64,000 bases of DNA. Source: Actinomycetota bacterium (GTDB lineage Bacteria; Actinomycetota; UBA4738; JACQTL01). Below, piece after piece: positions 1-64,000 of this stretch. Positions within the stretch are counted from its first letter, which is position 1. Each line of letters starts with the position of its first letter. Where the stretch lies: the NCBI GenBank assembly GCA_045805265.1, contig JBJMLO010000008.1, positions 128,846 to 192,845 on the forward strand, written 5' to 3'. Both the position numbers and the translations under genes were made by a program. The notes under the pieces were generated by a model, which did no database searches, was not told the origin of the DNA, and was given only the letters and a program-made list of their open reading frames with translations.

Positions 1-731
1 GCCCTGGCCGCGGCCGTGAGCCGAAGCCAGTTCCCGCCGAGCACCAGGGACTCCTGGTCCCGAGGGAGCCCGAGGGCCCGGACCTTCGCCAGCTCGACGC
101 CCGGGTGGAGCCACGGGCCGTCGGTCCCGAACAGCAGCTTGTGGGCCCCGCCCCGGCCGACGGCCTCGACGAGGAGATCGAAGCGTCGGATCCCCGAGGA
201 GTCCGCGTGCACGTTCGGGGCCCGCGCCAGGAGGTCGATCGTCTGCCGTTGCGCGCGCCAGTCGTCGGCGAAGCTCCCGAGGTGGGGGACGATGAACTGC
301 ACTTGCTCGTATTGCTGCGCCGCGAGGTCGACGGTGGCCACCTCCCCCATCACGTCGTAGAGCACCGGAAGCTCCAGCGACCCGGCCACCTCGCAGACTT
401 CACGGGTGATCCGGGAGTCGTGGCGGTGCAGCTTGATCCCGCACGCCCCCCAGCCCGTCACCGCCTCGGTCACCATCGCCCGGATCCGGCCGGCGTCCCG
501 TTTGGCGTCCACCATGGCGTAGCCGAAGAACCGGTCGGGCCGGGCGGCCACGATGCGGCCCACCTCCCGGTTGGCCCGGCGGTAGTCGGAGTTGAATGCC
601 GCGAACAGCACCGTCCGGCCGATCCCGGCCCGGGCGGCCCGCCGGAGGTAGGCCCCGAGGGGCGCGTCCGTGTCCCAGGGCCCGGTGAGGCCGTCCCCCT
701 GGCCTGCGTGACAGTGGCTGTCGACGATCAT
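1..731 (-). CDS. amidohydrolase-2 family metal-dependent hydrolase (partial; 3' end lies beyond the window start)
   Basis: Manual translation of the minus strand from the ATG at 731..729 gives MIVDSHCHAGQGDGLTGPWDTDAPLGAYLRRAARAGIGRTVLFAAFNSDYRRANREV...GIKLHRHDS...HADSSGIRRFDLLVEAV...LLFGTDGPWLHPG with no stop before nt 1. The MIVDSHCH start and the overall pattern are typical of TIM-barrel amidohydrolases. The ATG overlaps the stop of the upstream bioF-like gene (ATGA). It is absent from the ORF track because it has no stop inside the window. Confidence 0.6.
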   Translation of the reverse strand, partial: MIVDSHCHAGQGDGLTGPWDTDAPLGAYLRRAARAGIGRTVLFAAFNSDYRRANREVGRIVAARPDRFFGYAMVDAKRDAGRIRAMVTEAVTGWGACGIKLHRHDSRITREVCEVAGSLELPVLYDVMGEVATVDLAAQQYEQVQFIVPHLGSFADDWRAQRQTIDLLARAPNVHADSSGIRRFDLLVEAVGRGGAHKLLFGTDGPWLHPGVELAKVRALGLPRDQESLVLGGNWLRLTAAAR

Positions 732-1846
732 CCCGCGACCGCCCGCCTGCGGGCCCTCGGTTGGGCCGTCCGCCCGGCCCTCGGACGGGCTCGCCCCCCC
801 GAGGCCACCACGATCCCGAGCGCCTCGACCGTCCGGTCGATCTCGGCCTCGCGGTGACCGGCGGTGACGATGAACGACACCGCCAGCCCCCGGCCGCACC
901 TCGGCCGATGCAACACCGTGCGGACCCCGAGCTCGAGGAGGCCCCGGTGGGTGGCCTGGGGGTCGAGGCCGGGCTCCGACCGGACGGACTGGAGCGGGAA
1001 CAGGCCCTCCGAGAGGGGCACGCCGAGCGCCGAGGCGCCGGCGCGGAACCGGGTCACGAGCCGTGCGAGGCGCCGCCGGAGCGCGTCCCCCACCCGGGCG
1101 TTGGCTCCGAGGGCCCGGACGGCCGCGTTGAGATGGGCGTTCGAGGCCGGGCTGCAGTGGACCCGGGTCGCGCTCCTCGACTCGTATCGTCGAACCGCCG
1201 CCCGGCTGCCGGCCACGGCGGCGACCGGAACCCCCAGCCCCTTGGCGAGGGAGGCCACGACGATCAGACCCGCGTCCCCGACGCCGGTCCAGCGCGCGAC
1301 GCCGCCGCCTCCCCGGCCGTAGGGATGCCCGGGCGCCGGAGTTCCCAAGATGCCGAGGGCCTGCGTGTCGTCCACGACCACGGTGCCGGGCTGGAAGCGG
1401 GCGACCGCCAGGTAGTCACCGACGGGAGCCACGCCGCCGCAGCCGGGACACAGGCCGTCGGTCAGCACGAACACGGATCGGGGGTCGCCGGCCTCGGCCA
1501 GTGCCCGCCGAAGCGATGCCGGGTCGTGGTGTCGGAACCTCCTGACCTTCGCCCCGGCGCACCGCGCCCGTTCCGCGCCCCACGACGCGATCGGGTAGGT
1601 CCCCTCGTCCACCAGGATCGTCCTGGCCCCCATCGCGACGAACAGGTCCCAAAACGCGTGCAGAGTGGAGGGCGCCACGGTCGCCGCCGTCGTCCCGATG
1701 AGCCCGGCCACCCGGCTCCCCACCTCACGCGCCGCGGGCGCCTCGGCCAGCGCGGCCGGCCGGCCGGTCGTGAGCTCCGCCCACGGAGGCACGCGCTCGC
1801 CACCGTGCCGCATCCCGAGGTACAGGGAGGAAGTGAGGTCGATCAC
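728..1846 (-). CDS. bioF: 8-amino-7-oxononanoate synthase-like PLP-dependent alpha-oxoamine synthase (BioF family)
   Basis: Frame of track ORF 728..3283. DLTSSLYLG matches the BioF NFSSNDYLGL motif, SLAKGLG carries the PLP lysine, LVTRFRAGA matches E. coli BioF LITRFRAGV, and the C-terminal FIVTAGHREAEIDRTVEAL matches [21 protein letters not shown]. The start is set at the GTG at 1846, which overlaps the upstream gene's stop by 16 nt. No other start codon exists in this frame up to about 1980, so the N-terminus is uncertain. Confidence 0.7.
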   Translation of the reverse strand: MIDLTSSLYLGMRHGGERVPPWAELTTGRPAALAEAPAAREVGSRVAGLIGTTAATVAPSTLHAFWDLFVAMGARTILVDEGTYPIASWGAERARCAGAKVRRFRHHDPASLRRALAEAGDPRSVFVLTDGLCPGCGGVAPVGDYLAVARFQPGTVVVDDTQALGILGTPAPGHPYGRGGGGVARWTGVGDAGLIVVASLAKGLGVPVAAVAGSRAAVRRYESRSATRVHCSPASNAHLNAAVRALGANARVGDALRRRLARLVTRFRAGASALGVPLSEGLFPLQSVRSEPGLDPQATHRGLLELGVRTVLHRPRCGRGLAVSFIVTAGHREAEIDRTVEALGIVVASGGRARPRAGRTAQPRARRRAVAG

Positions 1847-1860
1847 GGCTCGCGCCGCGA

Positions 1861-3384
1861 TCAGGTCCGCACACCCACCCGCGACCCGTCGGACGAGACC
1901 TGCTTCGGGAGCCGCTTGCGGAGCAGCACGGCCGGGATCGTGGCGTTCACCTGCCCCGTCACGGTGCTCGCGGCCAGGTCCACGCCGGTCGCGGCGCGAT
2001 AGGCATGGAGGTAACCCTGGACCTCCGGGCGCCAGTACCGGGCCCAGTTCGCCGCGCTCTCGGGGTGGATCTGGCCCGTCCAGGCCCCGTATCGGATCGA
2101 GAGAAGGATCTTCTCCCCGAAGATCGCGAGGTCCCGGAAGTGCAGGATCGACGTGTCCGTCCACGCCTGCAGGCTCTTCATGGTCTCGACCGAGTCCATC
2201 CAGGGCTCCGGGTAGTCGACCATGATCCGCCGGGGCAGGAACTCCCGCATCTCCGGGCGGGCCAGGATCCACTGCTGCATCAGGAACTCCTGCCGCGCGG
2301 TCCACGGGAGGTCGCCATACTGGTTGTGGGCGCCCTGAGTCAGCTGGAGATGGACCTCCCGTAGGCCGTTCAGCACGGGGAACCCGTCGGCGACCACCGT
2401 CGTGTCGTCGTCCTCCTTGTAGAAGATCGAGCACAGCATCAGGAGCGTGTGGAACGCCTCGAGGAACCGGGACCGCGAGTCCGCGCCCCGGATCGCGGGG
2501 ATCGCCTTTCCGATGAGCTTCAGGCCGTACTCGTGGTCGTACTCGTAGGCCCGCCGGGGGATCGTGAGCCGGTGCTCCTCGTCCTGCACCCAGCCCCACA
2601 GCAGGTTGTTCAGTCCGCGGAGCGGGTCGATCTCCAGCATCGCGAGCGGGTCGCGCTCCGCGGGGCCCCGCCGGTTCTGGAACCGCCAGCTCATGGCGTT
2701 CGTGGTCTGGACCAACATGCCTTCCTCGAGCCAGTAGTTCCAGAGCAATTCGAGCAGACACGGCCGGGTGAGCTTCGAGCGGAGGATCCCGTAGCACTGG
2801 CGGGCTCCGTACGCCCTCCGGCCGTGGATCGGGACGTCGCCGAGCTTCAGCTGGACGACGTCGTGCAGGTACGGGATCGTTCGGTGCTGGCCCACGGCCC
2901 GGAGGTACCCGAGCCACTGGGAGTCGACATCGGGGGCCGACGCCGTCGGCCGGAGCAGCCGGAGCTCCTCCTCCTCGGCGACCCCCACGTCCGAGGTCAG
3001 CACTCCGAAGTCGGCGTCCTCGAACCTCGTGTTGACCGAGATGCCGAGGTTGTCGTCGGACTCGCCGATCACCACTCCGCAGTGCGCCATCATGAAGACC
3101 TCGGTGGCGATCTTCAGCAGCCGGTACGGCTCCACATCCGGGAACGGGAGCTGGCGCTTCGCCCGGATGTGGTCGAACTGTCCCTGTGCGCGCGGCGGCG
3201 GCGAGCCACACATGATCGGCTCGATGAACGCCGCGTAGTTCTCGAAGGCCAGCGCCTCCGCGCTGTTGCGGATCACGACCCACAGCGCTTGGTCCGGCGT
3301 GGGCGTCACGTCGGCCCGGCGCATCGTCACCTCCACGGGCTGCCGCGGCCGGCCGCCCGGCGCCTTGAACATCGCCTTAGTCAT
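1861..3384 (-). CDS. hypothetical protein, 507 aa, Trp/Tyr/Phe-rich globular, no family recognised
   Basis: Track ORF 1861..3966 trimmed to the internal ATG (MTKAMFKAPGG...), which is preceded by GGAGG. Composition is protein-like throughout and local GC is lower than the surroundings. The sequence upstream of this ATG in the same frame is low-complexity G/R/A. Confidence 0.7.
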   Translation of the reverse strand: MTKAMFKAPGGRPRQPVEVTMRRADVTPTPDQALWVVIRNSAEALAFENYAAFIEPIMCGSPPPRAQGQFDHIRAKRQLPFPDVEPYRLLKIATEVFMMAHCGVVIGESDDNLGISVNTRFEDADFGVLTSDVGVAEEEELRLLRPTASAPDVDSQWLGYLRAVGQHRTIPYLHDVVQLKLGDVPIHGRRAYGARQCYGILRSKLTRPCLLELLWNYWLEEGMLVQTTNAMSWRFQNRRGPAERDPLAMLEIDPLRGLNNLLWGWVQDEEHRLTIPRRAYEYDHEYGLKLIGKAIPAIRGADSRSRFLEAFHTLLMLCSIFYKEDDDTTVVADGFPVLNGLREVHLQLTQGAHNQYGDLPWTARQEFLMQQWILARPEMREFLPRRIMVDYPEPWMDSVETMKSLQAWTDTSILHFRDLAIFGEKILLSIRYGAWTGQIHPESAANWARYWRPEVQGYLHAYRAATGVDLAASTVTGQVNATIPAVLLRKRLPKQVSSDGSRVGVRT

Positions 3385-3422
3385 GTGCCTCTCCTTCCTC
3401 CGTCCCTCGCGGGCTCCGCCCG

Positions 3423-4508
3423 CTACTTCCGGCGCAGGTGCGCTTCGACGACGTACGTCCCGGTCGGCACCGCCCGGGCGTCGATCCGGACCCGGGACCC
3501 CACGTCCTCGAGCAGGCCGCCCGCCTCGACGGTCCACTGGAGCTCGTAGCCGGCCGGGATCGGGCGCGGGAGCCTCGCCTCGGCGAGGACCAGCCCGGCG
3601 GAGTCGGGCTCGCTGACGTCGATGCGCTCTACGAACTTCTGCTCCGCCTCGCTCAGGACCTCGAGGGTCGCTTTGTGGTGCTCCTCCGCCTCCGCGAGCG
3701 CCTCCTCCGCCAGGCGCAGCTCGGCGTGCGCCCGGCGTTCCGCCTCCGGCGCCTCGACGAGCGCCCGCTCGGCTGCCTCGAACTCCTTCCTGGCCTCCTG
3801 GATCTCGGCCGGGCTGGCCCCGGGCGCCTTCGCCTGCAGCGCGTCGTGGGCGGCGGCCAGTTGCCGGTCGAGTCGCTCCTCTCTGGCGCGCAGCCCTCTG
3901 AGCTTCGCCGGATCGGGGGCCGCGGCCTTGAGCTCCGCCTCCGCGTCCCGAAGCCCCTTCTGCCACTCGGCGAGCTCCACCAGGTGCGCGTCGAGTGCCT
4001 CCTGTTGCTCACGAAGGGTTCCCGCCGAGTTCGCGAGCGCCGTCTTCTGCGCACCGGCCGGAGCAGCGGTCGCGGCGGAGTCGGTGTGCTTCGCGGACGT
4101 GGCCACCACCGTGGTGGCCCTCTTCGCGCTCGCGTTCCACTGCCTCGCCGCCTTGACGACCGATGCGAGGGCGTCTCGGGCGCGCTTGATCGAGTCGTGC
4201 GTCGCCTCGGCCTGGGCGAGCTCCCTCGTCACGGCATCGTGAGCCTCGCGGGTCTCGTCGTATTTCGCCTGGAGGGCCTTCGCATCGGCGTCGGAGAGCT
4301 CCACGCCCTCGGCCAGGACCCGGAATCGGGCCTCCGCGTTCCTCCACTGGCGCTGAGCAGCTCCGTTGAGCCCGGTCGTCGAATCGGCCCGCTTCCGCGC
4401 CGTCGCCTGTTCCTTCCTCCGTTCCTCCAGGATCGCCTCCGCCGCCTCGACCTCGTCGATGGCGAGGGCGAGCAGCTCCTCCGGCGTCCTGGTGATCGTG
4501 CCGGCCAT
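3423..4508 (-). CDS. coiled-coil protein with a small C-terminal beta-rich domain (hypothetical)
   Basis: Track ORF 3423..4508 has an ATG with a GGAGG site 7 nt upstream. A long Ala/Glu/Arg/Lys-rich heptad-like region (AEAELKAAAP..., EARKEFEAAERALVEAPEAERRAHAELRLAEEALAEAEEHHKATLEVLSEAEQKF) is followed by ...PAGYELQWTVEAGGLLEDVGSRVRIDARAVPTGTYVVEAHLRRK. Confidence 0.75.
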   Translation of the reverse strand: MAGTITRTPEELLALAIDEVEAAEAILEERRKEQATARKRADSTTGLNGAAQRQWRNAEARFRVLAEGVELSDADAKALQAKYDETREAHDAVTRELAQAEATHDSIKRARDALASVVKAARQWNASAKRATTVVATSAKHTDSAATAAPAGAQKTALANSAGTLREQQEALDAHLVELAEWQKGLRDAEAELKAAAPDPAKLRGLRAREERLDRQLAAAHDALQAKAPGASPAEIQEARKEFEAAERALVEAPEAERRAHAELRLAEEALAEAEEHHKATLEVLSEAEQKFVERIDVSEPDSAGLVLAEARLPRPIPAGYELQWTVEAGGLLEDVGSRVRIDARAVPTGTYVVEAHLRRK

Positions 4509-4525
4509 CTCGCTACCTCCTCACC

Positions 4526-5996
4526 TCAGGGCCGGGATCCAGCTCTCCGGCCGATCCGCACCATCGGGCGGGCCCCCGCCGGCCGCCCGCCGTGGATCCC
4601 GGGCGGCGACCTCCTGACCGTCCCCCCGCCTCCGCCCGGCGGGATCGCTCTCCGCCGGACGAAGGCACGGCCGTACGGGCCGACCAGACCCGGGGCCGGC
4701 TGAGCGCCCGCCCGCGCCGCCAGCGCGGCGTTTGCCCGGAGCGTGCTCTCGAGCGCCCAGTAGGAGATCAGCCGTCCCAGCAAGCGGTCCTCGCCCTCCG
4801 GCGTGATCAGTCCCCGGGCCCTCGCCTGGCCCACCACGGCGAAGGCGAGCGCTGGGCGGGTCCGGCGGACCGCCCGGGGGTCTGCGGTCCACTGCGCGTA
4901 CAGGCGGATCAGCCGATCCGGTGTGCGGTCCGCGGTCCGGACGGCATCGCCGACGGTGCGTCCCCGGAGCGTGCCGGGACGGTGTCCCAGGACCAGTCGG
5001 ACGAACGCCGGCATGGTCGCCAGCAGGGCCTGGAGCACCCGACGGCGCTGCGCCGGCAGTCCCTCTGCCGGATAGAACGAGGTCCAGACGCTCGCCAGAC
5101 GGCGCCACTGCCGGTCGGGGTACAGGGCTTCGCCGAACGCGCATGAGACATGGACCCGAATCCACGAGAAGGGGTGGGGGTCGTCCGCCGACATCCGGAA
5201 CACGAACGCGCGCGGCAGACTCACCAATCCGATGAGGCCCATGGTCGACGAGACGCCGACCCGGGCGATGGAGAACAGGTCCGCGACGACCTCCGAGATC
5301 CATCGCTCCCACATGCGCCATGCGAGCCGCTCCGGCCCCGCCGCCGCGAGGCCGGCCCGGTGGATCTCCGGGCGGAGCGATTCGACCAGCCCGAGGAGCG
5401 CAGCCGCTTGGTGACCGGCCTCGTGGATCAGGGAGGAGGAAATCCCGTATGTAGCCGATCATGCGCTCCCGAGGGATGCGGATGATCGACACAGGGTTCT
5501 CACCTCCCCCGGGCAGGCGGGTCCGCGCACGGCGGATGGCGCCGCCCAGCCCCCGATGCAGGTAGCACACGGCCGGTGGCGCGCGGAAGTACCCCCCGGG
5601 CAGGTCGAGGGCGTCCTGGACCGCCACGTCGAGACCCGACAGCCACAGCCCGGTCTCGTGTTCGCTTCGTTGCGTGATCGCGTCGGAGAACAGATCCAGC
5701 TGCGACAACGCCAGGTTGAACCGGAGCCGGAGGAACGTGTACCGCCGCTGCTGTTCGCTCGGCCGGGCGCCGCGCCCGTGGCCCCGCAGCCACCTGAGGT
5801 ACCGGAGGATCTGGCGTCGAAGCGTCCGCCTCCCGCCGATCAGGTACAGCTCGATGGCCGTCTGGGCCTCGGGCGACAGCGCCGCGGCGGGCAGCATCGT
5901 CTCCTGGAGGGCAAACGGCTTCACCCGATCCAGCCGAGCCAGCAGCGCGCGGGCCTCGCGCTCCAGCATCCACGTGGACAGGCCGTCGGTGGACAC
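4526..5996 (-). pseudogene. putative HExxH zinc metallopeptidase (about 490 aa) interrupted by a single frameshift near 5445-5460
   Basis: Track ORF 4521..5996 is protein-like only for its first ~185 aa (MSTDGLSTWMLEREARALL...IRIPRERMIGYI). Translating the second frame upstream of track ORF 4526..5314 gives ...SATYGISSSLIHEAGHQAAALLGLVESLRPEIHRAGLAAAGPERLAWRMWERWISEVVADLF..., which contains an HEAGH motif. The two frames abut at about 5447-5459. The combined length equals one ~490-aa protein. Confidence 0.5.
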
Positions 5997-5999
5997 GCG

Positions 6000-7166
6000 T
6001 CAGGCCCCGTAGACGATGATCCGGTTGCCCTGACGGACCCACGTGCCGGACCCCTGACCCCCGCCGGACCCGTCCGCCGGCCCCCCGCCGCCCCAGGTCG
6101 ACGGGCCGCCGTACCAGCCGCCGTACCCGGGCCCGTACCAGCGCCGGCGCGCGGACGGCGCGTACCCGTAGCCCGCGCGGCGCCGGGCGTAGGGGGCGCC
6201 CCGGTAGGCGTACCTCGGCATCCGGCGTCCGTAGCCCCGCCGGTAGGGGGCGCCGACCCGACGGGAGGGGCTCCGGTAGCCGTACCGGCCGAGCATCGCC
6301 GGCCGGCGAACGCCGACTCCCATCGGACGCCGCGGCACGACCGGACCGCCCAGGGAGCGGACCATCGACCGGTAGATGCCCGGCGCGTGGGAGCGCGCCG
6401 CTGCCGCCACCGCGGCGCGGGCCACCGCCTGGGGGCTGATGCCGGGCCGCGGCCGGGCCAGCGCCGCGTTCCTCGCCGACGCGGCAGCGAGGTTGACGAA
6501 GCGCCGGGCCACCTCGAACTCGGCCGCCTCGGCCGGCATGGCCTCCAGCTCGACCTCGAACAGGCCGCCCGCCATGGATCCGAGCTTGCTGCCGAGTGCG
6601 GTGCCGATCCCCGGCGCGATCATCGACCCGAGCGCCCCGCCCACGACCGGCAGGGCCTTCTTCGCCACGCTCTTCAGCACGCCGCCAAGGGCCCGCCCGA
6701 TCGGTGACTTGATGAAGCCGCCGACCCCGCGCGAGATGCGCTTGAAGACGTTGCCGAGGAACTGCTCGAGCTCCTGTTCGTTGTTGATCTCCAGCAGCTC
6801 GGAGGCCAGCTCGACCTCCTGGGCGCCGGAGAGCGGCGACTCCAGCTCGCCGCCGAGGATCGACCCGAGGATCCCGCCGAGGAACTGCTCGGTCTCGAAC
6901 TCGCCGCCGCCCTCGAACTCGCCTCCCTCGAACTCGCCGCCTCCCTCGAACTCGCCGCCGCCCTCGAACTCTCCTCCCTCGAACTCGCCGCCGCCCTCGA
7001 ATTCGCCGCCCTCGAACTCGCCGCCGCCCTCGAACTCGCCTCCCTCGAACTCGCCGCCTCCCTCGAACTCGCCGCCCTCGAACTCTCCTCCCTCAAACTC
7101 TCCGCCCTCGAACTCGCCTCCCTCGAACTCCCCGAATTCCGTCAGCTCCGCACCCTGCATGCCCAT
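6000..7166 (-). CDS. GEFEGG-repeat protein 1: acidic N-terminal tandem repeats, Gly-zipper-like amphipathic core, Arg/Tyr/Gly-rich C-terminal tail (hypothetical)
   Basis: Track ORF 6000..7166; the start is preceded by GGAGGAGG. The N-terminus holds about 18 copies of GEFEGG(G). The core reads ELASELLEINNEQELEQFLGNVF...ALPVVGGALGSMIAPGIGTALGSKLGSMAGGLF...EFEVARRFV...IYRS. The tail reads RRPMGVGVRRPAMLGRYGYRSPSRRVGAPYRRGYGRRMPRYAYRGAPYARRRAGYGYAPSARRRWYGPGYGGWYGG...RQGNRIIVYGA. Confidence 0.75.
   Translation of the reverse strand: MGMQGAELTEFGEFEGGEFEGGEFEGGEFEGGEFEGGGEFEGGEFEGGGEFEGGEFEGGGEFEGGEFEGGGEFEGGGEFEGGEFEGGGEFETEQFLGGILGSILGGELESPLSGAQEVELASELLEINNEQELEQFLGNVFKRISRGVGGFIKSPIGRALGGVLKSVAKKALPVVGGALGSMIAPGIGTALGSKLGSMAGGLFEVELEAMPAEAAEFEVARRFVNLAAASARNAALARPRPGISPQAVARAAVAAAARSHAPGIYRSMVRSLGGPVVPRRPMGVGVRRPAMLGRYGYRSPSRRVGAPYRRGYGRRMPRYAYRGAPYARRRAGYGYAPSARRRWYGPGYGGWYGGPSTWGGGGPADGSGGGQGSGTWVRQGNRIIVYGA
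6890..7135 (-). repeat. tandem 18-21 bp coding repeat array (about 18 units) encoding the GEFEGG(G) repeats
   Basis: The plus strand reads gaactcgccgccgccctcgaactcgcctccctc... repeated head-to-tail. Its antisense frame produces the spurious SNSPP-repeat ORF 6376..7590. Confidence 0.8.
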
Positions 7167-7195
7167 GGGCCTCCTCCTCTCTCCCGGTGACCTCG

Positions 7196-7873
7196 TCAGG
7201 AGCCGTACAGCACGATCGTTCGACCTCTCCGGATCCAGCGGCCCCCACGCGGCCAGGCGCGCGTCGAGCGACCCTGGAGCCGCGGCAGGAGACCGGGCGC
7301 GTAGATCCGCGCCGAGCTGCGGGCGGCCAGCCGCGCCACCGCGGAGGGCGGCAGGTGCGCCGGCGCGGCCACCGCCCGCCGGGCCGCGGCGCTCACGAAC
7401 CGCACGAGCTGGCGGGCGATCTCGAACTCGCGGTCCTCGCCCGAGAGGCCCTCGAGCTCCAAGCCGAGCAGCGTGCCTGCCGCTGCCCCGGCCCTGGCGC
7501 CGATGTCCCCGTACCCGCCCACGCGCTCGCCGATGGCCCGGCCCACGACCGGCAAGGCCTGCTTCGCGGCGCTCTGAAGGCTGTCCTTGAGGATGGTCCC
7601 GAGCGCCCGGCCGGTGTCCGAGCGGATGAAGTTCCCCGCGGCCCGCCCGACCGCCCCGAACACGTTCCCGAGGAACTGCTCGAGCTCCTGCTCGCTCGAC
7701 ACCTCGAGGAGCTCCGAGGCCAGCTCGATCTCCTGCATCTCGCCGAGCGGGCTCTCCAGCTCGGCGGGCGACTCGAACTCGCCGACTTCGAACTCAGAGC
7801 CCTCGAACTCGCCGGGGCCCTCGAACTCTCCGACCTGCCCGTGCTCGAGTTGCGTCCGTCCGATGTCGTGCAT
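7196..7873 (-). CDS. GEFEGG-repeat protein 2 (shorter paralog of 6000..7166)
   Basis: Track ORF 7196..7942 trimmed to the internal ATG (MHDIGRTQLEHGQVGEFEGPGEFEGSEFEVGEFES...), which has GGAGG 5 nt upstream. It shares ELASELLE..SEQELEQFLGNVF, ALPVVG, EFEIARQLV, IYAPG and the C-terminal R.GRTIVLYGS with gene 1. It lies 23 nt upstream of gene 1. Confidence 0.75.
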   Translation of the reverse strand: MHDIGRTQLEHGQVGEFEGPGEFEGSEFEVGEFESPAELESPLGEMQEIELASELLEVSSEQELEQFLGNVFGAVGRAAGNFIRSDTGRALGTILKDSLQSAAKQALPVVGRAIGERVGGYGDIGARAGAAAGTLLGLELEGLSGEDREFEIARQLVRFVSAAARRAVAAPAHLPPSAVARLAARSSARIYAPGLLPRLQGRSTRAWPRGGRWIRRGRTIVLYGS

Positions 7874-7980
7874 CCATACCTCCCGCGCCCTCCGGGCGGC
7901 GCCCCGGCCGTCGGCGCCGCGTTGCCATGGCCACGCCCTCACCTCCTCGATCCGTCGATCCGCGTCGCTGTCCCCATCGG

Positions 7981-7997
7981 TGCACGTTCCGTGCCGG
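7981..7997 (-). promoter_or_regulatory. candidate sigma-54-type -24/-12 element (CGGCACGGAACGTGCAC on the minus strand) about 110 nt upstream of the GEFEGG-repeat operon
   Basis: The GG-N10-GC spacing is conserved, with 2 mismatches to TGGCACG-N4-TTGCA. It is 14/17 identical to the element upstream of the rpoN-like gene. It is the only such match in the 275-bp gap between the rpoN-like gene and the first GEFEGG gene. Confidence 0.4.
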
Positions 7998-8146
7998 GCT
8001 GCCTCGGCGATCGACGTCGGGGGGGGACGCGAACGACGCTTCGGCTCGGGGGATCCGCGCCTCGCCAGGACGAAGCGACCTTCGCCTCATTTGGAGCGGG
8101 CCGGCGGCGCACGACGGGGACGGGGCATTTCCGGTGACGCCTGGGC

Positions 8147-9457
8147 TCAGCGATACGTGCTGGGAAGGATCCGGAGGCGGCTGCGGTACTTGGCGACCGT
8201 CCGTCTCGCGACGCGGTGACCGGCTCGGCGGAGCCGCTCGGACAGCTCCGCGTCGCTGAGGGGCCGGTCCTCCGCGGCGATGATGTCCCGAAGGCGGGCG
8301 CGCATCCCGAGCGAGCCGTCGAAGAACGCGCCGAAGGGGACAACGCGGCGCGACGGCAGGAGGACGTACTTCTCGGCAGTCGCGCGGCTCACCGTGGATG
8401 GACTGAGACCGAGTTCCCCCGCGACATCGGCGCGGGTCAGGCGCAGGTCGGTGGCCGGATCGCCGGACATCAGGTCCGGCCGCCGGTCCGCAAGGTGCTC
8501 GGTGATCCTCCGCATCGTCGACCAGCGCTCCCGGAGCCGGGCCAGCAGGAAGTCGCCCCTCCTGACCAGCTCGCACATCTTCCGGTCGCTGCGGGCGACG
8601 CCGCGGAACGCCGGGTCCACGCGGAGGGGGAGACGTCGCTCCTCGAGGACCTCGACTTGAAACGTCCCCGGCCGGTCGGCGCGGCCCAGGACCGCGACGT
8701 CCGGCTGGACCGGCGGGGCCGTCACGCCGGCTCCCGATTCGTCGTCCACGTCGGGACGCGGGAGGAGCTCCCGCCGGATGTACTCGCGGGCGTCCGCGAC
8801 GTCGGCAACGGACACGCCGAGCAGCCGCGCGATGGAGGCCGTGGCTCCCCGGGCGAGCGACTCGAGGTGATCGGCGACGACCGCGCGGGCGACGGGATGG
8901 AAGTTGCCTTCGCCGGCCAGCCGATCGATCTGCAGCAGGAGGCAGTCTCGGAGGTCCCTCGCGGCCACGCCCACGGGACCGGTCTCCCGCAGGGTCCGGA
9001 CGACGCGCTCGACGGACGCCGGGTCTGCGCCGGCGATGCGCGCCAGCTCCTGGATCCCTTCCCTGAGGTATCCCCTGTCGTCCAGGCTGGCGACGACGGC
9101 GGCGGCGATCCCGGCGTCCCGCGCCGGCAGCACGAGCATGAGCTCCCGGAGCAGCCGCTCGGCGAACGATTCCGTCGAGACGGCCGCCGGCCCGGTCGGG
9201 GGGTCGTCCGGGTCGCGGAGACTCGCCCGGGAGGGCCGGCTCGTGCAGTAGATGCAGGGTGGGTCGGCGGGGAGTCCGCAGCCGCCGCACACGTGCACCT
9301 CGTCCTCGACCAGCGCGGGGTTCTCGGAGAGCTCGCGGGCCACGGTCTGTTCCAGCTCGATCCCCGAGAGGGCCAGGAGGCTCGCGTAGGCGACGAGCGC
9401 GGGCGAGGGAGACATCCGGAGCTCCTGCGTCACGTCGAGCGCGACCGTGAGCGACAC
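8147..9457 (-). CDS. rpoN: RNA polymerase sigma-54 factor (RpoN) homolog, 436 aa, with a CxxC...CxxC insertion in region II
   Basis: Frame of track ORF 8147..10300. The C-terminus ADVAGELGLSPSTVSRATAEKYVLLPSRRVVPFGAFFDGS...PLSDAELSERLRRAGHRVARRTVAKYRSRLRILP aligns with the E. coli sigma-54 HTH and RpoN box (ARRTVAKYRE). The core-binding region ETGPVGVAARDLRDCLLLQI is near-identical to E. coli DPVGVAARDLRDCLLIQL. Region I reads VSLTVALDVTQELRMSPSPALVAYASLLALSGIELEQTVARELSENPALVE. The start is set at the GTG 14 codons upstream of the first ATG, with AGGAGG 6 nt upstream. The insertion HVCGGCGLPADPPCIYC follows region I. Confidence 0.85.
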   Translation of the reverse strand: MSLTVALDVTQELRMSPSPALVAYASLLALSGIELEQTVARELSENPALVEDEVHVCGGCGLPADPPCIYCTSRPSRASLRDPDDPPTGPAAVSTESFAERLLRELMLVLPARDAGIAAAVVASLDDRGYLREGIQELARIAGADPASVERVVRTLRETGPVGVAARDLRDCLLLQIDRLAGEGNFHPVARAVVADHLESLARGATASIARLLGVSVADVADAREYIRRELLPRPDVDDESGAGVTAPPVQPDVAVLGRADRPGTFQVEVLEERRLPLRVDPAFRGVARSDRKMCELVRRGDFLLARLRERWSTMRRITEHLADRRPDLMSGDPATDLRLTRADVAGELGLSPSTVSRATAEKYVLLPSRRVVPFGAFFDGSLGMRARLRDIIAAEDRPLSDAELSERLRRAGHRVARRTVAKYRSRLRILPSTYR

Positions 9458-9504
9458 CGAATCCCTCCTGTCCGACGAGAGTGTGTCCCTCAACCCACGG
9501 TCAG

Positions 9505-9521
9505 TGCAAGGTCCGTGCCAA
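9505..9521 (-). promoter_or_regulatory. canonical sigma-54 -24/-12 promoter element (TGGCACG-GACC-TTGCA) directly upstream of the rpoN-like gene
   Basis: The minus strand reads ...GGGGT TGGCACG GACC TTGCA CTGACCGTGGGTTGAGGGACACACTCTCGTCGGACAGGAGGGATTCG GTG. This is a perfect match to TGGCACG-N4-TTGCW. The GC dinucleotide lies about 48 nt upstream of the GTG start, leaving a ~35-nt leader with the AGGAGG site. Confidence 0.55.
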
Positions 9522-9607
9522 CCCCCGGCGGCGTCTCGGCGCTCAGCTCTCGACTTCCCCCTGGACCCGCCGGTATCCTCGGCCGGGTCTCGGATGGAGG
9601 GGAATGA

Positions 9608-10924
9608 ATGACGCTTCGTCGCATGGTCCGGTTGGCGCTCCCGGCGATGGTGGGGAGTGCGCTCGTGCTGGGGGGTGGACTGCGGGCCTGGGCGGCCTCC
9701 GGCGACCTCGACGGCAGCTTCGGGGGTGGTGACGGGATCGCGACGCAGGACTTCGGCGGCGCAAGTGCCTCCCACGGCCATGCGGCCCTGCTGCAGCCCG
9801 ACGGCAAGATCGTCGCGGCCGGGTCGACGGTGCTGCCCTCCCGTTTCGACGCCGACTTCGGCGTCGCCAGGTTCCTGTCCAACGGAGACCCGGATCCCGC
9901 CTTCGGGACGGGCGGCGCCGTCTCGACCAACTTCCTGGGGGGGCACGATGTCGCCCGCGCGATCCTCCGGCAGAGCGACGGGAAGCTCGTGGTGGTCGGC
10001 GACGCGTGCGAGCTCGACGACTCGAGCGCCTGCGGGTTCGCTGTCGTGCGGTACCTGCCCTCCGGGAAGCGGGACCTGTCCTTCAGCGGCGATGGCCGAG
10101 AGCGCATCGAGTTCCCTGGGTACGACGACCTCACCGGCTTCAACGGCGCGCTGATGTCCGGCGGAAAGATCCTGATCGTCGGCGACGGGAACAAGACCGC
10201 CGACGGCCAGTCCGACATGGTGCTCGCCCGGCTGAACGGGAACGGCTCGCTCGACACGACGTTCAGCGGAGACGGGCGGCAGACCCTCGACCCGTCGCAC
10301 GGCGGCGACGACGGCATGTCCGGCGTTGCGATCCAGAGCGACGGCAAGATCGTGGGGTCCGGGTGGGCCTACAACGGCAGCGACGGCCGGTGGTGCGTGG
10401 TCCGCCTCAAGCCGAACGGCACCCTCGACACCACCTTCAGCGGCGACGGCGTCGTGATCAAGAACGTGGTGCCTGGCCAGGACGACTACTCCAACGACCT
10501 CATCGTGTTGCCCTCGTCGCGCATCCTGGCGATCGGCCGGGCGGTGAACGCGGTGGGGGTCTCCACCGGGGGCGACGTCGTCCTCCTCCGGCTGACGTCC
10601 GGGGGCGTCCCGGACACGTCGTTCGGCGCCGGCGGCCTGCGGAAGGCAGACTTCGGGGGCGACGAGGAGCCCGTCAGCGTCGCCCGCGACAGCACCGGGC
10701 GGATCGTGATGTCCGGCCGGGTCGGGAACGGCACGGGGTTCGGCGTGTTCCGGTTCACGGCGGCCGGAGCTCCCGACACCACCTTCGCCGGCGACGGACT
10801 GGCCGTGGAGGGCGGCGGCGCGCTGGCCGCCGGCATCGCGGTCCAGGGGAACGACCGTCCGGTGGCGGTGGGCAGCACGTCCCAGGGTCCGGGCGATCTC
10901 GAGGTCGCCAGGTTCCTGGCCTGA
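9608..10924 (+). CDS. secreted beta-propeller repeat protein (delta-60 / SBBP-like repeats, repeated LDxxFGxxG motifs)
   Basis: Track ORF 9608..10924. The ATG is preceded by GGAGGGG. The N-terminal signal peptide is MTLRRMVRLALPAMVGSALVLGGGLRAWAASG. Repeats of the form DG.LD.SF..DG...... / G.IV..G occur throughout. Confidence 0.8.
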   Translation: MTLRRMVRLALPAMVGSALVLGGGLRAWAASGDLDGSFGGGDGIATQDFGGASASHGHAALLQPDGKIVAAGSTVLPSRFDADFGVARFLSNGDPDPAFGTGGAVSTNFLGGHDVARAILRQSDGKLVVVGDACELDDSSACGFAVVRYLPSGKRDLSFSGDGRERIEFPGYDDLTGFNGALMSGGKILIVGDGNKTADGQSDMVLARLNGNGSLDTTFSGDGRQTLDPSHGGDDGMSGVAIQSDGKIVGSGWAYNGSDGRWCVVRLKPNGTLDTTFSGDGVVIKNVVPGQDDYSNDLIVLPSSRILAIGRAVNAVGVSTGGDVVLLRLTSGGVPDTSFGAGGLRKADFGGDEEPVSVARDSTGRIVMSGRVGNGTGFGVFRFTAAGAPDTTFAGDGLAVEGGGALAAGIAVQGNDRPVAVGSTSQGPGDLEVARFLA

Positions 10925-10933
10925 GCCCGGTCC

Positions 10934-10972
10934 GCTCCCGCCGGCGGCACCGCTGGCCGGACGGGAGCGGAA
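10934..10972. terminator. inverted repeat (CCGCTCCCG ... CGGGAGCGG) between convergent genes
   Basis: A 9-bp perfect stem with a ~21-nt loop sits between the stop of the + gene (10924) and the stop of the - gene (10986). There is no clear U-tract. Confidence 0.35.
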
Positions 10973-10985
10973 CCTCAGTCGCGGG

Positions 10986-11288
10986 CTACCCGGGGAGGAT
11001 CTGGTCGTAGATCTCGTAATGGCCGATCGTCTGCTGGGGCTGGCCCTGGGAGACGGCCGCGCGCATCTCCGCCGTCGAGGCCTCGTAGGCCTGAATGTTT
11101 TCCATCGTGTCCCAGAACGTGAGGCCCACGAACAGCCCGGTGCTCCGGTCCGCCATCCAGTAGCCGCCGCGAAACCCCGCGCTGGACTTCAGCATCGGGC
11201 CGACGGTCGACGCCGCCTGCTTCGCGGCCGCCTCCAGCTGGTCGATCACGTCGAGTTGCCACTGGGTCCAGGTAATCCTCGCGTTCAC
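10986..11288 (-). CDS. ABM/Dabb-like small stress-responsive domain protein (100 aa)
   Basis: C-terminal part of track ORF 10986..11669. GTG start (VNARITWTQWQLDVIDQLEAAAKQAA...GYWMADRSTGLFVGLTFWDTMENIQAYEAS...) with GGAGGAAGGAG upstream. Confidence 0.65.
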   Translation of the reverse strand: MNARITWTQWQLDVIDQLEAAAKQAASTVGPMLKSSAGFRGGYWMADRSTGLFVGLTFWDTMENIQAYEASTAEMRAAVSQGQPQQTIGHYEIYDQILPG

Positions 11289-11472
11289 GGTGCGCTCCTT
11301 CCTCCGGCTCCCGCCGGCGCCGCCTGGTCGAGGGCCCGACCCTCGCGGCCGGGCACGATCGGGGATCATCCGGAACCGGCGGCCGTTGGTCAACCCGCCG
11401 GGGCCGCGACCCGCCGGGTCAAGTTCGGCCCGCCACCGGGCCGATGGTGGTTCGGTGGATAGTGTGCGGCAC

Positions 11473-12465
11473 ATGCGACGCCCGCTTCGCCACGCGGCAC
11501 TCCGGCTCCGGCTCGCGGCCGCCGTGGCGTGCATGGCCGTCGCGTTCCCGGTCGCTGCCGGCGAGCCGGTCGCGGCCGCGGCGGGGCGGCACGCGGTCCC
11601 GGGAACGAGCTGCTCGGTGTTCCCGGCCGACAACGTCTGGAACACCGACATCTCGAAGCTGCCCGTCAACCCGCTGTCGGGCGTCTGGAAGAAGACGATG
11701 CACGCGTCGTCGACCGACCTGCACCCGGACTTCGGTCCGCCCGGCTACGGCATGCCGTTCGTCGTCGTCGACGGCGACACGCCGACGCACCGGATCAAGT
11801 TCCAGTACGCCGGTGAGAGCGACGACGTCCCCTACCCGTTCGGCCCGAAGACGCCCATCGAGGGCGGGCAGAGCTCGGGCGGGGACCGCCACGCCCTGAT
11901 TGTCGACAAGGACACGTGCACGCTCTACGAGCTGTACCGGGCGTACTGGAACGGCGGCCACCCCAAGGCCGGGAGCGGCGCGGCGTTCGATCTCGGCGCC
12001 AACCATCTCCGGCCGGACGGGTGGACCTCCGCGGACGCGGCCGGCCTCCCCATCTTCCCCGGCCTGGTCCGGTTCGACGAGGTCCGGGCCGGATTCATCG
12101 GCCACGCGATCCGGTTCACCGCGGACCTCACCCGCGACTCGCACCTGTGGCCGGCGCGTCACGACGCCAGCGATCTCACGGCTCCCCGCTACCCGCCCCT
12201 GGGCGCGCGGTTCCGTCTGAAGGCGAGCTTCAGCCTCGCGGGGTTCAGCCGGAACGCGAGGGTGATCCTGCGCGCCATGAAGCACTACGGGCTGATCCTC
12301 GCCGACAACGGCTCCGACTGGTACTTCCAGGGAACTCGCGACTCCCGGTGGACCAACACCCTGCTCGACCAGCTCAAGCGGGTCCCCGCGGCGGCCTTCG
12401 TGGCCGTGGACGAGTCCGCGTGCAAGGTGGCCAACGACTCCGCCACGGCAAACTGCCCGAGCTGA
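11473..12465 (+). CDS. secreted hypothetical protein (330 aa)
   Basis: Track ORF 11290..12465 trimmed to the ATG at MRRPLRHAALRLRLAAAVACMAVAFPVAAGEP, which is a signal peptide. The remainder is a globular W/Y-rich body. Confidence 0.7.
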   Translation: MRRPLRHAALRLRLAAAVACMAVAFPVAAGEPVAAAAGRHAVPGTSCSVFPADNVWNTDISKLPVNPLSGVWKKTMHASSTDLHPDFGPPGYGMPFVVVDGDTPTHRIKFQYAGESDDVPYPFGPKTPIEGGQSSGGDRHALIVDKDTCTLYELYRAYWNGGHPKAGSGAAFDLGANHLRPDGWTSADAAGLPIFPGLVRFDEVRAGFIGHAIRFTADLTRDSHLWPARHDASDLTAPRYPPLGARFRLKASFSLAGFSRNARVILRAMKHYGLILADNGSDWYFQGTRDSRWTNTLLDQLKRVPAAAFVAVDESACKVANDSATANCPS

Positions 12466-12493
12466 ACCCGTCCGTCCCGGTGAACGGCCTCAG

Positions 12494-12524
12494 TTTGACA
12501 TGTGACCAACAGGTCACCTATTCT
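12494..12524 (+). promoter_or_regulatory. sigma-70-like promoter with an embedded palindromic operator (GTGACC-AACA-GGTCAC) for a leaderless ArsR-family gene
   Basis: TTGACA sits at 12494-12499. The spacer contains the perfect 6-4-6 palindrome tGTGACCaacaGGTCAcc. A TATTCT -10-like hexamer at 12519-12524 ends 6 nt before the ATG at 12531, which implies a leaderless mRNA. No SD is present. Confidence 0.45.
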
Positions 12525-12530
12525 CCCGGC

Positions 12531-12854
12531 ATGACCGACGATGACCGCGTGTTCCGGGCGCTGGCGGACCCGACGCGGCGTTTCCTGCTCGACCGCCTCT
12601 ACGAGCGCGACGGCCGCACGCTCACGGAGCTCGAGTCCGAGCTGGAGATGTCCCGCTTCGGCGCCATGAAGCACCTGCGCGTCCTGGAGGACGCGGGCCT
12701 CGTCGTCACCCGCAGGTCGGGCCGGGAGAAGCTGCACTTCCTGAACCCCGTGCCGATCCGACTGATCCACGACCGGTGGATCGACAAGTATCGGGAGCGC
12801 CAGGTCTCGGCGCTGGCAGAGCTCAAGAGCGAGCTCGAGAAGGAGACGGGATGA
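12531..12854 (+). CDS. ArsR/SmtB-family HTH transcriptional regulator
   Basis: MTDDDRVFRALADPTRRFLLDRLYERDGRTLTELESELEMSRFGAMKHLRVLEDAGLV (C-terminal part of track ORF 11916..12854). Confidence 0.85.
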   Translation: MTDDDRVFRALADPTRRFLLDRLYERDGRTLTELESELEMSRFGAMKHLRVLEDAGLVVTRRSGREKLHFLNPVPIRLIHDRWIDKYRERQVSALAELKSELEKETG

Positions 12855-13369
12855 CGACCATGACCGAAACGAAGACCACCCAGGTCTACCGGGTGTACAT
12901 CAAGGCGACGCCCCAGGCCATCTGGGACGCCATCACGAAGCCCGAGTGGACCGAGCGGTACGGGTTCGGCGGGCGGGTGGAGTACGAGCTGCGCCCCGGC
13001 GGCTCGTACCGCGTGCCCACGACCGAGGCCATGAAGGAGGCGGGAATCCGGATGGGGTTCGCGACTCCGGAGGTGATGGTCGACGGCGAGGTGATCGAGG
13101 CCGATCCGCCGCGCCGGCTCGTCCAGACCTGGCGGATGCTCATGGACCGGGAGACCGAGGCGGAGGGATTCACCCGCCTGACATATGAGATCGAGGAGAG
13201 CGGGGCCGGCGTGAGCAAGCTCACGCTCATCCACGAGCTCGAAGGCGCCCCGAAGGTGGCCGCCCTGTCGGCCGGCGAGCGCGAGGCCGAGGGGGCCGGC
13301 GGCGGTTGGGCGTGGGTCCTCAGCGACCTGAAGACCCTGCTCGAGACGGGCGAGCGGCTGCAGGGCTGA
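12851..13369 (+). CDS. SRPBCC / Aha1-like (activator of Hsp90 ATPase homolog) domain protein
   Basis: Track ORF 12776..13369 trimmed to the ATG that overlaps the ArsR stop (ATGA). AAGGAG lies upstream. The ArsR plus SRPBCC pairing is a common arrangement. Confidence 0.8.
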   Translation: MTTMTETKTTQVYRVYIKATPQAIWDAITKPEWTERYGFGGRVEYELRPGGSYRVPTTEAMKEAGIRMGFATPEVMVDGEVIEADPPRRLVQTWRMLMDRETEAEGFTRLTYEIEESGAGVSKLTLIHELEGAPKVAALSAGEREAEGAGGGWAWVLSDLKTLLETGERLQG

Positions 13370-13431
13370 GCCCCGACCAACTCGTCGATCTACAGGTTCG
13401 AACGCCACGGCCCACGGGGCCGGATCGACAC

Positions 13432-13470
13432 GGCGGAGACCCCAGCGCGGGCGGGGTCTCCGCCGTTTCG
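13432..13470. terminator. bidirectional intrinsic terminator-like hairpin (GGCGGAGACCCC-agcgcgggc-GGGGTCTCCGCC, then GTTTCG)
   Basis: A perfect 12-bp GC-rich stem lies between convergent stops at 13369 (+) and 13492 (-). Confidence 0.6.
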
Positions 13471-13491
13471 ATCAGCGCCTGGTAGGCCCGA

Positions 13492-14376
13492 TCAGATCCG
13501 GTCCCACTGGATCATGACGAGGCTGGGATTGTCGGACGAGACCTTCACGGGGACGTTCGCCCCGGTGACGAGCTTCGGGGCGTCGTCGGCGGGGACGACC
13601 GCCGCACTCGTCTCCTGGTAGGGCGCCTTCCCCGGGACGTTCACGGCCATCTGCACGGAGAACAGCTTGCTGGCGCCGATGGCCACACCCATGTCCTGGG
13701 CCTGCAGGATGGTCCCCGTCCCGTCGAGGCCAGTGGCGGCGAGCTGCGCCCGCAGCTGGTCGACGTTCCCCTGGCTCGCGACGTTCACGCTGGTGGTCAC
13801 CACCGCCGGCGTGACCATGACGCCGCCGGGCATCACGCCGCCCTGCATCGGCATCGCCGCTCCCGGCATGGCTCCCCCCCACTGCCCGATGCCACCGGTC
13901 ACCTGGGCGCCGCCGTCCCAGTCGATGACCACCTTGCCGGGGTCCTGCTGGTCCACCTTCACCGGCAGGGTCCGCCCCACCGACAGCGAGCCCAGCAGCA
14001 TCAGCGGGATGAACTGCTTGACCTCGATCGGGTAGGGGTTCCGGCCGGGGACGGCCACCATGAGGTTCAACCCGATCTGCGGGTTGTTGTTGAGGTACAT
14101 ACCGGTCTGGGTCATGCCGGTGATCTGGGCCGTCCCCGCCAGGCCGGTCTGGTCGATGCGGTCGGCCTCCGCGGCCTTCTTCCGCGAACCGATCCCGAAC
14201 ACCAGCAGGACGATCCCCACGATGCCGAGGATCACCCCGGTCATGGTGAGCCCGGCGATGCCCGACGACAACCCGAAGACGAAGAAGCCGGCCGACAGCA
14301 CCAATTCGAAGATCGCGGTGCCGATCAGCCAGCCACCCGTGTACTTACCGAACGTGGACGACGTGAACGTAGCCAC
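13492..14376 (-). CDS. membrane protein (two N-terminal TM helices plus a periplasmic Gly/Val/Pro-rich domain), hypothetical
   Basis: Track ORF 13492..14505 trimmed to the GTG (VATFTSSTFGKYTGGWLIGTAIFELVLSAGFFVFGLSSGIAGLTMTGVILGIVGIVLLVFGI...), which is preceded by GGAGGAGGAGG. Confidence 0.7.
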   Translation of the reverse strand: MATFTSSTFGKYTGGWLIGTAIFELVLSAGFFVFGLSSGIAGLTMTGVILGIVGIVLLVFGIGSRKKAAEADRIDQTGLAGTAQITGMTQTGMYLNNNPQIGLNLMVAVPGRNPYPIEVKQFIPLMLLGSLSVGRTLPVKVDQQDPGKVVIDWDGGAQVTGGIGQWGGAMPGAAMPMQGGVMPGGVMVTPAVVTTSVNVASQGNVDQLRAQLAATGLDGTGTILQAQDMGVAIGASKLFSVQMAVNVPGKAPYQETSAAVVPADDAPKLVTGANVPVKVSSDNPSLVMIQWDRI

Positions 14377-14452
14377 GGTGCCTCCTCCTCCCGCCCTGCA
14401 GTCGGCGCGGACGTTAGCAGTCGGAGCCCGGCCGAGGAACCCCCCAGATGTC

Positions 14453-15418
14453 CTACGACGCGAGGCGACCCCGCCCGCCCTGGGCGAGCTCTCGCTCCGC
14501 GCCATGAGGCGGCGTGGGGTCCAGGAAGAAGTGCGTCACGGACGGCACGGCCTCGCGCACGTCGTGGTCGATGCGGTCGGCCATCTGCTCGACCTGGTCC
14601 GTGTTCATCCCGTCGCCGAGGTCGACCCGAGCGGCGACCATCAGCGACTCGGGCCCGAGCGCCATCGTGAGGAGCTCGATGACCCGCTCGACCCCCTCGT
14701 GGTCCTCGATGGCCCTCCGGATCTTCTCCCGGTCCTCCCCCCGGGCGGCCTCGCCCAACAGCAGGCCCTTGGTGTTCCTCCCGAGACGGAACGCGATGTA
14801 CGCCAGCAGGCAGCCGATGAGCAGCGAGGCGATCGGGTCGAACGCGTGGATGCCGGTGACCTGGGACAGGCCGACGCCCAGGAACGCGATCGCGATGCCG
14901 GCCAGCGCGCCCGAGTCCTCCAGCAGGACGGTCTTCACGGTGGGGTCCTTGCTCTCCCGGACGAACTCCCGGAACCCCATCCCCTGCTCGCGGGCCTGCG
15001 ACCGCGTCTGGCGGTACGCCCGGAGCCACGACGTGGCCTCGGCGAGGGCCGCGACCACCAGCACCGCGTAGGCCGCGAGGTAGCCGGCCGAGTCCTCCCT
15101 GCCGCCCGCGATCAGCCCGGCGATGCCCTGGAGGAACGAGAACCCCGCGCCCAGGATGAAGATCCCCATGGCCGCGATGAACGCCCAGAAGAACCGTTCC
15201 TTGCCGTAGCCGAAGGGGTGCTCCTCGTCGGCCGGACGATCCCCCATCTTCAACGAGACCAGCAGGAACACCTGGTCCGCGGTGTCGGCGAAGGAGTGCG
15301 CGCCCTCGGCGAGGATCGCGGCCGACCCCGAGATCGCGCCGGCCACGAACTTCGACAGCGCGATCAGCAGGTTGGCCCCCGCCGCCACGAGGACCGTCTT
15401 CTTGCTCTCCGAGGCCAT
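14453..15418 (-). CDS. cation diffusion facilitator (CDF) family metal efflux transporter
   Basis: Track ORF 14453..15499 trimmed to MASESKKTVLVAAGANLLIALSKFVAGAISGSAAILAEGAHSFADTADQVFLL...HPFGYGKERFFWAF.... Confidence 0.85.
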   Translation of the reverse strand: MASESKKTVLVAAGANLLIALSKFVAGAISGSAAILAEGAHSFADTADQVFLLVSLKMGDRPADEEHPFGYGKERFFWAFIAAMGIFILGAGFSFLQGIAGLIAGGREDSAGYLAAYAVLVVAALAEATSWLRAYRQTRSQAREQGMGFREFVRESKDPTVKTVLLEDSGALAGIAIAFLGVGLSQVTGIHAFDPIASLLIGCLLAYIAFRLGRNTKGLLLGEAARGEDREKIRRAIEDHEGVERVIELLTMALGPESLMVAARVDLGDGMNTDQVEQMADRIDHDVREAVPSVTHFFLDPTPPHGAERELAQGGRGRLAS

Positions 15419-15540
15419 GGTCCTCCGAAGGGCCGGACGGCCGCGCCCGCGGTGAACACGGCCTGGAGTCCATGTACCCGCCGGGTGGCGGCCCGACACG
15501 ACGACGCTCGCCCGGCGCGCGCCCGCGCCGGGCGGGGGCG

Positions 15541-17622
15541 CTATTCGGAGAGCGGGATCGTCCCCCGCACCCGTGTCCCCCGGCCGGGGGTGGACTCGAC
15601 GCGCAGGGTGCCCCCGACCGCCCCCAGGCGGTCGTTCATGTTGGTGAAACCCACGCCGTTCCGCCGGGCGGTCACGTCGAATCCGACGCCGTCGTCGGCG
15701 GCCTCGAACAGCAGCGCCCCGGCCTCCTCCCAGACCCGGACGACCACCGACGCGCCCTCACCCGCGTACTTCCCGGCGTTCTGCATGGCCTCCAGGCAGC
15801 AGAAGTACACGGTGGCCTCGACCTCGGCGGAGTGGCGGCCCACGTCCCCGGCTCGGATCTCCACCGGGAGCGCCGCGCGGCGCGCCGCGGAGTCCAGCGC
15901 CGGCCCGATGCCCCGGTCGGCCAGGAGCGGCGGGTAGATCCCATGGGCCAGGGCGCGCAGCTGCTGCACCGCTTCCTCGATGTCGCCGCCCAGCTCCTCG
16001 ATCAGCTCGGATGCCTTGGCGGGGTCCCGCTCGCCCAGCTGGCGGGCCAGGCGGAGCTTCACCGCGATGGCCACCAGGTGCTGCTGGGCGCCGTCGTGGA
16101 GGTTCCGCTCGATGCGCCGCCGCTCCTGGTTGGCCACGGCCACGATGCGGCCCCGGGACGCCTGGAGCTCGCCGGCCTGCCGGCGCACCTCGTCCAGCGA
16201 CGACTGCAGGGCGGAGTCCAGCCGGACGTTGTGCATGGCCAGCCCGACCTGCCGGGAGAGCTCGGCCAGGACCCGGTCCTCCTCGTCGTCGAACGGCTGC
16301 CCCTCCGGCGCGCGCTCGGCGACGAGGAGCCCGAGCAGCTCGCCGGAGTGGGTGACCGGAGCCAGTCGCAGCACGGCGTCCTCCCGCCCCTCCAGGACCC
16401 CGGGGAGCCACAGGCGGGCCCACGCGGGCCCGGACAGGCCCGCCCGGGAGACCGTGGCCTCCTCCGTCTGGCCGAGCGAGATGGGGCCGCGGGGCCCCTC
16501 CGGATCGGAGGCCGAGAGGTCCAGCCTGCCGCCGGTGGCCGTCCACATCTCCGCCGCGCGCAGCGCGAACGCCGAGCGCACCGACTCCACCATCTGCAGC
16601 AGGAGCTCGTCGAGCGGCACCGACCGCGACATCCGGGTTCCGAACGAGCGCAGGACGTCCTCCGACGTCGGCCGGCCGCCGTAGGCCAGGCGGGAGGCGA
16701 GACGGCGCAGCCGCCCCCGGGCGGGGACGTACAGCAACGCCGCCAGGCCGGCCGCGACCATCGACAGCACGAGCAGGGTCCGCTCGTCGTGGCGGGGAAC
16801 GCGCCCCAGGCCGATCACGACCGCCACGTAGATCCCGGCGACGATCGCCGAGAGCCCGGCGAGCGACACCGCGTTCGCAAACAGGGCGTCGATCGCCACG
16901 GCGACTCCCGGCGCGGCCTCCAGCAGCAGGGCGACCGGGACGGCGACCGTCCAGCCGACGGCCCACAGCCCGGCCGACGGCGGCCAGTCGACCAGCGCCC
17001 ACAGGATCCCCACGGCCACCGCGCCCCAGGCCGCCGCGAGGACTCCCAGCGCGAGCCACTTCATGTGCCGCTGCTCGTTCGGCGTGACCCGGCCGAACCG
17101 GTCGGCGAATCCCGGCGCGCCCACGAGCAGGGCCACGACGAGCTCGCCGGCGACGAGCGGCGTGTTCACCCGGCCTCCCGCCATCGCCACGGCGGCGGCC
17201 AGGGCGCCCACGTAGACGAGGCCGGCGACCACCCGCCGGGTCGACGTCCCGAGGCGTCCGTCCGGCATGCCCAGCAGCAGATGGGCGCCGACCGCGGGCA
17301 GCAAGCCGGCCGCGGCCGGGCCCAGGTCCCCGTTCAGCAGCCCGATGCCCGCCACCGCCGCTCCCCCACCGAGGACGGCGCCCAGGGGCTCGCCCCGGAA
17401 CCGGAACGTGCGGACCGCCCCGGCCGCCGCCCACACCACCGCGGTGGCGGCGAGCAGGATCAGTCCGTGTCCCGCCCCCCGCACGACCTGGGCGACCAGC
17501 GCGGCGCCGGACAGGCCGATCCCGGCCACCGCGAGCACGGCGCCGAGGGCGAGGGCTCCCGTCCTTCGATCGCGCCCGACGTCCACATGGGGTGCCGTTC
17601 CCGCCTTCACCGTGGTGGCCAT
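15541..17622 (-). CDS. sensor histidine kinase, NarL/HisKA_3 type, with a multi-pass N-terminal membrane domain
   Basis: Track ORF 15541..17628. ERRRIERNLHDGAQQHLVAIAVKLRLA is the HisKA_3 H-box. The C-terminal HATPase (GVGFTNMNDRLGAVGGTLRVESTPGRGTRVRGTIPL) follows. The N-terminal 300 aa are hydrophobic. No response-regulator gene is adjacent. Confidence 0.85.
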   Translation of the reverse strand: MATTVKAGTAPHVDVGRDRRTGALALGAVLAVAGIGLSGAALVAQVVRGAGHGLILLAATAVVWAAAGAVRTFRFRGEPLGAVLGGGAAVAGIGLLNGDLGPAAAGLLPAVGAHLLLGMPDGRLGTSTRRVVAGLVYVGALAAAVAMAGGRVNTPLVAGELVVALLVGAPGFADRFGRVTPNEQRHMKWLALGVLAAAWGAVAVGILWALVDWPPSAGLWAVGWTVAVPVALLLEAAPGVAVAIDALFANAVSLAGLSAIVAGIYVAVVIGLGRVPRHDERTLLVLSMVAAGLAALLYVPARGRLRRLASRLAYGGRPTSEDVLRSFGTRMSRSVPLDELLLQMVESVRSAFALRAAEMWTATGGRLDLSASDPEGPRGPISLGQTEEATVSRAGLSGPAWARLWLPGVLEGREDAVLRLAPVTHSGELLGLLVAERAPEGQPFDDEEDRVLAELSRQVGLAMHNVRLDSALQSSLDEVRRQAGELQASRGRIVAVANQERRRIERNLHDGAQQHLVAIAVKLRLARQLGERDPAKASELIEELGGDIEEAVQQLRALAHGIYPPLLADRGIGPALDSAARRAALPVEIRAGDVGRHSAEVEATVYFCCLEAMQNAGKYAGEGASVVVRVWEEAGALLFEAADDGVGFDVTARRNGVGFTNMNDRLGAVGGTLRVESTPGRGTRVRGTIPLSE

Positions 17623-17644
17623 TCCCAATTCCCCTTTCTCGTGT

Positions 17645-20095
17645 TCATTCCGCTCTCAGCGCCAGCGCGGCCTGGGTCCGCGCGGCTCGAAATCCCGGCG
17701 CCGCGGCGACGAGGTTCGCGGCGAGGAACGTGGTGGCGGCGATCGCCAGCACGATCACCGCGGGCACGGTCGCCTCGGGAACCACGCCCAGCCCCTCCGC
17801 GAAGGCCGTCCACGCCCACCTGCCGGCGGTCACGCCGAGCGGGATCCCCGCGGCCACCGCCACCACCGCGGTGGTGGTGGCCTGCCAGACCACGGTCCCC
17901 CACACCTGCCGCCGGACGAACCCCAGGGTCTTCAACACGGCCAGGTCCCGGCGGCGCCGGCGTACCGCGGCGGCCAGGGCGTGGGCCAGCGTGGCGGCGG
18001 CGATCACCCCCAGCCCGAACGCGAGGAAGACCGGCAGGCTGCGCACCCGCCCGACGTTCTGGAGGTCCTCGGCCAGGTCCGGGCTGGCCACCGTTCCGCC
18101 GATCCGCCGATCGACCCGATTCAGCGAACGCACCGCCGCGCCACGGTCGACCCCGGGCCGAAGGCGGACGGCGACGACGTTCTCGGCCGCCTCGGGGACG
18201 AGGGCCCGGAGCCCGTCGAACGTCATCCCCGCGCCGTGGCCGAGGGTGTCGGTTCCACCACCCTCCGGGACCACGACGCGCCCCGTGACCCGCATGTCGA
18301 GGGTTCGCGTGCCGACCCGGGCACGGACGGTGTCGCCCAACCCCACACCGAGCTCCTGCATGGTCTTCGACCCGAAGGCCACCTCGCCGTCGTCGGCCGG
18401 CCACGTCCCCTGGACCACGGTGGGCGAAAGGTGGCCCCTGACCTGGTCGAGGGCCCACACGGTCACCCGTGTCGAGCGGCCCGGCACGCCGAACTCCACC
18501 TTCGTGATGACGTTGCCCCCCGCGAAAGCGCCGACATAATTGTTGTGCCGCAGCGGCGGGAACACACGCCGGGCGGTGTCGCCCCCGTAGGAGTTGCCCA
18601 GCCCGTAATCCCAGTTCCATCCCGCCAGGCGCGGGGTCGAGAGGAGCCTGTCGAAGCTCGAGTGGAACGTGAACGACGCGACCACGGCCGACACGGCGAG
18701 GGCGAGGCCCACCATGGTGCTCCACACCGGGACGGCGGTTCGCCCCCGGCCCGGGAGCAGCGCCATGCGCACGCCCGACGTCACGGTCGGGGGGGCGCCC
18801 GCATCGGCCAGCGCACCGACCACCCGGCTCGGCCGGGAGCCGCCCTCGAGGACGATCACGCCCTGCGGGTCCCCCCGGGCCACGGCGGCGCGCCACGCCG
18901 GCACGATCGCGAGGAGGACGGCGGCGACGACCACCCCCGCGGCGCCGAGGATGATGACGAGGACGTCCACCGACAGGCCCGGGTTCGGCTCGACCACCCA
19001 GGCTCGGCCGATCGGCATCAGCACGGAGAGCCCCACGGCGATGCACACCGCGATCGCCGAGCCGACCGCGCCGATCAACGCACCGCGGAGGATCCCTCCG
19101 GCGAACAGCTGACCCCGGCTGAAGCCGAGGGCCCGGAGCGTCGGGTGCTCGATGCTGTCGAGGAACTGCTGCCTGGCCAGTGCCTGCCCCACGACCAGCA
19201 GCCCCACCAGCGCGGCGAGGCCGGCGAAGATCCACAGGGCGATGGCCAGCGGGTGGAGCTGGTTGGTGCTGACCGCCCTCGCGTCGCCGAACGTGCCCTC
19301 CCCGATCTGCTCGCCGCGCGCCAGCCGGTCGACGTCCCGAGAGAAGCGGATGACGTCCGCCTGACCGTGACGGAGCCGCACCAGCATCGCCGGCAGGCGC
19401 TCGAACCGGTCCCGGACGCTCCGATCGAAGGCCGGGGTGAAGAACACGTCGGAGTACGCGGCATCCGCGGTCAGCGAGGCCTCATCCACCACGATGCCGA
19501 CGATGCGGAACCTCATGGCGCCCGCGAAGACCCCCGGAGGCGGGGACGAGGGGTCCCCCTGGACCAGGCCGGGATCAACCCCCGGTTTGAGGAACCGCGC
19601 GGTGAACGTCGACCCCGGCCGCACCGGCACGTGCAGGTTCGCCTCCACCTGCGAGACGGAGGCGTAGCCCACGGTGACCTCGTCGGGCCGTGACGGGTCG
19701 GCCAGTCGCCCCTCCAGAACCTTCACCCTGCCGAACTCGAGGCCCCGGACGCCCAGGCAGACGGCGCCGCTGCCCTGCCCCACCGGATACAGCTTGCCGC
19801 CCTGCGTCGGCAGGAAGTTGTACGAGAAGCACCGGACGGACCCGGCGACCTCGGGCAGCGATGCGACCCGGCCCAGGTCGAGCCGACGGAAGCCGTGGAC
19901 GTCGATCGTCCCGATCCCCACGTCGGCGGGTTGCTCGTACGCGAGGAGGCGCTCGTACGCAGAATCAGTTCGCCGAGCCCCGGCGGCGGTTCCCAGAACG
20001 AGTCCCCCGGCAAGCCCCAGCACCACGGCCAGCGCGGCCCAGGATCGCCACCGGCGCCCGAGCGCCGAGCGCACCAACGCCCACGTCGCGATCAT
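17645..20095 (-). CDS. ABC transporter permease, two-FtsX-domain MacB-like (816 aa), copy 1
   Basis: Track ORF 17645..20551 trimmed to MIATWALVRSALGRRWRSWAALAVVLGLAGG (ATG at 20095, or the GTG at 20101 overlapping the upstream stop). The LKTLGF motif appears twice. Confidence 0.85.
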   Translation of the reverse strand: MIATWALVRSALGRRWRSWAALAVVLGLAGGLVLGTAAGARRTDSAYERLLAYEQPADVGIGTIDVHGFRRLDLGRVASLPEVAGSVRCFSYNFLPTQGGKLYPVGQGSGAVCLGVRGLEFGRVKVLEGRLADPSRPDEVTVGYASVSQVEANLHVPVRPGSTFTARFLKPGVDPGLVQGDPSSPPPGVFAGAMRFRIVGIVVDEASLTADAAYSDVFFTPAFDRSVRDRFERLPAMLVRLRHGQADVIRFSRDVDRLARGEQIGEGTFGDARAVSTNQLHPLAIALWIFAGLAALVGLLVVGQALARQQFLDSIEHPTLRALGFSRGQLFAGGILRGALIGAVGSAIAVCIAVGLSVLMPIGRAWVVEPNPGLSVDVLVIILGAAGVVVAAVLLAIVPAWRAAVARGDPQGVIVLEGGSRPSRVVGALADAGAPPTVTSGVRMALLPGRGRTAVPVWSTMVGLALAVSAVVASFTFHSSFDRLLSTPRLAGWNWDYGLGNSYGGDTARRVFPPLRHNNYVGAFAGGNVITKVEFGVPGRSTRVTVWALDQVRGHLSPTVVQGTWPADDGEVAFGSKTMQELGVGLGDTVRARVGTRTLDMRVTGRVVVPEGGGTDTLGHGAGMTFDGLRALVPEAAENVVAVRLRPGVDRGAAVRSLNRVDRRIGGTVASPDLAEDLQNVGRVRSLPVFLAFGLGVIAAATLAHALAAAVRRRRRDLAVLKTLGFVRRQVWGTVVWQATTTAVVAVAAGIPLGVTAGRWAWTAFAEGLGVVPEATVPAVIVLAIAATTFLAANLVAAAPGFRAARTQAALALRAE

Positions 20096-20097
20096 CG

Positions 20098-22563
20098 TCA
20101 CTCCGTCCTCAGGACCATGGCGGGCCGGGTCCGGGCGGCGCTCCGGCCCGGGAGCGCCGCGATCAGGTTCGCCAGGAGGATCGCGGCCGGCACGGTGACG
20201 GCCAGGGTCACGCTCGGCATCAGGAGGTCCGAGGCCACCCCGAGTCGCCCCGCGAAGAGGGCCCAGGCCCACCGTCCTCCGGCCACGCCGAGCGGGATGC
20301 CGACGAGGAGCGACACGGCGATCAGCGTGGTGGCCTGCCAGGCAACGGTGGCCCGCACCTGCCGCCGAGAGAACCCGAGCGTCTTCAGCACGGCCAGATC
20401 TCGGCGCCGGCGGCGGACCGACGTCACCAGGACATGGACCATCAGCGCGGCAGCGAGAAGCGCGAGGAGGGCGGAGAGCAGCATCGGCGTCGCCACGACC
20501 CGCTGGTAGCTCGAGATGTCGGCCGGGGGGGCCGGCCCGAGCTGGTCGCACTCCCCCTGAGGACAGCCGCCCTGGTAGAGCGTACGGCGAAGGCGTGCCG
20601 TGGCCGCGCCGACGTCCGTCCCGGGCCGGAACCGCACCAGCACGAAGTTGTAGGCGTGGCTCGGCGAGGGCCGGACCGGCCCGTGGGGGCCGAACACCTG
20701 GGGCACGGGCAGATCCGAGGCGATCACCTCCGCCCCCGCTCCGAGGCTGGTCGGGGTGAAGGACCCCTGTCCGAGCGTCGGGAACACCGCCTCCCCCACC
20801 ACCCGCATGTTCCTCGTCGCGCCGGACGGGAGCCGGACGCTCACCGTCCGCCCGATCCCGGTCCCGAGATCCCGAGCCGTCGTCGCCCCCAGCACGATCT
20901 CGTCGGGACCGGTCGCGTTCCGCCCGAGGAGCAGCGTGGGATGGACGTCGCCGTTGAGGGGGTCGATCCCGACCGCGGGGACCCTCGCCGAGCCGATCGA
21001 CAGGTTCCCGTACACGCCCCCCGAGTACGTCCCGATGGCCTGGTCATGCGCCGCGACGCCGCGGACGTCGTCCACGGAGGATGCCGCGAACCCGAAGTCG
21101 ACCATGGCGTCCCAGTTCCATCCGTACCGGGACGGGTCGTGCACCAGCCGGTCGAGGTTCGTGCCGAACGTGGCCGCCGCGATCACGGCGGCGACGCCGA
21201 CGGCGAGGCCGGCCAGCGCGCTCCGCACCGGAACCGCGGTACGACCTCGTCCCGGCTCCACGGCCATGCGCACGCCGGTGGCAGCGGAAACCGGGAGGCC
21301 GGCCCGCACGGCGGCCGCCCCCAGCCGGGACACCGGCGCCGGCCGGTCCGCGACGCCCTGGGCCGAGCCGGGGACGCCGGCGGCCCTCCAGGCCGGTACG
21401 GCCGCGGCGCCCACCAGGACGAGGATCGCGGCTGCGGACCCGCCCCCCAGGATCGCCCAGTTCACGGCGAAGCCGGGGTGGAGCTCCACGAGCCGGACCG
21501 CGCCAATCGGGAACAACGGGGACGCAGCCGCCGCAACGGCCATCCCGATCACGCAGCCGGCGGCCGCCACGGCCGCCACGCGGCTGATGGCCACCGCGGC
21601 CAGCTGGGGGCGGGTCATCCCCAGCGCCCGCAGCGTGGGGTACTCGAGCCCCTCCGTCCACACCTGGCGCGACACGAGCTGCGAGGCGGCAAGGAACGAG
21701 GCCACGGCCGCGAGCAGCGCGAACAGGCCGAGCGCTGCGGACTCCGGCGCGATGGCCCGCCGGACCCGCTCGTGCTGGTCGGCCTGGTTCGCAAAGAAGA
21801 GGCCATGGGCCCGGGGGTCCGCCTTCGCGAGGCGCCGGGCCTCGTCACGGAACCCGGCGAGATCGGTCCCCGGCCGGAGCTGCACGTACATGCCGTCGAA
21901 GTCGAGCGCCCGGAACCGGAAGCTCCGGTAGAAGGCCGGGGTCGAGACGATCGTCGGGGCCACGTCGAGCCGATTCGCCGGGACGACGTCGGTGGACGTG
22001 ACGCCGACGCCCACGACCCGGAGGGTGATGGGGGTGCCCTTGGAGACCGGAGTCGTCGAGGTGTCATCGGGGGAGAACGGGAACACGACCGCCCGAACCT
22101 TGTCGCCCACCGAGAGGTGCAGCCGGCCGGCGGCGACGCGGTTGATCAGGACCTCGGTCCGGCTGCGGGAGTCGGGGAGCCTGCCCGCCAGGAGGCGGGG
22201 GCGCTCGATCGACCTCAGGAACCTGCCGTCGACGCTCGCGAGGTCGTTGAACGCCCCGAACTGGCGGCCGTCCGGGAGGAGCAGCGCGGTCGGGACCCCC
22301 GCGACGACCCCGACGCGCCGCACCTCCGGGAGGGCCGCGACCCGGTCGTAGAAGCCGTGGAGGCCCGTCCCCAGCACCGAGACCAGCGCGTCGGCCGCGT
22401 ACCCCTCCCGCAGGAAACGCGGGTACGCCGTCTGGGTCCGCCGGGCGCCGGCGGCCGCCGTGAGCACGACGCCGAGCGCGACCGCGATGACCGCGGCGAG
22501 CGCCACCGACGAGCGCCATCTCGACCGAAGCTCGGCGGCGACCCTGACCCGGACGGCGCCCAT
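20098..22563 (-). CDS. ABC transporter permease, two-FtsX-domain MacB-like, copy 2
   Basis: Track ORF 20098..22737 trimmed to MGAVRVRVAAELRSRWRSSVALAAVIAVALG. The start overlaps the stop of copy 3 (ATGA). Confidence 0.85.
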   Translation of the reverse strand: MGAVRVRVAAELRSRWRSSVALAAVIAVALGVVLTAAAGARRTQTAYPRFLREGYAADALVSVLGTGLHGFYDRVAALPEVRRVGVVAGVPTALLLPDGRQFGAFNDLASVDGRFLRSIERPRLLAGRLPDSRSRTEVLINRVAAGRLHLSVGDKVRAVVFPFSPDDTSTTPVSKGTPITLRVVGVGVTSTDVVPANRLDVAPTIVSTPAFYRSFRFRALDFDGMYVQLRPGTDLAGFRDEARRLAKADPRAHGLFFANQADQHERVRRAIAPESAALGLFALLAAVASFLAASQLVSRQVWTEGLEYPTLRALGMTRPQLAAVAISRVAAVAAAGCVIGMAVAAAASPLFPIGAVRLVELHPGFAVNWAILGGGSAAAILVLVGAAAVPAWRAAGVPGSAQGVADRPAPVSRLGAAAVRAGLPVSAATGVRMAVEPGRGRTAVPVRSALAGLAVGVAAVIAAATFGTNLDRLVHDPSRYGWNWDAMVDFGFAASSVDDVRGVAAHDQAIGTYSGGVYGNLSIGSARVPAVGIDPLNGDVHPTLLLGRNATGPDEIVLGATTARDLGTGIGRTVSVRLPSGATRNMRVVGEAVFPTLGQGSFTPTSLGAGAEVIASDLPVPQVFGPHGPVRPSPSHAYNFVLVRFRPGTDVGAATARLRRTLYQGGCPQGECDQLGPAPPADISSYQRVVATPMLLSALLALLAAALMVHVLVTSVRRRRRDLAVLKTLGFSRRQVRATVAWQATTLIAVSLLVGIPLGVAGGRWAWALFAGRLGVASDLLMPSVTLAVTVPAAILLANLIAALPGRSAARTRPAMVLRTE

Positions 22564-24998
22564 CACTCGCTCCTCAGCACCTCGGCCGGGCGGGTCCGCG
22601 CGGCGAGCCGGCCGGGGACCGCGGCCATCGCGTTCGCCACCGCGAGCGTCGCCGGGGCGATCAGGAGCACCCCGACGATCGGCACGATCGCGACCGGGAC
22701 CACCCCGAGCTGGCCCGCGAAGAAGTTCCATCCCCACCGGCCGGCGACGGCGCCGAGCGGCAGCCCGATCGCGACCGCGATGGCGGCCAGCGCCGTGGCC
22801 TGCCAGGCCACGGTCGCGGACACCTGTCTCCTCGAGAAGCCGATGGTCTTGAGGATCGCCAGGTCACGGCGGCGGCGCCGGACCGACGTGACCAGCGTGT
22901 GGGCCAGCGTGGCGGCGGCGAGCAGCGCCACGACCCCCGCCAGCACGATGGGCACCCCTCGGACGTCGCCCAGGTACGCCACCCGCTGCGACTGCAGGAG
23001 CGGCAGGTCGAAGAAGTACGGCACGGTGCGCGCGAGCTCGGCCATCACCATCCCCTGGTGGACGCCGGGCGCGAACCGCACGAACTCGCCACCCTCGTGG
23101 GCGCTCTGCGGATCGACCCGCCGCACCCACTCCAGGAAGAGCGCGGCACCCTCCCCCGGCCGGGAGAAGGAGAAGAACAGGTCCGGCATGGCGACCCGGC
23201 CGACGACCCGCATGGTGGTGGTGGTGCTCGCGACACGCACGCGGACGGTGTCCCCGATCCCGACGCCGGACGACCGCAACGTCTCCGCTCCCAGGGCGAT
23301 CTCGTCGGGCGATGCGGGGAGGGAGCCGTCCGCAAGCGACGGGGTCACCGAGCCCCGTCTCGACTCCATGGCGATCCCCAGCACCCGGTTCCCGTTCACG
23401 GTGACCTCCGGGAGGGCGCCGACCGAGTAGGACTCCACCCGCGGATCGTGAGCCAGGAACGCGATGAGCTTCCGCTGCGAGACCTGGTTCGCGGCCGCGG
23501 GGGCGTTCTCGTCGAGATCGATGCCCACGAGCGCGTCCCAGTTCCACCCCGAGAGCGCCGGCGTGGCGGTGAGGTGCTGCAGGCTCGCCCCGAAGGACAG
23601 CGCGCCCGCCAGCGCGAACAGACCGAGGGCGGTGCCGAGCATCGTGGTCCGCACCGGCACGGCGGTCCGGCCCCGGCCCGGCTCGAGCGCCATGCGGACC
23701 CCGGTCACCGCGCTGGGCGCGCGCCCCAACCGGGCCAGCAGCTCGGCGAACGCCGACGGCCGCCGGGCGCCACCCTCGAGGACGCCGAGTCCAGTGCCCC
23801 GGGCCCGGGCGGCCCGCCAGACGGGAACCGCCCCCACCAGCACCACCAGGACGGCGATCGCGGCTGCCCCGACCACCACCACGAGCGCGTCCACGGCGAA
23901 CCCGGGGTGGGGCTCCGCGATCCGGGCCAGACCGGTAGGGCTGAGGGGGGACAACAGGATGCCGACGCCGGCCGCGATGACGGCGCCCACGGCCCCGATG
24001 GCAACGACGCGGACGATTCCGACCGCGAACAGCTGCCGCGGGGACATCCCCAGGGCGCGCAGCGTGGGGTACTCCGTCGACTCCAGGAAGGTGTGGCGGG
24101 CCAGCGACTGGCCGAAGATGGCCAGCCCGGCCACGACGAGCAGGATCGCGAGCACCCACAGCGCGATGGCCTGGGCCTTCGTCGCGCTCTGAACCCCGGC
24201 GGTCTGCTGCTCCTGCCGGAACGGAAAGTCGAACGACACCTGCAGCCGGTCGTGGAGCGCGCTCAGCTCGCGGCGGAACGCCGGGACGTCGGCCGTGCCA
24301 TGGCGCAGGCGGACGGCCACCGCCTCGTCCGACCCGTAGAACAACGAGCGGTGCGCCCGGTAGAACGCCGGCGTGAGGTGGAAGCCGGCCAGGTATCCGC
24401 CCGACACCGGCTCGAATTCCCCCGGCGCCGCGCCCACTCCGACGACCGTCACCGGGATCGGCGGGGGCCGCCGGCCGGAAGGGGGCGCGGACCCGAACGT
24501 GCCCCGTCCGAAGATGCCCAGCTGCACCCGGTCGCCCGGCTCGAGGTGCAGCCGCTGGGCCACCGTGAAGCTGGCGACCGCCTCGTCTGGCCGTGCGGGG
24601 TTCGCCGGCCTGCCCGACAGGATCTTGAGCTCGTTGAGGGTGGTCCCGAAGCGGCCGTCCAGGCTCACGATCGGGAACACGTCAGGGAACTGCAGGATCC
24701 GCCCGGTCGAGGTGCGGACGGCCTGGGCGGTGATGGTCAGCCTCGAGAACTGGACGACCTGGGGAAGCCGCTCGACCTCGGTGAACGCGCGCTCGCGGTC
24801 CCTTCCGAACGGGTTCACCACGAGGTCGAGCCCGCGCTGCGCAGTCACGAACCTGGGGTACGCGGTCTCGGTCCGCCGGGCCCCGGCCGCCGCCGCGATC
24901 ACGACCCCGCCCATCAGTCCCACCAGGACGGCGAGCGCGACTGCCGCGGGGAACCGCGAGCGGAGCTCCGCGCCGGCTCGCATCCTCACGGCCCCCAT
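22563..24998 (-). CDS. ABC transporter permease, two-FtsX-domain MacB-like, copy 3
   Basis: Track ORF 22563..25973 trimmed to MGAVRMRAGAELRSRFPAAVALAVLVGLMGG. The start overlaps the stop of copy 4. Confidence 0.85.
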   Translation of the reverse strand: MGAVRMRAGAELRSRFPAAVALAVLVGLMGGVVIAAAAGARRTETAYPRFVTAQRGLDLVVNPFGRDRERAFTEVERLPQVVQFSRLTITAQAVRTSTGRILQFPDVFPIVSLDGRFGTTLNELKILSGRPANPARPDEAVASFTVAQRLHLEPGDRVQLGIFGRGTFGSAPPSGRRPPPIPVTVVGVGAAPGEFEPVSGGYLAGFHLTPAFYRAHRSLFYGSDEAVAVRLRHGTADVPAFRRELSALHDRLQVSFDFPFRQEQQTAGVQSATKAQAIALWVLAILLVVAGLAIFGQSLARHTFLESTEYPTLRALGMSPRQLFAVGIVRVVAIGAVGAVIAAGVGILLSPLSPTGLARIAEPHPGFAVDALVVVVGAAAIAVLVVLVGAVPVWRAARARGTGLGVLEGGARRPSAFAELLARLGRAPSAVTGVRMALEPGRGRTAVPVRTTMLGTALGLFALAGALSFGASLQHLTATPALSGWNWDALVGIDLDENAPAAANQVSQRKLIAFLAHDPRVESYSVGALPEVTVNGNRVLGIAMESRRGSVTPSLADGSLPASPDEIALGAETLRSSGVGIGDTVRVRVASTTTTMRVVGRVAMPDLFFSFSRPGEGAALFLEWVRRVDPQSAHEGGEFVRFAPGVHQGMVMAELARTVPYFFDLPLLQSQRVAYLGDVRGVPIVLAGVVALLAAATLAHTLVTSVRRRRRDLAILKTIGFSRRQVSATVAWQATALAAIAVAIGLPLGAVAGRWGWNFFAGQLGVVPVAIVPIVGVLLIAPATLAVANAMAAVPGRLAARTRPAEVLRSE

Positions 24999-27415
24999 CA
25001 CTCGCTCCGCAGCACGACGGACGCGCGGGTGCGCGCGGCGAACCGGCCCGGGACCGCCGCGACCAGGTTCGCCAGCGCCAGCGCCGCGGGGATCGCCAGG
25101 AGCGCGGGAATCAGCGCGACCACCGGCTCGGGCACGACCCCGATCTGGTCTGCGAAGTACGTCCACGTCCACCTGCCCGCGGCGAGCCCGAGTGGCACCC
25201 CGACGACGAGCGCGATCAGGACGACCGCGGTGGCCTGCCACGCCACCGTCGCCGAGACCTGCCGCCGGACGAACCCCAGGGTCTTGAGGATGGCCAGGTC
25301 GCGCCGGCGTCGCCGCACCGACGTCACCAGCATGTGGGCCATCGCGGCGGCCGCCGCCAGGGCGAGCAGCCCGGCCAGGAATAGGGGCAGGGCCTGGATC
25401 CGCCGGAGGTTCCCGAGCTGGGTCCCCTGGCTCGGGGTCTCGGCGACGGCTCCGTACTGCATGAACTCCCGGTTCACCTTGCGGATCTCGGTCGGGATGT
25501 CCGTCCGGGGCGCGAACCGGAACGCGAAGCCGTTCGCCACCGCGCCTGGGTCGATCGTGTGCAGCCCGGCGAGGGTGACGCCCGCGCCCTCCCCGAGGCC
25601 CGGCCCGAAACCGTTGTCGGGGAACACCGCGCGCCCCACCACGCGCATGGTCGTTGGCCGCCCCGCGTGGACCGCGGGGACCAGGTCGCCCACCTCCGCG
25701 TGGATGATCCGCAGGGTCTTGGAACCGAGGGCGATCTCGCGGGCCGACCTGGGCCAGCGCCCCTCCGCGACGGTCGGATGGAGGTTGCCCCGCACCCGTT
25801 GGATGGCCCAGACGTTGACGTTGCTGCCACCCTCCGGGCCAACCTGGATGAACTCGCGGAAGCTCGCGGCGGAGAGATCCGTGATGGCGGGGTCGCGCCG
25901 CAGGCCATTCAACATCGCCGCCGCTGCGTCGGGCCCGACGAAGGGCGAGCCGGTGTCGGCCTGCCAGGTCCACCCGTACAGGCGGGGTGTGTGGAGGAGG
26001 TGATGGAAGCTCGATCCGAAGGTCAGGGCCGCCGCCAGAGCCCCGATCGACAGTGCGGCGCCGACCACCGCGCTCCGCACGGGCGTGGCGGTCCTGCCGC
26101 GGCCGGTCTCCAGGGCCAGGCGGACCCCGGTCACGGCGCTTGGCGGGAACCCGGCACGCGCCACCGCGGCCGCGACCGCCGACGGACGGGCCCGTCCGCT
26201 CAGGTCGGCGGACCCCTGCAGGTCGCCCGGGAGTCGGGCCACCCTCCAGGCGGGCATGACGCCGACGAGGAGCGTGACGGCGACGACGCCGACCACTCCG
26301 CCGAGCAGGACGATCGAGTCAAACGAGAACCCTGGGTGGGGTTCGATCAGACGGGCGAAGTGCCCGAGCGGCATCACCGGGGAGAGTGCCGCCGCCAGCA
26401 CGAACGCGACGACCGCGCCCAGGATCCCGACCATGGCCGTGCGGACGATGGCGACAGCGAACAACTGACGCCGGGTCATGCCGAGGGCGCGCAGCCGCGG
26501 GTTCTCCCCCGATTCCTCGAAAGTCCGGCGCACGAGCGCCTGGCCGAAGATCAGCAGCCCGGCCACCACCGCCAGCCCCGCGAACAGCCACAGCGAGAGG
26601 GCCAGCAGGTGGGTCGACCGTCCGACGAGGATCGCCTCGTTCTCGTTCGAGAAGGAGAAGGCACCCGGCGACACCCGATCGACCGCCCGCTGGAAGGCGG
26701 GCACGTCGGCCAGCCCGTGGCGCAGCCGGACCCCCGCCACCGGAAGCGTCAGGGCCTTGGACACGTACCGTCGGTCGAACTCGGGGCCGACGAACACGTC
26801 CTTGGAGTCGGTCAGCTCCCCGGCCGCGAAGACGACGCCGACCACCCGGACGTGGACCGGTGACAGGAAGTCGCGGCGGCTCAGGGTCCCGGCCAGGGCG
26901 CGCGTCGGATCGATCCCCTTCCTCACCAGGACCAGCTGCAGACGCGCCCCCAGGTGGACCCGGGGATCCTGGTGGGGCTGGTACCCGACGGCGATCTCGT
27001 CGGGCCGGTCAGGGTCGGGGAGCCGCCCCGACAGCAGCTTGGCCCGGATCCCTGGCGCGTGTGGGACGGGCGTGTTGAAGTTCGTGTCCCCGCCCCACAG
27101 CAGGTCGCCGTCAGACGTGCGGGCGACGCCGACCGGGGACGGGACGATGGTGCCGTCGACGACCTCGGGCAACCGGAGGATCGCCGGGAGGTTTGCCGGA
27201 GGGAAGTCGGCCGGCCCCCCCGTGCCGTTGAACACGAACACATCCGGCGGCCTCGTCGCGGCCAGGAACCGCGCGTACGCCGAGTCCGTGCGACGCGCCC
27301 CGGCAGCGGCGGCCAGGGTGACGCCGCCGAACAGGCCGAGCACGAGGGCGAGCGCGATCAGCGACCGCAGGCCCGACCGGAGCTCGGCGCGGAGCCGGGC
27401 CCAGACGGCGGTCAA
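24998..27415 (-). CDS. ABC transporter permease, two-FtsX-domain MacB-like, copy 4
   Basis: Track ORF 24998..27415 has a TTG start (MTAVWARLRAELRSGLRSLIALALVLGLFGG) with GAGGAG 8 nt upstream. Confidence 0.85.
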   Translation of the reverse strand: MTAVWARLRAELRSGLRSLIALALVLGLFGGVTLAAAAGARRTDSAYARFLAATRPPDVFVFNGTGGPADFPPANLPAILRLPEVVDGTIVPSPVGVARTSDGDLLWGGDTNFNTPVPHAPGIRAKLLSGRLPDPDRPDEIAVGYQPHQDPRVHLGARLQLVLVRKGIDPTRALAGTLSRRDFLSPVHVRVVGVVFAAGELTDSKDVFVGPEFDRRYVSKALTLPVAGVRLRHGLADVPAFQRAVDRVSPGAFSFSNENEAILVGRSTHLLALSLWLFAGLAVVAGLLIFGQALVRRTFEESGENPRLRALGMTRRQLFAVAIVRTAMVGILGAVVAFVLAAALSPVMPLGHFARLIEPHPGFSFDSIVLLGGVVGVVAVTLLVGVMPAWRVARLPGDLQGSADLSGRARPSAVAAAVARAGFPPSAVTGVRLALETGRGRTATPVRSAVVGAALSIGALAAALTFGSSFHHLLHTPRLYGWTWQADTGSPFVGPDAAAAMLNGLRRDPAITDLSAASFREFIQVGPEGGSNVNVWAIQRVRGNLHPTVAEGRWPRSAREIALGSKTLRIIHAEVGDLVPAVHAGRPTTMRVVGRAVFPDNGFGPGLGEGAGVTLAGLHTIDPGAVANGFAFRFAPRTDIPTEIRKVNREFMQYGAVAETPSQGTQLGNLRRIQALPLFLAGLLALAAAAAMAHMLVTSVRRRRRDLAILKTLGFVRRQVSATVAWQATAVVLIALVVGVPLGLAAGRWTWTYFADQIGVVPEPVVALIPALLAIPAALALANLVAAVPGRFAARTRASVVLRSE

Positions 27416-27417
27416 TT

Positions 27418-28170
27418 TCAGTGCTCCTCGGCCCCGTCGTCGATGGTCCCGAACGTGGGGTCGTGACCGGCGGCCACGCCAACGGGGGTCGCGCCGTCGT
27501 CGATCCGCCCGTCGCGCATCTTGACGATGCGGTCGGCGGCCGCGGCCACCGAGTCGTCGTGGGTGACGAGGAGGATGGCCTGGCCGTCACGGTGCAGCCG
27601 GCGGAACAGCTCCATGACCTCGGCCCCGCCTGCCGAGTCCAGCGCCCCCGTGGGCTCGTCGGCCAGCAGCAGCGTGGGCTGGTTGGCGAGGGCCCGGGCG
27701 ATGGCCAGGCGCTGGCGCTGCCCGCCGGACAGGACGCCGGGGGCCTTTCCGGCCTTGTCGGACAGGCCGAGGAGATCGAGCAGGTCCCGGGCCCTCGTCT
27801 CCGCCTGCCGCCGGGGCATGCCGGCAACGATCGCGGGCAGCGTGACGTTCTCCAGCACGCTCATCCCCTCGAGCAGGTTGAAGAACTGGAACACGATGCC
27901 GATGTGGCGGCGCCGCATCCGGGCCAGGTCGTCCTCGTCCATCCCTCCCAGCGACTCGCCGGCCACCTTGATCTCGCCCTCGGACGGGGTGTCCAGGCCC
28001 GCCACCAGGTTGAGCAGGGTCGACTTCCCGCACCCGGAGGGCCCCATGACCGCGACGAACTCGCCGGCGGCGATGTCCATGTCGACCCCCCGCAGGGCGC
28101 GAACCGGCGCCCCCTCCGCCTCCTCGGACTGGTACGTCTTGCGCAGGCCTCGGACCTCGAGCGTGTCCAC
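27418..28170 (-). CDS. ABC transporter ATP-binding protein (MacB/LolD-type ATPase)
   Basis: Track ORF 27418..28851 trimmed to the GTG at VDTLEVRGLRKTYQSEEAEGAPVRALRGVDMDIAAGEFVAVMGPSGCGKSTLL, with GGAGGAGGAGGAA upstream. Walker A, LSGGQRQRLAIARAL and the D-loop are all present. Confidence 0.85.
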   Translation of the reverse strand: MDTLEVRGLRKTYQSEEAEGAPVRALRGVDMDIAAGEFVAVMGPSGCGKSTLLNLVAGLDTPSEGEIKVAGESLGGMDEDDLARMRRRHIGIVFQFFNLLEGMSVLENVTLPAIVAGMPRRQAETRARDLLDLLGLSDKAGKAPGVLSGGQRQRLAIARALANQPTLLLADEPTGALDSAGGAEVMELFRRLHRDGQAILLVTHDDSVAAAADRIVKMRDGRIDDGATPVGVAAGHDPTFGTIDDGAEEH

Positions 28171-28447
28171 GGCTTCCTCCTCCTCGTCGAGCGTAGGTAC
28201 GAATGCGATCGGATCATCCGCCTCGCGATCGCACGAGGGAAGGGTGGAGGCCGCCGAGGCCGGGAAGGCCTCACCGGGTTCGCCGGTGGTGCTGGCACCC
28301 TGCTCGAGTCCAGGCACGTGCGGGCCGCCCGAACCCCTCCGCGGCGCGCGAGGACCCGCGTGCCGTCCGGGCAGTTCGAGGGAGGGTACCAGCCGACGTT
28401 TACGGCTCCGGCAAGCCGAGCACATACCGGATCGGGTGGAAGGCTCG

Positions 28448-29992
28448 ATGGGATCGTTCCCGCGCGTCGGCCGCCGCCTGGCTTGGCCCGCGGCCGTCCT
28501 CGCGCTGCTGCTCGTCGTGACCTCCTGCGGGACGAGGGTCCCCGACCGGGAGGTCCGCCGCGACCTGGCCCGGACCGCGTTCCGGCAGGGCGGCGCGGGT
28601 CTCGGGGCAGCCGGGCCGGCCCACGGCGGCGGGGTCCACACGACGTCTCGGGCGACGCGGAACCGTGGCGGCGGGAAACATTCCTCCGCCGGGGGCGGGG
28701 GGCACGGGGGTGGAGGGGGATCCGCGCCCGCCGGCGCCGTGGCGGCGGGAGGAGGTGGGGGCGGGGACAGCCGAGGCGGCCGTGGCTCCTCGGGCTCCGG
28801 TGGCTGTTCCGGCGGCTCCACCGACGTGGGCGTCACGGCGACCTCGATCAAGGTGGGGGCGTCCTACGCCGAGTCCAGCCTGATCCCCGGCGAGTTCCGG
28901 CCGGCCGTCGACGCCGTCGGCGCCTACCTCGACTCGGTGAACCGCTCCAGGGGCGTGTGCGGCCGGCGGTTCCAGTACGTCACCTACAACGACGGCCTGG
29001 ACGCGGGGACCTACGAGGCGAACGTCCGCCGCCTGGTCGAGAAGGACAAGGTCTTCTCGCTCCTCGGCAGCCTCTCGGCCGCCGACTCCGGCGGCTGCAA
29101 CTACATGGGGTCCCAGAAGCCGCCGAACGGCGTCCCGGACGTCGGCGCCTTCTCGCTGTCGTATTGCCGGGGGCAGTCGGCCAACTTCCTGTCGCCCGTC
29201 GGTTCCCTCCATCCCGGGCTGTACGGCTGCTGCGCCGAGTGGGACTTCCTCGAGCACAAGTACGGCTTCCACCACCCCGCCGTGCACTACCTGGACGTGG
29301 CGATCTCCCACGACGAGGGCCTGGAGGTCGTCGACAGCCTGGTGCGGACGCTGCACCTCTCCGGCCGGGGCGCCGTCTACCAGGGCGAGCACTCCGCCGC
29401 CCAGTTCGACTACACGGGCGACGTCATCCAGATGCAGCAGCACGGCGTGGACAGCGTGTGGTCCTCGATGGACCTGAACAACGACGTGAAGCTGGTCCGG
29501 GCCATCTGCCAGCAGGGGTGGCATCCGAAGGTCATCCACCTCGAGGTGTCCTCCTACGACCCGTCGCTGCAGGACCGCATCGGGGCGTCGTGCGTGTCCA
29601 GCCAGAACATCTGGATGCGATCGGTGTTCCTGCCGTTCACCAGCTCGAACCCGCAGATCCGGCGCTACGTCGCGACGCTGCACGGGTACTGCTCGAGCTG
29701 CCCGCCGACCACGTTCGGCATGATGGGCTGGCTGTCGGCGGAGATGTTCGTGGACGCCGTGCGGGCCGCGGGCGGCAACCTGACCCGGGCGGCGCTGTAC
29801 CGCCGGCTGGACGCCCTGAGGAACTGGACCGCGGGCGGCGTCATGGGCCCGGTCACGCCCTCCCAGCGGATCCCGTACCACTGCAACACGATGCTGCACG
29901 TGGTGGCGAACGGCTTCGTGCAGGGAAGCGGCATGCTGTGCGGGCCCTTCTACCGCGAGGGCGACTACTCGGGCCCGCCGGCGGCCGGGTGA
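28448..29992 (+). CDS. branched-chain amino-acid ABC transporter substrate-binding lipoprotein (LivK/PBP1-like) with a long Gly-rich linker
   Basis: Track ORF 27521..29992 trimmed to MGSFPRVGRRLAWPAAVLALLLVVTSCG (lipobox). An unusual ~90-aa Gly/Ser-rich low-complexity linker precedes the PBP fold. Confidence 0.8.
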   Translation: MGSFPRVGRRLAWPAAVLALLLVVTSCGTRVPDREVRRDLARTAFRQGGAGLGAAGPAHGGGVHTTSRATRNRGGGKHSSAGGGGHGGGGGSAPAGAVAAGGGGGGDSRGGRGSSGSGGCSGGSTDVGVTATSIKVGASYAESSLIPGEFRPAVDAVGAYLDSVNRSRGVCGRRFQYVTYNDGLDAGTYEANVRRLVEKDKVFSLLGSLSAADSGGCNYMGSQKPPNGVPDVGAFSLSYCRGQSANFLSPVGSLHPGLYGCCAEWDFLEHKYGFHHPAVHYLDVAISHDEGLEVVDSLVRTLHLSGRGAVYQGEHSAAQFDYTGDVIQMQQHGVDSVWSSMDLNNDVKLVRAICQQGWHPKVIHLEVSSYDPSLQDRIGASCVSSQNIWMRSVFLPFTSSNPQIRRYVATLHGYCSSCPPTTFGMMGWLSAEMFVDAVRAAGGNLTRAALYRRLDALRNWTAGGVMGPVTPSQRIPYHCNTMLHVVANGFVQGSGMLCGPFYREGDYSGPPAAG

Positions 29993-29996
29993 AGCG

Positions 29997-32003
29997 ATGA
30001 CGCGCCTGCTGCAGATCGCCGTGGCGGCGGTCCCCGTCGGGAGCGTCTATGCGCTGGCCGCCTCCGGGCTGGTCCTCACGTACCGGACGTCGCGGGTCTT
30101 CAACTTCGCCCACGGCGCGGTGGGAATGTTCTGCGCGTTCCTGTTCTACCAGGCGTGGGTGGCCTGGAAGCTCCCGGTGGGCATCGCGTTCGTCCTGGTG
30201 GTGGCCGTGTTCGCGCCGGCCATGGCCCTCCTGCTGGAACGGGTGGTGTTCCGCCGGCTGCGGGACGCCGCGACCTCGGTGAAGGTCGTGGTGACCGTCG
30301 GGCTGCTCATCGCCCTGCAGGGCGGCGCCTCGGCGATCTGGGGCAGCCAGGGCTCGCTGTTCCTTCCGCCGCTGTTCCCCCAGGGCTCGGTGCGGATCGC
30401 GGGCGGGGTGCGGCTGGGGTTCGACCAGCTGGCCATCCTCGCCATCAGCGTGGGCACGATGGTGGTCCTGGGGGCCGTCATCCGGTTCACCCCGTTCGGA
30501 CTGCGGGTCCGGGCCGGCGTCGACCGGCCGGACCTGGCCGAGCTGTCGGGCGTGGACACGGCGCGGGTGTCCGCGATCTCGTGGGCCATCGGGTTCGCCA
30601 CCGCGGCGATGGCCGGCATCCTGCTCTCCCCCACGCTCGGCCTCGACTCCTACACGCTCACGCTGTTCGTGATCCAGGCCTTCGCGGCCGCCCTGATTGG
30701 GCGACTGGAGAGCTTCCCGCTGGTGTTCCTGGGAGGGATGGTCGTGTCGCTGCTGGAGCAGATGGCGACGGCGTACCTGCCGTCGTCGTGCAGCTTGTGC
30801 CTGGCCGTCCGCCCGGCGATCCCGTTCGCGCTGATCTTCGGCCTCCTCGCGTTCGCGGCGATGGTGCCGGGATCGCGGCTGGGGCGGTGGGTCCGCACGG
30901 GAACGGGCGAACCCTCGGCGCCGCCGCCGGTCGCGGCGCGGCCCGGCCCGGGCGGGCGAACCACCGTCGTGGCCGTCGTGGCCGCGCTGGCGGTGGCGGC
31001 GCCCCTGCTCCCGGACGACTGGCTGCTCCGCGAGGAACGGGGGCTGGTGATGGCGGGGGTGTTCGCCAGCCTGGTGCTGCTGTCGGGCCTGTCCGGGCAG
31101 ATCTCGCTGACGCACACGGCGTTCGTGGGGACCGGCGCGTTCACGATGGCCGTCCTGGCCTCGCACGGGGTCCCGTGGCCGGTGGCGCTCGGCGTGGCCG
31201 GGCTGGCCGTGGTCCCGGTCGCGATCTTCGTGGCGCTCCCGGCGATCCGTCTCCAGGGGCTGAACGTGGCGCTGATCACGTTCGGGTTCGGGCTGGTGGT
31301 GGCCCAGGTGTTCCAATCGACGCTGACCGGGGGGACGACCGGCATGACCGCCCCCCGCCCTTCGTTCGCGACGTCGTCGGTGGCGTACTGCTACGTGCTC
31401 CTGGCCGTGGCCACCGCGCTCGTGCTGGTGGTGCGCAACGTGCAGCGCAGCGCCACCGGACGGATCCTCGCTGCGATCCGCGACAGCGAGCCTGCGGCCC
31501 GGTCGATCGGCGTCCGCCTGCCGATCTACCGGCTGGCGGTGTTCGCGCTGTCCGCGTTCATGGCCGCGATCGGGGGCGCGGCGCTCGCGTCCCTGCAGGG
31601 CCTCGTCACGTTCAACGACTTCCACCCACTGTTCTCGCTCATCTGGCTGTCGGTGGCGGTGATCGGCGGGCTGGGCACGGCAGCCGGCGCGGTCGTGGGC
31701 GCGGCGCTCTGGGGGCTGGGCTCGACGTCCGTCGGCGCCCTGCCCCAGGTGGCCTTCGGGCTGGGCGCGATGCTCCTGGCGCACAACGAGCGCGGGATCG
31801 CCGGGGCGTGGCCGGTCGTCCGCCGGGCGCTCGGGCGGGCCGGCGACGTGGCGGGCCGGGCCGCCGCGGCTCACGACGCGCTCCCCCTGGGCGCCGTGCG
31901 CATGCCCTCCCCGCGGGTTCGCACACCGGTGGAGCACCCCGTCGTCGAGCAGCCCGTCGCGGAGGTTCCGGAGTGGGAGGCGACGCCGCATGGCGCTGCT
32001 TGA
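29997..32003 (+). CDS. fused LivH-LivM branched-chain amino-acid ABC transporter permease (668 aa)
   Basis: Track ORF 29997..32003. Two permease halves are joined by a Pro/Ala-rich linker. Confidence 0.85.
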   Translation: MTRLLQIAVAAVPVGSVYALAASGLVLTYRTSRVFNFAHGAVGMFCAFLFYQAWVAWKLPVGIAFVLVVAVFAPAMALLLERVVFRRLRDAATSVKVVVTVGLLIALQGGASAIWGSQGSLFLPPLFPQGSVRIAGGVRLGFDQLAILAISVGTMVVLGAVIRFTPFGLRVRAGVDRPDLAELSGVDTARVSAISWAIGFATAAMAGILLSPTLGLDSYTLTLFVIQAFAAALIGRLESFPLVFLGGMVVSLLEQMATAYLPSSCSLCLAVRPAIPFALIFGLLAFAAMVPGSRLGRWVRTGTGEPSAPPPVAARPGPGGRTTVVAVVAALAVAAPLLPDDWLLREERGLVMAGVFASLVLLSGLSGQISLTHTAFVGTGAFTMAVLASHGVPWPVALGVAGLAVVPVAIFVALPAIRLQGLNVALITFGFGLVVAQVFQSTLTGGTTGMTAPRPSFATSSVAYCYVLLAVATALVLVVRNVQRSATGRILAAIRDSEPAARSIGVRLPIYRLAVFALSAFMAAIGGAALASLQGLVTFNDFHPLFSLIWLSVAVIGGLGTAAGAVVGAALWGLGSTSVGALPQVAFGLGAMLLAHNERGIAGAWPVVRRALGRAGDVAGRAAAAHDALPLGAVRMPSPRVRTPVEHPVVEQPVAEVPEWEATPHGAA

Positions 32004-32793
32004 GGCGCGGGGGATCTCGGTCCGGTACGCCGGGCTGGTCGCCGCCAACGCGGTGTCGCTGGCGCTCGACCCTGGAGACGTGCTAGGGCTGATCGGGCCG
32101 AACGGCGCCGGGAAGACCACCGTGCTGGGGGCCCTGACCGGGTTCGTCCGGCCGAGCGAGGGGCGGGTGGTCCTGGACGGCCGGGACGTGACCGAGTGGA
32201 CGCCCGAGCGGCGGGCGGCCCACGGCCTGGCCCGGACGTTCCAGCGCCTCGAGCTCTTCCGGACGATGACCGTGTTCGACAACCTGCTGGTCGCCGCCGA
32301 GGCCCGGTTCGCCGAGGCCGAGTTCATCGCGGACCTGGCCGGGCGGAGCCGCCGGGGGAAGGCCGAGCTGGCGGCCGCCCAGGTGCTGACGCGACTCGGG
32401 CTGCGTCCGGTCGCGGACCGTGTCGCGGACGAGCTGCCGCTCGGGATCGGCCGCCTCGTGGAGATCGCCCGCGCGCTGTGCACCGGGCCGCGGATCCTCC
32501 TGCTGGACGAGCCGGCGAGCGGCCTGGACGAGGCCGAGACGGAGCGGCTGCGGGCCGTGCTTAGGGAGATCGCCCGCGACGACGGGCTGGGGATCCTCCT
32601 CGTCGAGCACGACCTGCCGATCGTCATGGACCTGTGCGACCGCGTGGCGGTCATGGACTTCGGTTCCCTCATCGCCGAGGGGACTCCCGAGGAGATCCGT
32701 CGCGACCCCGAGGTGCAGGCGGCGTATCTCGGGACGGAATTGCGCTCGGACGAGGGGAAGGAGGTGCGCGGTGCCGGCGCTGCTCGCGGCTGA
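31990..32793 (+). CDS. livG: branched-chain amino-acid ABC transporter ATP-binding protein LivG
   Basis: MALLEARGISVRYAGLVAANAVSLALDPGDVLGLIGPNGAGKTT... Confidence 0.85.
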   Translation: MALLEARGISVRYAGLVAANAVSLALDPGDVLGLIGPNGAGKTTVLGALTGFVRPSEGRVVLDGRDVTEWTPERRAAHGLARTFQRLELFRTMTVFDNLLVAAEARFAEAEFIADLAGRSRRGKAELAAAQVLTRLGLRPVADRVADELPLGIGRLVEIARALCTGPRILLLDEPASGLDEAETERLRAVLREIARDDGLGILLVEHDLPIVMDLCDRVAVMDFGSLIAEGTPEEIRRDPEVQAAYLGTELRSDEGKEVRGAGAARG

Positions 32794-33469
32794 GGACGTC
32801 TCCGCCTCCTACGGCGGCCTCCGGGCGCTGGCCGACGTGTCCGTGGCCGTCCCCGAGCGGTCCCTGGCCGCCGTCCTCGGTCCCAACGGCGCGGGCAAGA
32901 GCACGCTCCTTCGCGTGCTGGCCGGCCTGCACCGGCCCCGGGCCGGGCGCGTTCGCTTCCGGGGCAACGACATCACCGGCCTCCCGGCGCACCGCGTGGC
33001 CCGGGCCGGCGTGGTGCTGGTCCCGGAGGGCCGGTCGGTGTTCCCCTCGCTCTCGGTGGCCGACAACCTCCGGCTGGCCGGCGCGAAGGGCGAGCGGTTC
33101 GACGAGGTCGCGGCCGCCTTTCCCGTCCTCGCCGGGCGGCTCCGGCAGACCGCGGGGACCCTGTCCGGCGGCGAGCAGCAGATGCTGGCGGTGGCCCGGG
33201 CCATGGCCGCCGGCGCCGACGTCCTGCTGCTGGACGAGCCGTCCCTGGGGCTCGCCCCGAGGCTCGTGGAACGCGTCCTGGAATCCGTGCGGAACCTCCG
33301 GGACGAGGGAAGAACCATCGTGTTGGTGGAGCAGTACGTGAGCAGGGCGCTGGAGATGGCCGACGTCGCGTACGTCCTGGACAAGGGCCGGGTCGCATTC
33401 GCCGGGGAGCCCCGCGAGCTCGAGGGGCACCGGGTCCTGGAACGCGCGTACCTGGGGGTCGCCTCGTGA
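32771..33469 (+). CDS. livF: branched-chain amino-acid ABC transporter ATP-binding protein LivF
   Basis: Frame of track ORF 32420..33469. GTG start (VPALLAAEDVSASYGGLRALADVSVAVPERSLAAVLGPNGAGKSTLL) with AAGGAGG 6 nt upstream. Confidence 0.8.
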   Translation: MPALLAAEDVSASYGGLRALADVSVAVPERSLAAVLGPNGAGKSTLLRVLAGLHRPRAGRVRFRGNDITGLPAHRVARAGVVLVPEGRSVFPSLSVADNLRLAGAKGERFDEVAAAFPVLAGRLRQTAGTLSGGEQQMLAVARAMAAGADVLLLDEPSLGLAPRLVERVLESVRNLRDEGRTIVLVEQYVSRALEMADVAYVLDKGRVAFAGEPRELEGHRVLERAYLGVAS

Positions 33470-34998
33470 GACGGAGAGGGCGGGCTCGGGCCGCGGGGCT
33501 GTTGCTGAGCCCGATCCTGGCGTTCTGGGCCGTGGCCGGGGCGGCGGGGGGCGCCCGCGCCTCGGGCTCTGCCGAGCAGCTGTTCCGGGCGTCCGCCACG
33601 GCCACGGCCGTCCACGGGTTCTACGACCACCAGGGCCTGTTCCCGGTCCCGATCGGGAACCTCGACGTGCCGCAGAGCGAGGTGACGCTCGAACCCGGCC
33701 CCGCCACCACGGCGATGGGGTCGTTCCTGTGGGATCCGCAGGCGGCCGAGCTGGGGACGATCTTCTGCGAGCTCTCGAACGGCCAGGCGTGCGGGCTCCC
33801 CAACTACCCCTTCGTGGCCCAGGCCACGTATCCGCCGTCGGGCAAGCACGCCGAGCCCCCGGCCCTCGATGTCTCGGACCCGAGGTCGCCGGTCGAGGTC
33901 CGGGGAGCGGACGAGCACGCGACCGCGCTGGCCACCCGGGCGGGCGCCGACGCCTCGGTCGCCGGCCTGGCGGCCATCCCGATGACGGCGTCGCAGCGAG
34001 CGGCGGCGCGCCGGCTGTCGCTGGCCATCCGGGCCGTGCGGGCCGTCCGGCTGGCGAGCGGCGGCGTCGGCGGTGGCATTCCGGGCCTCCCCTCGGCCTC
34101 CCCGTCTCCCTCGAGCGGGGGAGGAGGCACGACCACCAGGTGGCTCGTCGAGATCGACGCAGCCACGTCGTCGTCGACGCTCACCACCGGAAGCGGCTTC
34201 GCGTCGGCCTCGGCGTCCTCGGAGGTCCACGGCCTGTCGCTCCTCGGCGGGACCGTCACGCTGCGATCCGCGACCGGCGACGCCTCGGCCTCCCAGGGGC
34301 GCGTTCCCGGCGGCCGGGCAGCCGCGCGATGGGCCGGCCTCTCGGTCGGGGGCTACGCGGCCACCGTGGGGCCCGACGGGATCCAGATCCAGGACCGCCG
34401 GCTGGGAGGGCCACAGCTCCGGCAGCTCCAGGACGCGGTGAACGGCGCCCTGTCCCGGGCCGGCCTGTCGCTGTCCCGCGGATCGCACACCGCGCGCCGC
34501 CAAGGCGAAGCGGTCGTCGCGGAGTCCTGGGCGTTGTCCATCGACTACGCACACCAGAACGTTCCCTCGAGCGCGCCGCAGGGCGCGGGCGGGCAGGACG
34601 TGCTCCAGATCCCCGTGGGGTATGCATGGGCCTCGGCCGAGCGGGCCTCGTTCCGGGCGCCCCCCACGTTCCCTGCACCGTCCCTCGGTCCGGTTCCGGT
34701 GCCGCCGGGCGGTCAGGGGGTTCCGCCGGCGCCCCCGGGCGGGACCGGCGTCGGTCCCGGCGGAGGCGGAGTCGGCGGCGCCCCGAACGCCGGCCTCGGC
34801 CCGCCGCCACCGAAGCATGCGGGCAACTCCCGAGTGGGGTCACGCCGGACCTCGCGGTTCCTGCCGGTGGTGGGCACGCTGGACCACGGCATCCCGGCCC
34901 GGTCGGTCGTGTTGCTCGCGCTGGCGGGGGTAGCTTTCGTGGTGGGCATGACCGGGCTCAAGACGATGGAGTCGCTCACGGAGGGCATCCGCCGATGA
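33466..34998 (+). CDS. secreted and C-terminally membrane-anchored hypothetical protein (Ala/Gly/Ser-rich, Pro-rich stalk)
   Basis: Track ORF 33466..34998. The GTG overlaps the livF stop (GTGA). Signal peptide is MRRRGRARAAGLLLSPILAFWAVAGAAGGARA. The C-terminus reads RFLPVVGTLDHGIPARSVVLLALAGVAFVVGMTGL (TM). Confidence 0.65.
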   Translation: MRRRGRARAAGLLLSPILAFWAVAGAAGGARASGSAEQLFRASATATAVHGFYDHQGLFPVPIGNLDVPQSEVTLEPGPATTAMGSFLWDPQAAELGTIFCELSNGQACGLPNYPFVAQATYPPSGKHAEPPALDVSDPRSPVEVRGADEHATALATRAGADASVAGLAAIPMTASQRAAARRLSLAIRAVRAVRLASGGVGGGIPGLPSASPSPSSGGGGTTTRWLVEIDAATSSSTLTTGSGFASASASSEVHGLSLLGGTVTLRSATGDASASQGRVPGGRAAARWAGLSVGGYAATVGPDGIQIQDRRLGGPQLRQLQDAVNGALSRAGLSLSRGSHTARRQGEAVVAESWALSIDYAHQNVPSSAPQGAGGQDVLQIPVGYAWASAERASFRAPPTFPAPSLGPVPVPPGGQGVPPAPPGGTGVGPGGGGVGGAPNAGLGPPPPKHAGNSRVGSRRTSRFLPVVGTLDHGIPARSVVLLALAGVAFVVGMTGLKTMESLTEGIRR

Positions 34999-35507
34999 GG
35001 TCCCGCGCGCCGTGGGCGGCGTTCCTCGGAGCGTTCTGGCCGTTCGTCCTGGGCAGCATCCTCGTGGCCGGCGGCCTGGCCGCCATCGTGATCGGGTACC
35101 TGGGCGTGTCCGGGACCGTGTACGTCCCGCTCCAGATGCCGTATCTGGTGAGCGGCGCGGTGCTCGGGCTGGCGCTCGTGATCGTTGGAACCGCGCTGTT
35201 CGTCGTGCAGGTCCTGACCCGCCAGACCCGGCTGCTCCGCCGCCTGCTCTCGGAGGTCGAGGCGCCGCCCCAGCCGGCCCTTCCCGCCGAGTCGACGGCG
35301 GCCACCGAGAAGCTTCACCCCGACGGCGACGGCGCCGCGGTCAACGGCAGCAGCGTGTTCGCCGTGCGCGGAGGCCGGTGGTTCCACCGCCAGGGGTGCA
35401 TCCTGCTCGAGGGCAAATCGTCCCGCGCCATGGCCCCCCGCGAGGCCGAGGACCTCGGGCTCGCGCCGTGCCGGCTGTGCGACCCGGTGGTTCCGGCCGG
35501 AACGTAA
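34995..35507 (+). CDS. small membrane protein (two TM helices) with a Cys-containing C-terminal tail, hypothetical
   Basis: C-terminal part of track ORF 33729..35507. The ATG overlaps the preceding stop (ATGA). MRSRAPWAAFLGAFWPFVLGSILVAGGLAAIVIGYLG.... Confidence 0.6.
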   Translation: MRSRAPWAAFLGAFWPFVLGSILVAGGLAAIVIGYLGVSGTVYVPLQMPYLVSGAVLGLALVIVGTALFVVQVLTRQTRLLRRLLSEVEAPPQPALPAESTAATEKLHPDGDGAAVNGSSVFAVRGGRWFHRQGCILLEGKSSRAMAPREAEDLGLAPCRLCDPVVPAGT

Positions 35508-35535
35508 GGCCGTCTGTAGACTGAAATCCCGCCGA

Positions 35536-35611
35536 GGTCCCATCGTCTAGTGGCCTAGGACACCACCCTCTCAAGGTGGAGACACGGGTTCAAATCCCGT
35601 TGGGACTACCA
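35536..35611 (+). tRNA. tRNA-Glu (anticodon CUC)
   Basis: GGTCCCATCGTCTAGTGGCCTAGGACACCACCCTCTCAAGGTGGAGACACGGGTTCAAATCCCGTTGGGACTACCA folds as a cloverleaf. The acceptor has a G1:U72 wobble, the anticodon stem is CCACC/GGTGG, the loop is CTCTCAA (U33, A37), the T-arm is ACGGG-TTCAAAT-CCCGT, and CCA is encoded. It closely resembles E. coli tRNA-Glu. Coordinates are +/-1. Confidence 0.85.
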
Positions 35612-35626
35612 GAGAGAACATGCGGG

Positions 35627-35860
35627 TCAGGCCGGGTTTCCTGCTCCCCGCGCTCGCGATCTCATGTCGTTGATCCCGTCCTCGTCCCGACCCGGTCCCG
35701 TGGACGACACGGGACGGAGCCTCTTCGACTCCTTGGTGCTGCGCCTCCGCATGGTTCCGAGCTTCTGCCCGATCTCGCGGTCGAGGCCCTCGAAGAGACT
35801 GACGTAGTGCTGCTCAACCATGCGTGTCGACGTGTGGCCGAGTCGGGCGCCCCAAAGCCG
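35627..35860 (-). pseudogene. C-terminal remnant (~75 codons) of a tyrosine integrase adjacent to tRNA-Glu
   Basis: The minus-strand frame of track ORF 35627..35821, extended upstream to an in-frame stop, reads RLWGARLGHTSTRMVEQHYVSLFEGLDREIGQKLGT.... This matches the conserved integrase C-terminus (LGH-S/T...Y-H). No N-terminal or catalytic core is present. Confidence 0.45.
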
Positions 35861-36107
35861 CTACAAGCCATCGTCGCTGCGATAGCTGCCGGGACCGTCT
35901 CCCTGCGCTGGCTCGCTCAGATGCCCGGTACTCCTCGGGACGGTGCCGCGTGGCCGCATACCGCGCCATGGCCGCCTGAGCGCGAGACCCGCAGCCGCGT
36001 CCCTTGGTCGTGCTGCGCGGGTTCGGCGACCTCCGTCGGTGCGGGCCTTGACTTGCTGAGACGAGTTGCCGCAGTGTTCGTACACCATCGAGGGAGGAGG
36101 GGGAATC

Positions 36108-36845
36108 ATGCGTTCTCGCATCAAGATCGCCAGTGTTGCAGCCGTGGCCGTCCTCGTCGCAGCCGCCATGTTTCACGAGTCACGGAGAGCGGATGCCACA
36201 CAGAATCAGCCAGTCGTGGCGGGGCAAATTAACACCGAGCTGGGGGCAACCTCGATTTGCTGGATGGCGGGCGGTGCTACGTGCACCATCGACAACACGG
36301 GATTCTTTGTGCGGACTGACCTGGCGAACGTGGGTGTGATGGGCAGGACAGATACCTTGAACGGCATCGGTGTCGACGGCGAGTCCGGCAAGACCGGGGC
36401 AACGGGGGTCTATGGGAATGGCACCTACGCCGTACACGGTAAGAGTTTCGACGGCTGGGGCGTATGGGGGGAAGGCCTTGACCGGGGCGTGTACGGGATC
36501 AGCGACAACGAGGGCGTCGTCGGGTTCGGCAACAACGTCGGGATCCGAGCCGAGAGCCCGAACATAGCCCTGCGCGTGAAGGGCAAGGCCGAGTTCAGCC
36601 GCAGTGGAAAGGTGACCATCTCCTACCCGAACAAGCAGGCCACAGTGACCGGCGTCCCGGTCACGGCCAAGAGCCTGGCCTTCGCCACGCTGCAGCAGTT
36701 CCTGGCCGGACGGTACGTGCTGGCGGCCGTCCCCAACCTCGGCGGATCCAGCAACTCGTTCACCATCTACTTGAACAAGGCCCCCGGGTCGAGTTCTGCC
36801 CCCAAGAGCGTGGTTGTGGGCTGGCACGTCATCGAAAGGCCCTAG
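36108..36845 (+). CDS. secreted Gly-rich repeat protein (hypothetical)
   Basis: Track ORF 36066..36845 trimmed to the ATG, which is preceded by GGAGGAGGGGG. Signal peptide is MRSRIKIASVAAVAVLVAAAMFHESRRADA. The body repeats G.GV.G motifs. Local GC is visibly lower than the flanks. Confidence 0.7.
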   Translation: MRSRIKIASVAAVAVLVAAAMFHESRRADATQNQPVVAGQINTELGATSICWMAGGATCTIDNTGFFVRTDLANVGVMGRTDTLNGIGVDGESGKTGATGVYGNGTYAVHGKSFDGWGVWGEGLDRGVYGISDNEGVVGFGNNVGIRAESPNIALRVKGKAEFSRSGKVTISYPNKQATVTGVPVTAKSLAFATLQQFLAGRYVLAAVPNLGGSSNSFTIYLNKAPGSSSAPKSVVVGWHVIERP

Positions 36846-37065
36846 CCCTGGGGTGGTCTTGAAGTCTCGGTTCGCAAACCGCCTGCTCACGGCCCGCCCG
36901 TCCAAATCGTCTTGGGCGACTCCGGCGTGCGGACGATCGGCAGGGGGGCCCTAAGCAAGGAGGCTCGCGGGCCTACCTGGCGTGCGGCGAGTGTAACCGG
37001 ACCGGAGTAGCGCGGACGAGGAGTGTGGTCGGTGGGCCGCGATCGTGCTTACACCGCGCGCAGTC

Positions 37066-37347
37066 TCAGCATGGTGAGGATAGATCCTCGAAGACTCCAA
37101 AATCGCGGGACTCGACATTCTTCATATTCTGGTCGGCCTTGATCGCGTTGAAGACCTCGCCCTTGATGTAGCGCTCGTAGGCCTCCTGATCGGCCCACAG
37201 GTACAGACCTCCGTACGTGTTCGTCTCCGGGTCCCGGAGCAGGGGCTCTCGGGAGACCTGCTCGACGAACGGCCGGATGACTGCGTATTCGGACCGGGCC
37301 AAGAGGCGCGTGACGGCGATGCTCGCCGCATCCGGAGCGACGTTCAA
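37066..37347 (-). CDS. YdhR-like putative monooxygenase family small protein
   Basis: Track ORF 37066..37347 with a TTG start (...GGLYLWADQEAYERYIKGEVFNAIKADQNMKNVESRDFGVFEDL). Confidence 0.5.
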   Translation of the reverse strand: MNVAPDAASIAVTRLLARSEYAVIRPFVEQVSREPLLRDPETNTYGGLYLWADQEAYERYIKGEVFNAIKADQNMKNVESRDFGVFEDLSSPC

Positions 37348-37389
37348 GAGAGTCTCGACCGCCGGACGTAGCTGAAGAGCTGTTCGCGT

Positions 37390-37611
37390 TTACTTGTCGT
37401 ACGCAGACGGCGACGATCCCGAGTTCTGTCCAGACGTCGCCTCCGACCGCCACCAGTCGGCGCCGGCCATCATCTCGCGAACTTGACTGTCGGTGAGGTC
37501 GGGATGAGCCTCGGCGGTATGCGCCTTGATACGTTCAAAAAGCTCCTCGTCGTCGGCCGCGGTGAAATCGATCCGGTCGTGCGATGGGTCTACGCAGTGG
37601 AATCCACGCAT
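37390..37611 (-). CDS. DUF1059-like small metal-binding protein (73 aa)
   Basis: Track ORF 37390..37698 trimmed to MRGFHCVDPSHDRIDFTAADDEELFERIKAHTAEAHPDL, with AGGAGG 4 nt upstream. Confidence 0.65.
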   Translation of the reverse strand: MRGFHCVDPSHDRIDFTAADDEELFERIKAHTAEAHPDLTDSQVREMMAGADWWRSEATSGQNSGSSPSAYDK

Positions 37612-37696
37612 CGCTCCTCCTTCCCGCGGTCTTGACGGGCCCATTGCCCGGACCGCATCGGTGAGAAGGACGATAAGGGTGCGGCCGGCTCGTATC

Positions 37697-40543
37697 ATGA
37701 GGGAGCTCCCTCAGATCCGGTTGGAACGAGATGCACGTAGTGTGGCGGGCATGGCCGAGTTCTTCGGGCGCCCGCACGAGCTCGAACTGGTTCGCGGAGC
37801 TTTGGCTCGGGCGCGCCGGGAGCGGCGCCCGACCGCCGTGGTTGTGGACGGCGAGCCCGGAGTCGGCAAGAGCAGGCTGATCGACGAGGCCTCAAGCATT
37901 GTTCGGGGGGATCGGGTTGCGGTCTCCGCGTACGAGCCGGAGATGAGCCTGCCCTTCTCCCTCGGCCACGACCTGACCCGTGCGCTCGCGCACTCCTCGC
38001 GCGCGGCTGGGCAGATCCTGGGCCCGATGCTCGCGCCGCAGCCGGGCGGTCAGCGGCCCGACTGGTCGTCCGTGTTCGAGGCGGCTCATCGCGCGGCCGG
38101 CGTCGGCGACTCACTGCCCATCACGATCGACGACTTCCAATGGTGTGATGAGCGATCCACGGCGCTCATCCACTACCTGGTGCGCGGGGCCCAGGCCGAT
38201 GGTGATCCTCTGGCGCTCGTCGTTGGCGGTCGGCGGTCAACGCGCGTGAGCGCGCTCGTCACGTCATTGCAGCGACTACTCGGCGACTGTTTGACGCGGG
38301 TGACGCTCGGACCACTGGACCATCACTCGACAGTGGCGCTCGCGATCGCGGTGAACCCGGAGTTGGATCCTCGGGCCGCAGCGGCGGTCGCCGACCGGTC
38401 CGGCGGCTCTCCTTTCTGGTGCGAGCTCCTCGCCGGGACCCGGAACGTCGACGCTGATGTCAAGCGCATCGTCACCGACCGGCTCTCGACGGCGGGCACC
38501 GATGCGGCGGTACTCCTGGAAACGATCGCGGTGCTCGGGCGGCAGGCGCCGGTCGAGGATCTCATCGCCATCCGAGGCTGGCCGGAGGATCGGCTCACGG
38601 CGGCGCGGGTGGAGCTGGTGACGGCAGGCTTGGGCGTGGAGGAGGGAGCCGCATTCCGGATAGTCCACGATCTCGTGAGAGCAGCCGTGGAGAAAGATCT
38701 CCCCGACGAACGGCGCCGTGACATCCACGCTCGGGTCGCGTCTTGGCTGGAGAGCATCGCCGGCGAGAACGTGACGCTGCTGCTGCGGGCGTCGGAAGCC
38801 AAGAATCGAGCGGGGCTGGACCACCTGCCACTCACCCTCCGGATCGTACGGTCACCGATGCGCAGGCTGGTGGACCTCGAGGGGCTACGGTCGATCGCCG
38901 CTCTCATCGACTCGGTGCCGGCCGGCACGCCGCAGGAGCGCGAGCTGCAAACCGAACTCGCATCCTTGGCCGCGGAGCTCGGTCAGCACGGGCTTGCGAT
39001 GGAGCGTTGGGCACGCATCGCTGACAGGCTGGATGAGCCGCGTGATCGCGCGCGCGCCTGGCTGGGTGCATCCGAGGCGGCACAGCAGCTCGAGAGGGCC
39101 GATGATGCACGCGCACACCTCGAGCGCGCGCGGGGTGCCGGCAGCGACGACCCGGTTTTACTCCTGGAGCTTCAGGCTGCGGACGCAGCGATCACACGGT
39201 GGCTCGAGCATCGCCCGCAGGAAGCGGGGAGCGCGACGATCGCCGCCCTCGGACGCGCCCGCGCGTTGGCCGCTTCGACCGGCGCGAGGGAGGCGCTGGA
39301 ACCACGCCTCCAGAGCGCGTACCAACGCACTCTCGTGCTCGCCTGCGTAGACGCAATGCAGGCGAACGAGCCGGAGAACATTCTGCCCCTGACAGAGGAG
39401 ATGACACGGGTTGCAGCCGGCGCCGGCATCGAGGCATCGCTGCAGGCGAGCCTCCGGCGTGGCTCGGCTCTCACGCTCCTGGGCCGCCTCGCCGAAGCCG
39501 AGGGGCGGCTTGGACCGGCGTGGCTGGAGGCGCGCCGTGCGTCTCTTCCGGGGATCGCTCTGGACATCGGGGTGTGGCTCGCCCAAACGAGGTACATCGC
39601 CGGCCGCCTTATCGAGGCACAGGAGGTGGCCGACGAATGTGAGGCGCTTGCGGAGCGCATCGGCGAATATTCTCGGCAGGCCATGCTCGCGAGGATGTGG
39701 CGGCTGATCATCACGATCTCCGCCGGCGACCAAGACGCCGCACTCGCCGGCCTCCGGGCGCTGTGCGAGAGCGAACGGGATCCTCATCATCGCATCCCCC
39801 TCCATCAGGCCATCGCGCGCTGGCGGTCACGGCTCAACGGAGCCGCGAGCGCCGACGAGGTGCATGCGCGGATCGCCAGCGGCCGGGGGGACATGGAGGA
39901 CGCGCGATGCACCCGATGCGGCCTCGAGTTCATCAGAGCGGCCACCGAATCGCTGGCGCGCATCGGCGCCGTTGCCGAGGCTGTGCGCTGGTTCAAAGAG
40001 GCGGAGCACGCGCCGCCGCGGGGCGACCTTCAAGCGTGGGACCATCTGCGAGCCCGATCGACCCTGGCCGCAGCAGGGCACGGGGATCATGCCTCGCTTG
40101 AAGAAGCCGTCGACATGGCGGACAGACTGGGGATGGGCATCGAATCGATCTGGGCGCGCACGAGCCTCGCGCGCGTGAAGGCGGTCGAGGGCGACACGGC
40201 CGGAGCGGAGACGGTCCTGCGGCTCGCCTCGGCGACCGCCGAGGAAAGGGGAGCCGCGACAGAGCGAGCTCATATCGACCAGCTCCTGCGCCAACTGGGC
40301 GTCCGCACCTGGCGACGCAGGTCGCGCGTACGAGCGACCGGTGATCTCTCCGTCCTGAGTGACCGCGAGCGCGAGATCGCGAACCTCATCACGGGTGGCG
40401 CCAGCAACCCGGATATCGCGCGCACGCTGTTCCTGTCGCGCAAGACGGTGGAGAGACACGTCTCGAGCATCCTGGCGAAGCTTGAAGTAAGGAATCGTGC
40501 CCAGCTTGCGGCCAGGATGGCAACCAGCGATCGGCCCCGCTAG
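37697..40543 (+). CDS. LAL-family (large ATP-binding LuxR-type) transcriptional regulator
   Basis: Track ORF 37526..40543. The N-terminal AAA/NB-ARC region is FFGRPHELELVRGALARARRERRPTAVVVDGEPGVGKSRLIDEA, followed by TPR-like helices and a C-terminal LuxR HTH (SDREREIANLITGGASNPDIARTLFLSRKTVERHVSSILAKL). The start is either the ATG at 37697 or the one at 37751. Confidence 0.8.
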   Translation: MRELPQIRLERDARSVAGMAEFFGRPHELELVRGALARARRERRPTAVVVDGEPGVGKSRLIDEASSIVRGDRVAVSAYEPEMSLPFSLGHDLTRALAHSSRAAGQILGPMLAPQPGGQRPDWSSVFEAAHRAAGVGDSLPITIDDFQWCDERSTALIHYLVRGAQADGDPLALVVGGRRSTRVSALVTSLQRLLGDCLTRVTLGPLDHHSTVALAIAVNPELDPRAAAAVADRSGGSPFWCELLAGTRNVDADVKRIVTDRLSTAGTDAAVLLETIAVLGRQAPVEDLIAIRGWPEDRLTAARVELVTAGLGVEEGAAFRIVHDLVRAAVEKDLPDERRRDIHARVASWLESIAGENVTLLLRASEAKNRAGLDHLPLTLRIVRSPMRRLVDLEGLRSIAALIDSVPAGTPQERELQTELASLAAELGQHGLAMERWARIADRLDEPRDRARAWLGASEAAQQLERADDARAHLERARGAGSDDPVLLLELQAADAAITRWLEHRPQEAGSATIAALGRARALAASTGAREALEPRLQSAYQRTLVLACVDAMQANEPENILPLTEEMTRVAAGAGIEASLQASLRRGSALTLLGRLAEAEGRLGPAWLEARRASLPGIALDIGVWLAQTRYIAGRLIEAQEVADECEALAERIGEYSRQAMLARMWRLIITISAGDQDAALAGLRALCESERDPHHRIPLHQAIARWRSRLNGAASADEVHARIASGRGDMEDARCTRCGLEFIRAATESLARIGAVAEAVRWFKEAEHAPPRGDLQAWDHLRARSTLAAAGHGDHASLEEAVDMADRLGMGIESIWARTSLARVKAVEGDTAGAETVLRLASATAEERGAATERAHIDQLLRQLGVRTWRRRSRVRATGDLSVLSDREREIANLITGGASNPDIARTLFLSRKTVERHVSSILAKLEVRNRAQLAARMATSDRPR

Positions 40544-40836
40544 CGGCGCGCGGCCGCGGCGACACGACGCGGTGAGCAGTCAGACAACGTCGCGCTACAC
40601 GTCGCTCGTCGTGACGATCGTGGTGTGGCCCTACTCGATATGGTCGCCCTCAGGTCGGCCCGCGATTCGACGGGCCCGGCCGGCCGAGCGCCGGAGGGAG
40701 AGGGCGGCACCGAGGAAACGAGCCTCGTGACGGTCTGCTGCCCGTTCGGCGGCTGTCAGTGCAAGTATCCGTCGGACTCGTCGGGCCGAAAATCCAGGCT
40801 TGAAGTGTGTCGAAGGGATCCAGGAGAGGAGGGACC

Positions 40837-41304
40837 GTGGCCGAGGACCGAGGCAACGTCCGCATGATCGCGACCGGTGAGGGCGAGGAGATCGACTTCC
40901 GCGGAGCGAGGATCATCCGGAAGGTCCGCCAAGAGGAGACCGGCAGTCGGTGGGCCTTCGGCGAGTCATTCAACGAGGCTGGGTTCCACAACACGCCGCA
41001 CGTCCACAGCGAACCGGAGGGCTTCTACGTCCTCGAGGGGGAGTACCGCTTCTACACGGAGGGAGCGACGAGGGCCGCCCCCGCGGGGACGTTCGTGTTC
41101 ATCCCGCCCAACACCCGCCACGGCTTCGTCGCGGGACACGACGGTGGACGCCTGCTCTGTCTGTGGCCGGCCGCCTTCGACGGCTACTTCTGGGACATGC
41201 GGGAGGCGTTCCGAACCCACGGCGAGGACCCCGCAGCGCTCGCGGAGGTTGCCGGGAGTCATGGCATGACATCGTTGCCCGTCCCCGCGGTTCCCGGAGA
41301 GTGA
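40837..41304 (+). CDS. cupin domain protein
   Basis: Track ORF 40807..41304 trimmed to the GTG after GGAGAGGAGGG. ...FHNTPHVHSEPEGFYVLEGEYRFYTEG...FVFIPPNTRHGFVAG. Confidence 0.7.
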   Translation: MAEDRGNVRMIATGEGEEIDFRGARIIRKVRQEETGSRWAFGESFNEAGFHNTPHVHSEPEGFYVLEGEYRFYTEGATRAAPAGTFVFIPPNTRHGFVAGHDGGRLLCLWPAAFDGYFWDMREAFRTHGEDPAALAEVAGSHGMTSLPVPAVPGE

Positions 41305-41358
41305 GTGCCCAACAGAACAGCGCCTCGATTGGAGAACGGTGACCCTGGATGGTGACCG

Positions 41359-41721
41359 CTACAGTGGTGGGGCGACGCCGAAGGCTTCCTGGATCCTTCG
41401 GAGCTCGCGCATCCTCGGCTCGGTGCGGCCGTTGACCCAGCGGTTCACCGTCTTGAGCGACACGCCGACCGCGCGCGCCGCGGCCTCCTGGGACATGCGC
41501 CGGGCCTTGAGGACTCCGCCCAGCCACACGTCGAATCCCGCCGTGCGGGGCGAGGTGCCCGCGCGCTTCATCGTGCCGCCGGAGACCACGTCCATGGACA
41601 CCGATGCGCCCGCGACGTGGAACCGGAGCGAAAGGTCGCCGTCGCGTCCCCGAAGAAGATCTCGGACCCACCGTTCGGTGACCGGGTCGAGTCCAGGCCC
41701 CTTGACTTCGTGTTCTGCCAT
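41359..41721 (-). CDS. XRE-family HTH transcriptional regulator with a ~60-aa N-terminal domain
   Basis: Track ORF 41359..41784 trimmed to MAEHEVKGPGLDPVTERWVRDLL.... The C-terminus is RRMSQEAAARAVGVSLKTVNRWVNGRTEPRMRELRRIQEAFGV. It is a paralog of 45478..45861. Confidence 0.65.
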   Translation of the reverse strand: MAEHEVKGPGLDPVTERWVRDLLRGRDGDLSLRFHVAGASVSMDVVSGGTMKRAGTSPRTAGFDVWLGGVLKARRMSQEAAARAVGVSLKTVNRWVNGRTEPRMRELRRIQEAFGVAPPL

Positions 41722-41857
41722 GTGGCACCCCCGTACGAGGGGCCAGAGACGACCCCGCATTCCTGTCCACGGAGTGTACGGCAACGAATAGCCTCACGCG
41801 AACCCAACCTCGCAAAAAGGTTCGAGCGGACAGGAAGCGTGCGCAAACGCCGCCGGG

Positions 41858-42271
41858 TCAGGCACGGAACTGCACGTAGCCGCGCATGTTCGACGCCTGG
41901 TGGAAGCGGCAGTAGAACCCGTACTGGCCGGCGGTGGGGACCGTCACGGTGACGGTTCGCGACTGGCCGGGTTCGACGGTGACGTCGACCCCGAGCTCCG
42001 GCGAAGTGAAGGTGTGGGCCTGCACCGACTCGTTGCGCAGCACGACCCTCGCGCTCCGGCCCTGCTCGACGACGATCGCATGGGGCGTGAAGTTGAAGGC
42101 GCGCATGTCGAGCCTGACCTCGCCGCCCCCGCTGGCCACGGCCGGGCGGGAGGTGCGGAACATGTCGCCCACCGCGGTCGCGATCCCGAGGGCCAGCAGG
42201 ATCGCCGCGCCGATTCCCAGGATGCGCGGCAGCCCTCGGCGGGGCTCGTCGTCGCCCCGACCGGCCCTCAC
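41858..42271 (-). CDS. membrane-anchored cupredoxin (type-1 copper) domain protein
   Basis: Track ORF 41858..43147 trimmed to the GTG (VRAGRGDDEPRRGLPRILGIGAAILLALGIATAV...), with GGAGG 4 nt upstream. The C-terminus GQYGFYCRFHQASNMRGYVQF carries the Cys/His/Met copper ligands. Confidence 0.7.
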   Translation of the reverse strand: MRAGRGDDEPRRGLPRILGIGAAILLALGIATAVGDMFRTSRPAVASGGGEVRLDMRAFNFTPHAIVVEQGRSARVVLRNESVQAHTFTSPELGVDVTVEPGQSRTVTVTVPTAGQYGFYCRFHQASNMRGYVQFRA

Positions 42272-42999
42272 GCCGCCTCCGCCTCCCGGCCGAGCTCGAA
42301 GATCCGGAACGGGAGGCGGATCACCGGCTGGGCCACGTTCCGGACGGGGACCCCGCCCGGCGTGACCCCCTGGTCCCGCCCCCGGTGCGCATGGCCGTGC
42401 AGCGCGATGTCCGCGCCCGCCCGGTCCACCGCCTCCGCCAGCAGGTAGCTCCCCAGGAACGCGAAGATCTCCGGCGGCTCGCCGTGCAGGGTGTCCTTCA
42501 CCGGCGAGTAGTGCATCAGCGCCACGCGGTGGTCGGCGCCCGAGATCTCGCCGAGGGCCCGCTCCAGCGCCCCGGCCTCGTCCCTCGCGTACCGGACGAA
42601 CGACTTCATCTCGCGCTCCCCGAAGTCCGTCGCGCTGGCCCCGACGAAGCCGCCGCAGAACCCCTTCACGCCGGCCACCCCCACCGTGCCGCCCGCGTGC
42701 TCGATCGTGTGGCTCTCGCCCTCCAGCACCACGACTCCGACCTCCTCGAGCAGGGCGCGGATCCTGACCTCCTCGTCCGATTCGTGGTCGTGATTGCCGA
42801 GGACGGCGATCACCGGAACCTCGACGCGCGCCAGCTCCCCGGCCAGCACGGCCGCCTCGTCCGCGCGGCCGTGCTGGGTGAGGTCGCCGGCCAGCAGCAG
42901 CACGTCGGCGCATTCCGGAAGGCGCTCGAGGTGCGGGGCCATCAGGCCGGCGGAGTCCAGGCCGTAGTGCACGTCGCCGGCGGCAGCGATGCGGATCAC
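42268..42999 (-). CDS. metallophosphoesterase (calcineurin-like)
   Basis: Track ORF 42268..42999. GDVHYG...LLAGDLTQHG...VLGNHDHE...GHAHRG. Confidence 0.8.
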   Translation of the reverse strand: MIRIAAAGDVHYGLDSAGLMAPHLERLPECADVLLLAGDLTQHGRADEAAVLAGELARVEVPVIAVLGNHDHESDEEVRIRALLEEVGVVVLEGESHTIEHAGGTVGVAGVKGFCGGFVGASATDFGEREMKSFVRYARDEAGALERALGEISGADHRVALMHYSPVKDTLHGEPPEIFAFLGSYLLAEAVDRAGADIALHGHAHRGRDQGVTPGGVPVRNVAQPVIRLPFRIFELGREAEAA

Positions 43000-43262
43000 G
43001 AGACCGTCTCCACGTCGTCGGTCCCGGACAGCGCCGCGACCACCGTGACCTGGTTGTGGATCTCGAGATCGGGGGCGACCTCCCGGACGACCTGCGAGAC
43101 CGCCCGCCGCCGCTCGTCAGTGTGCACGGTCCCCGTGACGAACACATGCCCGCCGCGAAGCTTCACGCCGAGCTCCAGCTCGCCGACCCGGGGGTCGTGG
43201 ACCAGAGCCTCGCGGATGCGCTGGATGAGGTAGTGGGGAGCTTCCTCCGCGGGGCGTTCCAT
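42996..43262 (-). CDS. BON-domain protein (88 aa)
   Basis: C-terminal part of track ORF 42996..44513. MERPAEEAPHYLIQRIREALVHDPRVGELELGVKLRGGHVFVTGTVHTDERRRAVSQVVREVAPDLEIHNQVTV. Confidence 0.65.
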   Translation of the reverse strand: MERPAEEAPHYLIQRIREALVHDPRVGELELGVKLRGGHVFVTGTVHTDERRRAVSQVVREVAPDLEIHNQVTVVAALSGTDDVETVS

Positions 43263-43891
43263 CACTTGCCTCCTTCGTCGGGTCCGCGTTCTTCCTCGGC
43301 CACGGCGAACAGCGTCCGCACCGCGGTGGCCGGCACCGCGAGGTCCTGGGACTGGGCGTACACCAGCAGGGACAGGACCCGGTGGACGCCGTGGCGGGCT
43401 CGCCGGAGCACATAGTCCCAATCCAGGTCGTGCCGCGCGATGATCGACAGGGCCTCGGCCCAGTAGGTGGGCGTCTGTTCGCCGAACGCCAGCGCCTTCA
43501 TGACGACGGTGTCCTCGGCGGACACCACGGGGACCGCCACGCCCTCGACGTCCCGCTCGACCACCCGCTCGATCATCTCGTCGTCGAGGTAGACGTCGCC
43601 CGCAGCGCGGAAGATGAGGTCGACCCCGACGCCGTCGCGCATCGCCCTGCGCAGCCAGTGCTCGTCGGTGGTCGGCACGGCTTCGAAACCCTCCCCGACC
43701 AGGGCGGCCAGCGCCGCCTCCGCGTCCTGGGGGCGCACCATGAGGTCGACGTCGGCCGAGGCCGGGTCCCACCGGGGCCGGCCCCACACCACCGCGGCCA
43801 GGCCACCGATCGCGCCGAACGGCAGGTCGCGGGCGGCCAGTGCCTTCACCGCACGCTCCAGGGCGTCGACGAACCTCCCGAGGTCGGGCAC
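43262..43891 (-). CDS. nucleotidyltransferase-like family protein
   Basis: Track ORF 43262..44236 trimmed to the GTG (VPDLGRFVDALERAVKALAARDLPFGAIGGLAAVVWGRPR...DVDLMV...). Confidence 0.65.
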   Translation of the reverse strand: MPDLGRFVDALERAVKALAARDLPFGAIGGLAAVVWGRPRWDPASADVDLMVRPQDAEAALAALVGEGFEAVPTTDEHWLRRAMRDGVGVDLIFRAAGDVYLDDEMIERVVERDVEGVAVPVVSAEDTVVMKALAFGEQTPTYWAEALSIIARHDLDWDYVLRRARHGVHRVLSLLVYAQSQDLAVPATAVRTLFAVAEEERGPDEGGK

Positions 43892-43970
43892 AACACACCT
43901 CGTACCCGGGGCGGCCGAGGCCGATACCTGGCGGCCGTTTCCACGTGCGAGCCCCGGGTACCCCCGTTCC

Positions 43971-44630
43971 GTGACCATCGACGCCGCGGCGGGTCCGCAC
44001 GGTGAGGGCGCGTTCGCGAAGGGGTCCGTCGACGAGGACCGGTTCCTGCGCGTCCTGGACCGGCTCGTGGCCGCGCTGTCGTCGACGGGCGTGCCCTTCG
44101 CGTTCATCGGCGGGATCGCCTCCGCGGTGCTGGGCCGCCCCCGACCGACGGTCGACGTCGACGTCCTGGTCCGGCCCTGGGAGGCCGTCGACGTCATGGG
44201 GCGCCTGCAGGCCGCGGGGTTCGCCACCCAGCGCACCTACCCCCACTGGCTGTTCAAGGCGGAGCGCGACGGCGTGGTCACCGACGTGATCTTCGTCTCC
44301 ACCGGAGACCTGTACCTCGACGACGAGATGGTCGTGCGGGTACAGGACCGGGAGTTCATGGGCCGGAGGCTGCCGGTGGTCGCGCCCGAGGACCTCGTCG
44401 TGATGAAGGCGCTGGCCCACTCCGAGGAGACCCCGCGGTATTGGTACGACGGGCTGTCGATCCTCGCGTGGAACGAGCCCGACTGGGACTACCTGCTCCG
44501 CCGGGCCCGCCACGGGCCGCGCCGGGTCCTGTCGTTCCTGCTGTTCGCCCGGTCGACCGGGCTGGTCATCCCGGGGTCGGCCCTGCGGGCGCTCCGGGAC
44601 GTGATCGAGCGGGGCCGCAGGGCGGCGTGA
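43971..44630 (+). CDS. nucleotidyltransferase-like family protein (paralog of 43262..43891, divergent)
   Basis: Track ORF 43614..44630 trimmed to the GTG at 43971 (...SVDEDRFLRVLDRLVAALSSTGVPFAFIGGIASAVLGRPRPTVDVDVLV...). It shares the DW/DYLLRRARHG..RVLS.L motifs with the minus-strand copy. Confidence 0.6.
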   Translation: MTIDAAAGPHGEGAFAKGSVDEDRFLRVLDRLVAALSSTGVPFAFIGGIASAVLGRPRPTVDVDVLVRPWEAVDVMGRLQAAGFATQRTYPHWLFKAERDGVVTDVIFVSTGDLYLDDEMVVRVQDREFMGRRLPVVAPEDLVVMKALAHSEETPRYWYDGLSILAWNEPDWDYLLRRARHGPRRVLSFLLFARSTGLVIPGSALRALRDVIERGRRAA

Positions 44631-44633
44631 GGC

Positions 44634-45371
44634 TCACCCGGAGTGGCCGACCTCCGTGAGGAACCGGTCGTACTCGTCGAGGATCACCCGGTAGCACTCG
44701 CAGGACGCCGCCGCGAGCCCGTCGGCATCGAGCACCTCGATCCTGCCGCGCCGGTACCGGATCACCCCGGCCTTCTGCAGCAGCCCGGCGGCGATGGTGA
44801 CCGTGGCCCGGCGGACGCCGAGCATCTCGGCCAGGAACTCCTGGGTCAGGTCGAACTCGTCCGCCCCCACCTGCTGCCGGGTCGTGAGGAGCCACCGCGC
44901 GCATCGCATCTCGAGGGGGTGCAGCCGGTTGCACGCCACCTCTTGCGCCGTCGAGACGACGAGCACGAGGGCGTAGCGCTCCAGGAGGTCCCGGAGGGGC
45001 CCCGCGGCCTGGCTGGCCTCCCGGAACGTGCCGGCGTCCACCTCGAGCGCATCGCCGGCCACCTGGGAGATCGCCCGCTGGCTCGGCATCGACCGGGACC
45101 CCAGGAAATGGTGCAGCCCGACCATGCCCTCCCTGCCCACGGTCGCGAACTCCACCATGTCGCCGTCGTTCATCACGGTGACCAGCGACAGCACGCCCGA
45201 CAGCGGGAAGTACACGTGCGGGGTCTCCTGGCCCGGCTCCCACAGGACGCGTCGCTGCTCGAGGTGCACCACCCGCGACCCGGCCGCGATCATCCCCCGG
45301 GCCTCGACGGGCAGCGCCCCGAGCAGTGCGTTCTGCGTTTCGGCGTCCCCGGTCGGTCCGACCGCGTCCAT
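44634..45371 (-). CDS. Crp/Fnr-family transcriptional regulator (cNMP-binding domain plus C-terminal HTH)
   Basis: Track ORF 44634..45371. GGGAGG lies upstream. ...RRATVTIAAGLLQKAGVIRYRRGRIEVLD. Confidence 0.8.
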   Translation of the reverse strand: MDAVGPTGDAETQNALLGALPVEARGMIAAGSRVVHLEQRRVLWEPGQETPHVYFPLSGVLSLVTVMNDGDMVEFATVGREGMVGLHHFLGSRSMPSQRAISQVAGDALEVDAGTFREASQAAGPLRDLLERYALVLVVSTAQEVACNRLHPLEMRCARWLLTTRQQVGADEFDLTQEFLAEMLGVRRATVTIAAGLLQKAGVIRYRRGRIEVLDADGLAAASCECYRVILDEYDRFLTEVGHSG

Positions 45372-45477
45372 GTGCGAGATCCTCCCGGTCCGGGGATCCG
45401 GCGTGGTTCCTTGCGCGGGCAGGCGTCGTGCGACGACGCACTCTAGTTGCGTGTCGGAGGAACCTCAACCCGGGAGA

Positions 45478-45861
45478 TCAGAACGCGGGGAGTTCGCCGA
45501 GCACCTCGCGGACGCGGGCCAGGTCACGCATCCTCGGCTGGGTCTGGCCGCGGGCCCACCGACCCACCGTGCGGGAGGAGACGCCGATCCGGCGGGCCGC
45601 CGACTCCTGCGACAGCCCCTCAGCGCGGAGACGCTGCAGCAGCCAGGAGCGGAACTCCTCCGCCCCCGCAGGATGCTGCGTGGCCCCTGACGGGACGACC
45701 TCCAGCTCGAGCTCGGAGCGATCCAGCCGGATGTGGATGTCGACGGGCGAGCCCTGCCGGCCCGTCGCGGCCAGGCCCGCCAGCTCGCCGCGGACCCCGT
45801 TCCGTTGCCTGGCTTCGGTTCCGGCCGCGGCGACGGCGCGCTCCAGCGAGGCGACGATCAT
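45478..45861 (-). CDS. XRE-family HTH transcriptional regulator (paralog of 41359..41721)
   Basis: Track ORF 45478..46167 trimmed to MIVASLERAV.... The C-terminus is EGLSQESAARRIGVSSRTVGRWARGQTQPRMRDLARVREVLGELPAF. Confidence 0.6.
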   Translation of the reverse strand: MIVASLERAVAAAGTEARQRNGVRGELAGLAATGRQGSPVDIHIRLDRSELELEVVPSGATQHPAGAEEFRSWLLQRLRAEGLSQESAARRIGVSSRTVGRWARGQTQPRMRDLARVREVLGELPAF

Positions 45862-46097
45862 CGCGAGGACGTCGCCGCGTTTGCCTTCGTCGAGCTGGAA
45901 CCTGGTGCGCCGGGCGGTCGGACCCTGTGGTGTCGGTGCAGGCACAAGCGAGGACCTCCTAGCTGGGCATTTCTTCGCCCCGTCGTGGACCTGCTCTCTT
46001 CTTGCACCCTTCCCCCCGGGCCACTCGGACAAACCGGACTCGCCGGGAGTGAAGGCGCAGCCCAAAGGGGGTATGGTGTGCCGGGAGGTAGTCACTC

Positions 46098-46559
46098 TTG
46101 GATCAAGCTGACGCCCCGGCCGGCGCGTCCGTCGGCGGTATCGACTTTCTCTCCGGGCTGCTCGCAAGGCTGCAGACGATGTTCGGAGCCGTGGTGCTGG
46201 ATGCCCGGGACGAGCTGGACGGCTCGATCGTCGTCGACGTGCAGCTCGAGGCCGGCCGGGCGCTCGAGGTGTATCGGGCCCACATCCGCAACTCGGTGCA
46301 CGACCAGCTGGCCATCTCGGCGCTGCTCGTCGAGACCAGCGCGTCCATCGTGGGCCGGACCGGCGCCCTGGTGGAACGCCTCCGGCTGGCCAGAGAGCAG
46401 CGCAGCGTTGCGGTGTCGAACCTCAGGCAGTTGCGGGCGACGCTTGCTCAACGGCGAGACCTGCTGCGGACGGCGGACCTTTCCTCAGGCCTGTCCCGGG
46501 GCGGGATCCATCGTCAGGATGACGCCGGTGATCCCGCCGCCGGCGTCGACCATGGGTGA
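46098..46559 (+). CDS. hypothetical protein (weak call)
   Basis: Track ORF 46098..46559. TTG start with GGGAGG 9 nt upstream. The composition is protein-like, but its 3' end overlaps the convergent CheR-like gene by ~75 nt. Confidence 0.3.
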   Translation: MDQADAPAGASVGGIDFLSGLLARLQTMFGAVVLDARDELDGSIVVDVQLEAGRALEVYRAHIRNSVHDQLAISALLVETSASIVGRTGALVERLRLAREQRSVAVSNLRQLRATLAQRRDLLRTADLSSGLSRGGIHRQDDAGDPAAGVDHG

Positions 46560-48338
46560 GCACGCTACCCGGCAGACGATCCGCTGACCGCGCCGGGTCA
46601 CGGCGTCGAGCTCGATCGGCTCCTGTGACTGACCGCCCAGTGCGCCCAGCAGCGATGCCTTGAGCTCCCCCACCGGGAGCCCGATGTCGAGATCCAGGAA
46701 CGGCTGACCCCGCACCTCGTCCTCGGTGAACCCCCACAGGTCTCGAGCCCGATCGTTCCACATCATCACCCGGAGCTCTCCGTCCACCACGGCGACCCCC
46801 GAGCTGACGCTGGCCAGGATCGAGGTCATGAAGGCATTGGCCAGGTGCACCTCGTCGGTACGCCGCCGGACCTCCTCGTTGATGGTCTCGAGCTCCTCGT
46901 TGGTCGAGCGGAGCTCCTCGTTGGTGGTCTCGAGCTCCTCGTTGGTGGACTGGAGCTCCTCGTTGGTGGTCTCCAGCTCCTCGTTGGTGGACTGGAGCTC
47001 CTCGTTGGTGGTCTCCAGCTCCTCGTTGGTCGACTGGAGCTCCTCCATGGCGGTCTCGAGCTCCTGGTTCGCGTGCTCGAAGGCCTGCCGGAGATCCCGG
47101 TAGCTGGTCACCTCGTGGACGGCTACGCTCACGCCGAGGAGCCCGCCCCCCCGGTCCTCGAGCGGCACCAGCTCCACTTCGAGCCACATCGTCTCGCCCT
47201 CGAGCTGCCACTGGACGTCCTCCAGCCGAATGGGCTCGCGATCGGCCTGGATGCGCTGGATGTGCGAGCGCAGCTCCACGGGCCGGAACGACACGTCGAG
47301 GTCCTGCAGGGGCCGTCCGAGGTCCTGGGGGTTCAGGCCGAACAGCTTCCGGGCCCGAGCGTTGGCCTGGGTGAGCATCCCGTTGCGATCGACGACCAGC
47401 TGGGCGACCGGTCCGAGCTCGAACGCGGACTCACGGCCCCGAAGGTGACTGGAGATGGAACCCCCCTCCTCGTAGGCGTTGGAGATGAGCATAAGCCGCT
47501 CACGCACGTCCTCATCCGAGGTTGCCTTCATGAACACCCGGCGCCGGAGGTCGACGGGCGAGAAGGAGCGCAGGTGCGTGAACAGCATCTCGGCCTTCCC
47601 CAGGACCAGGAACCCCCCCTCGTTCAGGGCGAAATAGAAGTTGCCCATCACGTGGGTCTGGGTCTCGGAGTTCAGGTACATCAGCGTGTTGCGGCACATC
47701 AGGAGGTCGATGCGGGAGATCGGGGCGTCCTGGACCAGGTCGTGCCGCCCGAAGATCATGGCCTGCCGGAGCTCCTTCGAGACCATGTACGAGCCGTCCG
47801 ACCCGCGGTCGAGGTACCGCGAGAGCAGGACCGGCGGGACGTCCTCAACCTGGCGCGCCGTGTACACCGCGGCCCGGGCCTGCGCCAGCGCGTCCTCGTC
47901 GACGTCGGTGGCGTAGATCTTCACCCGCTCCCGGAACCGGCCGGTCCCCAGCTGCTCGGCGAAGAGCATGGCCAGGCTGTAGGGCTCCTCGCCCGACGCG
48001 CACCCCGGCAGCCACAGCCGGATGGTCTGGTCCTCGCCGCGCGCCTCGACGACGCGGGGGACCACCTCGTCCGCCAGGAAGTCCCAGATCGCCGGGTCGC
48101 GGAAGAAGTTGGTGACGTTGATCAGGATGCAGTTGAACAGCTCGGTGAACTCGTCGGGGTCCACCTGGAGCCGGTCGAGGTAGTCGGCCGCGCCGTCGAT
48201 GCCGACGGTCTCCATGCGCTTGTGGATCCGCCGGGACAGGCTGGAGCGCTTGTACCCGGTGAAGTCGAACCCCCGGCTCTCCTTCAGGTAGCGAAGGAGG
48301 GCCTCGAGCTCCTCCTCGGTCCGGCCCTGTTCGCTCAT
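46485..48338 (-). CDS. CheR-type protein-glutamate O-methyltransferase fused to PAS domains and a coiled-coil repeat region
   Basis: Track ORF 46485..48338. CheR_N plus SAM-MTase (FFRDPAIWDFLADEVVP...LWLPGCASGEEPYSLAML), then PAS, then 14-aa tandem repeats (EELETTNEELQSTN) x ~5, then a second PAS. Confidence 0.85.
   Translation of the reverse strand: MSEQGRTEEELEALLRYLKESRGFDFTGYKRSSLSRRIHKRMETVGIDGAADYLDRLQVDPDEFTELFNCILINVTNFFRDPAIWDFLADEVVPRVVEARGEDQTIRLWLPGCASGEEPYSLAMLFAEQLGTGRFRERVKIYATDVDEDALAQARAAVYTARQVEDVPPVLLSRYLDRGSDGSYMVSKELRQAMIFGRHDLVQDAPISRIDLLMCRNTLMYLNSETQTHVMGNFYFALNEGGFLVLGKAEMLFTHLRSFSPVDLRRRVFMKATSDEDVRERLMLISNAYEEGGSISSHLRGRESAFELGPVAQLVVDRNGMLTQANARARKLFGLNPQDLGRPLQDLDVSFRPVELRSHIQRIQADREPIRLEDVQWQLEGETMWLEVELVPLEDRGGGLLGVSVAVHEVTSYRDLRQAFEHANQELETAMEELQSTNEELETTNEELQSTNEELETTNEELQSTNEELETTNEELRSTNEELETINEEVRRRTDEVHLANAFMTSILASVSSGVAVVDGELRVMMWNDRARDLWGFTEDEVRGQPFLDLDIGLPVGELKASLLGALGGQSQEPIELDAVTRRGQRIVCRVACSPMVDAGGGITGVILTMDPAPGQA
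46860..47050 (-). repeat. tandem 42-bp coding repeats (coiled-coil ELETTNEELQSTNE units) inside the CheR-PAS gene
   Basis: The plus strand reads ctcctcgttggtggtctccagctcctcgttggtggactggag repeated several times. Confidence 0.6.
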
Positions 48339-48925
48339 GGCTGTCCCCCGGACACGAGCGAGACCAGCGCGCCGGGAATCTCCGCCAGCGACAGGACGAA
48401 GTCCACCGAGCCCGTGTCGATCGCCGCCTGGGGCATCCCGGAGAACTCCGCCGCCTCGTCCTGGGCGATCACCGTGCCCCCCATCTGCTTCACCGCCTTC
48501 GCCCCCATCGCGCCGTCGCTCCCCGTCCCCGACAGGATGACCGCAATCGCGCGCTGACGGAACCCGGCCGCGAGCGATTCGAACAACAGGTCGGCCGACG
48601 GACGCACGAAGTGCACCAGCTCGGTCTCGGTCAGCTCGAGCACGCCGTCCGAGTTCACCAGCAGATGGTGGTTCGGCGGGGCCACGAACACCTGCCCGGG
48701 CTCGAGCCGGTCGCCCGCTCGCGCCTCCTTGACCTCCAGGGGGATGCGACGATCGAGGATCTCGGCCATGACGCTGCGGTGCCGCGGGTCGAGGTGCTGC
48801 ACGACCAGCACGGGCGCCGGGAAGTCCGATTGCAGCTCCTTGAGAACTGTGCTCAGCGCGCTGAGCCCGCCCGCCGACGCCGCCATCCCCACGACGTCGA
48901 ACCCGCCCCCGGCTCCCCCGTCCAC
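48335..48925 (-). CDS. CheB-type methylesterase catalytic-domain protein (no receiver domain)
   Basis: Track ORF 48335..48925. FDVVGMAASAGGLSAL...VVQHLDP...GTGSDGA. Its stop overlaps the CheR start (ATGA). Confidence 0.8.
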   Translation of the reverse strand: MDGGAGGGFDVVGMAASAGGLSALSTVLKELQSDFPAPVLVVQHLDPRHRSVMAEILDRRIPLEVKEARAGDRLEPGQVFVAPPNHHLLVNSDGVLELTETELVHFVRPSADLLFESLAAGFRQRAIAVILSGTGSDGAMGAKAVKQMGGTVIAQDEAAEFSGMPQAAIDTGSVDFVLSLAEIPGALVSLVSGGQP

Positions 48926-48926
48926 G

Positions 48927-50057
48927 TCAGCTTCCCGTGTCCTGCTGTTCCCGCGCCTCCGCTTCCTCGGAGCGCTTCCCGGTGGCCGGATCGGCCGGGA
49001 GGCCGGCCCCGGCCGGGACCAGCACCTGCCCGGTCAGCGCCGCGCGCAGGATCGTGGCCCGCTCCCGGGAAGCCCGGGCCTGCCGCTCGAACCGCGTGGC
49101 GGTGATGGCCTGACCCAGCTCCCGGGCCCGGCCGGCCAGCCGGCCCTGGAGGCTGCCGCTCTCCTCCAGCGAGCGGATGCCCGCCCAGATCGCGGCCTCC
49201 AGGGAGTCGGACTGCGCCGACAGCAGGCCGGCCGGCGAGTAGGCGTGCCCGACCCGGCACCGGTACCGGACCAGCTGCCCGTCCCGCACCTCCCACAGGA
49301 CCCCGCTGCACTCGGGACACGTGAACCCGCTCGGCTCCCCGGCGAGGTCGGTCTGTGCGATCGGGGCCTCGACCTCCACGATGTCGAGCTCCTGGTCGTC
49401 GTCCACCACTGGCTCCTCCCCGCTCCTCGGACGGGGCTCCGCGGCGAGCCGCGCGAGCACGCTCCCCATCTTCGCCAGCCCGACCACGTGGTCGACCGGC
49501 ACGCTGGCGATCGCCGCCCGCGCCATGCCGTCGAACAGCGCGTCGTCGGGGTCGAGCACGACGGCGGTCCCGCCGCGCTCCCGGATCCGGCCCAGGCCCT
49601 GTGAACCGTCGTCCAGGGCGCCGGACAGCACGACGCCCATCACCCGCGGCCCGTACGCCGCCGCGGCCGACCGGAACAGAGGATCGATCGCCGGCCGCAT
49701 GCCGTTCTCCCTCGGACCGGCGACGAGCTTGATGTGCCCGCGCTTCACCAGCATGTGCGCGCCGGGCGGCGCGATCGCGATCCGATTCCGCTCGATGGGC
49801 TGTCCGTCGACCGCATGCGCCGCGCGCAGCGGTCCCACCCTGGACAGGATGGCCGGCAGGACGCTCGTCCCGACGGCGGGCATGTGCATGACGACGAGCA
49901 CGGCCGCGTCGAGGTCGGCCGGCAGCTCCCGGGCCACCTCGCTCAGGGATTCCACGCCGCCGGCGGAGGCGCCCATCACGATGATGTCGTGATCGGGCAT
50001 CGTGCTTTGAGGGTACCCCCCTCGGGCGCGCCCGGACACCGCGTGCCCGGCACTCAC
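48927..50057 (-). CDS. CheB-type methylesterase domain protein with a C-terminal Cys-containing (CPECSG...YRCRVGH) extension
   Basis: Track ORF 48927..50057. IIVMGASAGGVESLSEV...VVMHMPA.... The GTG at 50057 overlaps the SDR stop (GTGA). An alternative start is the ATG at 50000. Confidence 0.7.
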   Translation of the reverse strand: MSAGHAVSGRARGGYPQSTMPDHDIIVMGASAGGVESLSEVARELPADLDAAVLVVMHMPAVGTSVLPAILSRVGPLRAAHAVDGQPIERNRIAIAPPGAHMLVKRGHIKLVAGPRENGMRPAIDPLFRSAAAAYGPRVMGVVLSGALDDGSQGLGRIRERGGTAVVLDPDDALFDGMARAAIASVPVDHVVGLAKMGSVLARLAAEPRPRSGEEPVVDDDQELDIVEVEAPIAQTDLAGEPSGFTCPECSGVLWEVRDGQLVRYRCRVGHAYSPAGLLSAQSDSLEAAIWAGIRSLEESGSLQGRLAGRARELGQAITATRFERQARASRERATILRAALTGQVLVPAGAGLPADPATGKRSEEAEAREQQDTGS

Positions 50058-51103
50058 CCCGCGTGGAGCTGCAGGTCCTCCGCCGCGCGGTCGCCCAGCG
50101 CGATCAGCGGGTCGGGAACCCCGCCCCGGCTGTCCACGCCCGCGCGGCGGTCCGTTCCGATCCCATCGGGCGACGGCAGCAGGCGCGACACCAGGGACAG
50201 GGCGCGAGCCGTGGTCGCCGGGGCCAGCCCGTGGATGCGAACGAGGGCCTTGGCCTGCGGCGTCAGGACGATCTCCGCCCTGCGCACCGCGATGGCCTCG
50301 ACGATCCGCCGCGCCGCCCGGTCGGCGTCCATCGAGACCACCGGCAGGGAGGACGCCAGGCTGAACCAGGCGAACTCCTCCCGGTGACGGGACTTGAACA
50401 GGGCCTGGAGGTGCGAGCCGGTCCGCATCAGGCCCGGCACCACCGTCGTCACCGAGATGCCGTGGGGCGCGAGCTCCGCGCGAAGGCCCTCGGAGAGACC
50501 GACCGCGGCGAACTTCGCGGCACAGTACGGCAGCAGGTGGGGCATGCTGATCCTTCCGCCGATCGACGTCACGGTGGCGATGCGGCCCTCCCCCCGATCC
50601 CGCATGTGCGGCAGCACTGCCAGGACGGGCCGGAGGACGCCCCAGAACATGACGTCCATGGCCTCCGCGAAGTCCTCCTGGGTCTGGGCCTCGAGTGGCC
50701 CCACCTGGACGACCCCCGCGTTGTTGACCAGCACGTCGATCGCGCCGAAGGCGTCGAGCGCCCGCTGGACGAGGCGATCGACGTCCTCCTGGCGGGAGAC
50801 GTCAGCAGGCACGGCCTCCACGGAACCGGGCCCCTCCACCCGGAGCCGGTGGGCGGCGGTCTCGAGCGTCTCCGCGTCCCGGCCGCAGATCACGAGGTCC
50901 GCGCCGAGCTCGGCGAACCGCCGGGCCATGGCGAACCCCAGCCCCCGCGACGCGCCGGTGACGAGCACCGTGCGGTCCTCGAACGCGGTGGCCGCGGCCC
51001 GTGCCCCCCGCAGCATCCGGAGCGCGGGGACGCCGGCCACGGCGCCCGCGGTGAGCGACGCGGCCAGCGAGGAGCTTCCGTCGCCGTTCGCTGACGTGCG
51101 CAT
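50054..51103 (-). CDS. short-chain dehydrogenase/reductase (SDR) family oxidoreductase
   Basis: Track ORF 50054..51103. TVLVTGASRGLG...NNAG...YCAAKFA. The start is either the ATG at 51103 (GGAGGG upstream) or the internal ATG at 51016. Confidence 0.8.
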   Translation of the reverse strand: MRTSANGDGSSSLAASLTAGAVAGVPALRMLRGARAAATAFEDRTVLVTGASRGLGFAMARRFAELGADLVICGRDAETLETAAHRLRVEGPGSVEAVPADVSRQEDVDRLVQRALDAFGAIDVLVNNAGVVQVGPLEAQTQEDFAEAMDVMFWGVLRPVLAVLPHMRDRGEGRIATVTSIGGRISMPHLLPYCAAKFAAVGLSEGLRAELAPHGISVTTVVPGLMRTGSHLQALFKSRHREEFAWFSLASSLPVVSMDADRAARRIVEAIAVRRAEIVLTPQAKALVRIHGLAPATTARALSLVSRLLPSPDGIGTDRRAGVDSRGGVPDPLIALGDRAAEDLQLHAG

Positions 51104-51191
51104 TGAGGCATCCCTCCAGTGGGTACGGGCGACACTTCTGTCTGCGCTGTATGGACCCGTACCCGAGGGATTCCGGCGGAAAACGGCGCGG

Positions 51192-53330
51192 CTAGCTCGG
51201 CGATGGCGGCGCGGGCTCGGATTCCTCGTCGTCGTCGCGGCCTCCGGGGCCCTCCTGCTGGCGGAACTCCTCCGCCCGGGATTCGGTCGGCTCGCCCCGG
51301 TGGATCGCCTGCGTCTCCTTCTCCAGCTCCTCGTCGACGCGAGGGTTGTGCTTGTCGCTTCCTCGGTCCATCGCGACCCCCTGCTGTCGTTCCTCCTCTC
51401 CGCGATGTACCCGGGACCGGGCGGGCGAACCTCGGAGGGCGATGGCGATCCACCCGCCCGCGGCCAGGGCGCCGACGACCCCGAGGGCCGCGAGGCCGTG
51501 GAGGCGCACGCCGGCCCGGTCGGCCGCGGTCCCGCCCAGGACCAGGACCGCCACGCCCAGCGCGGGAGCCACCGGCAGGCGGACGCGCGGCGGCAGCAGC
51601 GCCGCCGACCAGCCCGACCCGACGGCCGTCGTCAGACCGACCGACCCCAGGGTGAGCAGCGCCAGCAGGAAGACCGACGGGGGACCCGGGATGGACGGCG
51701 CCGCGAACGGACCGGCCGGGAGAGGCCCCCGGAGCACGGCGACGCCGGGCGCGATCTCCGAGCCCGGCCTCGCCGCCGCCAGCCGAGGGAACGAACGATC
51801 GAGGCTCGACAGCGCGATCACGGCCGGGTCGCGCCGAGCAAGGTCGCGGGTCCCGCTCCAGAACCGGGACGACCCGCGGTCGAACCGTTCCTGGCCCCGA
51901 AGGGTCGGCCGGTCCGCGAGCAGCCGGCCGTAGTCCCCGACGTACACCGCGACGGTCGCGATGCGGTCGGTGTCGACGGAGAGCCGGATCCAGTGGTCGG
52001 CCAGGATCGCGTCGACGTCCGGGCGGAAGGTTCCGGTGTCGACGAGCAGGATCGCGGGCCGTCCCTCCGGCAGGCCGTCCACGTACGCGGCGGCGGCGCG
52101 GACCTGCCGGAGCTCGGCCTCGTCGATGGTCGGCTGGGTCTTCCACCACGCCGAGGCGGAGGCGGCCACGGTGCCGGCGGCGCCCGCGGCCACCAGCAGC
52201 GTCCCGAGCGCGAGGCCGGCCCGCCGCGGCCCGCCGCGGCCTCGGGCCCTCCCCGCCCGGGCCAGCCCCCCGGCTGCCGCGATCACGCCCGCCGCCGCCA
52301 GCAGGGGGAGCGCGAGCGCGAACTCCAGCACCCGGTGGGCCGGGGCCGACGCGCCCGCCTCCAGCGCCGCCACCGCGAGCACGGGCGTGGCCGCCCACAG
52401 CACGAGGAAGACCAGCGCGCGGCTGGGCATGCGGCTCGGCCGGGGGTCGCCGGCCACGGCCGCGACGCCCACCGCCGCGGCCGGCGCCGCCACCGGCCAC
52501 CACGTGTCCGGCAGGGCCTGGTGGAGCTTGGTCAGAAACCCGTGCCGCGACAGGCCGGGGAACGACGGGGAGGCCGGGGCGAGGGCCAGCGCCGCGGCGC
52601 CGACCGCCGCCCCACCGGCCACCGCGCCGAGCGCGCGGACGGCCGGCGTGCGCGCCCAGGGGGTCCCGGCCCTCCTGGCCCGGAGGCTCTCCGGCACCAC
52701 CGCGATGCCGAGCGCCGCCAGCAACACACCGAGGAGCGCCGCGAAGCTCCAGTGGATGACGGCGCCGGAACCGAGCAGCAGCGCGGCCGCGACCATCGTC
52801 CGCCGCCCGTCGGCCGCGAGCAGCACGGCCACCGCCGCGCCGACCGCCACCACCGACAGGAGGAGGCTGTCGGCGTGTCCCCCGGCCATGAGCGCCACCA
52901 GCGGCGAGGCCCCGACCGCCAGCCCGAACAGGGGCGCCTGCCACGCCGGACGCCGCAGGCAGGCCCGGGCGAACCCGGCGGCCCCGGCGGCGATCATGAC
53001 CGCGGCCACCGCCGGGAACACCATGGCCAGCCGGAACGGCGACGCGCCGAGGGCGGCCGACCACAGGTCGACCAGCACCGGGTACCCGGGCCGGTCCGCC
53101 GTGACGGACACGCCGTGGGGAACGCTCGAGAGCGCGGCCATCCCCCGGTCGGCCACCAGTCGCGCCCGCCACACGTATTTCGGCGTGTCGTAGCCGACCG
53201 GCACCCGCAGGTGGTGGAACACGTACAGCGACAGGAACACCCCGGCGACCGCGACGAGCATGGCGGCGGCGAGCGCCCGCGCTTGCCAACGCGGCCCGGC
53301 GCCCTCCGGGCGGAGGCGGGTGGAGCTCAC
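51192..53330 (-). CDS. large polytopic membrane protein (712 aa; possibly a GT-C-like glycosyltransferase) with a hydrophilic acidic C-terminal tail
   Basis: Track ORF 51192..53330, GTG start. More than 12 predicted TM helices. The tail is MDRGSDKHNPRVDEELEKETQAIHRGEPTESRAEEFRQQEGPGGRDDDEESEPAPPSPS. Confidence 0.65.
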   Translation of the reverse strand: MSSTRLRPEGAGPRWQARALAAAMLVAVAGVFLSLYVFHHLRVPVGYDTPKYVWRARLVADRGMAALSSVPHGVSVTADRPGYPVLVDLWSAALGASPFRLAMVFPAVAAVMIAAGAAGFARACLRRPAWQAPLFGLAVGASPLVALMAGGHADSLLLSVVAVGAAVAVLLAADGRRTMVAAALLLGSGAVIHWSFAALLGVLLAALGIAVVPESLRARRAGTPWARTPAVRALGAVAGGAAVGAAALALAPASPSFPGLSRHGFLTKLHQALPDTWWPVAAPAAAVGVAAVAGDPRPSRMPSRALVFLVLWAATPVLAVAALEAGASAPAHRVLEFALALPLLAAAGVIAAAGGLARAGRARGRGGPRRAGLALGTLLVAAGAAGTVAASASAWWKTQPTIDEAELRQVRAAAAYVDGLPEGRPAILLVDTGTFRPDVDAILADHWIRLSVDTDRIATVAVYVGDYGRLLADRPTLRGQERFDRGSSRFWSGTRDLARRDPAVIALSSLDRSFPRLAAARPGSEIAPGVAVLRGPLPAGPFAAPSIPGPPSVFLLALLTLGSVGLTTAVGSGWSAALLPPRVRLPVAPALGVAVLVLGGTAADRAGVRLHGLAALGVVGALAAGGWIAIALRGSPARSRVHRGEEERQQGVAMDRGSDKHNPRVDEELEKETQAIHRGEPTESRAEEFRQQEGPGGRDDDEESEPAPPSPS

Positions 53331-53331
53331 G

Positions 53332-54819
53332 TCAGGCGCCCGGCGTGGTCGTGAGCGGGAGCGGGATCACGCAGGCGGAACGCTCGCACGATTCCCGGGA
53401 CAGCTCGTGCAGGCGCAGGGCCAGCCGGTCCCGGAGCCCCCGGTGCCGGGGATCCTGCGCGAGGTTCCGCAGCTCGAATGGGTCGTGGCGGAGGTCGTAC
53501 AGCTCGCGCCAGCCGTTCGCGTACTCGATCCAGACGTACCGGTCGGTGTGCAGCCCCACGTACCGGGTGGGGCCCCCACGGAACCCCACGTCGCGCCCCT
53601 CCCACTCGACGAGCAGGTCGTGACGCCACGGTGCGTCCTGCCCCCGCATCAGCGGCACGAGGCTCCGGCCGTCCTCCGGCAGCGGCGGCGTGGTCCCCGC
53701 CAGCTCGGCGAACGTGGGGGCCATGTCGATGTTCGCGACGAGGTGGTCGTCGGTCACGGCCCGGTCCGTCCACGGCGTCCTGATCACGAGCGGCACCTTG
53801 ATCGACTCCTCGTACGGCCACGTCTTGGACAGCAGCCGGTGCTCGCCCCACATGAAACCGTTGTCGGACGCGAACACCACGATCGTGTTGTCGAGGACGC
53901 CGCGATCCTGCAGCGCCTGCACGATCCGGCCGACGTCGCGGTCCAGCGAGCGGATGGAGGCGAGCATGCTCCTCCGGATGCGCTGGGCCGACTCCTGTCC
54001 GGCGGTGCCGAGCGGACGGCTGTGCGCGTGCCACGGCTTGTCCGAGACGTCGGCCTCGTCGTACGACGGGGGGGTGGCCGGCGGGAGGTTCCGGTAGTAC
54101 CCGACGTCCTGCGGCGCGGCGACGGACGCGCGGTGCGGGTTGCTCGGCGCGACGTAGGCGAAGAAGGGCTGCGGCGCCTGCTCGATGAAGTCGCCGGTCA
54201 GCCCGGCCAGCACATCGGTCTCGTAGTGCCGCGGATCCCTCGGATAGGTGACCAGGCGGCCGTCGTGGTTCAACGTGAAGCCGTAGTACTGGTTGAGCGG
54301 CTCGGCGTCGAGGGCGTTCCAGCTCGACCATCCGGGCGGGACGTGGCACCGGCCGATCTCCGGGTAGCCGTTCAGGTACTTGCCGAACAGCCCCGTGGTG
54401 TAGCCCGCCGACTGCAACCAGGTGGCGATGGTCGACCGGTCGTCGAAGGCCTGCGCCCCGCCGTGCGAGCCGACGTTGTCGAGCACGCCCGTGTGGTGCC
54501 CGTACCGTCCGGTGAGGAACGACGAACGGGAGGGGCAGCACACGGGCGTTGTCGCGTAGAAGTGGGTGAACGTGATGCCGTGCGCGACCAGCAGGCGCCG
54601 GACGTTCGGCATCGCCCACAACGTGTCGGCACGCTGGTCGTCGCTGAGGATGAACACGATGTTCGGGGGGTTCGCGCGATGCGTCCGTCCGGGCCGGCCG
54701 ACCGAGCGGTCGGTGATCCCGGCACACCCCTGGCCCACCCCCGTGCCCACCGCGACCAGGACCCCGGCGATCACCGCCGTCACGAGCACGACCAGGCCCC
54801 GCCGGCTTCGGGTTCGCAT
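53332..54819 (-). CDS. sulfatase (formylglycine-dependent; Tat-type signal peptide)
   Basis: Track ORF 53332..54819. MRTRSRRGLVVLV... is the twin-arginine signal. The CCPSRSSFLTG C-x-P-x-R motif and SDNGF... are present. Confidence 0.85.
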   Translation of the reverse strand: MRTRSRRGLVVLVTAVIAGVLVAVGTGVGQGCAGITDRSVGRPGRTHRANPPNIVFILSDDQRADTLWAMPNVRRLLVAHGITFTHFYATTPVCCPSRSSFLTGRYGHHTGVLDNVGSHGGAQAFDDRSTIATWLQSAGYTTGLFGKYLNGYPEIGRCHVPPGWSSWNALDAEPLNQYYGFTLNHDGRLVTYPRDPRHYETDVLAGLTGDFIEQAPQPFFAYVAPSNPHRASVAAPQDVGYYRNLPPATPPSYDEADVSDKPWHAHSRPLGTAGQESAQRIRRSMLASIRSLDRDVGRIVQALQDRGVLDNTIVVFASDNGFMWGEHRLLSKTWPYEESIKVPLVIRTPWTDRAVTDDHLVANIDMAPTFAELAGTTPPLPEDGRSLVPLMRGQDAPWRHDLLVEWEGRDVGFRGGPTRYVGLHTDRYVWIEYANGWRELYDLRHDPFELRNLAQDPRHRGLRDRLALRLHELSRESCERSACVIPLPLTTTPGA

Positions 54820-54999
54820 GGGTGGGTCCGACCTCCAGGAGTGTCGGCATGGCGCCCGGTCCGTGCCGCCGTGCGAGGTTCGCCACGGAGCGCGGAACTG
54901 TCAACCCACGGGCCGGTGGATTGGACGCCGTGGAACCGGGCGGGGGGGCCGGGGAGCGCTACCCTCCTGGCAGGCCCAAGGTCGGCGCGAGGAGGAGCG

Positions 55000-55479
55000 G
55001 TGGACGGGTTCGAGGGCTCCGTGGTGGCGGTATTCCTCACCGCGGGGGGTGGCGGGGTTCCCCAGGAGACGCCCGAGGTGCAGGCGGTCGCCGGGCGCGG
55101 CCTCGAGGGCGACCGGTACTTCGCCGGCGTCGGCACGTTCGACACGCCGGCGCACGCCAACGAGCCCGACCGGCACGTCACGCTCATCGAGGCCGAGGCC
55201 ATCGACGCCGCCCGCCGCGACTACGACGTCCCGATCGGGCTGGGCGAGCACCGCCGGAACATCGTGACCAGGAACGTTCCCCTCAACCACCTCGTGGACC
55301 GGGAGTTCACGGTCGGGGAGGTGCGTCTGCGGGGCATCAAGCTGTGCGAGCCGTGCGCGCACATGGAGAACCTGTCCAAGCCGGGCGCCCGGAAGGCATT
55401 CACCCACCGGGGCGGGCTTCGCGCGGAGATCCTCGAGTCGGGGACGATCCGGGCCGGCGATCCGATCGCGCCTGTCTGA
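55000..55479 (+). CDS. MOSC-domain protein
   Basis: Frame of track ORF 53260..55479. GTG start after GAGGAGGAG. GLEGDRYF...HRRNIV...GEVRLRGIKLCEPCAHME. Confidence 0.75.
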   Translation: MDGFEGSVVAVFLTAGGGGVPQETPEVQAVAGRGLEGDRYFAGVGTFDTPAHANEPDRHVTLIEAEAIDAARRDYDVPIGLGEHRRNIVTRNVPLNHLVDREFTVGEVRLRGIKLCEPCAHMENLSKPGARKAFTHRGGLRAEILESGTIRAGDPIAPV

Positions 55480-55579
55480 TCTTCTGGCCCGGGTCGCACC
55501 TCGTTCCTCGGCTCCTTGCGGTCGCGGACCTGCCGAAGGATCGCCGTGGTGGAGGCGGCGAAGAGCGGAGAATTCGTGG

Positions 55580-57013
55580 TCAGGAACCCGCGGCGGCGTG
55601 CAATCGAGCCAGAGTGCGGCCCTTGCCCAGGAGTTCGAGGGATTCCGGCAGTGGCGGGGAGACCGTCGTGCCGGTGACGGCCGCGCGGATGGGTTGCCAG
55701 CCTTTCGTGCGGTTGAGGCCGGCTTCCCCGGCCGCGGAATCCATGGCGGCGATGATCTCCTTCGCCTTCCAGTCCGTGACCGGCTCCAGCTTGCCGGCGG
55801 CGACGCCCAGATAGTCGGGACCGACCTTGTCGATCGCGGCGCGGGCCTTGTCGTCGAGGGTGACGTCTTCGATGAAGAGGAACCGGAGCATGGGTGCTGC
55901 CTCTTCCAGCGTGCGCATGCGTTCCTTGACGTGGGGGGCGGCCTTGCGAACGGTCTCGAGCTCGGGGGTGAGGCCGGCGTCGGCGAGGAAGGGGACCATG
56001 CGGGCGGCGAGCTCCTCGTCGGAGAGCGAGCGGATGTAGTGGCCGTTCATCCAGGTGAGCTTCTCGACGTCGAATATGGCCGGGTGGTGGGAGACGCCGT
56101 CGAGGTCGAAGCGGCGGATCAGCTCCTCGCGGGGCAGGATCTCCTCGTTGTGGCCGGGGGACCAGCCGAGGAGCGAGAGGTAGTTGACCACGGCCTCGGG
56201 GAGGTAGCCGTGCTCGCGGAACCACTCGACGGCGACGGCGCCGTGGCGCTTCGACAGCTTGGCGCGATCCGGACCGAGGATCAGCGGCAGGTGGGCGTAG
56301 CGGGGCGGTGAGGCCTCGAGCGCCTCGAACATCAGCAGCTGGCGCGGAGTCGAGGGCAGGAGGTCCTCACCCCGGATGACGTGGGTCATGCCCATCCGCA
56401 GGTCGTCGACCCCGCTCGCCAGGAGATAGGTCGGCGACCCGTCAGACCGCACGACGATGAAGTCGCGCAGCGAGTCCGCCGCGAAACGCTGCGGGCCCTT
56501 CACCAGGTCGTCGAACGTGACGTCGCGGCCCTCCGGGATGGCGAACCGCAGGGCCCAGGGGCGGCCCTCGGACTCGAACGCCGCGCGCTCCGCGTCGGTG
56601 AGGCGGCGGCACCGGCCGTCGTACCCGGGCGCCGCGCCGCGAGCCCTGGCCGCCTCCCGGCGCTGCTCCAGCTCCTCGGGCGTGCAGTAGCACCGGTACG
56701 CGTGGCCCCCCTCGGCGAGCTGCCCGGCGGCCTCGCGGTAGATATCGAACCGCTCCGTCTGGCGGTACGGTGCATGCGGTCCGCCGATCTCCGGTCCCTC
56801 GTCCCAGTCCAGCCCGAGCCAGTGCAGCGAGCGTTCCAGCACGTGGACGGCCTCGTCGGTGACCCGGTCGGCGTCGGTGTCCTCGACCCGCAGCACGAAC
56901 ACGCCGCCGTGATGCCGGGCGAACAGCCAGTTGAACAGGGCGGTGCGCGCGCCGCCGACGTGGAGGAACCCGCTCGGCGCCGGCGCGAACCGCGCGCGTA
57001 CGGCAGTGCTCAC
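55580..57013 (-). CDS. gltX: glutamate--tRNA ligase
   Basis: Track ORF 55580..57013. RFAPAPSGFLHVGGARTALFNW...KLSKRHG. Confidence 0.9.
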   Translation of the reverse strand: MSTAVRARFAPAPSGFLHVGGARTALFNWLFARHHGGVFVLRVEDTDADRVTDEAVHVLERSLHWLGLDWDEGPEIGGPHAPYRQTERFDIYREAAGQLAEGGHAYRCYCTPEELEQRREAARARGAAPGYDGRCRRLTDAERAAFESEGRPWALRFAIPEGRDVTFDDLVKGPQRFAADSLRDFIVVRSDGSPTYLLASGVDDLRMGMTHVIRGEDLLPSTPRQLLMFEALEASPPRYAHLPLILGPDRAKLSKRHGAVAVEWFREHGYLPEAVVNYLSLLGWSPGHNEEILPREELIRRFDLDGVSHHPAIFDVEKLTWMNGHYIRSLSDEELAARMVPFLADAGLTPELETVRKAAPHVKERMRTLEEAAPMLRFLFIEDVTLDDKARAAIDKVGPDYLGVAAGKLEPVTDWKAKEIIAAMDSAAGEAGLNRTKGWQPIRAAVTGTTVSPPLPESLELLGKGRTLARLHAAAGS

Positions 57014-57029
57014 GCGACCATTCTCGCAG

Positions 57030-57788
57030 TCAGGCGGCGACGACCGGATTCTGCAGGGATCCGATCCCCTCGATCTCGACCTCGACGCGGTCGCCGGGCT
57101 GCAGCGGCCCGATCCCGGCCGGGGTCCCCGTCATGATCACGTCGCCGGGGAGCAGCGTCATGAACGTCGAGACGAACGCGACGAGCCCGGCGGGGCCGAA
57201 CGTGAGGTCGGAGGTACGGGCCTGCTGGCGGACCTCGCCGTTGACCCGGGTGGTGAGCTCCAGGTCGGCGGGGTCCACGTCCGTCTCGATCCACGGCCCG
57301 AGGGGGCAGGAGGTGTCGAACCCCTTGGCCCGGGTCCACTGGCCGTCCCGGGCCTGGAGGTCGCGGAGCGTCACGTCGTTCCCGCAGGTGTACCCGAGGA
57401 TGGCCAGGACGGCGTCCTCCAGCGACAGCCGGTGGGCCAGGCGGCCGATCACCACCGCGAGCTCGCCCTCATAGTCCATCCGCTCGCTGATCGGCGGGTA
57501 CACGATGGGGTCGCCGGGACCGATCACCGACGTCGAGGGCTTCAGGAAGGTGAGCGGCTCGTCCGGAACCTGCTCGTCCATCTCCCTCGCGTGCTCGGCG
57601 TAGTTCCGGCCGACGGCGACGACCTTCGACGGCAGCACCGGCGCCAGGAGCCGCACGTCGTCGGCGGGAATCGCCTCACCCGTGGGAACCGGCGCTTCGA
57701 AGAACGTTCCCCGCAGCGGCTGCACCTCGCCGCCGTCGAGGACGCCGGTGGCGATGCGGTCGCCGAACCGGAAGCGGACCAGCCTCAT
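57030..57788 (-). CDS. fumarylacetoacetate hydrolase (FAH) family protein
   Basis: Track ORF 57030..57788. ...DYEGELAVVIG...GDVIMTGTPAG.... Its position next to gltX matches the common actinobacterial arrangement. Confidence 0.85.
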   Translation of the reverse strand: MRLVRFRFGDRIATGVLDGGEVQPLRGTFFEAPVPTGEAIPADDVRLLAPVLPSKVVAVGRNYAEHAREMDEQVPDEPLTFLKPSTSVIGPGDPIVYPPISERMDYEGELAVVIGRLAHRLSLEDAVLAILGYTCGNDVTLRDLQARDGQWTRAKGFDTSCPLGPWIETDVDPADLELTTRVNGEVRQQARTSDLTFGPAGLVAFVSTFMTLLPGDVIMTGTPAGIGPLQPGDRVEVEIEGIGSLQNPVVAA

Positions 57789-58049
57789 CGGTCCGGCAGG
57801 CTACCGGATCGCTCCCAGCGGCACCGAGGCCCCGGCCGGGGCGCCCTTCCACACGGAGGGGCCGGAGCGTGGCCCCGGCCCCTCGCGGGGCACGGGCGAG
57901 GGGGATGCCCGCGCCCCGGCTCTCGTCCCAGCTTGCCCCGCTGGTCGGCCAGTCTAGGTCACCGGTGCAAATCGGCCGTACCGCCACGGGAGCGGAGAGT
58001 CGGGCACGCGGAATCGGCGTCGACTGCGGAGTCGCGGCGGTGGACGAGC

Positions 58050-58976
58050 TCAGGCGGAGACCGGGCTCATCCAGCCGGCGTACTTGTCGATCTCGCCGTG
58101 CACCGCACCCAGGAACTCGCTCTGGATCTCCTTGGTGATCGGCCCCCGGCCGCTGGCCGCGACGGCGTGGTCGTCGACCTCCTTGATCGGGCACACCTCG
58201 GCCGCGGTGCCCGTGAAGAAGGCCTCGTCGGCGAAGTACAGGTCCGTGCGGACCAGGTTCTCCTCGTGGACCGTGTACCCGAGGTCCCGGGCGATCGTGA
58301 TCACGGTGTCGCGCGTGATGCCGTCGAGGCACCCGGCGGACAGCGGCGGCGTGTACAGCTCGCCGTCCTTGATCAGGAACACGTTCTCGCCGCTGCCGTC
58401 GGTGACGTAGCCGGACTGGTTCAGCATGATGGCCTCGTCGTACCCGGCCTTGGCCGACTCGATCTTGGCCAGGACAGAGTTGATGTACTGCCCGGTGGCC
58501 TTGGCGCCCGGCGGGATGACGTTCGGATCGAGGCGCTTCCACGACGAGATCTTGACCCTGGCGCCCTTCTCCAGCGCCTCCTCGCCCAGGTACACGCCCC
58601 ACGCCCACACCGTGATCGAGATGTTCACCGGGGCGTTCAGCGGGTTGATGCCCATCTCGCCGTATCCCCGGTGGACGAGCGGCCGGATGTAGCACTCAGC
58701 GAGGCCGTTCGCCCGGACGGTCTCCCGGATGGCGTCCTCGATCGCCTCCAGCGAGTACGGGACTTCCATGTGGTACAGGTGCGCCGAGCGGAACAGCCGC
58801 CGGACGTGGTCGTTGAGGCGGAAGACGGCGGTGCCCCGGGAGGTGTCGTAGGCCCGGATTCCCTCGAAGACGCCCGTTCCGTAGTGCACGGAGTGCGTGA
58901 GGATCGGGATGTGCGCCTCGTCCCACCCGACGAGAGCTCCGTCCATCCAGACCTTCTCGACGGGCTGAACCGGCAC
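58050..58976 (-). CDS. ilvE: branched-chain amino-acid aminotransferase (class IV, IlvE)
   Basis: Track ORF 58050..59102 trimmed to the GTG with AAGGAGG 5 nt upstream (MPVQPVEKVWMDGALVGWDEAHIPILTHSVHYGTGVFEGIRAY...). It is collinear with E. coli IlvE, and the 308-aa length matches. Confidence 0.85.
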   Translation of the reverse strand: MPVQPVEKVWMDGALVGWDEAHIPILTHSVHYGTGVFEGIRAYDTSRGTAVFRLNDHVRRLFRSAHLYHMEVPYSLEAIEDAIRETVRANGLAECYIRPLVHRGYGEMGINPLNAPVNISITVWAWGVYLGEEALEKGARVKISSWKRLDPNVIPPGAKATGQYINSVLAKIESAKAGYDEAIMLNQSGYVTDGSGENVFLIKDGELYTPPLSAGCLDGITRDTVITIARDLGYTVHEENLVRTDLYFADEAFFTGTAAEVCPIKEVDDHAVAASGRGPITKEIQSEFLGAVHGEIDKYAGWMSPVSA

Positions 58977-59139
58977 CGGCGCCTCCTTCCGACTCTGCGC
59001 GAACCGGAAGCTCGCGCTGCTCTGGGGGCCCAGCATACCCAGCGAAGCGAACCAAGCGGCGGCCGCGCTCGCGGCGGTCGTCACGGCATCGGAATTCCTC
59101 ACGGGTTCCGTGTCGGGTGCGGCCGGGATGCGGGCCGGG

Positions 59140-60723
59140 TCAGGCCGGAAGGACGATCGCCCGGGCCTGCTGGGCGCCGATCTCGGTTGCGATCCGCTGC
59201 AGGACCTCCGGGGGGATCGGCGTGTCGACGGTGACGCACATCAGCGCGAGGCCCCCGGCGGCGCTCCGGGCGACCTGGGCGCCCGCGATGTTGATGGCCG
59301 CCTCGCCGAGCATCGTCCCGATGCGGCCGATCACGCCCGGGCGGTCCTCGTATCGGAAGAACGCCATGTGCGTAGCCGGCGCCATGTCGACGTCGAGCTC
59401 GAACACCTGGACCAGGCGCTCAGCGTCCCGCTTGCCCACCAGCGTCCCGGCCACCTGGACATCGCCGGCGTCGGTCTCGCCGCGGAGCGTCACCAGGTTG
59501 ACGTAGTCGCGGGTGACCGTGGACTTCCGCTCGCTGAGGGTGATGCCGCGCTCGGCAGCGATGATCGGTGCATTCACGTAGCTCACCGGCTCGTGGACCA
59601 CGCCGTGCAGGCATCCCTTCAGCGCGGCGAGCGTCAGCACGCGGGTATCGGCCTCTGCGATGCGGCCGGTGTACTCGCACTCCAGCGACTGGAGGGCGCC
59701 GTCGGCGAGCCCGGTGAGGACCGCCCCGAGGTGCTCGACCAGCGGCAGGAACGCCCGGACGGCCTCGGGGACGTCCGCGCCGGCGGAGACGTTCACCGCG
59801 TACGGCACGAACTCGCCGCGCAGCGCGAGGCGGACCATCTCGGCGATCGCGGTCCCCGCCTTGTCCTGTGCCTCGACGGTCGAGGCGCCGAGGTGCGGCG
59901 TGACCACGACGTCGTCGAGCTCGAACAGGGGCGACTCGGTGGTCGGTTCCACCGCGAAGACGTCGAGGGCAGCGCCGCCGAGGTGGCCGTCCTTCAGGGT
60001 CTTGGCCAGGGCGTCCTCGTCGACGATCCCCCCCCGGGCCGTGTTCACCAGGCGCGCGCCGTCCTTCATCAGGGCCAGCTCGCGCTCGCCGATCAGGCCC
60101 TCGGTCTCGGGGGTGCGGGGCAGGTGGATCGTCAGGAAGTCGGACTGCACCAGCACCGCCTCGAGGCCGGGCATGAGCTCGACGCCCATCTCCTTGGCGC
60201 GGTCGCGGCTGACGTAGGGGTCGTACGCGATGACCCGCATGCCGAAAGCGGCCGACCGGTGAGCGACCATGGCGCCGACCCGCCCGAGGCCGATGACGCC
60301 GATCGTCTTCCCGGCGAGCTCCACGCCCTGGAACCTCGACCGCGACCACTCCCCCCGCTTCAGGGCCCGGTCGGCCTGGGGGATGTTCCGGGCTTGGGCC
60401 AGCAGGAGCGCCAGCGTGTGCTCGGCGGCGGACAGGATGTTCGACTGGGGGGCGTTCACGACCATCACGCCCCGCCGGGTGGCCGCCTCGACGTCGACGT
60501 TGTCGAGCCCGATCCCGGCACGGGCGATGACCTTGAGGTTCTCGGCCGCCTCGATCACGTCGGCGGTGACCTGCGTCTGCGACCGGATGATCAACGCGTC
60601 GTAGGGATGGATCTCTGCTGCCAGCCCGCCGGCGGCCAGATCCTCGCGCACGTCGACCTGGAAGTCCTTCCGGAGCAGGGCGATCCCCCGCTCGGAAAGC
60701 TGCTCGGTGACCAGGATCCGCAT
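59140..60723 (-). CDS. serA: D-3-phosphoglycerate dehydrogenase (long form with ASB and ACT domains)
   Basis: Track ORF 59140..61002 trimmed to MRILVTEQLSERGIALL.... GVIGLGRVG is the NAD-binding motif. 528 aa. Confidence 0.9.
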   Translation of the reverse strand: MRILVTEQLSERGIALLRKDFQVDVREDLAAGGLAAEIHPYDALIIRSQTQVTADVIEAAENLKVIARAGIGLDNVDVEAATRRGVMVVNAPQSNILSAAEHTLALLLAQARNIPQADRALKRGEWSRSRFQGVELAGKTIGVIGLGRVGAMVAHRSAAFGMRVIAYDPYVSRDRAKEMGVELMPGLEAVLVQSDFLTIHLPRTPETEGLIGERELALMKDGARLVNTARGGIVDEDALAKTLKDGHLGGAALDVFAVEPTTESPLFELDDVVVTPHLGASTVEAQDKAGTAIAEMVRLALRGEFVPYAVNVSAGADVPEAVRAFLPLVEHLGAVLTGLADGALQSLECEYTGRIAEADTRVLTLAALKGCLHGVVHEPVSYVNAPIIAAERGITLSERKSTVTRDYVNLVTLRGETDAGDVQVAGTLVGKRDAERLVQVFELDVDMAPATHMAFFRYEDRPGVIGRIGTMLGEAAINIAGAQVARSAAGGLALMCVTVDTPIPPEVLQRIATEIGAQQARAIVLPA

Positions 60724-61131
60724 GGCTCGCCCATTCTCCCGTGCGGGGTCCCCGGCGACATCCGTGGGATCGGACCGAGTGGAACGGTTCGTATCCAAGC
60801 TCGACGCACCGCGGCCGGGCGGCTCCGCGGTCGCGGTCACCGAGGCGGTCGTCGAGGCCCTCGGCGGCAACGTCCGGGTCAGGGTGACGGGAAGTATCGA
60901 ACACCAGTCGCTGAATCTGTCAGTGAAGCGCGTCACAGCAGACGCACGTTCTTTTCGGCTCTCCGAGTTGCCGGCTTCGAGCGGCGGGCCGGATGTCGGC
61001 AAAAAAGGCCCAGTCCCTTACCGCTGGATCAGGCACCGCTCCGCGCCGGCGGGTGCAGGTGGCCGACGGAAGCAGTGACCAGGGCGAGAGACCGAGGCAG
61101 CCCGGACGATTCGGTCCGTCGGCGACTCGAC

Positions 61132-62301
61132 TCAGCCGCGGTTGGCCAGGGCATTCTCGGCGGCAAAGACCTCCTCGGCCGCCGCGACGGCGCTGCCGCG
61201 CTTCACCGGGTAGCCCATCCCGTCGAGGGTCATCTCCAGGGCGGCGAGGCCCCGGATCATGTCGAGCCGGTCGTAGTAGCCGAGGTGGCCAATGCGGAAC
61301 ACCTTGCCCTTCAGCGGACCCTGGCCGGGCGCCAGCACGATGCCGTGCTCGGCCCGAACCCTGGCGACCAGCTCGTTGCCGTCGATGCCCTCGGGTGCGC
61401 GGATCGCCGTGACTGCCCAGGCCTTCTCGGGGTTGTCCCCGAACAGGTCGAGGCCGAGCGCTCGGACACCCTCCTTCAGGCCCCGGGCCAGCACGCGGTG
61501 CCGCTCGAGCGCCGCGTCGGCGCCGTCGGCGAAGTACAGCTCGAGCGCGGCCTGCAGCCCCTGCACCAGCGAGATCGCCGGCGTCCAGGGGTTCTCCGGG
61601 TCGGGCAGGTCGTAGGACGCCTTGTAGGCCGCCCAGTCGAAGTAGAACCGAGGGCACGTCGCCGTCTCGTTCGCCTTCCATGCGCCGTCGCTGACGGCGA
61701 CGAACGCCAGCCCGGGCGTCGCGCTGAGCGCCTTCTGGGAGCCGCCGCAGGCCACGTCGACGCCCCACGCGTCGCACTCGAACGGAACGGCGCCCACGCT
61801 CGACACGCAGTCCACCGCGAGCAGCACGCCTGCGTCCCGAGCAATCTCGCCGACCGCCTCGACGTCGTGAAGCACGGCCGTCGACGTCTCGCTCTGCTGG
61901 ACGAGGATGCCCTTCGTCGGCGCCTCCTCGACCGCGGCCTTCACGTCCGCCGGCTTCAGCGCCCGGCCCCACTCGTAGTCGATGGTGCGCACGTCGAGGC
62001 CGTACACCCGCGCGATCTTCGCGAACCGCTCCCCGAAGTACCCCGCCACCGGAACCACCACGCGGTCGCCCGGCGAGAACATGTTCGCCACCGACGACTC
62101 CAGGGCGCCGGTCCCCGATGACGTGAACACCAACACGTCGTTCTTCGTCCGGAAGAGGCGCTGCAGCTGCTCGGTGACCTCCCGCAGGAGCTTCCCGTAC
62201 CCCGGTCCGCGGTGGTAGACGAGTGGCTGCGACTGCGCCTGCAACACCTGCGGAGGTACGGGAACGGGGCCGGGTGCCATGAAGATCTCGGGCTTGTCCA
62301 T
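61132..62301 (-). CDS. class V PLP-dependent aminotransferase (serine/alanine--glyoxylate or SerC-like)
   Basis: Track ORF 61132..62355 trimmed to MDKPEIFMAPGPVPVPPQVLQA.... Includes ...GGSQKAL.... Confidence 0.8.
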   Translation of the reverse strand: MDKPEIFMAPGPVPVPPQVLQAQSQPLVYHRGPGYGKLLREVTEQLQRLFRTKNDVLVFTSSGTGALESSVANMFSPGDRVVVPVAGYFGERFAKIARVYGLDVRTIDYEWGRALKPADVKAAVEEAPTKGILVQQSETSTAVLHDVEAVGEIARDAGVLLAVDCVSSVGAVPFECDAWGVDVACGGSQKALSATPGLAFVAVSDGAWKANETATCPRFYFDWAAYKASYDLPDPENPWTPAISLVQGLQAALELYFADGADAALERHRVLARGLKEGVRALGLDLFGDNPEKAWAVTAIRAPEGIDGNELVARVRAEHGIVLAPGQGPLKGKVFRIGHLGYYDRLDMIRGLAALEMTLDGMGYPVKRGSAVAAAEEVFAAENALANRG

Positions 62302-62420
62302 GAGAAGCGCTCCCCTGGTCGACGGGCGGTCCGCGGATCCGGGACAGGCTATCACCGCCTCGTTGGCGGACCCGATCGACGCTCGTCGCCGCCTCGGGGC
62401 GAATCCTGCAAGCTGTGAGG

Positions 62421-63221
62421 ATGAGCAAGAAGGAGCGACCGGACGATCCCAGGTTCTGGGCCGGAGGCCCGCTGACCAGGGACGGCGCCCCGGTGCCCGA
62501 CGACTGGGACCCGGATTGGCCGAAGTTCCGACCCGTCGATGATCCCACGCCGCTTCGCTGGCTGGCCGACGCGCTGGTCCCGGGGCAGTGGCCGTACCGG
62601 GTGGACTGGATCTTGCCGCGTGGCTACGCCGCGAATGCGAGGGTGCTCCATCCGGTCACCGATGAGCACGGCGTGCCGATGGTGCCATGGGCCCGGGTGG
62701 CGGCTTGGAGCGGGCGCCGGCTCGAGCCCACCTCGTACTTCTTCGACATCGCCACCCGGGAGGATGGGACGCAGTGGCCTGGGACGCCCGAGGACGGGAA
62801 ACTGGGGGACGACCTCCTCGAGTTCATCCTCGAAACCCTGGTACCCGCCACGACGACGCCCGGCGCCGGGTGGTTCTGCCTGTGGCCGGGGCAGGCCAGC
62901 TTCCACCTGGTGTGGCCGGATGCGCCGGTGTTCCAGGTCGGGCCGAGTGGGAGCGGAGCGGACGCCTATCTGATCCCCGCTCCGCTTCGAGCAGTGCTCG
63001 GGGACCTGCCGGGACGGCCCACCTGGTGGTGGCCGGAGGATCGCTCCTGGATCGTCGCCACGGAGATCGACGGGTTCTCGACCTATGTGGCCGGCTCCAC
63101 CGATGTCATCGGGTCGATCGTCGCCGATGGGCGGCTCGAGTCGTTCCCGGCCTCCCCCGACGACCCGTGGGAGGGGTGCCATCCGGGGCAGACGCGTTGG
63201 TCCGGGCCGGATCCGGACTGA
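62421..63221 (+). CDS. hypothetical protein (Trp/Pro-rich)
   Basis: Track ORF 62415..63221. The start (GTG at 62415 or ATG at 62421) has no convincing SD. Confidence 0.55.
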   Translation: MSKKERPDDPRFWAGGPLTRDGAPVPDDWDPDWPKFRPVDDPTPLRWLADALVPGQWPYRVDWILPRGYAANARVLHPVTDEHGVPMVPWARVAAWSGRRLEPTSYFFDIATREDGTQWPGTPEDGKLGDDLLEFILETLVPATTTPGAGWFCLWPGQASFHLVWPDAPVFQVGPSGSGADAYLIPAPLRAVLGDLPGRPTWWWPEDRSWIVATEIDGFSTYVAGSTDVIGSIVADGRLESFPASPDDPWEGCHPGQTRWSGPDPD

Positions 63222-63587
63222 GGATCGGAATCACACTTCGAGATCCGTGTCCAAACGCCGGACCGGTCGAGCAGCCGCCCGAGTGCATCAGATGTCGCGC
63301 AGGACCTTCCAGACGTCCTCACCCTGGGGGCGGAAGTCGAAGTCGGCGTGGCCCCGGTGGAGCTTGCCGTTGCCGTTCCCATTGGCCGCCGTCTTCCGGT
63401 TCAGGCGGAACAGGCGCTCCCAGAGCGTCCGGTGACCGTTCGCCCGGTCGACCGACCGGGCCAGCGAATCCAGCTGTGCCTCGCGGATCCGCTGGAGCCG
63501 ATTCAGCTCTCAGCCGGGGTGGGAGACGTTGGGTGTGAACATGGGCGTCACCCACATGGTCCCACGGAACGCACCCGTGTTACGCGC

Positions 63588-64000
63588 TCATCGTGGCGGC
63601 GCCAGCGTCCGGAGGTCCACGCCCTCGTCGGCCAGCACCTCCGGTTCGGGTCGCACGGCCGCCCTGATCAGCGGCATCGAGCGCCGGACGTCGCGGGGCC
63701 GGTTCACGCTGAGCACCGAGCGGAGGACGCCGGAGGATAGATAGAACGCCGTGAACGAGCGGTCCTCCAGCGAGCCGCGGAACACCAGCCGGTCCCAGCT
63801 CGGCGCGAACCCGGCCATCTGCAGGTTCATCTCGTACTGGTCCGACCAGAACCAGTGGGGATCGTCGAAGGGCCTACCGGCGCCCAGCATGTTCCGCGCG
63901 GCCGCCGGGCCCATCTTCAGCGCGTTGTCGAAGTGCTCGATGCGGACGGGACCGAACACCGGGTGATCGTGCCGCGCCACGTCCCCCACCGCCCACACGC
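63588..64000 (-). CDS. pyridine-nucleotide-disulfide/ferredoxin-reductase-type flavoprotein, C-terminal part (5' end lies beyond the window)
   Basis: Track ORF 63588..63998. ...GDVARHDHPVFGPVRIEHFDNALKMGPAAARNMLG...DQYEMNLQMAGF... is a Reductase_C-like dimerisation region. Confidence 0.6.
   Translation of the reverse strand, partial: VWAVGDVARHDHPVFGPVRIEHFDNALKMGPAAARNMLGAGRPFDDPHWFWSDQYEMNLQMAGFAPSWDRLVFRGSLEDRSFTAFYLSSGVLRSVLSVNRPRDVRRSMPLIRAAVRPEPEVLADEGVDLRTLAPPR

What the first reader, a model, noticed from the sequence alone, without database searches (positions are those of the whole stretch)
8147..9457. An atypical sigma-54 (RpoN) homolog with a CxxC...CxxC insertion, in what looks like an actinobacterial genome
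The HTH and RpoN box (ARRTVAKYR), the core-binding segment (GPVGVAARDLRDCLLLQ) and region I are unmistakably sigma-54. The protein is short (436 aa), its usual acidic region II is replaced by HVCGGCGLPADPPCIYC (a putative Zn ribbon), and the flanking gene order (gltX, FAH, ilvE, serA elsewhere in the window) suggests Actinobacteria. Sigma-54 and its enhancer-binding proteins are generally reported to be absent or very rare in that phylum. No AAA+ enhancer-binding protein (GAFTGA) is encoded anywhere in this window. This could be a divergent, possibly activator-independent or alternatively regulated, sigma-54 lineage.
Basis: partly seen in the sequence, partly recalled or inferred. Interest (0 to 1): 0.8.

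Follow-up and report, generated by a model that had tools for sequence, protein, structure and literature searches.

The report
Cassette-borne sigma-54 system in an actinobacterium
The gene is a genuine sigma-54 factor in an uncultured actinobacterium, a phylum said to lack sigma-54, but it is not activator-independent: it is one end of a conserved ten-gene cassette with its own activator and its own sigma-54 promoters.

Summary
Confirmed: window 8147-9457 (-) encodes a 436-aa sigma-54. All three Pfam domains pass their thresholds, the RpoN box ARRTVAKYR is exact, and the predicted fold matches sigma-54 in solved holoenzymes. The CxxC-x7-CxxC cluster is real and invariant in its clade, but not unique. 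About three quarters of the nearest sigma-54 family representatives carry it, including cultured Chloroflexota.

The "no activator" reading is a window-edge artefact. An assembly 100% identical to window 1-3394 shows an enhancer-binding protein (bEBP) gene ending 42 nt beyond the left edge.

In all nine other loci that carry rpoN, it heads a conserved cassette: rpoN, seven genes (five orphan families, a BioF-like PLP enzyme, an amidohydrolase), then a convergent bEBP wherever the locus reaches that far.

Two -24/-12 promoters are conserved. One lies upstream of rpoN itself (perfect TGGCACGGACCTTGCA). The other lies upstream of the first cassette gene, behind two phased palindromes that are probably activator sites.

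Housekeeping genes on the same contig point to Actinomycetota, which recent surveys say lacks functional RpoN.

Verdict: a conventional, activator-dependent sigma-54, apparently self-priming and dedicated to a portable operon. It is a new variant of a known kind. A possible programmed frameshift in the cassette's protease gene was noticed in passing.

The parts
8147..9457 (-). rpoN: 436-aa sigma-54 (stop codon included)
   Evidence: Pfam AID, CBD and DBD all above their gathering scores. The AlphaFold model has mean pLDDT 85.7, and its best PDB matches are SigN/sigma-54 holoenzyme chains (E 7e-22, TM 0.64).
9311..9433 (-). Region I (activator-interacting domain), residues 9-49
   Evidence: PF00309 at 29.8 bits against a 23.8 cut-off. 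The L-x-M-x-P-x-L...ELEQ...NPAL pattern is conserved in the clade.
9245..9289 (-). Cys4 module C57-x2-C60-x7-C68-x2-C71, taking the place of acidic region II
   Evidence: Invariant in the 10-sequence clade alignment. Its presence tends to be all-or-none across homologs. Model pLDDT is about 81 over residues 51-70. Zinc binding is inferred, not shown.
8183..8209 (-). RpoN box ARRTVAKYR (residues 417-425)
   Evidence: Read directly from the translation. R418, R419, T420, V421, K423 and R425 are invariant in the 42-sequence alignment.
9505..9520 (-). P_rpoN: -24/-12 promoter TGGCACGGACCTTGCA, with GG 62 nt upstream of the rpoN start
   Evidence: It is the only perfect TGGCAC-N5-TTGCW match in 64 kb, where 0.02 are expected by chance. 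An equivalent element lies 43-92 nt upstream of rpoN in 9 of 9 loci that carry rpoN.
8071..8084 (-). Distal palindrome CGAAGGTCGCTTCG (candidate bEBP binding site, UAS1)
   Evidence: At least one CGAAG-N4-CTTCG palindrome lies upstream of P_c1 in all 10 loci. The pair, about 42 bp apart and starting about 100 and 58 nt upstream of the -24 GG, was found in 7 of them. Binding is inferred.
8030..8043 (-). Proximal palindrome CGAAGCGTCGTTCG (candidate UAS2, one arm imperfect)
   Evidence: In the window both sites are 11 nt closer to the promoter than in the other loci (89 and 47 nt), which is one helical turn.
7981..7996 (-). P_c1: -24/-12 promoter CGGCACGGAACGTGCA, with GG 122 nt upstream of the c1 start codon
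   Evidence: Conserved in 10 of 10 cassettes. The degenerate pattern YGGCAC-N5-KTGCR hits only this site and P_rpoN in the whole window.
7196..7873 (-). c1: 225-aa orphan protein (MHDIGRTQLE..., acidic EFEG repeats, Gly-rich amphipathic core, basic tail ending IVLYGS)
   Evidence: Orthologs at 62-67% identity directly after rpoN in L005-L007. No Pfam, NCBIfam, PDB or PADLOC match.
6000..7166 (-). c2: 388-aa paralog of c1 with a long (GGEFE)n tract, a glycine-zipper segment and an R/G/Y-rich tail
   Evidence: No family match.
4526..5996 (-). c3: HExxH (LIHEAGHQ) putative metallopeptidase, split by a 4-nt insertion (ATAC at about 5448-5451) ten codons before the motif
   Evidence: tblastn pieces 5981-5451 and 5449-4667 lie in different frames. 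Sequence read. HExxH is conserved in all nine cassettes compared.
3423..4508 (-). c4: 361-aa coiled-coil protein, the least conserved gene (27-31% identity)
1861..3384 (-). c5: 507-aa orphan protein, very strongly conserved (70-78% identity; long invariant stretches)
   Evidence: 4987 database hits at E<=0.001, none with a Pfam domain or a name among the 120 listed.
728..1846 (-). c6: BioF/Kbl-type PLP-dependent acyltransferase-like protein
   Evidence: The L007 ortholog hits Aminotran_1_2 at 9e-10 and TIGR00858 bioF at 8e-18, far below the equivalog cut-off. The window copy is 62-65% identical to orthologs.
1..731 (-). c7: Amidohydro_2 protein, 3' end cut by the window edge. The bEBP gene lies just beyond position 1 on the opposite strand.
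   Evidence: PF04909 at 1.3e-15. L025 is 100% identical to window 1-3394. It continues into the end of c7 and a convergent bEBP fragment (PF00158 9.9e-21, AAA_lid_14 3.8e-12, 70% identical to the L007 bEBP).

Best explanation
This is a bona fide, activator-dependent sigma-54. It forms one end of a self-contained cassette of about 9.5 kb: P_rpoN, rpoN, two palindromic sites, P_c1, genes c1 to c7, then a convergent bEBP gene.

Proposed mechanism:
1. A little sigma-54 is made from basal transcription.
2. The NtrC-type bEBP is expressed from its own gene. It has an AAA+ domain with GAFTGA, a Fis-type HTH and a roughly 120-aa degenerate receiver-like N-terminus.
3. The bEBP binds the two CGAAG-N4-CTTCG palindromes, centred at about -118 and -76 in most loci.
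4. On an unknown signal it uses ATP hydrolysis to open sigma-54 holoenzyme closed complexes at P_c1, switching on c1 to c7.
5. It also opens P_rpoN, giving positive feedback on the sigma factor.

The Cys4 module directly after region I is most likely a structural zinc knuckle. It is inherited from a large sigma-54 subfamily shared with Chloroflexota and replaces the acidic region II.

Because the cassette carries its own sigma factor, activator and promoters, it can work in Actinomycetota, which otherwise lack the sigma-54 system.

Shown computationally: domain content, fold, gene order, and conservation of promoters and palindromes.
Inferred: DNA binding by the bEBP, autoactivation, zinc binding, restriction of the regulon to the cassette, and the function of the products. 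A plausible function is processing of the c1/c2 proteins by the c3 metallopeptidase, together with a small-molecule or envelope-related chemistry.
For: Identity as sigma-54:
- Three Pfam domains and an exact RpoN box.
- Fold match to sigma-54 in solved holoenzymes.

Activator:
- A bEBP fragment lies 42 nt outside the window on DNA 100% identical to window 1-3394.
- Orthologous bEBPs score PF00158 at about 1e-54 and have intact GAFTGA, Walker A and B motifs and an HTH_8.

Cassette:
- The same gene order occurs in the window, L005, L006, L007, L010, L014, L015, L016, L018 and L022, with sigma-54 identity ranging from 38% to 68%.
- The flanks upstream of rpoN differ between genomes.

Promoters and sites:
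- P_rpoN is present in 9 of 9 loci and P_c1 in 10 of 10.
- The perfect consensus match is expected 0.02 times per window.
- The degenerate pattern hits only these two sites in 64 kb.
- The palindromes keep a fixed phase. The window differs by exactly about one helical turn.

Cys4:
- Invariant in the clade, and either fully present or fully absent in most homologs.

Taxonomy:
- GltX relatives and the gltX/Rv2993c-like pairing.
- Relatives of the sigma factor occur in 4 GTDB species representatives: 3 labelled Streptosporangiaceae and 1 uncultured Actinomycetes.

Precedent:
- The autoactivated nifU2-rpoN superoperon of R. capsulatus (PMC6925177).
Against: - No experiment exists; everything rests on MAG and metagenome sequence.
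- The GAFTGA-bearing part of this organism's own bEBP was not recovered, because the contig ends at Walker B.
- The rest of the genome could not be scanned. Further bEBPs, a second rpoN or more sigma-54 promoters cannot be excluded, so 'dedicated' is an inference.
- No palindrome was found upstream of P_rpoN. Activation there would need looping from sites about 1.45 kb downstream, or another input.
- The protein scores below the NCBIfam rpoN equivalog cut-off.
- c3 is frameshifted in this genome, which could mean decay.
- The phylum label rests on MAG labels and one marker protein.
- One divergent locus (L015) showed no recognisable bEBP.
Confidence: 0.75

Rival explanations
1. One reading: an activator-independent or alternatively regulated sigma-54 lineage that forms open complexes without a bEBP.
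For: No bEBP inside the 64-kb window. The acidic region II is replaced by a Cys4 module. Many clade members fall below the Pfam AID threshold in precomputed annotations.
Against: The same organism has a bEBP gene 42 nt beyond the window edge. A bEBP with intact GAFTGA is conserved at the cassette end across 38-68% sigma-54 divergence. Region I passes the Pfam threshold here. Phased palindromes typical of activator sites lie upstream of P_c1.
Confidence: 0.03
2. The contig is not actinobacterial. It would be mis-binned, or from a phylum where rpoN is routine, such as Chloroflexota, so nothing about the phylum is unusual.
For: The nearest sigma-54 relatives outside the cassette clade are Chloroflexota at about 40% identity. 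All sources are MAGs or metagenomes. No cultured relative was found. NCBI labels the MAG only to phylum level.
Against: rpoN lies on the same contiguous 64-kb window as gltX, an Rv2993c-like FAH, ilvE and serA. All 11 named GltX relatives at 62-77% identity are labelled Actinomycetota. Relatives of the sigma factor sit on contigs of 26.6-287 kb labelled Streptosporangiaceae or Actinomycetes by separate projects. GC is about 72% throughout. A LAL-type regulator typical of actinomycetes is present.
Confidence: 0.07
3. The cassette is a decaying, non-functional horizontal acquisition in this genome. It would be a pseudo-operon, as suggested by the frameshift in c3.
For: A 4-nt insertion splits c3 just before its HExxH motif. 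P_c1 here deviates from consensus at two positions (CGGCAC...GTGCA). One arm of UAS2 is imperfect.
Against: rpoN and c1, c2, c4, c5, c6 are intact ORFs with conserved functional residues. The same 4-nt insertion occurs at the same site in three other divergent genomes. In each case the downstream frame stays open and conserved, which argues for tolerated or programmed recoding rather than decay. P_rpoN is a perfect consensus.
Confidence: 0.1
4. The Cys4 module is a regulatory redox or metal sensor that gates sigma-54 activity, in the way a zinc-thiolate switch does in ZAS anti-sigma factors. It would not be a purely structural zinc knuckle.
For: Four invariant Cys lie at the junction of region I and region II, segments that in solved holoenzymes lie in the DNA and RNA path (own knowledge of PDB 5NWT and 9MSG-type structures). 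Presence is largely all-or-none.
Against: No direct evidence. The same module occurs in many sigma-54 proteins that are not linked to the cassette, for example Kallotenue, which suggests a general structural role. About 20% of the subfamily has lost all four Cys and kept everything else.
Confidence: 0.15

Closest known systems
Canonical sigma-54 (RpoN/SigN) of E. coli, K. pneumoniae and Aquifex aeolicus (PDB 5NWT, 7QV9, 8F1K, 9MSG, 5UI5)
   Same: Region I, core-binding domain, ELH-HTH and RpoN box. Recognition of GG-N10-GC promoters. Partnership with a GAFTGA AAA+ activator. The predicted fold superposes at TM about 0.64.
   Different: Only 25-29% identical. Shorter (436 aa). The acidic region II is replaced by a Cys4 module and a Pro/Gly/Arg-rich linker. 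It appears tied to one operon rather than acting as a global factor with many activators. Its host phylum is reported to lack the system.
Rhodobacter capsulatus RpoN (NifR4) in the autoactivated nifU2-rpoN superoperon (PMC6925177, citing Cullen et al. 1994)
   Same: A sigma-54 embedded in the gene set it controls. It is transcribed from a sigma-54 and activator-dependent promoter on top of a weak basal one, and serves only two activators. The positive-feedback logic is the same.
   Different: In R. capsulatus the cargo is nitrogen fixation and the host phylum uses sigma-54 routinely. Here the cargo is five orphan families plus two enzymes. The promoter lies directly upstream of rpoN, and the activator gene is part of the same portable unit. 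No basal promoter has been identified here.
Cys4-bearing sigma-54 of Chloroflexota (for example Kallotenue papyrolyticum WP_052343919.1; MAGs of Roseiflexaceae, Herpetosiphonaceae and Ardenticatenaceae)
   Same: The same CxxC-x(5-10)-CxxC module directly after region I. 38-41% identity over the full length.
   Different: Not linked to the cassette. Annotated routinely as RpoN. Presumably general-purpose sigma-54 factors.
PspF/psp and HrpR/S-type single-operon bEBP systems
   Same: One bEBP without a canonical phosphorylatable receiver drives one sigma-54 operon from nearby upstream sites.
   Different: Those systems rely on the host's general sigma-54. Here the sigma factor is encoded in the module and appears to be autoregulated.
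ECF sigma factor modules (sigma-70 family)
   Same: The functional logic is shared: an autoregulated sigma gene sits next to its target operon and gives an orthogonal, transferable regulatory unit.
   Different: An unrelated protein family and mechanism. ECF sigmas are held by anti-sigma factors and need no ATP-dependent activator.

Membership tests
Sigma-54 (RpoN) family | N-terminal region I (activator-interacting domain, PF00309) | tested here: met
   29.8 bits against a gathering score of 23.8, residues 9-49.
Sigma-54 (RpoN) family | Core-binding domain (PF04963) | tested here: met
   E 1.7e-32, residues 93-282, covering profile positions 7-183 of 185.
Sigma-54 (RpoN) family | DNA-binding domain with HTH and RpoN box ARRTVAKYR (PF04552) | tested here: met
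   E 8.9e-22, residues 303-436. The RpoN box is exact at residues 417-425.
Sigma-54 (RpoN) family | Score above the curated NCBIfam equivalog cut-off (TIGR02395). This is an annotation threshold, not a structural feature. | tested here: not met
   202.7 bits against 277.35, although the match is full-length (13-436 against profile 3-433 of 434) with E 1.1e-59. This indicates a divergent subfamily and fits the 'hypothetical protein' label at NCBI.
Sigma-54 (RpoN) family | Three-dimensional fold of sigma-54 as seen in the holoenzyme | tested here: met
   AlphaFold2 mean pLDDT 85.7. The top 29 Foldseek PDB hits are all sigma-54/SigN chains, the best at E 7e-22 and TM 0.64.
Sigma-54 (RpoN) family | Cognate -24/-12 (GG-N10-GC) promoters in the genome | tested here: met
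   Two sites flank rpoN and are conserved in 9 of 9 and 10 of 10 related loci. The perfect match is expected 0.02 times per window. Use of these sites by this protein is inferred.
Sigma-54 (RpoN) family | Dependence on an AAA+ enhancer-binding protein with a GAFTGA loop | tested here: inconclusive
   A bEBP gene is present in the same organism (L025; PF00158 9.9e-21), but the contig ends at Walker B, so its GAFTGA was not seen. Orthologous bEBPs in L007, L013 and L014 have GAFTGA. Functional dependence is not testable here.
Sigma-54 (RpoN) family | Binding to core RNA polymerase and ATP-dependent open-complex formation | not testable with these tools
   Needs biochemistry with actinobacterial core RNA polymerase.
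Zinc ribbon / zinc knuckle (Cys4) | Two CxxC pairs separated by a short loop | tested here: met
   C57-GG-C60 and C68-IY-C71 with a 7-residue spacer.
Zinc ribbon / zinc knuckle (Cys4) | Joint conservation of all four ligands | tested here: met
   Invariant in the clade. Among 118 close homologs, 110 have the full motif, 5 have no Cys and 3 are partial or irregular. Among about 132 family representatives, 101 have four or more Cys in this arrangement, 23 have none and 9 are partial.
Zinc ribbon / zinc knuckle (Cys4) | Knuckle or beta-hairpin geometry bringing four sulfurs together; bound Zn | not testable with these tools
   The model is confident here (pLDDT about 81 over residues 51-70, isolated beta-bridges at 49-51, 56 and 63).
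Host phylum Actinomycetota | Housekeeping genes on the same contig are closest to Actinomycetota | tested here: met
   All 11 named hits among the best 120 GltX relatives (62-77% identity) are labelled 'Actinomycetota bacterium'. gltX is paired with an Rv2993c-like FAH as in M. tuberculosis (the comparison with M. tuberculosis is own knowledge). No marker-gene tree was built.
NtrC-family bEBP (the cassette's activator) | Sigma54_activat AAA+ domain with Walker A/B and GAFTGA, plus a C-terminal Fis-type HTH | tested here: met
   L007, L013 and L014 orthologs: PF00158 at about 1e-54, GESGTGKE, FLDE, GAFTGA, HTH_8 at 3e-4 to 6e-3. The N-terminal roughly 120 aa has no Pfam hit and looks like a degenerate receiver; that is my reading.

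The most novel reading that the evidence does not exclude
A portable, self-priming sigma-54 transcription unit has carried an operon of orphan genes into Actinomycetota, a phylum otherwise devoid of the sigma-54 system. The unit comprises the sigma factor, its single activator, two cognate promoters and the activator's binding sites. In these genomes the sigma-54 would serve as a private, orthogonal sigma factor with positive feedback. It would carry an undescribed zinc-knuckle version of region II, and its cargo would include a metallopeptidase gene expressed through programmed +1 frameshifting or 4-nt hopping at a rare TTA/ATA codon.
Probability: 0.45. Interest if true: 0.8.

Novelty: new variant of a known kind. 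Interest (0 to 1): 0.66.

Why it matters
Comparative surveys from 2011 and 2025 conclude that Actinomycetota effectively lack RpoN (PMC3162934, PMC12316311). The 2025 paper even proposes that high genomic GC makes sigma-54 promoters unusable.

Here a complete sigma-54, activator and promoter system is conserved across dozens of 72%-GC metagenomic lineages labelled as actinobacterial. It was missed by annotation because the protein scores under the NCBIfam cut-off. That tests the GC argument directly.

It also gives a natural example of sigma-54 acting as a cassette-private sigma factor. Such a unit could serve as an orthogonal, tightly off/on expression module for actinomycetes.

Finally, it points to a widespread but apparently undescribed Cys4 variant of region II, and to an operon of five uncharacterised protein families that is abundant in metagenomes.

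Tried and rejected
- The first genome-contig scan, with the single protein, confirmed no relative. Only the clade alignment worked.
- The look-up of encoding contigs for the sigma-54 gave only short Logan contigs and not the 261-kb NCBI contig. The bEBP of this organism was reached only partially, through the c5 protein.
- Structure prediction of c5 failed (mean pLDDT 42.6), so no fold search was run on it.
- Sequence and profile searches of c1, c3 and c5 against the PDB found nothing below E 0.04.
- Pfam and NCBIfam gave no real hits for c1 to c5. PADLOC gave only coiled-coil noise for c4.
- Model coordinates are not exposed, so Cys-Cys distances could not be measured.
- Organism labels for L013, L014, L016 and L022 could not be obtained. 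Whether the cassette without rpoN (L013) sits in another phylum is unknown.
- Rfam found no actinobacteria-specific RNA in the window, only a tRNA.
- Literature searches for a zinc or cysteine motif in sigma-54 region II returned nothing relevant.
- I considered the palindromes as rpoN terminators. I rejected this because there is no T-run and because their phase is fixed relative to P_c1.
Full report
**1. The observation**

The minus-strand ORF at 8147-9457 encodes 436 aa, starting at a GTG preceded by GGAGGG.
- Pfam finds all three sigma-54 domains above their gathering scores: AID 29.8 bits, CBD 1.7e-32 and DBD 8.9e-22.
- The RpoN box ARRTVAKYR is exact.
- NCBIfam TIGR02395 matches end to end (E 1.1e-59), but at 202.7 bits it is below the 277.35 equivalog cut-off. 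The identical database protein is labelled [quoted passage not shown].
- An AlphaFold2 model built on 42 homologs has mean pLDDT 85.7. Its 29 best PDB matches are all sigma-54/SigN chains from holoenzyme structures, the best at E 7e-22 and TM 0.64.

**2. The Cys cluster**

Cys57, 60, 68 and 71 (CGGC-x7-CIYC) follow directly after the NPAL end of region I.
- They are invariant in the 10-sequence clade alignment.
- Of the 118 homologs among the best 120 hits in which region I could be located, 110 carry CxxC-x(3-20)-CxxC at this place, 5 have no Cys and 3 are partial or irregular.
- Of about 132 full-length representatives from the exhaustive search (clusters at 50% identity), 85 have the strict motif, 16 have four or more Cys in variant spacing, 23 have none and 9 are partial.
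- Carriers include annotated RpoN of cultured Chloroflexota (Kallotenue papyrolyticum WP_052343919.1) and MAGs of Roseiflexaceae, Herpetosiphonaceae and Ardenticatenaceae.

So the module is real and tends to be all-or-none, as expected for a metal site. It is also the hallmark of a large sigma-54 subfamily, not an oddity of this protein.

The model is confident there (pLDDT about 81). I found no paper that links sigma-54 region II to zinc or cysteines.

**3. The missing activator**

Inside the window there is indeed no bEBP. But homologs of the sigma factor on long contigs all show the same neighbourhood. The order is rpoN, then seven co-directional genes (c1 to c7), then a convergent gene with Sigma54_activat and AAA_lid_14 (L005, L006 and L007).

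tblastn shows that all seven genes are present in the window on the minus strand, from 7873 down to position 1. The last gene, an Amidohydro_2 protein, is cut by the window edge.

A Logan contig (L025) is 100% identical to window 1-3394 and runs 859 nt further. It carries the end of c7 and, convergently, the C-terminal 271 aa of a bEBP whose stop codon lies 42 nt outside the window. That fragment scores PF00158 at 9.9e-21 and AAA_lid_14 at 3.8e-12, and is 70% identical to the L007 bEBP.

Full-length orthologs have GESGTGKE, FLDE, an intact GAFTGA, a Fis-type HTH and an N-terminal region of roughly 120 aa. That region has no Pfam hit and reads like a degenerate receiver domain.

The "activator-independent" reading is therefore not supported.

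**4. Promoters and activator sites**

- The only perfect TGGCAC-N5-TTGCW match in the window (0.02 expected by chance) is TGGCACGGACCTTGCA at 9520-9505. Its GG lies 62 nt upstream of the rpoN start.
- A second element, CGGCACGGAACGTGCA at 7996-7981, has its GG 122 nt upstream of c1.
- The degenerate pattern YGGCAC-N5-KTGCR hits these two sites and nothing else in 64 kb.
- An equivalent -24/-12 element lies 43-92 nt upstream of rpoN in 9 of 9 loci that carry rpoN, and upstream of c1 in 10 of 10 cassettes. The sigma factors in these loci are only 38-68% identical.
- Between rpoN and P_c1, most loci have two 14-bp palindromes, CGAAG-N4-CTTCG, about 42 bp apart. They start about 100 and 58 nt upstream of the -24 GG. 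In the window both are 11 nt closer, one helical turn, at 8084-8071 and 8043-8030.

This is the classical layout of bEBP binding sites. No such palindrome was found upstream of P_rpoN.

**5. Most likely mechanism**

The mechanism is the conventional one. The bEBP bound at the palindromes remodels sigma-54 holoenzyme at P_c1. It probably also acts at P_rpoN, which gives positive feedback.

The closest documented precedent is the autoactivated nifU2-rpoN superoperon of Rhodobacter capsulatus. There a weak basal promoter primes the loop and only NifA and AnfA use RpoN (PMC6925177).

The conservation is shown. Binding, activation, the priming promoter and restriction of the regulon to the cassette are inferred.

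**6. Host and distribution**

- The same window carries gltX, an FAH with an Rv2993c-like N-domain, a class IV aminotransferase and serA.
- All 11 named relatives of its GltX (62-77% identity) are Actinomycetota MAGs.
- The inner sigma-54 clade (59-68% identity, about 56 clusters) was found in only 4 of 185,579 GTDB species representatives. Three are labelled Streptosporangiaceae and one uncultured Actinomycetes. This is a lower bound, because only two peptide patterns were scanned.
- The flanks upstream of rpoN differ between genomes, as expected for an inserted module.
- More distant cassette-linked sigma factors (38-47% identity) occur in L014, L015, L016 and L022. L015's neighbours are labelled Actinomycetota.
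- One cassette (L013) has the bEBP, both palindromes and a TGGTAC-N5-TTGCG promoter, but no adjacent rpoN.
- The Cys4 rpoN of Kallotenue has no cassette.

Two surveys state that Actinobacteria/Actinomycetota lack the sigma-54 system (PMC3162934; PMC12316311). The second attributes this to high GC content.

**7. The cargo**

- c1 and c2 are paralogs. Each has a conserved MHDI-RTQLE start, acidic EFEG/GGEFE repeats, a Gly-rich amphipathic or glycine-zipper core, and a basic tail ending in (I/V)xYG(A/S).
- c3 has a conserved HExxH (LIHEAGHQ) and is probably a metallopeptidase.
- c4 is a poorly conserved coiled-coil protein.
- c5 is very strongly conserved, with 4987 database hits and no Pfam domain or name among the 120 listed.
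- c6 is a BioF/Kbl-like PLP enzyme and c7 an amidohydrolase.
- Some variants add a VanY or an M20 peptidase.

No library or PDB search assigned a function to c1 to c5. The c5 model was unusable. My guess, marked as inference: c3 processes the c1/c2 proteins, alongside a small-molecule or envelope-related chemistry.

**8. Seen in passing: a possible recoding site in c3**

In the window, c3 is split by a 4-nt insertion ten codons before HExxH: GGC TAC ATAC GGG instead of GGC TAC GGG.
- The same site carries TTAC in L006, L010 and L023.
- These four genomes are not a single branch in rough c3 or c5 trees.
- In each, the downstream frame stays open and conserved.
- The zero-frame codon after TAC is ATA or TTA. 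These are the two rarest sense codons among 18,070 codons of the window's genes.
- The TAC codon is duplicated.
- No start codon precedes HExxH in the new frame.

This fits programmed +1 frameshifting, or a 4-nt hop of the peptidyl-tRNA(Tyr), better than decay. It is untested.

**9. Verdict**

This is a true sigma-54 in an actinobacterial context, which contradicts published generalisations. It works the ordinary way, with a dedicated bEBP that lies just outside the window.

Its Cys4 module is a subfamily trait. What is new is the packaging: a self-contained, apparently autoactivating sigma-54, bEBP and promoter cassette carrying an orphan operon in a phylum that otherwise lacks the system.

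Noticed in passing
window about 5440-5460 (minus strand), within c3 (4526-5996); also L006 about 14616-14650, L010 about 13845-13880, L023 1757-1785: A 4-nt insertion (ATAC here, TTAC in three other genomes) sits at the same codon of the HExxH protease-like gene c3. It duplicates a TAC codon and places the rarest codons (ATA or TTA) in the zero frame. The downstream frame stays open and conserved. This is a candidate programmed +1 frameshift or 4-nt ribosomal hop. The carriers are not monophyletic in rough NJ trees.
   Followed up: partly
window 6000-7873 (minus strand): Two paralogous orphan proteins (c1, c2) have long acidic EFEG/GGEFE repeat tracts, a frog-antimicrobial-peptide-like Gly-rich amphipathic or glycine-zipper core, an R/G/Y-rich tail and a conserved C-terminal (I/V)xYG(A/S). 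Their N-terminus MHDI-RTQLE is almost invariant across distant cassettes. Function unknown.
   Followed up: partly
window 1861-3384 (minus strand): c5 belongs to a large family found almost only in metagenomes (4987 hits at E<=0.001). The 120 listed carry no Pfam domain or name, and the family has very long invariant stretches such as KEDDDTTVVADGFPVLNALREVHLLLTQGAHNQYGDLPW. AlphaFold2 could not fold it from 31 sequences.
   Followed up: partly
L013 5150-5370 and the whole locus (GCA_041477045.1): A version of the cassette with the bEBP, both palindromes and a TGGTAC-N5-TTGCG promoter but no adjacent rpoN, plus an extra M20 peptidase. It implies that a sigma-54 is encoded elsewhere in that genome. 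The organism was not identified.
   Followed up: partly
window 8030-8084 versus L005-L014: In the window both upstream palindromes are 11 nt (one helical turn) closer to the -24 element than in the other loci. Helical phasing is kept although the distance differs.
   Followed up: yes
window 8147-9457: NCBI annotates the identical protein as 'hypothetical', probably because it scores below the TIGR02395 cut-off. JGI calls its relatives 'RNA polymerase sigma-54 factor'. Annotation-based surveys would miss this clade.
   Followed up: yes
window 35536-41300: A tRNA-Glu (CTC) is followed by the lowest-GC stretch of the window (0.64-0.70). It contains a 1005-aa LAL-type regulator (AAA_16 plus GerE) and several ORFs without family hits. 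No integrase was seen, so this is only possibly an island.
   Followed up: partly
window 17645-27415 (minus strand): Four tandem paralogous genes of about 760-820 aa. The three scanned have FtsX and, in two, MacB-type permease domains. They lie next to a GAF-HisKA_3 histidine kinase at 15541-17586.
   Followed up: no
window 46485-50000 (minus strand): A CheR methyltransferase fused to two PAS domains, followed by one or two CheB-methylesterase-like genes. No chemotaxis receptor or CheA is nearby.
   Followed up: no
window 58955-59046 (minus strand): ARAGORN calls a 92-nt tRNA-Gly that overlaps the start of the class IV aminotransferase gene. Rfam does not report it, so it is probably a false positive.
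   Followed up: no
L025 3436-3581 (just left of window position 1): The 3' ends of the amidohydrolase gene c7 and the convergent bEBP gene overlap by about 146 nt. The same overlap is seen in L005 and L006.
   Followed up: no

What the first reader, a model, noticed from the sequence alone, without database searches (positions are those of the whole stretch)
9505..9521. Perfect -24/-12 (TGGCACG-N4-TTGCA) element immediately upstream of the rpoN-like gene itself
On the minus strand, TTGGCACGGACCTTGCACTGA lies ~35 nt upstream of the AGGAGG site and GTG start of the sigma-54 homolog. This is an exact consensus sigma-54 promoter in the right orientation and at a sensible distance. That implies autoregulation, or transcription by a second sigma-54. 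rpoN promoters are usually sigma-70 type, so this would be unusual.
Basis: seen in the sequence. Interest (0 to 1): 0.75.

Follow-up and report, generated by a model that had tools for sequence, protein, structure and literature searches.

The report
Sigma-54 promoter driving its own sigma gene
The motif is a real, strictly conserved sigma-54 promoter in front of the sigma-54 gene itself, and it belongs to a self-contained sigma-54, activator and enhancer gene cassette in uncultured Actinomycetota, a phylum reported to lack sigma-54.

Summary
TTGGCACGGACCTTGCA lies at 9521..9505 on the minus strand, 63 nt upstream of the GTG start of a genuine sigma-54 gene (9457..8147). It is the only exact TGGCAC-N5-TTGC site in 64 kb (0.07 expected).

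It is not chance. All 33 related loci plus the window carry TGGCACG[GA]A[TC]CTTGC[AG] at -55 to -64 from the rpoN start, while the flanking DNA is unconserved.

It is promoter P1 of a conserved cassette:
- P1 and rpoN.
- Two palindromic enhancers, CGAAG-N4-CTTCG.
- A second -24/-12 promoter, P2 (7996..7981).
- A seven-gene operon of mostly unknown function.
- A convergent enhancer-binding activator, which begins 41 nt outside the window in this same organism.

P1 has no enhancer of its own. The only enhancer pair lies about 1.4 kb downstream.

The most likely mechanism is positive autoregulation by the cassette's own sigma-54 and activator. This is inferred, with no transcript data. Repression by a poised closed complex remains possible.

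Sigma-54 promoters upstream of rpoN are already known. The novelty is the host phylum (Actinomycetota, on MAG labels and marker genes) and the cassette architecture.

The parts
9505..9521 (-). P1: sigma-54 type -24/-12 promoter, T-TGGCACGGACCTTGCA (GG at 9519-9518, GC at 9507-9506). The predicted start site is about G9494, giving a 5' UTR of about 37 nt (inferred).
   Evidence: Searches give sequence and chance. Searches show conservation in 34/34 loci, with invariant TGGCAC and TGC columns.
9463..9469 (-). Shine-Dalgarno sequence AGGAGGG, 5 nt before the GTG start of rpoN.
   Evidence: A GGAGG-like block is present at the same place in alignment A3.
8147..9457 (-). rpoN: sigma-54 of 436 aa. 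It has region I, a CxxC-N7-CxxC insertion (C57, C60, C68, C71), the core-binding domain, an HTH and the RpoN box ARRTVAKYR.
   Evidence: Pfam AID 5e-7, CBD 2e-32 and DBD 9e-22. PDB sigma-54 chains match at 3e-35. Translation, conserved cysteines.
8071..8084 (.). Distal enhancer (UAS) palindrome CGAAGGTCGCTTCG, 88 nt upstream of the first base of P2.
   Evidence: In 20/20 relatives the equivalent site lies at -98 to -101.
8030..8043 (.). Proximal enhancer (UAS) palindrome CGAAGCGTCGTTCG (1 mismatch), 47 nt upstream of the first base of P2.
   Evidence: In 20/20 relatives the equivalent site lies at -57 to -59.
7981..7996 (-). P2: second -24/-12 promoter, CGGCACGGAACGTGCA, 123 nt before the ATG of the next gene.
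   Evidence: One search shows it is the only other intergenic site scoring at least 6/8. Searches show conservation (22 distinct sequences; also L130).
7196..7873 (-). g1: 225-aa protein starting MHDIGRTQLE. It has acidic GEFEG repeats, an ELEQFLG motif, a Gly/Lys-rich amphipathic segment and the C-terminal motif RWIRRGRTIVLYGS.
   Evidence: No Pfam, NCBIfam or PADLOC family.
6000..7166 (-). g2: 388-aa paralogue of g1 with a longer (GEFEG)n array.
4526..5996 (-). g3: orthologue of a 475-aa HExxH protein. In the window it is split by a 4-nt insertion (ATAC) at about 5446-5449.
3423..4508 (-). g4: 361-aa coiled-coil protein, poorly conserved.
1861..3384 (-). g5: 507-aa protein, 70-78% identical in relatives. 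It belongs to a large family with no annotation.
   Evidence: The AlphaFold model had low confidence.
728..1846 (-). BioF/Kbl-like PLP-dependent acyltransferase.
   Evidence: (TIGR00858, 2e-20).
1..731 (-). Amidohydrolase_2 gene, running off the window start. The convergent activator (bEBP) gene ends 41 nt beyond window coordinate 1.
   Evidence: PF04909, 1e-15. L131 overlaps the window over 3394 nt with 0 mismatches and carries the PF00158 gene.

Best explanation
P1 is a functional sigma-54 dependent promoter. It is recognised by the sigma-54 that it precedes, so the sigma factor is autoregulated, most likely positively.

**Proposed sequence of events.**
1. A low basal amount of sigma-54 holoenzyme sits as a closed complex on P1 and on the sister promoter P2.
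2. The cassette's own enhancer-binding activator has a receiver-like N-terminus, an AAA+ domain with GAFTGA and a C-terminal HTH. It binds the two CGAAG-N4-CTTCG palindromes between rpoN and g1.
3. When its signal arrives, the activator remodels the closed complexes.
4. P2, 47-100 nt from the enhancers, fires the g1-to-amidohydrolase operon.
5. P1 has no enhancer of its own but a stronger core (TTGCA against G/A-TGC-G/A). It is activated by looping from the same enhancer pair about 1.4 kb downstream, or by activator acting from solution.
6. More sigma-54 is made, which amplifies P2.

**Shown.** The sites, their conservation, the cognate sigma factor, the activator gene and the enhancer geometry.

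**Inferred.** Binding, the transcription start, the sign of regulation, long-range activation and the source of basal sigma-54.
For: 1. **Match to consensus.** 8/8 match to TGGCACG-N4-TTGCW, the only one in 64 kb, with 0.01-0.07 expected.
2. **Conservation of P1.**
   - Present at -55 to -64 in 34/34 loci, giving 23 distinct sequences.
   - Nothing upstream of the -24 element is conserved, and the upstream neighbour genes differ between loci.
3. **Cognate sigma factor.** The adjacent gene has all three sigma-54 Pfam domains, an unchanged RpoN box ARRTVAKYR, an HTH matching solved sigma-54 and a recognisable region I.
4. **Sister promoter P2.** It is conserved in every locus that covers the gap and has two palindromes at fixed positions: -98 to -101 and -57 to -59 in 20/20 relatives, -88 and -47 in the window. 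The cassette therefore really uses enhancer-dependent sigma-54 transcription.
5. **Activator.**
   - A PF00158 activator with GESGTGKE, GAFTGA and a C-terminal HTH is convergent at the cassette end in 5/5 rpoN-linked relatives that reach that far.
   - It is also present in the window's own organism, 41 nt beyond coordinate 1.
6. **No competing promoter found.** No sigma-70 consensus promoter and no intrinsic terminator were found in 7800-9700. In the window the upstream gene is divergent, so rpoN needs a promoter within the 150-nt intergenic region, and P1 is the only conserved element there.
7. **Precedent.** Activator-dependent sigma-54 promoters reading into rpoN are described for prxS-rpoN2 (PMC3538637).
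Against: - There are no transcript, start-site or expression data.
- P1 lacks a local enhancer. Palindromes with up to 2 mismatches within 250 nt upstream number 6, against 3.8 +/- 1.8 expected. K-mer and alignment searches also found nothing.
- Activation from about 1.4 kb away, or from solution, is known for NtrC/NifA-type systems. That rests on my recollection of the older literature and is untested here.
- A purely sigma-54 dependent rpoN promoter cannot start from zero, and no source of basal sigma-54 was identified.
- The sigma-70 scan uses an E. coli-type consensus and is a weak test in a 72% GC actinobacterium.
- The rest of the genome was not available, so a second rpoN cannot be excluded.
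Confidence: 0.6

Rival explanations
1. **Negative autoregulation or a poised roadblock.** Sigma-54 holoenzyme binds P1 as a stable closed complex that is rarely or never activated, because no enhancer is nearby. This occludes an unrecognised housekeeping promoter in the same short intergenic region, or blocks read-through. Sigma-54 levels are thereby held constant.
For: - P1 has no local enhancer, while P2 has two.
- P1 has the tighter-binding core (TTGCA), as expected for an occupancy site.
- In several relatives the upstream gene is co-directional and ends only about 20-130 nt before P1, so read-through is possible there.
- Negative autoregulation of rpoN is documented in Rhizobium leguminosarum (PMC3538637).
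Against: - No conserved -35/-10-like element overlaps P1, and nothing but P1, the start region and the SD is conserved.
- In the window the upstream gene is divergent, so read-through cannot supply rpoN.
- P1 keeps promoter-like geometry, with a conserved GG at -2/-1 and a fixed distance to the start codon.
Confidence: 0.2
2. **Control by a second sigma-54.** P1 is read by a different, housekeeping-type sigma-54 encoded elsewhere in the genome. That would make this a cascade rather than autoregulation, as with rpoN1 and rpoN2 in rhizobia.
For: - Rhizobial rpoN2 can be expressed with RpoN1 (PMC3538637).
- Only 64 kb plus 0.9 kb of a contig of at least 262 kb was seen, so most of the genome is unexamined.
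Against: - Published surveys report that Actinomycetota lack sigma-54 and its activators (PMC3162934, PMC12316311).
- Only one RpoN box is present in six frames of the window.
- In 33/33 related loci the rpoN gene carries P1. In all 5 relatives that extend far enough it is also linked to its own activator and target operon, which suggests a self-sufficient unit.
Confidence: 0.05
3. **Not a sigma-54 site.** The motif is the operator of another DNA-binding protein, or a chance match in GC-rich DNA.
For: - High GC raises the background of GG-N10-GC pairs. There were 1875 such pairs in the window, nearly all scoring 4/8 or less.
Against: - An 8/8 match is expected 0.01 times per window.
- It is invariant in 34/34 loci at a fixed distance from rpoN.
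- The same motif recurs as P2 with enhancers and a linked sigma-54 activator.
- The motif is a direct, not inverted, repeat of TGGCA/TTGCA one helical turn apart, as sigma-54 requires.
Confidence: 0.03

Closest known systems
NifA-activated prxS-rpoN2 operon of Rhizobium etli and Mesorhizobium loti (PMC3538637). From memory, also the autoactivated nifU2-rpoN superoperon of Rhodobacter capsulatus.
   Same: A -24/-12 promoter, served by an AAA+ enhancer-binding activator, reads into an rpoN gene. Sigma-54 dependent transcription therefore raises sigma-54.
   Different: - Those promoters precede another gene (prxS or nifU2) and have adjacent activator sites.
- The hosts are Proteobacteria with a second rpoN or a constitutive promoter.
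- Here P1 is immediately upstream of rpoN and has no local enhancer.
- The host phylum is reported to lack sigma-54.
- The sigma factor, activator, enhancers and target operon form a single cassette.
Negatively autoregulated rpoN of Rhizobium leguminosarum (PMC3538637). From memory, also Bradyrhizobium japonicum rpoN2 and Rhizobium etli rpoN1.
   Same: Sigma-54 controls its own gene through its own promoter region.
   Different: Those cases are repression of a sigma-54 independent promoter. Here no overlapping housekeeping promoter could be found, and the site is a perfect, positionally fixed promoter.
Predicted sigma-54 promoters upstream of rpoN across bacterial classes (PMC12316311).
   Same: A computationally detected -24/-12 site upstream of rpoN, implying autoregulation.
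   Different: That survey concluded that Actinomycetota effectively lack a functional RpoN, and Chloroflexota is not mentioned in its main text. It reports enrichment statistics, not a conserved cassette with enhancers.
Dedicated rpoN paralogues with cognate activators in Cereibacter (Rhodobacter) sphaeroides (PMC11999139, PMC3538637).
   Same: A specialised sigma-54 works with its own activator on a small, dedicated gene set.
   Different: Those are extra copies beside a general rpoN in a proteobacterium. Here the cassette sigma factor may be the only sigma-54 in the cell, and it carries a Zn-ribbon-like insertion in place of the acidic region II.
Positively autoregulated ECF sigma factors (general knowledge).
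   Same: The sigma factor gene is preceded by a promoter that the same sigma factor recognises, giving signal amplification.
   Different: ECF sigma factors belong to a different protein family, controlled by anti-sigma factors. Here control is by an ATP-dependent activator and enhancers.

Membership tests
Sigma-54 dependent (-24/-12) promoter | GG and GC doublets exactly 10 nt apart within TGGCACG-N4-TTGCW. | tested here: met
   8/8 match at 9520..9505.
Sigma-54 dependent (-24/-12) promoter | Co-oriented with a downstream gene, at a distance compatible with a start site 11-13 nt after the GC plus a 5' UTR. | tested here: met
   GC at 9507-9506, SD at 9469..9463 and GTG at 9457, giving a predicted UTR of about 37 nt. 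The distance is fixed at -55 to -64 in 34 loci.
Sigma-54 dependent (-24/-12) promoter | A sigma-54 with an intact RpoN box and HTH is encoded in the same genome. | tested here: met
   The adjacent gene has ARRTVAKYR and Pfam AID, CBD and DBD. It aligns to solved sigma-54 structures.
Sigma-54 dependent (-24/-12) promoter | An enhancer-binding AAA+ activator (PF00158, GAFTGA) is encoded in the same genome. | tested here: met
   - L131 comes from the same organism, with 0 mismatches over 3394 nt. It carries the C-terminal 271 aa of a PF00158 protein ending 41 nt outside the window.
- Full-length orthologues with GESGTGKE and GAFTGA were read in L125 and L126, and one in L127.
- PF00158 genes occupy the same position in 5/5 rpoN-linked relatives.
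- No such gene lies inside the window itself.
Sigma-54 dependent (-24/-12) promoter | An activator-binding enhancer about 70-200 bp upstream of the promoter. | tested here: not met
   - For P1, no conserved element lies upstream. CGAAG-N4-CTTCG-like sites are at background frequency.
- For P2 the feature is met: two palindromes at about -100 and -58 in 20/20 relatives, and at -88 and -47 in the window.
- The nearest enhancer pair to P1 lies about 1.4-1.5 kb downstream.
Sigma-54 dependent (-24/-12) promoter | Conservation at orthologous loci against diverged flanks. | tested here: met
   34/34 loci. TGGCAC and TGC are invariant, and mean column identity across the 18-sequence alignment is 45%.
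Sigma-54 dependent (-24/-12) promoter | A mapped transcription start, and loss of transcription in rpoN or activator mutants. | not testable with these tools
   The organism is an uncultured MAG and no RNA data were accessible.
Positively autoregulated rpoN | A sigma-54 independent source of basal rpoN expression exists to prime the loop. | tested here: inconclusive
   No sigma-70 consensus promoter was found in 7800-9700, but the scan uses an E. coli-type consensus. Read-through is possible in relatives with co-directional upstream genes but not in the window.
Negatively autoregulated rpoN | The sigma-54 site overlaps a housekeeping promoter that it occludes. | tested here: inconclusive
   No conserved -35/-10-like element overlaps P1. 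Actinobacterial promoters are hard to detect from sequence.
Canonical RpoN protein (TIGR02395 equivalog) | Score above the NCBIfam trusted cut-off, and an acidic region II. | tested here: not met
   TIGR02395 scores 202.7 bits against a cut-off of 277.35. Region II is replaced by CxxC-N7-CxxC. All three Pfam domains pass their thresholds. It is therefore a divergent subfamily, not a non-member of the sigma-54 superfamily.

The most novel reading that the evidence does not exclude
This is a portable, self-priming sigma-54 expression cassette. It carries its own sigma-54 (a Zn-ribbon subfamily shared with Chloroflexota), its own activator, one enhancer pair and two promoters. That lets enhancer-dependent transcription operate in Actinomycetota, which otherwise lack the system.

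The sigma factor gene's own promoter has no local enhancer. It would be fired by the enhancer pair 1.4 kb downstream, so a single enhancer drives both the amplifier (rpoN) and the output operon.

A related module without a linked rpoN (L129) suggests that the sigma factor gene was recruited into the cassette.
Probability: 0.4. Interest if true: 0.75.

Novelty: new variant of a known kind. Interest (0 to 1): 0.65.

Why it matters
- **Phylum-level claim.** Reviews and a 2025 survey of 1,414 genomes state that Actinomycetota effectively lack functional sigma-54 and its activators. Here a lineage labelled Actinomycetota, including Streptosporangiaceae MAGs, carries an intact sigma-54. It has two strictly conserved cognate promoters, a tandem enhancer and a linked activator. 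That is strong comparative evidence that the system is in use.
- **Why surveys may miss it.** The protein scores below NCBI's rpoN cut-off and is annotated as hypothetical, so genome surveys are likely to miss it.
- **A compact test system.** The architecture is a sigma factor gene behind its own enhancer-less promoter, sharing one distant enhancer with the output operon. It is compact and testable for long-range activation and for positive feedback in sigma-54 control.
- **Unknown function.** The regulated operon has no known function. It encodes acidic GEFEG-repeat proteins, an HExxH protein, a large uncharacterised family and PLP and amidohydrolase enzymes. The regulatory logic now gives a handle on when it is expressed.

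Tried and rejected
- **Genome collection scans.** The first found no relative. The second was swamped by the universal RpoN-box pattern and returned only distant sigma-54 loci. These were still useful as a background set.
- **Looking up the window's own sigma-54.** This returned only 3-kb contigs.
- **Activator motifs in the window.** A six-frame search for GAFTGA and GESGTGK, plus Pfam on 30 further window proteins, found no activator. It proved to lie just outside the window.
- **Enhancer near P1.** K-mer enrichment and alignment upstream of P1 showed nothing conserved. Palindrome matches are at chance level. Two weak window-only matches, at -98 and -202 from P1, are not conserved and are treated as chance.
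- **Sigma-70 and terminator scan, 7800-9700.** Nothing found, but this is a weak test at 72% GC.
- **Function of the downstream genes.** Pfam, NCBIfam and PADLOC gave no informative family for g1-g5, and PDB sequence searches gave none for g3 and g5. NCBIfam did identify the sixth gene as BioF-like.
- **AlphaFold2 model of g5 from 36 homologues.** Mean pLDDT was 44, so no fold search was run.
- **Literature.** No paper was found describing an actinobacterial sigma-54 system or the Zn-ribbon insertion. The Geobacter paper cited for autoregulation gave no explicit statement in the passages searched.

Full report
**1. Observation**

Reading the minus strand gives GGGGG-T-TGGCACGGACCTTGCA-CTGA. 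The T of TGGCAC is at 9520, GG at 9519-9518, GC at 9507-9506 and the last A at 9505. AGGAGGG follows at 9469..9463 and GTG at 9457.

Exact TGGCAC-N5-TTGC occurs once in the 64 kb on both strands, against 0.07 expected. One mismatch adds nothing. I also scored sites that require GG-N10-GC against TGGCACG-N4-TTGCW. An 8/8 site is expected 0.01 times per window. The only intergenic sites scoring at least 6/8 and lying within a plausible distance upstream of a co-oriented gene are this one and a second at 7996..7981. Three independent short-read assemblies of the same organism carry the identical motif.

**2. The gene**

The ORF 9457..8147 encodes 436 aa.
- It has Pfam Sigma54_AID (5e-7), Sigma54_CBD (2e-32) and Sigma54_DBD (9e-22).
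- It has an unchanged RpoN box, ARRTVAKYR.
- It aligns to solved Klebsiella and E. coli sigma-54 chains at 3e-35, including the HTH. Region I aligns recognisably but below significance on its own.
- It scores below NCBI's trusted cut-off for rpoN (202.7 against 277.35 bits). NCBI labels it a hypothetical protein of a MAG named "Actinomycetota bacterium".

**3. Host**

Several lines support the Actinomycetota label at the level that MAG annotation allows.
- GC content is about 72%.
- The window also encodes GltX, an Rv2993c-like hydrolase and SerA. From memory, the first two are also neighbours in Mycobacterium tuberculosis.
- Every named hit among the top GltX homologues (62-77% identity) is an Actinomycetota MAG.
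- Two sigma-54 homologues come from Streptosporangiaceae MAGs.

Two papers state that Actinobacteria lack sigma-54. [quoted passage not shown]

**4. Conservation**

About 56 proteins at 51-68% identity form a clade. The next tier, at about 40%, is Chloroflexota. I fetched 33 related loci.

Every one, plus the window, has TGGCACG[GA]A[TC]CTTGC[AG] at -55 to -64 from the rpoN start. This gives 23 distinct sequences. TGGCAC and TGC are invariant, and a GG is conserved at the predicted -2/-1. In an 18-sequence alignment nothing upstream of the -24 element is conserved. The upstream neighbour genes differ from locus to locus. This is a strong phylogenetic footprint.

**5. A second promoter with enhancers**

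In every locus that covers the gap after rpoN there is a second site. Its consensus is TGGCACGGAAC[GAT]TGC[GA], and it lies 93-123 nt before the ATG of a gene starting MHDIGRTQLE. In the window this site, P2, is CGGCACGGAACGTGCA at 7996..7981.

Upstream of P2 the palindrome CGAAG-N4-CTTCG occurs twice.
- In 20/20 relatives the copies lie at -98 to -101 and -57 to -59 from the first base of P2, with 0-1 mismatch.
- In the window they lie at -88 (8084..8071, exact) and -47 (8043..8030, one mismatch). That is a shift of about one helical turn.
- The 21 loci gave 109 matches in total, against 21.9 in shuffles. About a quarter of the remainder (17 matches) are CGAAGG[CT]GAGTTCG inside GEFEG-repeat coding DNA.

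This is the classic geometry of a tandem enhancer for an AAA+ activator.

**6. The activator**

No activator is encoded inside the window. In all five rpoN-linked relatives that extend far enough, a convergent PF00158 gene follows the last cassette gene.
- It has Walker A GESGTGKE, GAFTGA, an AAA lid and a weak C-terminal Fis-type HTH.
- The longest version has an N-terminal region of about 135 aa that looks receiver-like by eye.

A 4.25-kb contig from the same organism overlaps the window over 3394 nt with no mismatch and extends 859 nt beyond coordinate 1. It carries the C-terminal 271 aa of this activator, ending 41 nt outside the window. The window's organism therefore has the complete set: sigma-54, activator, enhancers, P1 and P2.

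**7. P1 has no enhancer of its own**

Alignment, k-mer enrichment and a palindrome scan allowing up to 2 mismatches found nothing conserved upstream of P1. The palindrome scan gave 6 hits against 3.8 +/- 1.8 expected. The only enhancer pair lies 1.37-1.52 kb downstream of P1.

P1 has the stronger core. Its -14 position is T and it ends TTGC[A/G], whereas P2 has G, A or T at that position.

**8. Mechanism**

The best-supported model is that the cassette's sigma-54 binds both promoters. The activator, bound at the palindromes, fires P2 locally. It fires P1 by looping over about 1.4 kb or from solution. The result is positive feedback on sigma-54 and amplification of the operon. From memory, NtrC and NifA enhancers work over kilobase distances, and strongly binding promoters can be activated without adjacent sites.

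The points in favour of P1 being the rpoN promoter:
- In the window the upstream gene is divergent, so a promoter must lie in the 150-nt intergenic region.
- P1 is the only conserved element there.
- No sigma-70 consensus promoter or terminator was detected in 7800-9700.

The main rival is a poised or repressive closed complex. It fits the lack of a local enhancer and the strong core, and it has precedent in Rhizobium leguminosarum (PMC3538637). A cascade from a second sigma-54 cannot be excluded without the rest of the genome, but it is unlikely in this phylum. My weights are 0.6 for positive autoregulation, 0.2 for negative or poised, 0.05 for a second sigma factor and 0.03 for not being a sigma-54 site.

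**9. Comparison with known systems**

Sigma-54 promoters reading into rpoN are known. Examples are prxS-rpoN2 in R. etli and M. loti (PMC3538637) and, from memory, nifU2-rpoN in R. capsulatus. A 2025 survey predicts enrichment of such sites in several classes (PMC12316311).

What differs here:
- The host phylum.
- The linkage of sigma factor, activator, enhancers and target operon in one cassette.
- The absence of a local enhancer at the sigma factor's promoter.
- A CxxC-N7-CxxC insertion replacing region II, which is shared with Chloroflexota sigma-54.

Among 84 distant rpoN loci, 14 have a site scoring at least 6/8 within 250 nt upstream, against about 1 expected. Five of these are Chloroflexota (L005, L006, L010, L011, L017). 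Several Chloroflexota loci have an activator gene downstream of rpoN.

A related module, L129, has the operon, P2-like promoter, palindromes and activator but no linked rpoN. This suggests that rpoN was recruited into the cassette in the actinobacterial lineage, or travelled with it.

**10. The regulated operon**

Its function is unknown.
- g1 and g2 are paralogous proteins with acidic GEFEG or GEYEG repeats, an ELEQFLG motif, a Gly/Lys-rich amphipathic segment and a conserved C-terminal motif.
- g3 is an HExxH protein, split in the window by a 4-nt insertion.
- g4 is a coiled-coil protein.
- g5 belongs to a family with about 5000 homologous clusters, all unannotated. Its AlphaFold model had a pLDDT of 44 and was not usable.
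- The last two genes are a BioF-like PLP enzyme and an amidohydrolase.

**11. Verdict**

The site is a new variant of a known kind. Interest is moderate to high, because it documents a conserved, apparently working sigma-54 system in a phylum said to lack one, and because of the shared-enhancer architecture. All functional statements rest on comparative sequence evidence only.

Noticed in passing
window 9289..9245 (codons 57-71 of rpoN); alignment A1; proteins P0001-P0120: The sigma-54 carries CxxC-N7-CxxC directly after region I, where other sigma-54 proteins have the acidic region II. C57, C60 and C68 are invariant and C71 nearly so in the clade. A similar CxxC-N7-9-CxxC is present in most of the Chloroflexota-like homologues. 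No paper describing this was found.
   Followed up: partly
window 7196..7873 and 6000..7166 (- strand): Two paralogous proteins have (GEFEG)n acidic repeats, an ELEQFLG motif, a Gly/Lys-rich amphipathic stretch and the C-terminal motif W[IV]R.G..I[VI].YG. No family matched in any library. In relatives the repeat-coding DNA creates many near-copies of the enhancer palindrome (CGAAGGCGAGTTCG).
   Followed up: partly
window about 5446-5449 (- strand), inside 4526..5996: The HExxH protein gene (475 aa in L084) is split in the window by a 4-nt insertion, ATAC, just before the HExxH codons. It is not a homopolymer error, so it is either a real pseudogene or a misassembly. The orthologues in L085 and L086 are also fragmented.
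   Followed up: partly
window 1861..3384 (- strand): The 507-aa protein is more conserved than the sigma factor (70-78% against about 65%). It belongs to a family of about 5000 clusters, all hypothetical, with no Pfam domain. AlphaFold2 with 36 homologues gave a pLDDT of only 44.
   Followed up: partly
L129 5150..15183 (GCA_041477045.1): A related operon (g1, g2, g3, g5, PLP enzyme, M20 peptidase, amidohydrolase) has the convergent activator, two CGAAG-N4-CTTCG palindromes and TGGTACCGGACTTGCG upstream of g1. It has no adjacent rpoN. The module therefore exists without a linked sigma factor gene.
   Followed up: partly
L005, L006, L010, L011, L017 (Chloroflexota); L004, L011, L017, L117, L118: Several Chloroflexota rpoN genes also have TGGCA[CT]-N5-TTGCA 24-53 nt before the estimated start. 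Several have an activator gene downstream on the same strand. Autoregulated rpoN may be common in this Zn-ribbon subfamily.
   Followed up: partly
window 9605..9618 and 9709..9722: Two weak matches to the enhancer palindrome lie upstream of P1: CGAAGCGTCATTCA at -98 and CGAAGCTGCCGTCG at -202. They occur in the window only, are not conserved in relatives, and are compatible with chance.
   Followed up: yes
window 15541..28170 (- strand): This is a run of four large FtsX/MacB-type permease genes (758-822 aa each). An ABC ATPase gene precedes them and a HisKA_3 histidine kinase gene follows.
   Followed up: no
window 35536..40837: A tRNA gene (35536..35608) is followed by about 5 kb of lower GC (0.64-0.70) with little coding signal in the GC3 frame analysis. 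This may be an integrated or foreign element.
   Followed up: no
window 46485..50000 (- strand): A CheR methyltransferase fused to several PAS domains is followed by two CheB-methylesterase genes.
   Followed up: no

Follow-up and report, generated by a model that had tools for sequence, protein, structure and literature searches.

The locus examined here combines two CheB-type methylesterases with a CheR-type methyltransferase fused to PAS domains. It raises the question of whether these enzymes serve chemotaxis or another kind of signalling, and which protein they modify. The window, that is the whole stretch of DNA that was analysed, is a 64-kb part of a MAG contig of 261 kb.

Organization of the module and its surroundings

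The three genes of the module are real and follow each other in the same direction on the minus strand. In the ORF list of the window they are found at 46485-48338, 48335-48925 and 48927-50057, with 617, 196 and 376 codons for amino acids, respectively. The 617-aa protein is identical to an NCBI entry named 'MAG: CheR family methyltransferase [Actinomycetota bacterium]' (P0001), and its gene has a GC3 of 0.94. Pfam assigns to it CheR_N (residues 9-61, E 2e-16), CheR (74-266, E 1.2e-51, a nearly complete match to positions 1-193 of the 195 in the model), PAS_4 (308-412) and PAS (503-611). The protein ends with the second PAS domain, and neither Pfam nor the AF2 model shows a histidine kinase or receiver as output domain behind it. 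Both smaller proteins match CheB_methylest, CheB1 with E 6.7e-62 over residues 12-187 and CheB2 with E 2.6e-50. Response_reg is absent from both in Pfam, and the NCBIfam CheB models cover them by their C-terminal halves only. The initial annotation had described two receiver-less CheBs preceding a CheR with two PAS domains, and Pfam agrees.

The same annotation had both CheB genes and the CheR gene joined by a 4-nt overlap. This is correct for CheB1 and CheR, where the stop and start codons share ATGA, while the GTG start of CheB1 lies 1 nt away from the CheB2 stop. An additional coupling of the module to an upstream SDR gene had been proposed, which requires that translation of CheB2 begins at the most upstream GTG of its ORF (50057). 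CheB2 more likely starts at ATG 50000 (MPDHD) and is 357 aa long, as backed by an NCBI call of this length (P0121) and by homologue N-termini of the form MPxHD; nearly all CheB2 homologues use the MPDHD start. A gap of 53 nt then separates the SDR stop from CheB2. A functional connection to the SDR or to the large membrane protein is not borne out either, as neither gene adjoins the module in 80 related loci or in the two closest relatives. The suggestion that the acidic tail of the 712-aa membrane protein might be the methylated substrate is likewise not supported (gene next to the module in 0 of 80 and 0 of 2).

Table 1. Features of the module and of its downstream neighbours.
Feature	Position	Strand	Basis
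Crp-like regulator, after the XRE-type HTH gene	44634-45371		Pfam cNMP_binding and HTH_Crp_2
XRE-type HTH protein, downstream of the module, likely ~155 aa	45478-45945	-	Pfam HTH_3
153-aa ORF, convergent, 75-nt overlap with the CheR-PAS 3' end	46098-46559	+	GC3 0.84
CheR-PAS-coiled coil-PAS protein, 617 aa	46485-48338	-	ORF, Pfam, 100% match to P0001
PAS domain 2, aa 503-611	46506-46832	-	Pfam PAS and PAS_9; AF2 PAS fold aa 514-612
Linker helix, aa 411-510 (100 residues), proposed methyl-accepting segment	46809-47108	-	AF2 single helix
PAS domain 1, aa 303-412	47103-47432	-	PAS_4 and PAS_10 matches; AF2 PAS fold aa 300-409
CheR methyltransferase domains, aa 9-266, followed by disordered tether, aa 279-299	47541-48314	-	Pfam, AF2
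CheB1, methylesterase catalytic domain alone, 196 aa	48335-48925	-	Pfam CheB_methylest
CheB2, methylesterase, disordered linker, zinc ribbon and helical hairpin	48927-50000	-	Pfam, AF2
CheB2 C-terminal zinc-ribbon and helical-hairpin domain, aa 221-323 of 357	49032-49340	-	Conservation, AF2

Among the 80 related loci no conserved neighbour was found besides CheB. The convergent 153-aa ORF, which has no Pfam match, has a counterpart at the same position in close relatives only (L083 with 84% and L084 with 37% identity). The listed ORF of the XRE-type HTH protein extends to 46167. Its order with the Crp-like gene is common to L083, and the HTH gene is also present in L084, while most of the 80 loci lack them. 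In other lineages STAS-HATPase_c_2 and GAF-ANTAR proteins are found next to the module.

Conservation of catalytic residues and the C-terminal domain of CheB2

CheR chains in the PDB match the methyltransferase domain with E 3.9e-35. The residues equivalent to K46, R53, R98, E129, D154, R230 and Y235 of E. coli CheR are conserved in the alignment, and R56 is conservatively replaced by Lys. These positions lie in the basic N-terminal helix and the SAM and active sites of the E. coli enzyme, and CheR is predicted to be active. The catalytic triad of E. coli CheB (S164, H190 and D286) is matched in the alignment by S17, H44 and D137 of CheB1 and by S31, H58 and D150 of CheB2; with Ser, His and Asp kept, both are predicted to be active esterases.

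A Cys-containing C-terminal extension had been pointed out on one of the CheBs. It is indeed present in CheB2 as FTCPECSG...YRCRVGH, and the pattern C-P-x-C-x-G...C-R-x-G-H is invariant in 40 homologues (C228, P229, C231, G233, C248, R249, G251 and H252). Further residues of the tail are invariant or nearly so, namely E268, A270, W272, R276, L278, E279 and E280. Domain analysis of this C-terminus gave a zinc ribbon and a helical hairpin in the AF2 model (mean pLDDT of CheB2 84), with strands at 222-248 and two helices, 256-294 and 298-323. Pfam has no model for this domain, CheB_methylest being the sole Pfam match of CheB2. At E<=1e-3 the domain matches 4,486 representative clusters.

Relation to chemotaxis

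We searched the six-frame ORFs of the window by phmmer with E. coli queries, a single-sequence search of limited sensitivity, and obtained matches to the two CheBs and CheR only. CheA, CheW, Tar, Tap, CheY, CheZ, MotA, MotB and FlhB gave no match at E<=1 in the 64 kb, in agreement with the earlier statement that the window holds no chemotaxis core genes. The module could nevertheless supply conventional adaptation enzymes for MCPs encoded elsewhere in the genome. In its favour, CheR and the CheBs have intact catalytic domains that closely resemble canonical structures, the gene search covered 64 kb of the genome, and F1 or F5 chemosensory systems are present in some actinobacterial lineages (PMC10746217). 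We nevertheless consider this explanation very unlikely: neither CheB carries a receiver domain, CheR is fused to a PAS-coil-PAS unit, no che, mot or flh gene turned up in the window, and the module travels as CheB and CheR-PAS alone. It is moreover common in Mycolicibacterium, Streptomyces, Nocardia and Amycolatopsis, which are not known to have flagella or chemotaxis. The same observations uphold the original proposal of a methylation module outside chemotaxis.

In comparison with canonical adaptation, the catalytic domains are homologous and their catalytic residues conserved. Both systems contain an acidic heptad helix with Glu-Glu pairs followed by small residues (compare ALEETAAS in Tar), and in both the enzyme is flexibly tethered near its presumed substrate. 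In MCPs the tether is a C-terminal pentapeptide, whereas here it is a covalent linker of ~20 disordered residues between CheR and the first PAS domain (279-299, with pLDDT values below 50 in the AF2 model). Canonical CheB differs by its CheA-controlled N-terminal phospho-receiver, which the CheBs described here lack, and CheA, CheW and MCP are missing from the window. CheR-TPR proteins such as WspC and FrzF are likewise fusions of CheR with an accessory domain used outside flagellar chemotaxis; these alternative-cellular-function pathways have MCP, CheA and CheW in the same cluster (PMC3447774), whereas no such genes accompany the module here.

A widespread family of CheB/CheR-PAS proteins

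Databases contain at least 8,000 relatives of the CheR-PAS protein that are ~620 aa long and have the same Pfam architecture, a family that had been missed in the initial annotation. The relatives are annotated as 'two-component system, chemotaxis family, CheB/CheR fusion protein' at JGI and as 'CheR family methyltransferase' at NCBI, and we take the fusion family to be KEGG K13924. They occur in Actinomycetota, including the four genera named above, cyanobacteria, Gemmatimonadota, Planctomycetes, Bacteroidales and one Methanolobus archaeon. Of the 78 related loci that have upstream sequence, 73 have a CheB gene next to CheR-PAS or fused to it, and among all 80 loci the 15 that are most distant have CheB fused ahead of CheR. 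Pfam scans of eight of these fused relatives gave the order CheB-CheR-PAS-coil-PAS, in some followed by HWE_HK or HisKA-HATPase-REC; the output domain is an optional feature, absent in four of them. In cyanobacterial proteins a CheB2-type and a CheB1-type esterase are fused in a single chain.

The locus is an unfused, output-less member of this family, and no test run in the analysis argues against its membership. With the fusion proteins it shares CheR_N and CheR, the receiver-less CheB catalytic domain and two PAS domains separated by an EEL-heptad coiled coil, whose signature was found in every relative examined. It differs in that CheB is unfused, with two genes of its own upstream of CheR-PAS, one of them bearing the zinc-ribbon/hairpin tail, and, like half of the scanned fused relatives, it lacks a histidine-kinase or receiver output. 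Conserved family-wide are only CheB, CheR, two PAS domains and the acidic heptad helix; outputs and neighbours vary. The locus itself is ordinary. The family is very large, widely annotated and functionally unstudied, as we found no functional study of it in the literature.

The heptad array of the linker helix

AF2 models residues 411-510 between the PAS domains as one continuous helix (block pLDDT 83-94). Residues 425-494 of this helix (nt 46857-47066) are the heptad array QELETAM-(EELQSTN/EELETTN)x-EEVRRRT. Here a period of 42 bp with 4.8 copies and 92% matches was detected by Tandem Repeats Finder at 46868-47069. Five perfect 14-residue repeats had been counted here. In the register used for that count, ELETTNEELQSTNE, we find two perfect, two near-perfect and one partial copy, and in the register EELQSTNEELETTN three perfect units and one variant, EELRSTNEELETIN, so that the perfect units number two or three.

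The array had also been regarded as an expandable coding repeat. The 42-bp units are pairwise identical at 37-41 of 42 nt (the three perfect units at 40-41), and L083, whose protein is 86% identical, has exactly one 14-residue unit fewer, three instead of four. Across the family heptad counts range from 5 to 13 and were seen as 5, 7, 9, 11 and 13, and frameshifts truncate many database entries that span the region. Whole-unit steps between relatives thus stand. It is very improbable, however, that the array is chiefly an unstable, expandable repeat with length polymorphism as its biological purpose. Its length is the same in most of the 120 closest relatives, with protein totals of ~620 aa, and the unit sequence is near-invariant across phyla. 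Most of the nucleotide identity between units is expected from the strong GC3 codon bias together with the identical peptides. Relatives at 31-37% identity retain E-E-[LMI]-x-[STA]-x-[NK], and the array was found in all 13 distant fused relatives whose ORFs were read. In the heptad logo Glu2 reaches 100%, Glu1 98% and the core Leu 92%, percentages that are somewhat inflated since the windows were pre-selected as heptad-like. Judged from these alignments, the EELQSTN/EELETTN array is a family-wide signature and not a local expansion; it is ancient, strong purifying selection acts on it in different phyla, and it is not hypervariable.

The 70-aa array segment contains 24 acidic and 4 basic residues. 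The classical receptor methylation site is Glu-Glu-X-X-Ala-Ser/Thr. With Ala relaxed to Ala/Ser/Thr, EE-x-x-[AST]-[ST] has seven tandem matches in the array versus one in Tar. In contrast, the 10-residue receptor consensus [ASTG]2-x2-[EQ]2-x2-[ASTG]2 was found four times in Tar and not once in CheR-PAS, and Pfam MCPsignal gave no match to the protein at E<=0.01. The helix is not an MCP signalling domain. Chemoreceptor methylation helices lie in antiparallel four-helix bundles, whereas one long helix is predicted here.

A possible self-contained sensor module

We propose that the module may be a self-contained sensor in which CheR and the CheBs reversibly methylate and demethylate the Glu-Glu pairs of their own linker helix, with lineage-specific outputs, a reading that we find plausible but just short of probable. 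The helix would form a dimeric coiled coil, and the repeated pairs (heptad E-E-L-Q/E-S/T-T-N) would be modified by the enzymes of the same module. Methyl-esterification by CheR would neutralise them, and CheB1 and CheB2 would remove the methyl groups. Methylation could thereby tune the stability or register of the highly acidic linker with its Asn/Leu core between the two PAS sensors, resulting in chemoreceptor-like sensor memory or adaptation without CheA feedback. The zinc-ribbon/hairpin tail might, purely speculatively, dock CheB2 on the coiled coil. The single helix with its disordered tether, the conservation of Glu, the EE-x-x-[AST]-[ST] matches and the acidity were counted in favour of the helix as substrate; the missing 10-residue consensus and MCPsignal matches and the single helix in place of a four-helix bundle were counted against it. 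The literature yielded no experiment or paper supporting self-methylation.

Alternatively, CheR-PAS and the CheBs may act on a separate non-MCP protein, the acidic coil serving only to dimerise and to relay PAS signals to the methyltransferase. The failure of the array to reach the full receptor consensus and the regulators that adjoin the module in many lineages are consistent with this, as is the short form without output domain, in which methyltransferase activity could itself be the output. We regard it as rather doubtful, since no potential target recurs throughout the family and since, in the fused relatives with histidine-kinase outputs, methyltransferase activity is not the last step. 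If the coil only dimerised, the near-invariance of its surface Glu-Glu, Ser/Thr and Asn positions, which extends from archaea to actinobacteria, would also be left unexplained.

If the helix is the substrate, the signal would pass to lineage-specific partners, for which the XRE-type HTH protein, the Crp-like regulator and the small 153-aa protein are candidates here, and STAS-RsbW-like proteins, GAF-ANTAR proteins and fused histidine kinases in other lineages. More tentatively, the family may represent a second, MCP-independent class of methyl-accepting sensor, a PAS-coil-PAS protein with its own tethered methyltransferase and esterases, which would store memory as Glu methyl esters of the linker helix. 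Methylation-based sensory adaptation would then exist in many non-motile bacteria and archaea that lack CheA, CheW and MCP, and a dedicated CheB would be directed to the helix by its zinc-ribbon/helical-hairpin domain, which is unannotated.

Organization of the CheB/CheR-PAS module

The module lies in high-GC DNA (68–77% in 2-kb windows) and is carried by a co-directional set of five ORFs encoding a membrane protein, an SDR, CheB2, CheB1 and CheR-PAS. GC3 is 0.92–0.94 in all five, as is usual for genuine genes of this organism's DNA, and the genes and domains named in the initial annotation were largely correct. In both CheB1 and CheB2 the methylesterase domain is the sole Pfam/NCBIfam match and a receiver domain is absent. 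Reading the junctions directly, we found that an ATGA overlap joins the CheB1 stop to the CheR start and that 1 nt separates the CheB2 stop from the GTG start of CheB1. The SDR stop overlaps CheB2 only if the most upstream GTG of that ORF is taken as its start. Since CheB2 is 357 aa long in the NCBI annotation and almost all homologues have an MPxHD N-terminus, its true start is probably the ATG at 50000, 53 nt past the SDR stop.

Features of the module, its proteins and other genes of the window
Feature	Position	Strand or chain	Remarks
Membrane protein, 712 aa	51192-53330	(-)	ORF of the co-directional set
SDR	50054-51103	(-)	ORF of the co-directional set
CheB2	48927-50057	(-)	CheB methylesterase domain, E 2.6e-50 (Pfam/NCBIfam)
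CheB2 zinc-ribbon and helical-hairpin tail	49032-49340	(-)	Homologue set P0361-P0510
CheB1	48335-48925	(-)	CheB methylesterase domain, E 6.7e-62 (Pfam/NCBIfam)
CheR-PAS, 617 aa	46485-48338	(-)	CheR_N, CheR (E 1.2e-51), two PAS regions (Pfam/NCBIfam)
Tandem repeat, 42 bp	46868-47069		4.8 copies, 92% matches (Tandem Repeats Finder)
153-aa ORF	46098-46559	(+)	Convergent, 75-nt overlap with CheR-PAS 3' end; GC3 0.84
Small XRE-type HTH protein	45478-45945	(-)
Small XRE-type HTH protein	41359-41784	(-)
NTP_transf_5/DUF2204 ORF	43614-44630	(+)	Nucleotidyltransferase-like
NTP_transf_5/DUF2204 ORF	43262-44236	(-)	Nucleotidyltransferase-like
LuxR-family regulator, 1005 aa	37526-40543	(+)	N-terminal AAA_16 ATPase, C-terminal LuxR/GerE HTH
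CheR domain	aa 1-271	CheR-PAS	AlphaFold2
Disordered segment	aa 279-299	CheR-PAS	AlphaFold2
PAS1	aa 300-409	CheR-PAS	AlphaFold2
Single unbroken helix	aa 411-510	CheR-PAS	AlphaFold2
PAS2	aa 514-612	CheR-PAS	AlphaFold2
Esterase domain	aa 1-187	CheB2	Model
Disordered linker	aa 188-220	CheB2	Model
Small beta zinc-ribbon	aa 222-252	CheB2	Model; invariant C-P-x-C ... C-R-x-G-H
Helical hairpin	aa 256-323	CheB2	Model; conserved W-x3-R-x-L-E-E motif

The enzymes appear to be intact. In pairwise alignments with E. coli CheB, both CheB1 and CheB2 keep the residues of the Ser164/His190/Asp286 triad, and CheR keeps those aligned to K46, R53, R56 (conservatively Lys), R98, E129, D154, R230 and Y235 of E. coli CheR. 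K46, R53 and R56 lie on the CheR basic helix, which we take to face the acidic methylation helix of the receptor. That such enzymes are conventional chemotaxis proteins acting on distant MCPs is most improbable. A phmmer search of the six-frame ORFs of the window with E. coli queries found no counterparts of CheA, CheW, Tar, Tap, CheY, CheZ, MotA, MotB or FlhB; the sole matches were the two CheBs and CheR. Compared with canonical chemotaxis adaptation, the locus has neither a CheB receiver nor neighbouring MCP, CheA and CheW genes, and the proposal of methylation outside chemotaxis was right.

Domain positions were taken from an AlphaFold2 model of CheR-PAS (51-sequence alignment, mean pLDDT 85) and a model of CheB2 (40 sequences, mean pLDDT 84). 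The CheB2 tail matched no Pfam model, no PDB structure containing it was found by sequence, and a Foldseek comparison of the complete CheB2 model with PDB structures picked up the CheB catalytic domain only. At a cutoff of E<=1e-3, 4,486 representative clusters match the tail; among ten sampled matches four carry a CheB domain and none any other Pfam domain, and many short matches resemble gene fragments. It appears to be a so far undescribed domain that accompanies CheB, and is a likely targeting module for the esterase. Some tail matches of 220–350 aa are devoid of a recognisable CheB domain. Four cyanobacterial proteins of 540–556 aa (P0126, P0130, P0139, P0141) carry a CheB2-type esterase, the zinc-ribbon/hairpin domain and then a CheB1-type esterase in one chain, a functional link between two types that are separate genes in the window.

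Family size and distribution

The CheR-PAS sequence is the same as that of a MAG protein in NCBI, which is encoded on a 261-kb contig and named "CheR family methyltransferase [Actinomycetota bacterium]"; its database relatives number at least 8,000. Of the best 120, nearly all are 600–640 aa long with the same Pfam set, and bear the JGI name CheB/CheR fusion protein. Scanning a single genome for each species gave >600 pattern matches, the best 80 loci of which were used for comparison. These include actinobacteria (Actinoplanes, Amycolatopsis, Mycolicibacterium senegalense, Mycobacterium, Streptomyces, Nocardia, Pseudonocardia), cyanobacteria (Nostoc, Anabaena, Cylindrospermum), Gemmatimonadota, Planctomycetes, Dormiibacterota, Bacteroidales, Verrucomicrobia and a Methanolobus archaeon. 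Complete genomes with the module include those of Mycolicibacterium senegalense (NZ_CP081000.1) and Cylindrospermum sp. (AP018269.1).

At the 15 most distant of these 80 loci (31–37% identity) CheB is fused N-terminally to CheR. In the eight of these 15 that were scanned with Pfam, the order is CheB-CheR_N-CheR-PAS-coil-PAS_10, ending there or continuing into an HWE histidine kinase or HisKA-HATPase-receiver. The module in the window is therefore a split, output-domain-free version of the CheB/CheR-PAS family: the locus has the defining features and differs in its unfused CheB and in having no optional kinase output. CheB/CheR-PAS is among the largest groups of chemotaxis-type enzymes outside chemotaxis. 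Full-text literature searches found no study of what the family methylates or of its mechanism; cheBR fusions are mentioned only as gene counts or annotations. The window locus as such adds nothing new, as its annotated equivalents already run into the thousands. The interest rests on the substrate of the family, for which the comparison narrows the likely candidates to one short segment, the EE-heptad helix that joins PAS1 to PAS2.

Conservation of the neighbourhood

We compared the window proteins with the 80 loci by tblastn; two loci had no upstream sequence and were uninformative. CheB is fused to CheR at 15 loci, a CheB2-type gene with zinc-ribbon tail is found at ~32 and a CheB1-type gene, mostly directly upstream, at ~21. 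Both types occur together as in the window at ~4 loci (L002, L005, L019, L035), and five have no CheB within 10 kb. The two closest relatives, L083 (86% identity) and L084 (64%), both carry CheB1 upstream and no CheB2. The SDR and the membrane protein adjoin the module at none of the 80 loci, nor at L083 or L084, so that neither the suggested coupling of these two genes to the module nor a role for either as partner or substrate could be upheld. The membrane protein is polytopic, with a weak DUF6541 match (E 0.006) and an acidic, Glu/Asp-rich C-terminal tail.

All-against-all clustering of the ORFs of the 80 loci yielded no conserved output partner, only lineage-restricted neighbours: GAF-ANTAR proteins (17 loci), STAS-HATPase_c_2 proteins (16) and Crp-like proteins (few). 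One or two GAF-ANTAR genes lie downstream of CheR-PAS in Streptomyces, Kribbella and Nocardia. A fused, RsbW-like STAS-HATPase_c_2 gene, often between CheB2 and CheR-PAS, is found in Mycobacterium, Mycolicibacterium, Amycolatopsis and Umezawaea. Both kinds of protein may be lineage-specific outputs of the module. The STAS-HATPase_c_2 and GAF-ANTAR genes are listed at ~9150-9990 in L008, L010, L017, L019, L021, L031 and L035, and ~11850-13550 in L052-L060.

Neighbours common to the window's own lineage are the convergent 153-aa ORF, an XRE-type HTH protein and a Crp-like regulator. The 153-aa ORF has no Pfam match. It is probably a real lineage-specific gene, since gene calls occupy this position in L083 (84% identity) and in L084 (37%) as well.

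The heptad repeat array

In the protein the array runs from QELETAM through three perfect EELQSTNEELETTN units and one variant unit, EELRSTNEELETIN, to EEVRRRT; the earlier count of five perfect repeats was therefore too high. A near-identical array persists in homologues at 50–58% overall identity. In the 120 best matches the heptad reads E (98%), E (100%), L (92%), Q/E, S/T, T (72%), N (88%), percentages that are somewhat inflated as the windows were picked for heptad resemblance; raw sequences of distant relatives show the same pattern. The form E-E-[LMI]-x-[STA]-x-[NK] is kept at 31–37% identity in relatives from archaea, Bacteroidales and proteobacteria.

By strict count the heptad number is 5, 7, 9, 11 or 13 depending on the protein, in steps of 14 residues, and P0003, the CheR-PAS relative at L083 (86% identical), has precisely one 42-bp unit fewer than the window. 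Judged from these sequences the array can gain and lose units, yet one length predominates under strong sequence constraint. The description as an expandable repeat is therefore supported only in part, for unit gain and loss; as its conservation indicates, the array is a signature of the CheB/CheR-PAS family and not a local expansion.

The 70-aa array contains 24 acidic versus 4 basic residues. Core-like 3/4 spacing within the heptad is found only for Leu (position 3) and Asn (position 7). In a coiled coil of the linker helix, layers of Leu would therefore alternate with layers of Asn, and the surface would be very acidic.

To look for the array apart from CheR, the helix was used by itself as a homology query; every entry recovered was 110–175 aa long, and the seven inspected are all frameshift-truncated pieces of the CheR-PAS gene family. 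The array region seems frameshift-prone, through sequencing or assembly errors or as real pseudogenes. Many array-covering entries are fragments of this length on long contigs, among them P0241, P0300, P0309, P0337, P0339 and P0349; they begin at the end of PAS1, read across the array and then lose frame.

The linker helix as candidate substrate

The module has a predicted-active CheR and CheBs, without a receiver and with no chemotaxis partners in the window; they always go with PAS domains and an acidic helix, and outputs vary or are absent. We tentatively propose, as a reading with a reasonable though less than even chance, that the substrate of CheR and CheB is the module's own EE-heptad helix between the PAS domains. 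This helix is the sole element of the conserved core resembling CheR/CheB targets, with its Glu pairs on an acidic heptad helix. Its Glu-Glu is conserved at least as strongly as the hydrophobic core; surface residues would not be expected to be so constrained if the coiled coil were purely structural. The heptad EE-x-x-[ST]-T also resembles the receptor site Glu-Glu-X-X-Ala-Ser/Thr in relaxed form; the relaxed EE site gives seven tandem matches in CheR-PAS, while Tar has one strict match. Furthermore, a flexible covalent linker holds CheR beside the helix, an arrangement reminiscent of the way CheR is tethered at the chemoreceptor tail.

Two results count against the helix: the 10-residue receptor consensus has zero matches in the array and four in Tar, and by Pfam the helix is not an MCP signalling domain. 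A separate protein as the substrate of CheR and CheB is an alternative that we consider somewhat less likely than the helix. Our literature search found no experimental support for self-methylation of the helix.

If the helix is the substrate, CheR would methylate the Glu pairs of its own linker and the CheBs would act on the same helix. Loss of charge on methylation of such a marginally stable coil, with its Asn/Leu core, would change the coupling of PAS1 to PAS2. As neither CheB has a receiver, any feedback would have to come from substrate conformation. Only by inference can the locus be said to work like a chemoreceptor adaptation module; if it does, reversible glutamate-methylation adaptation would not be restricted to chemoreceptor arrays.

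Other genes in the window

The two small XRE-type HTH proteins are paralogous and have similar C-termini (…RTVGRWARGQTQPRMRDL…, …KTVNRWVNGRTEPRMREL…); L083 likewise carries a pair of them, placed correspondingly. The NTP_transf_5/DUF2204 ORFs lie on opposite strands and overlap heavily in their listed forms. Giving each ORF its earliest possible start probably created this overlap artificially, because the L083 counterparts, at 221 and 209 aa, are shorter and simply divergent. A large ATP-binding regulator of the LuxR family is encoded ~6 kb downstream of the module.
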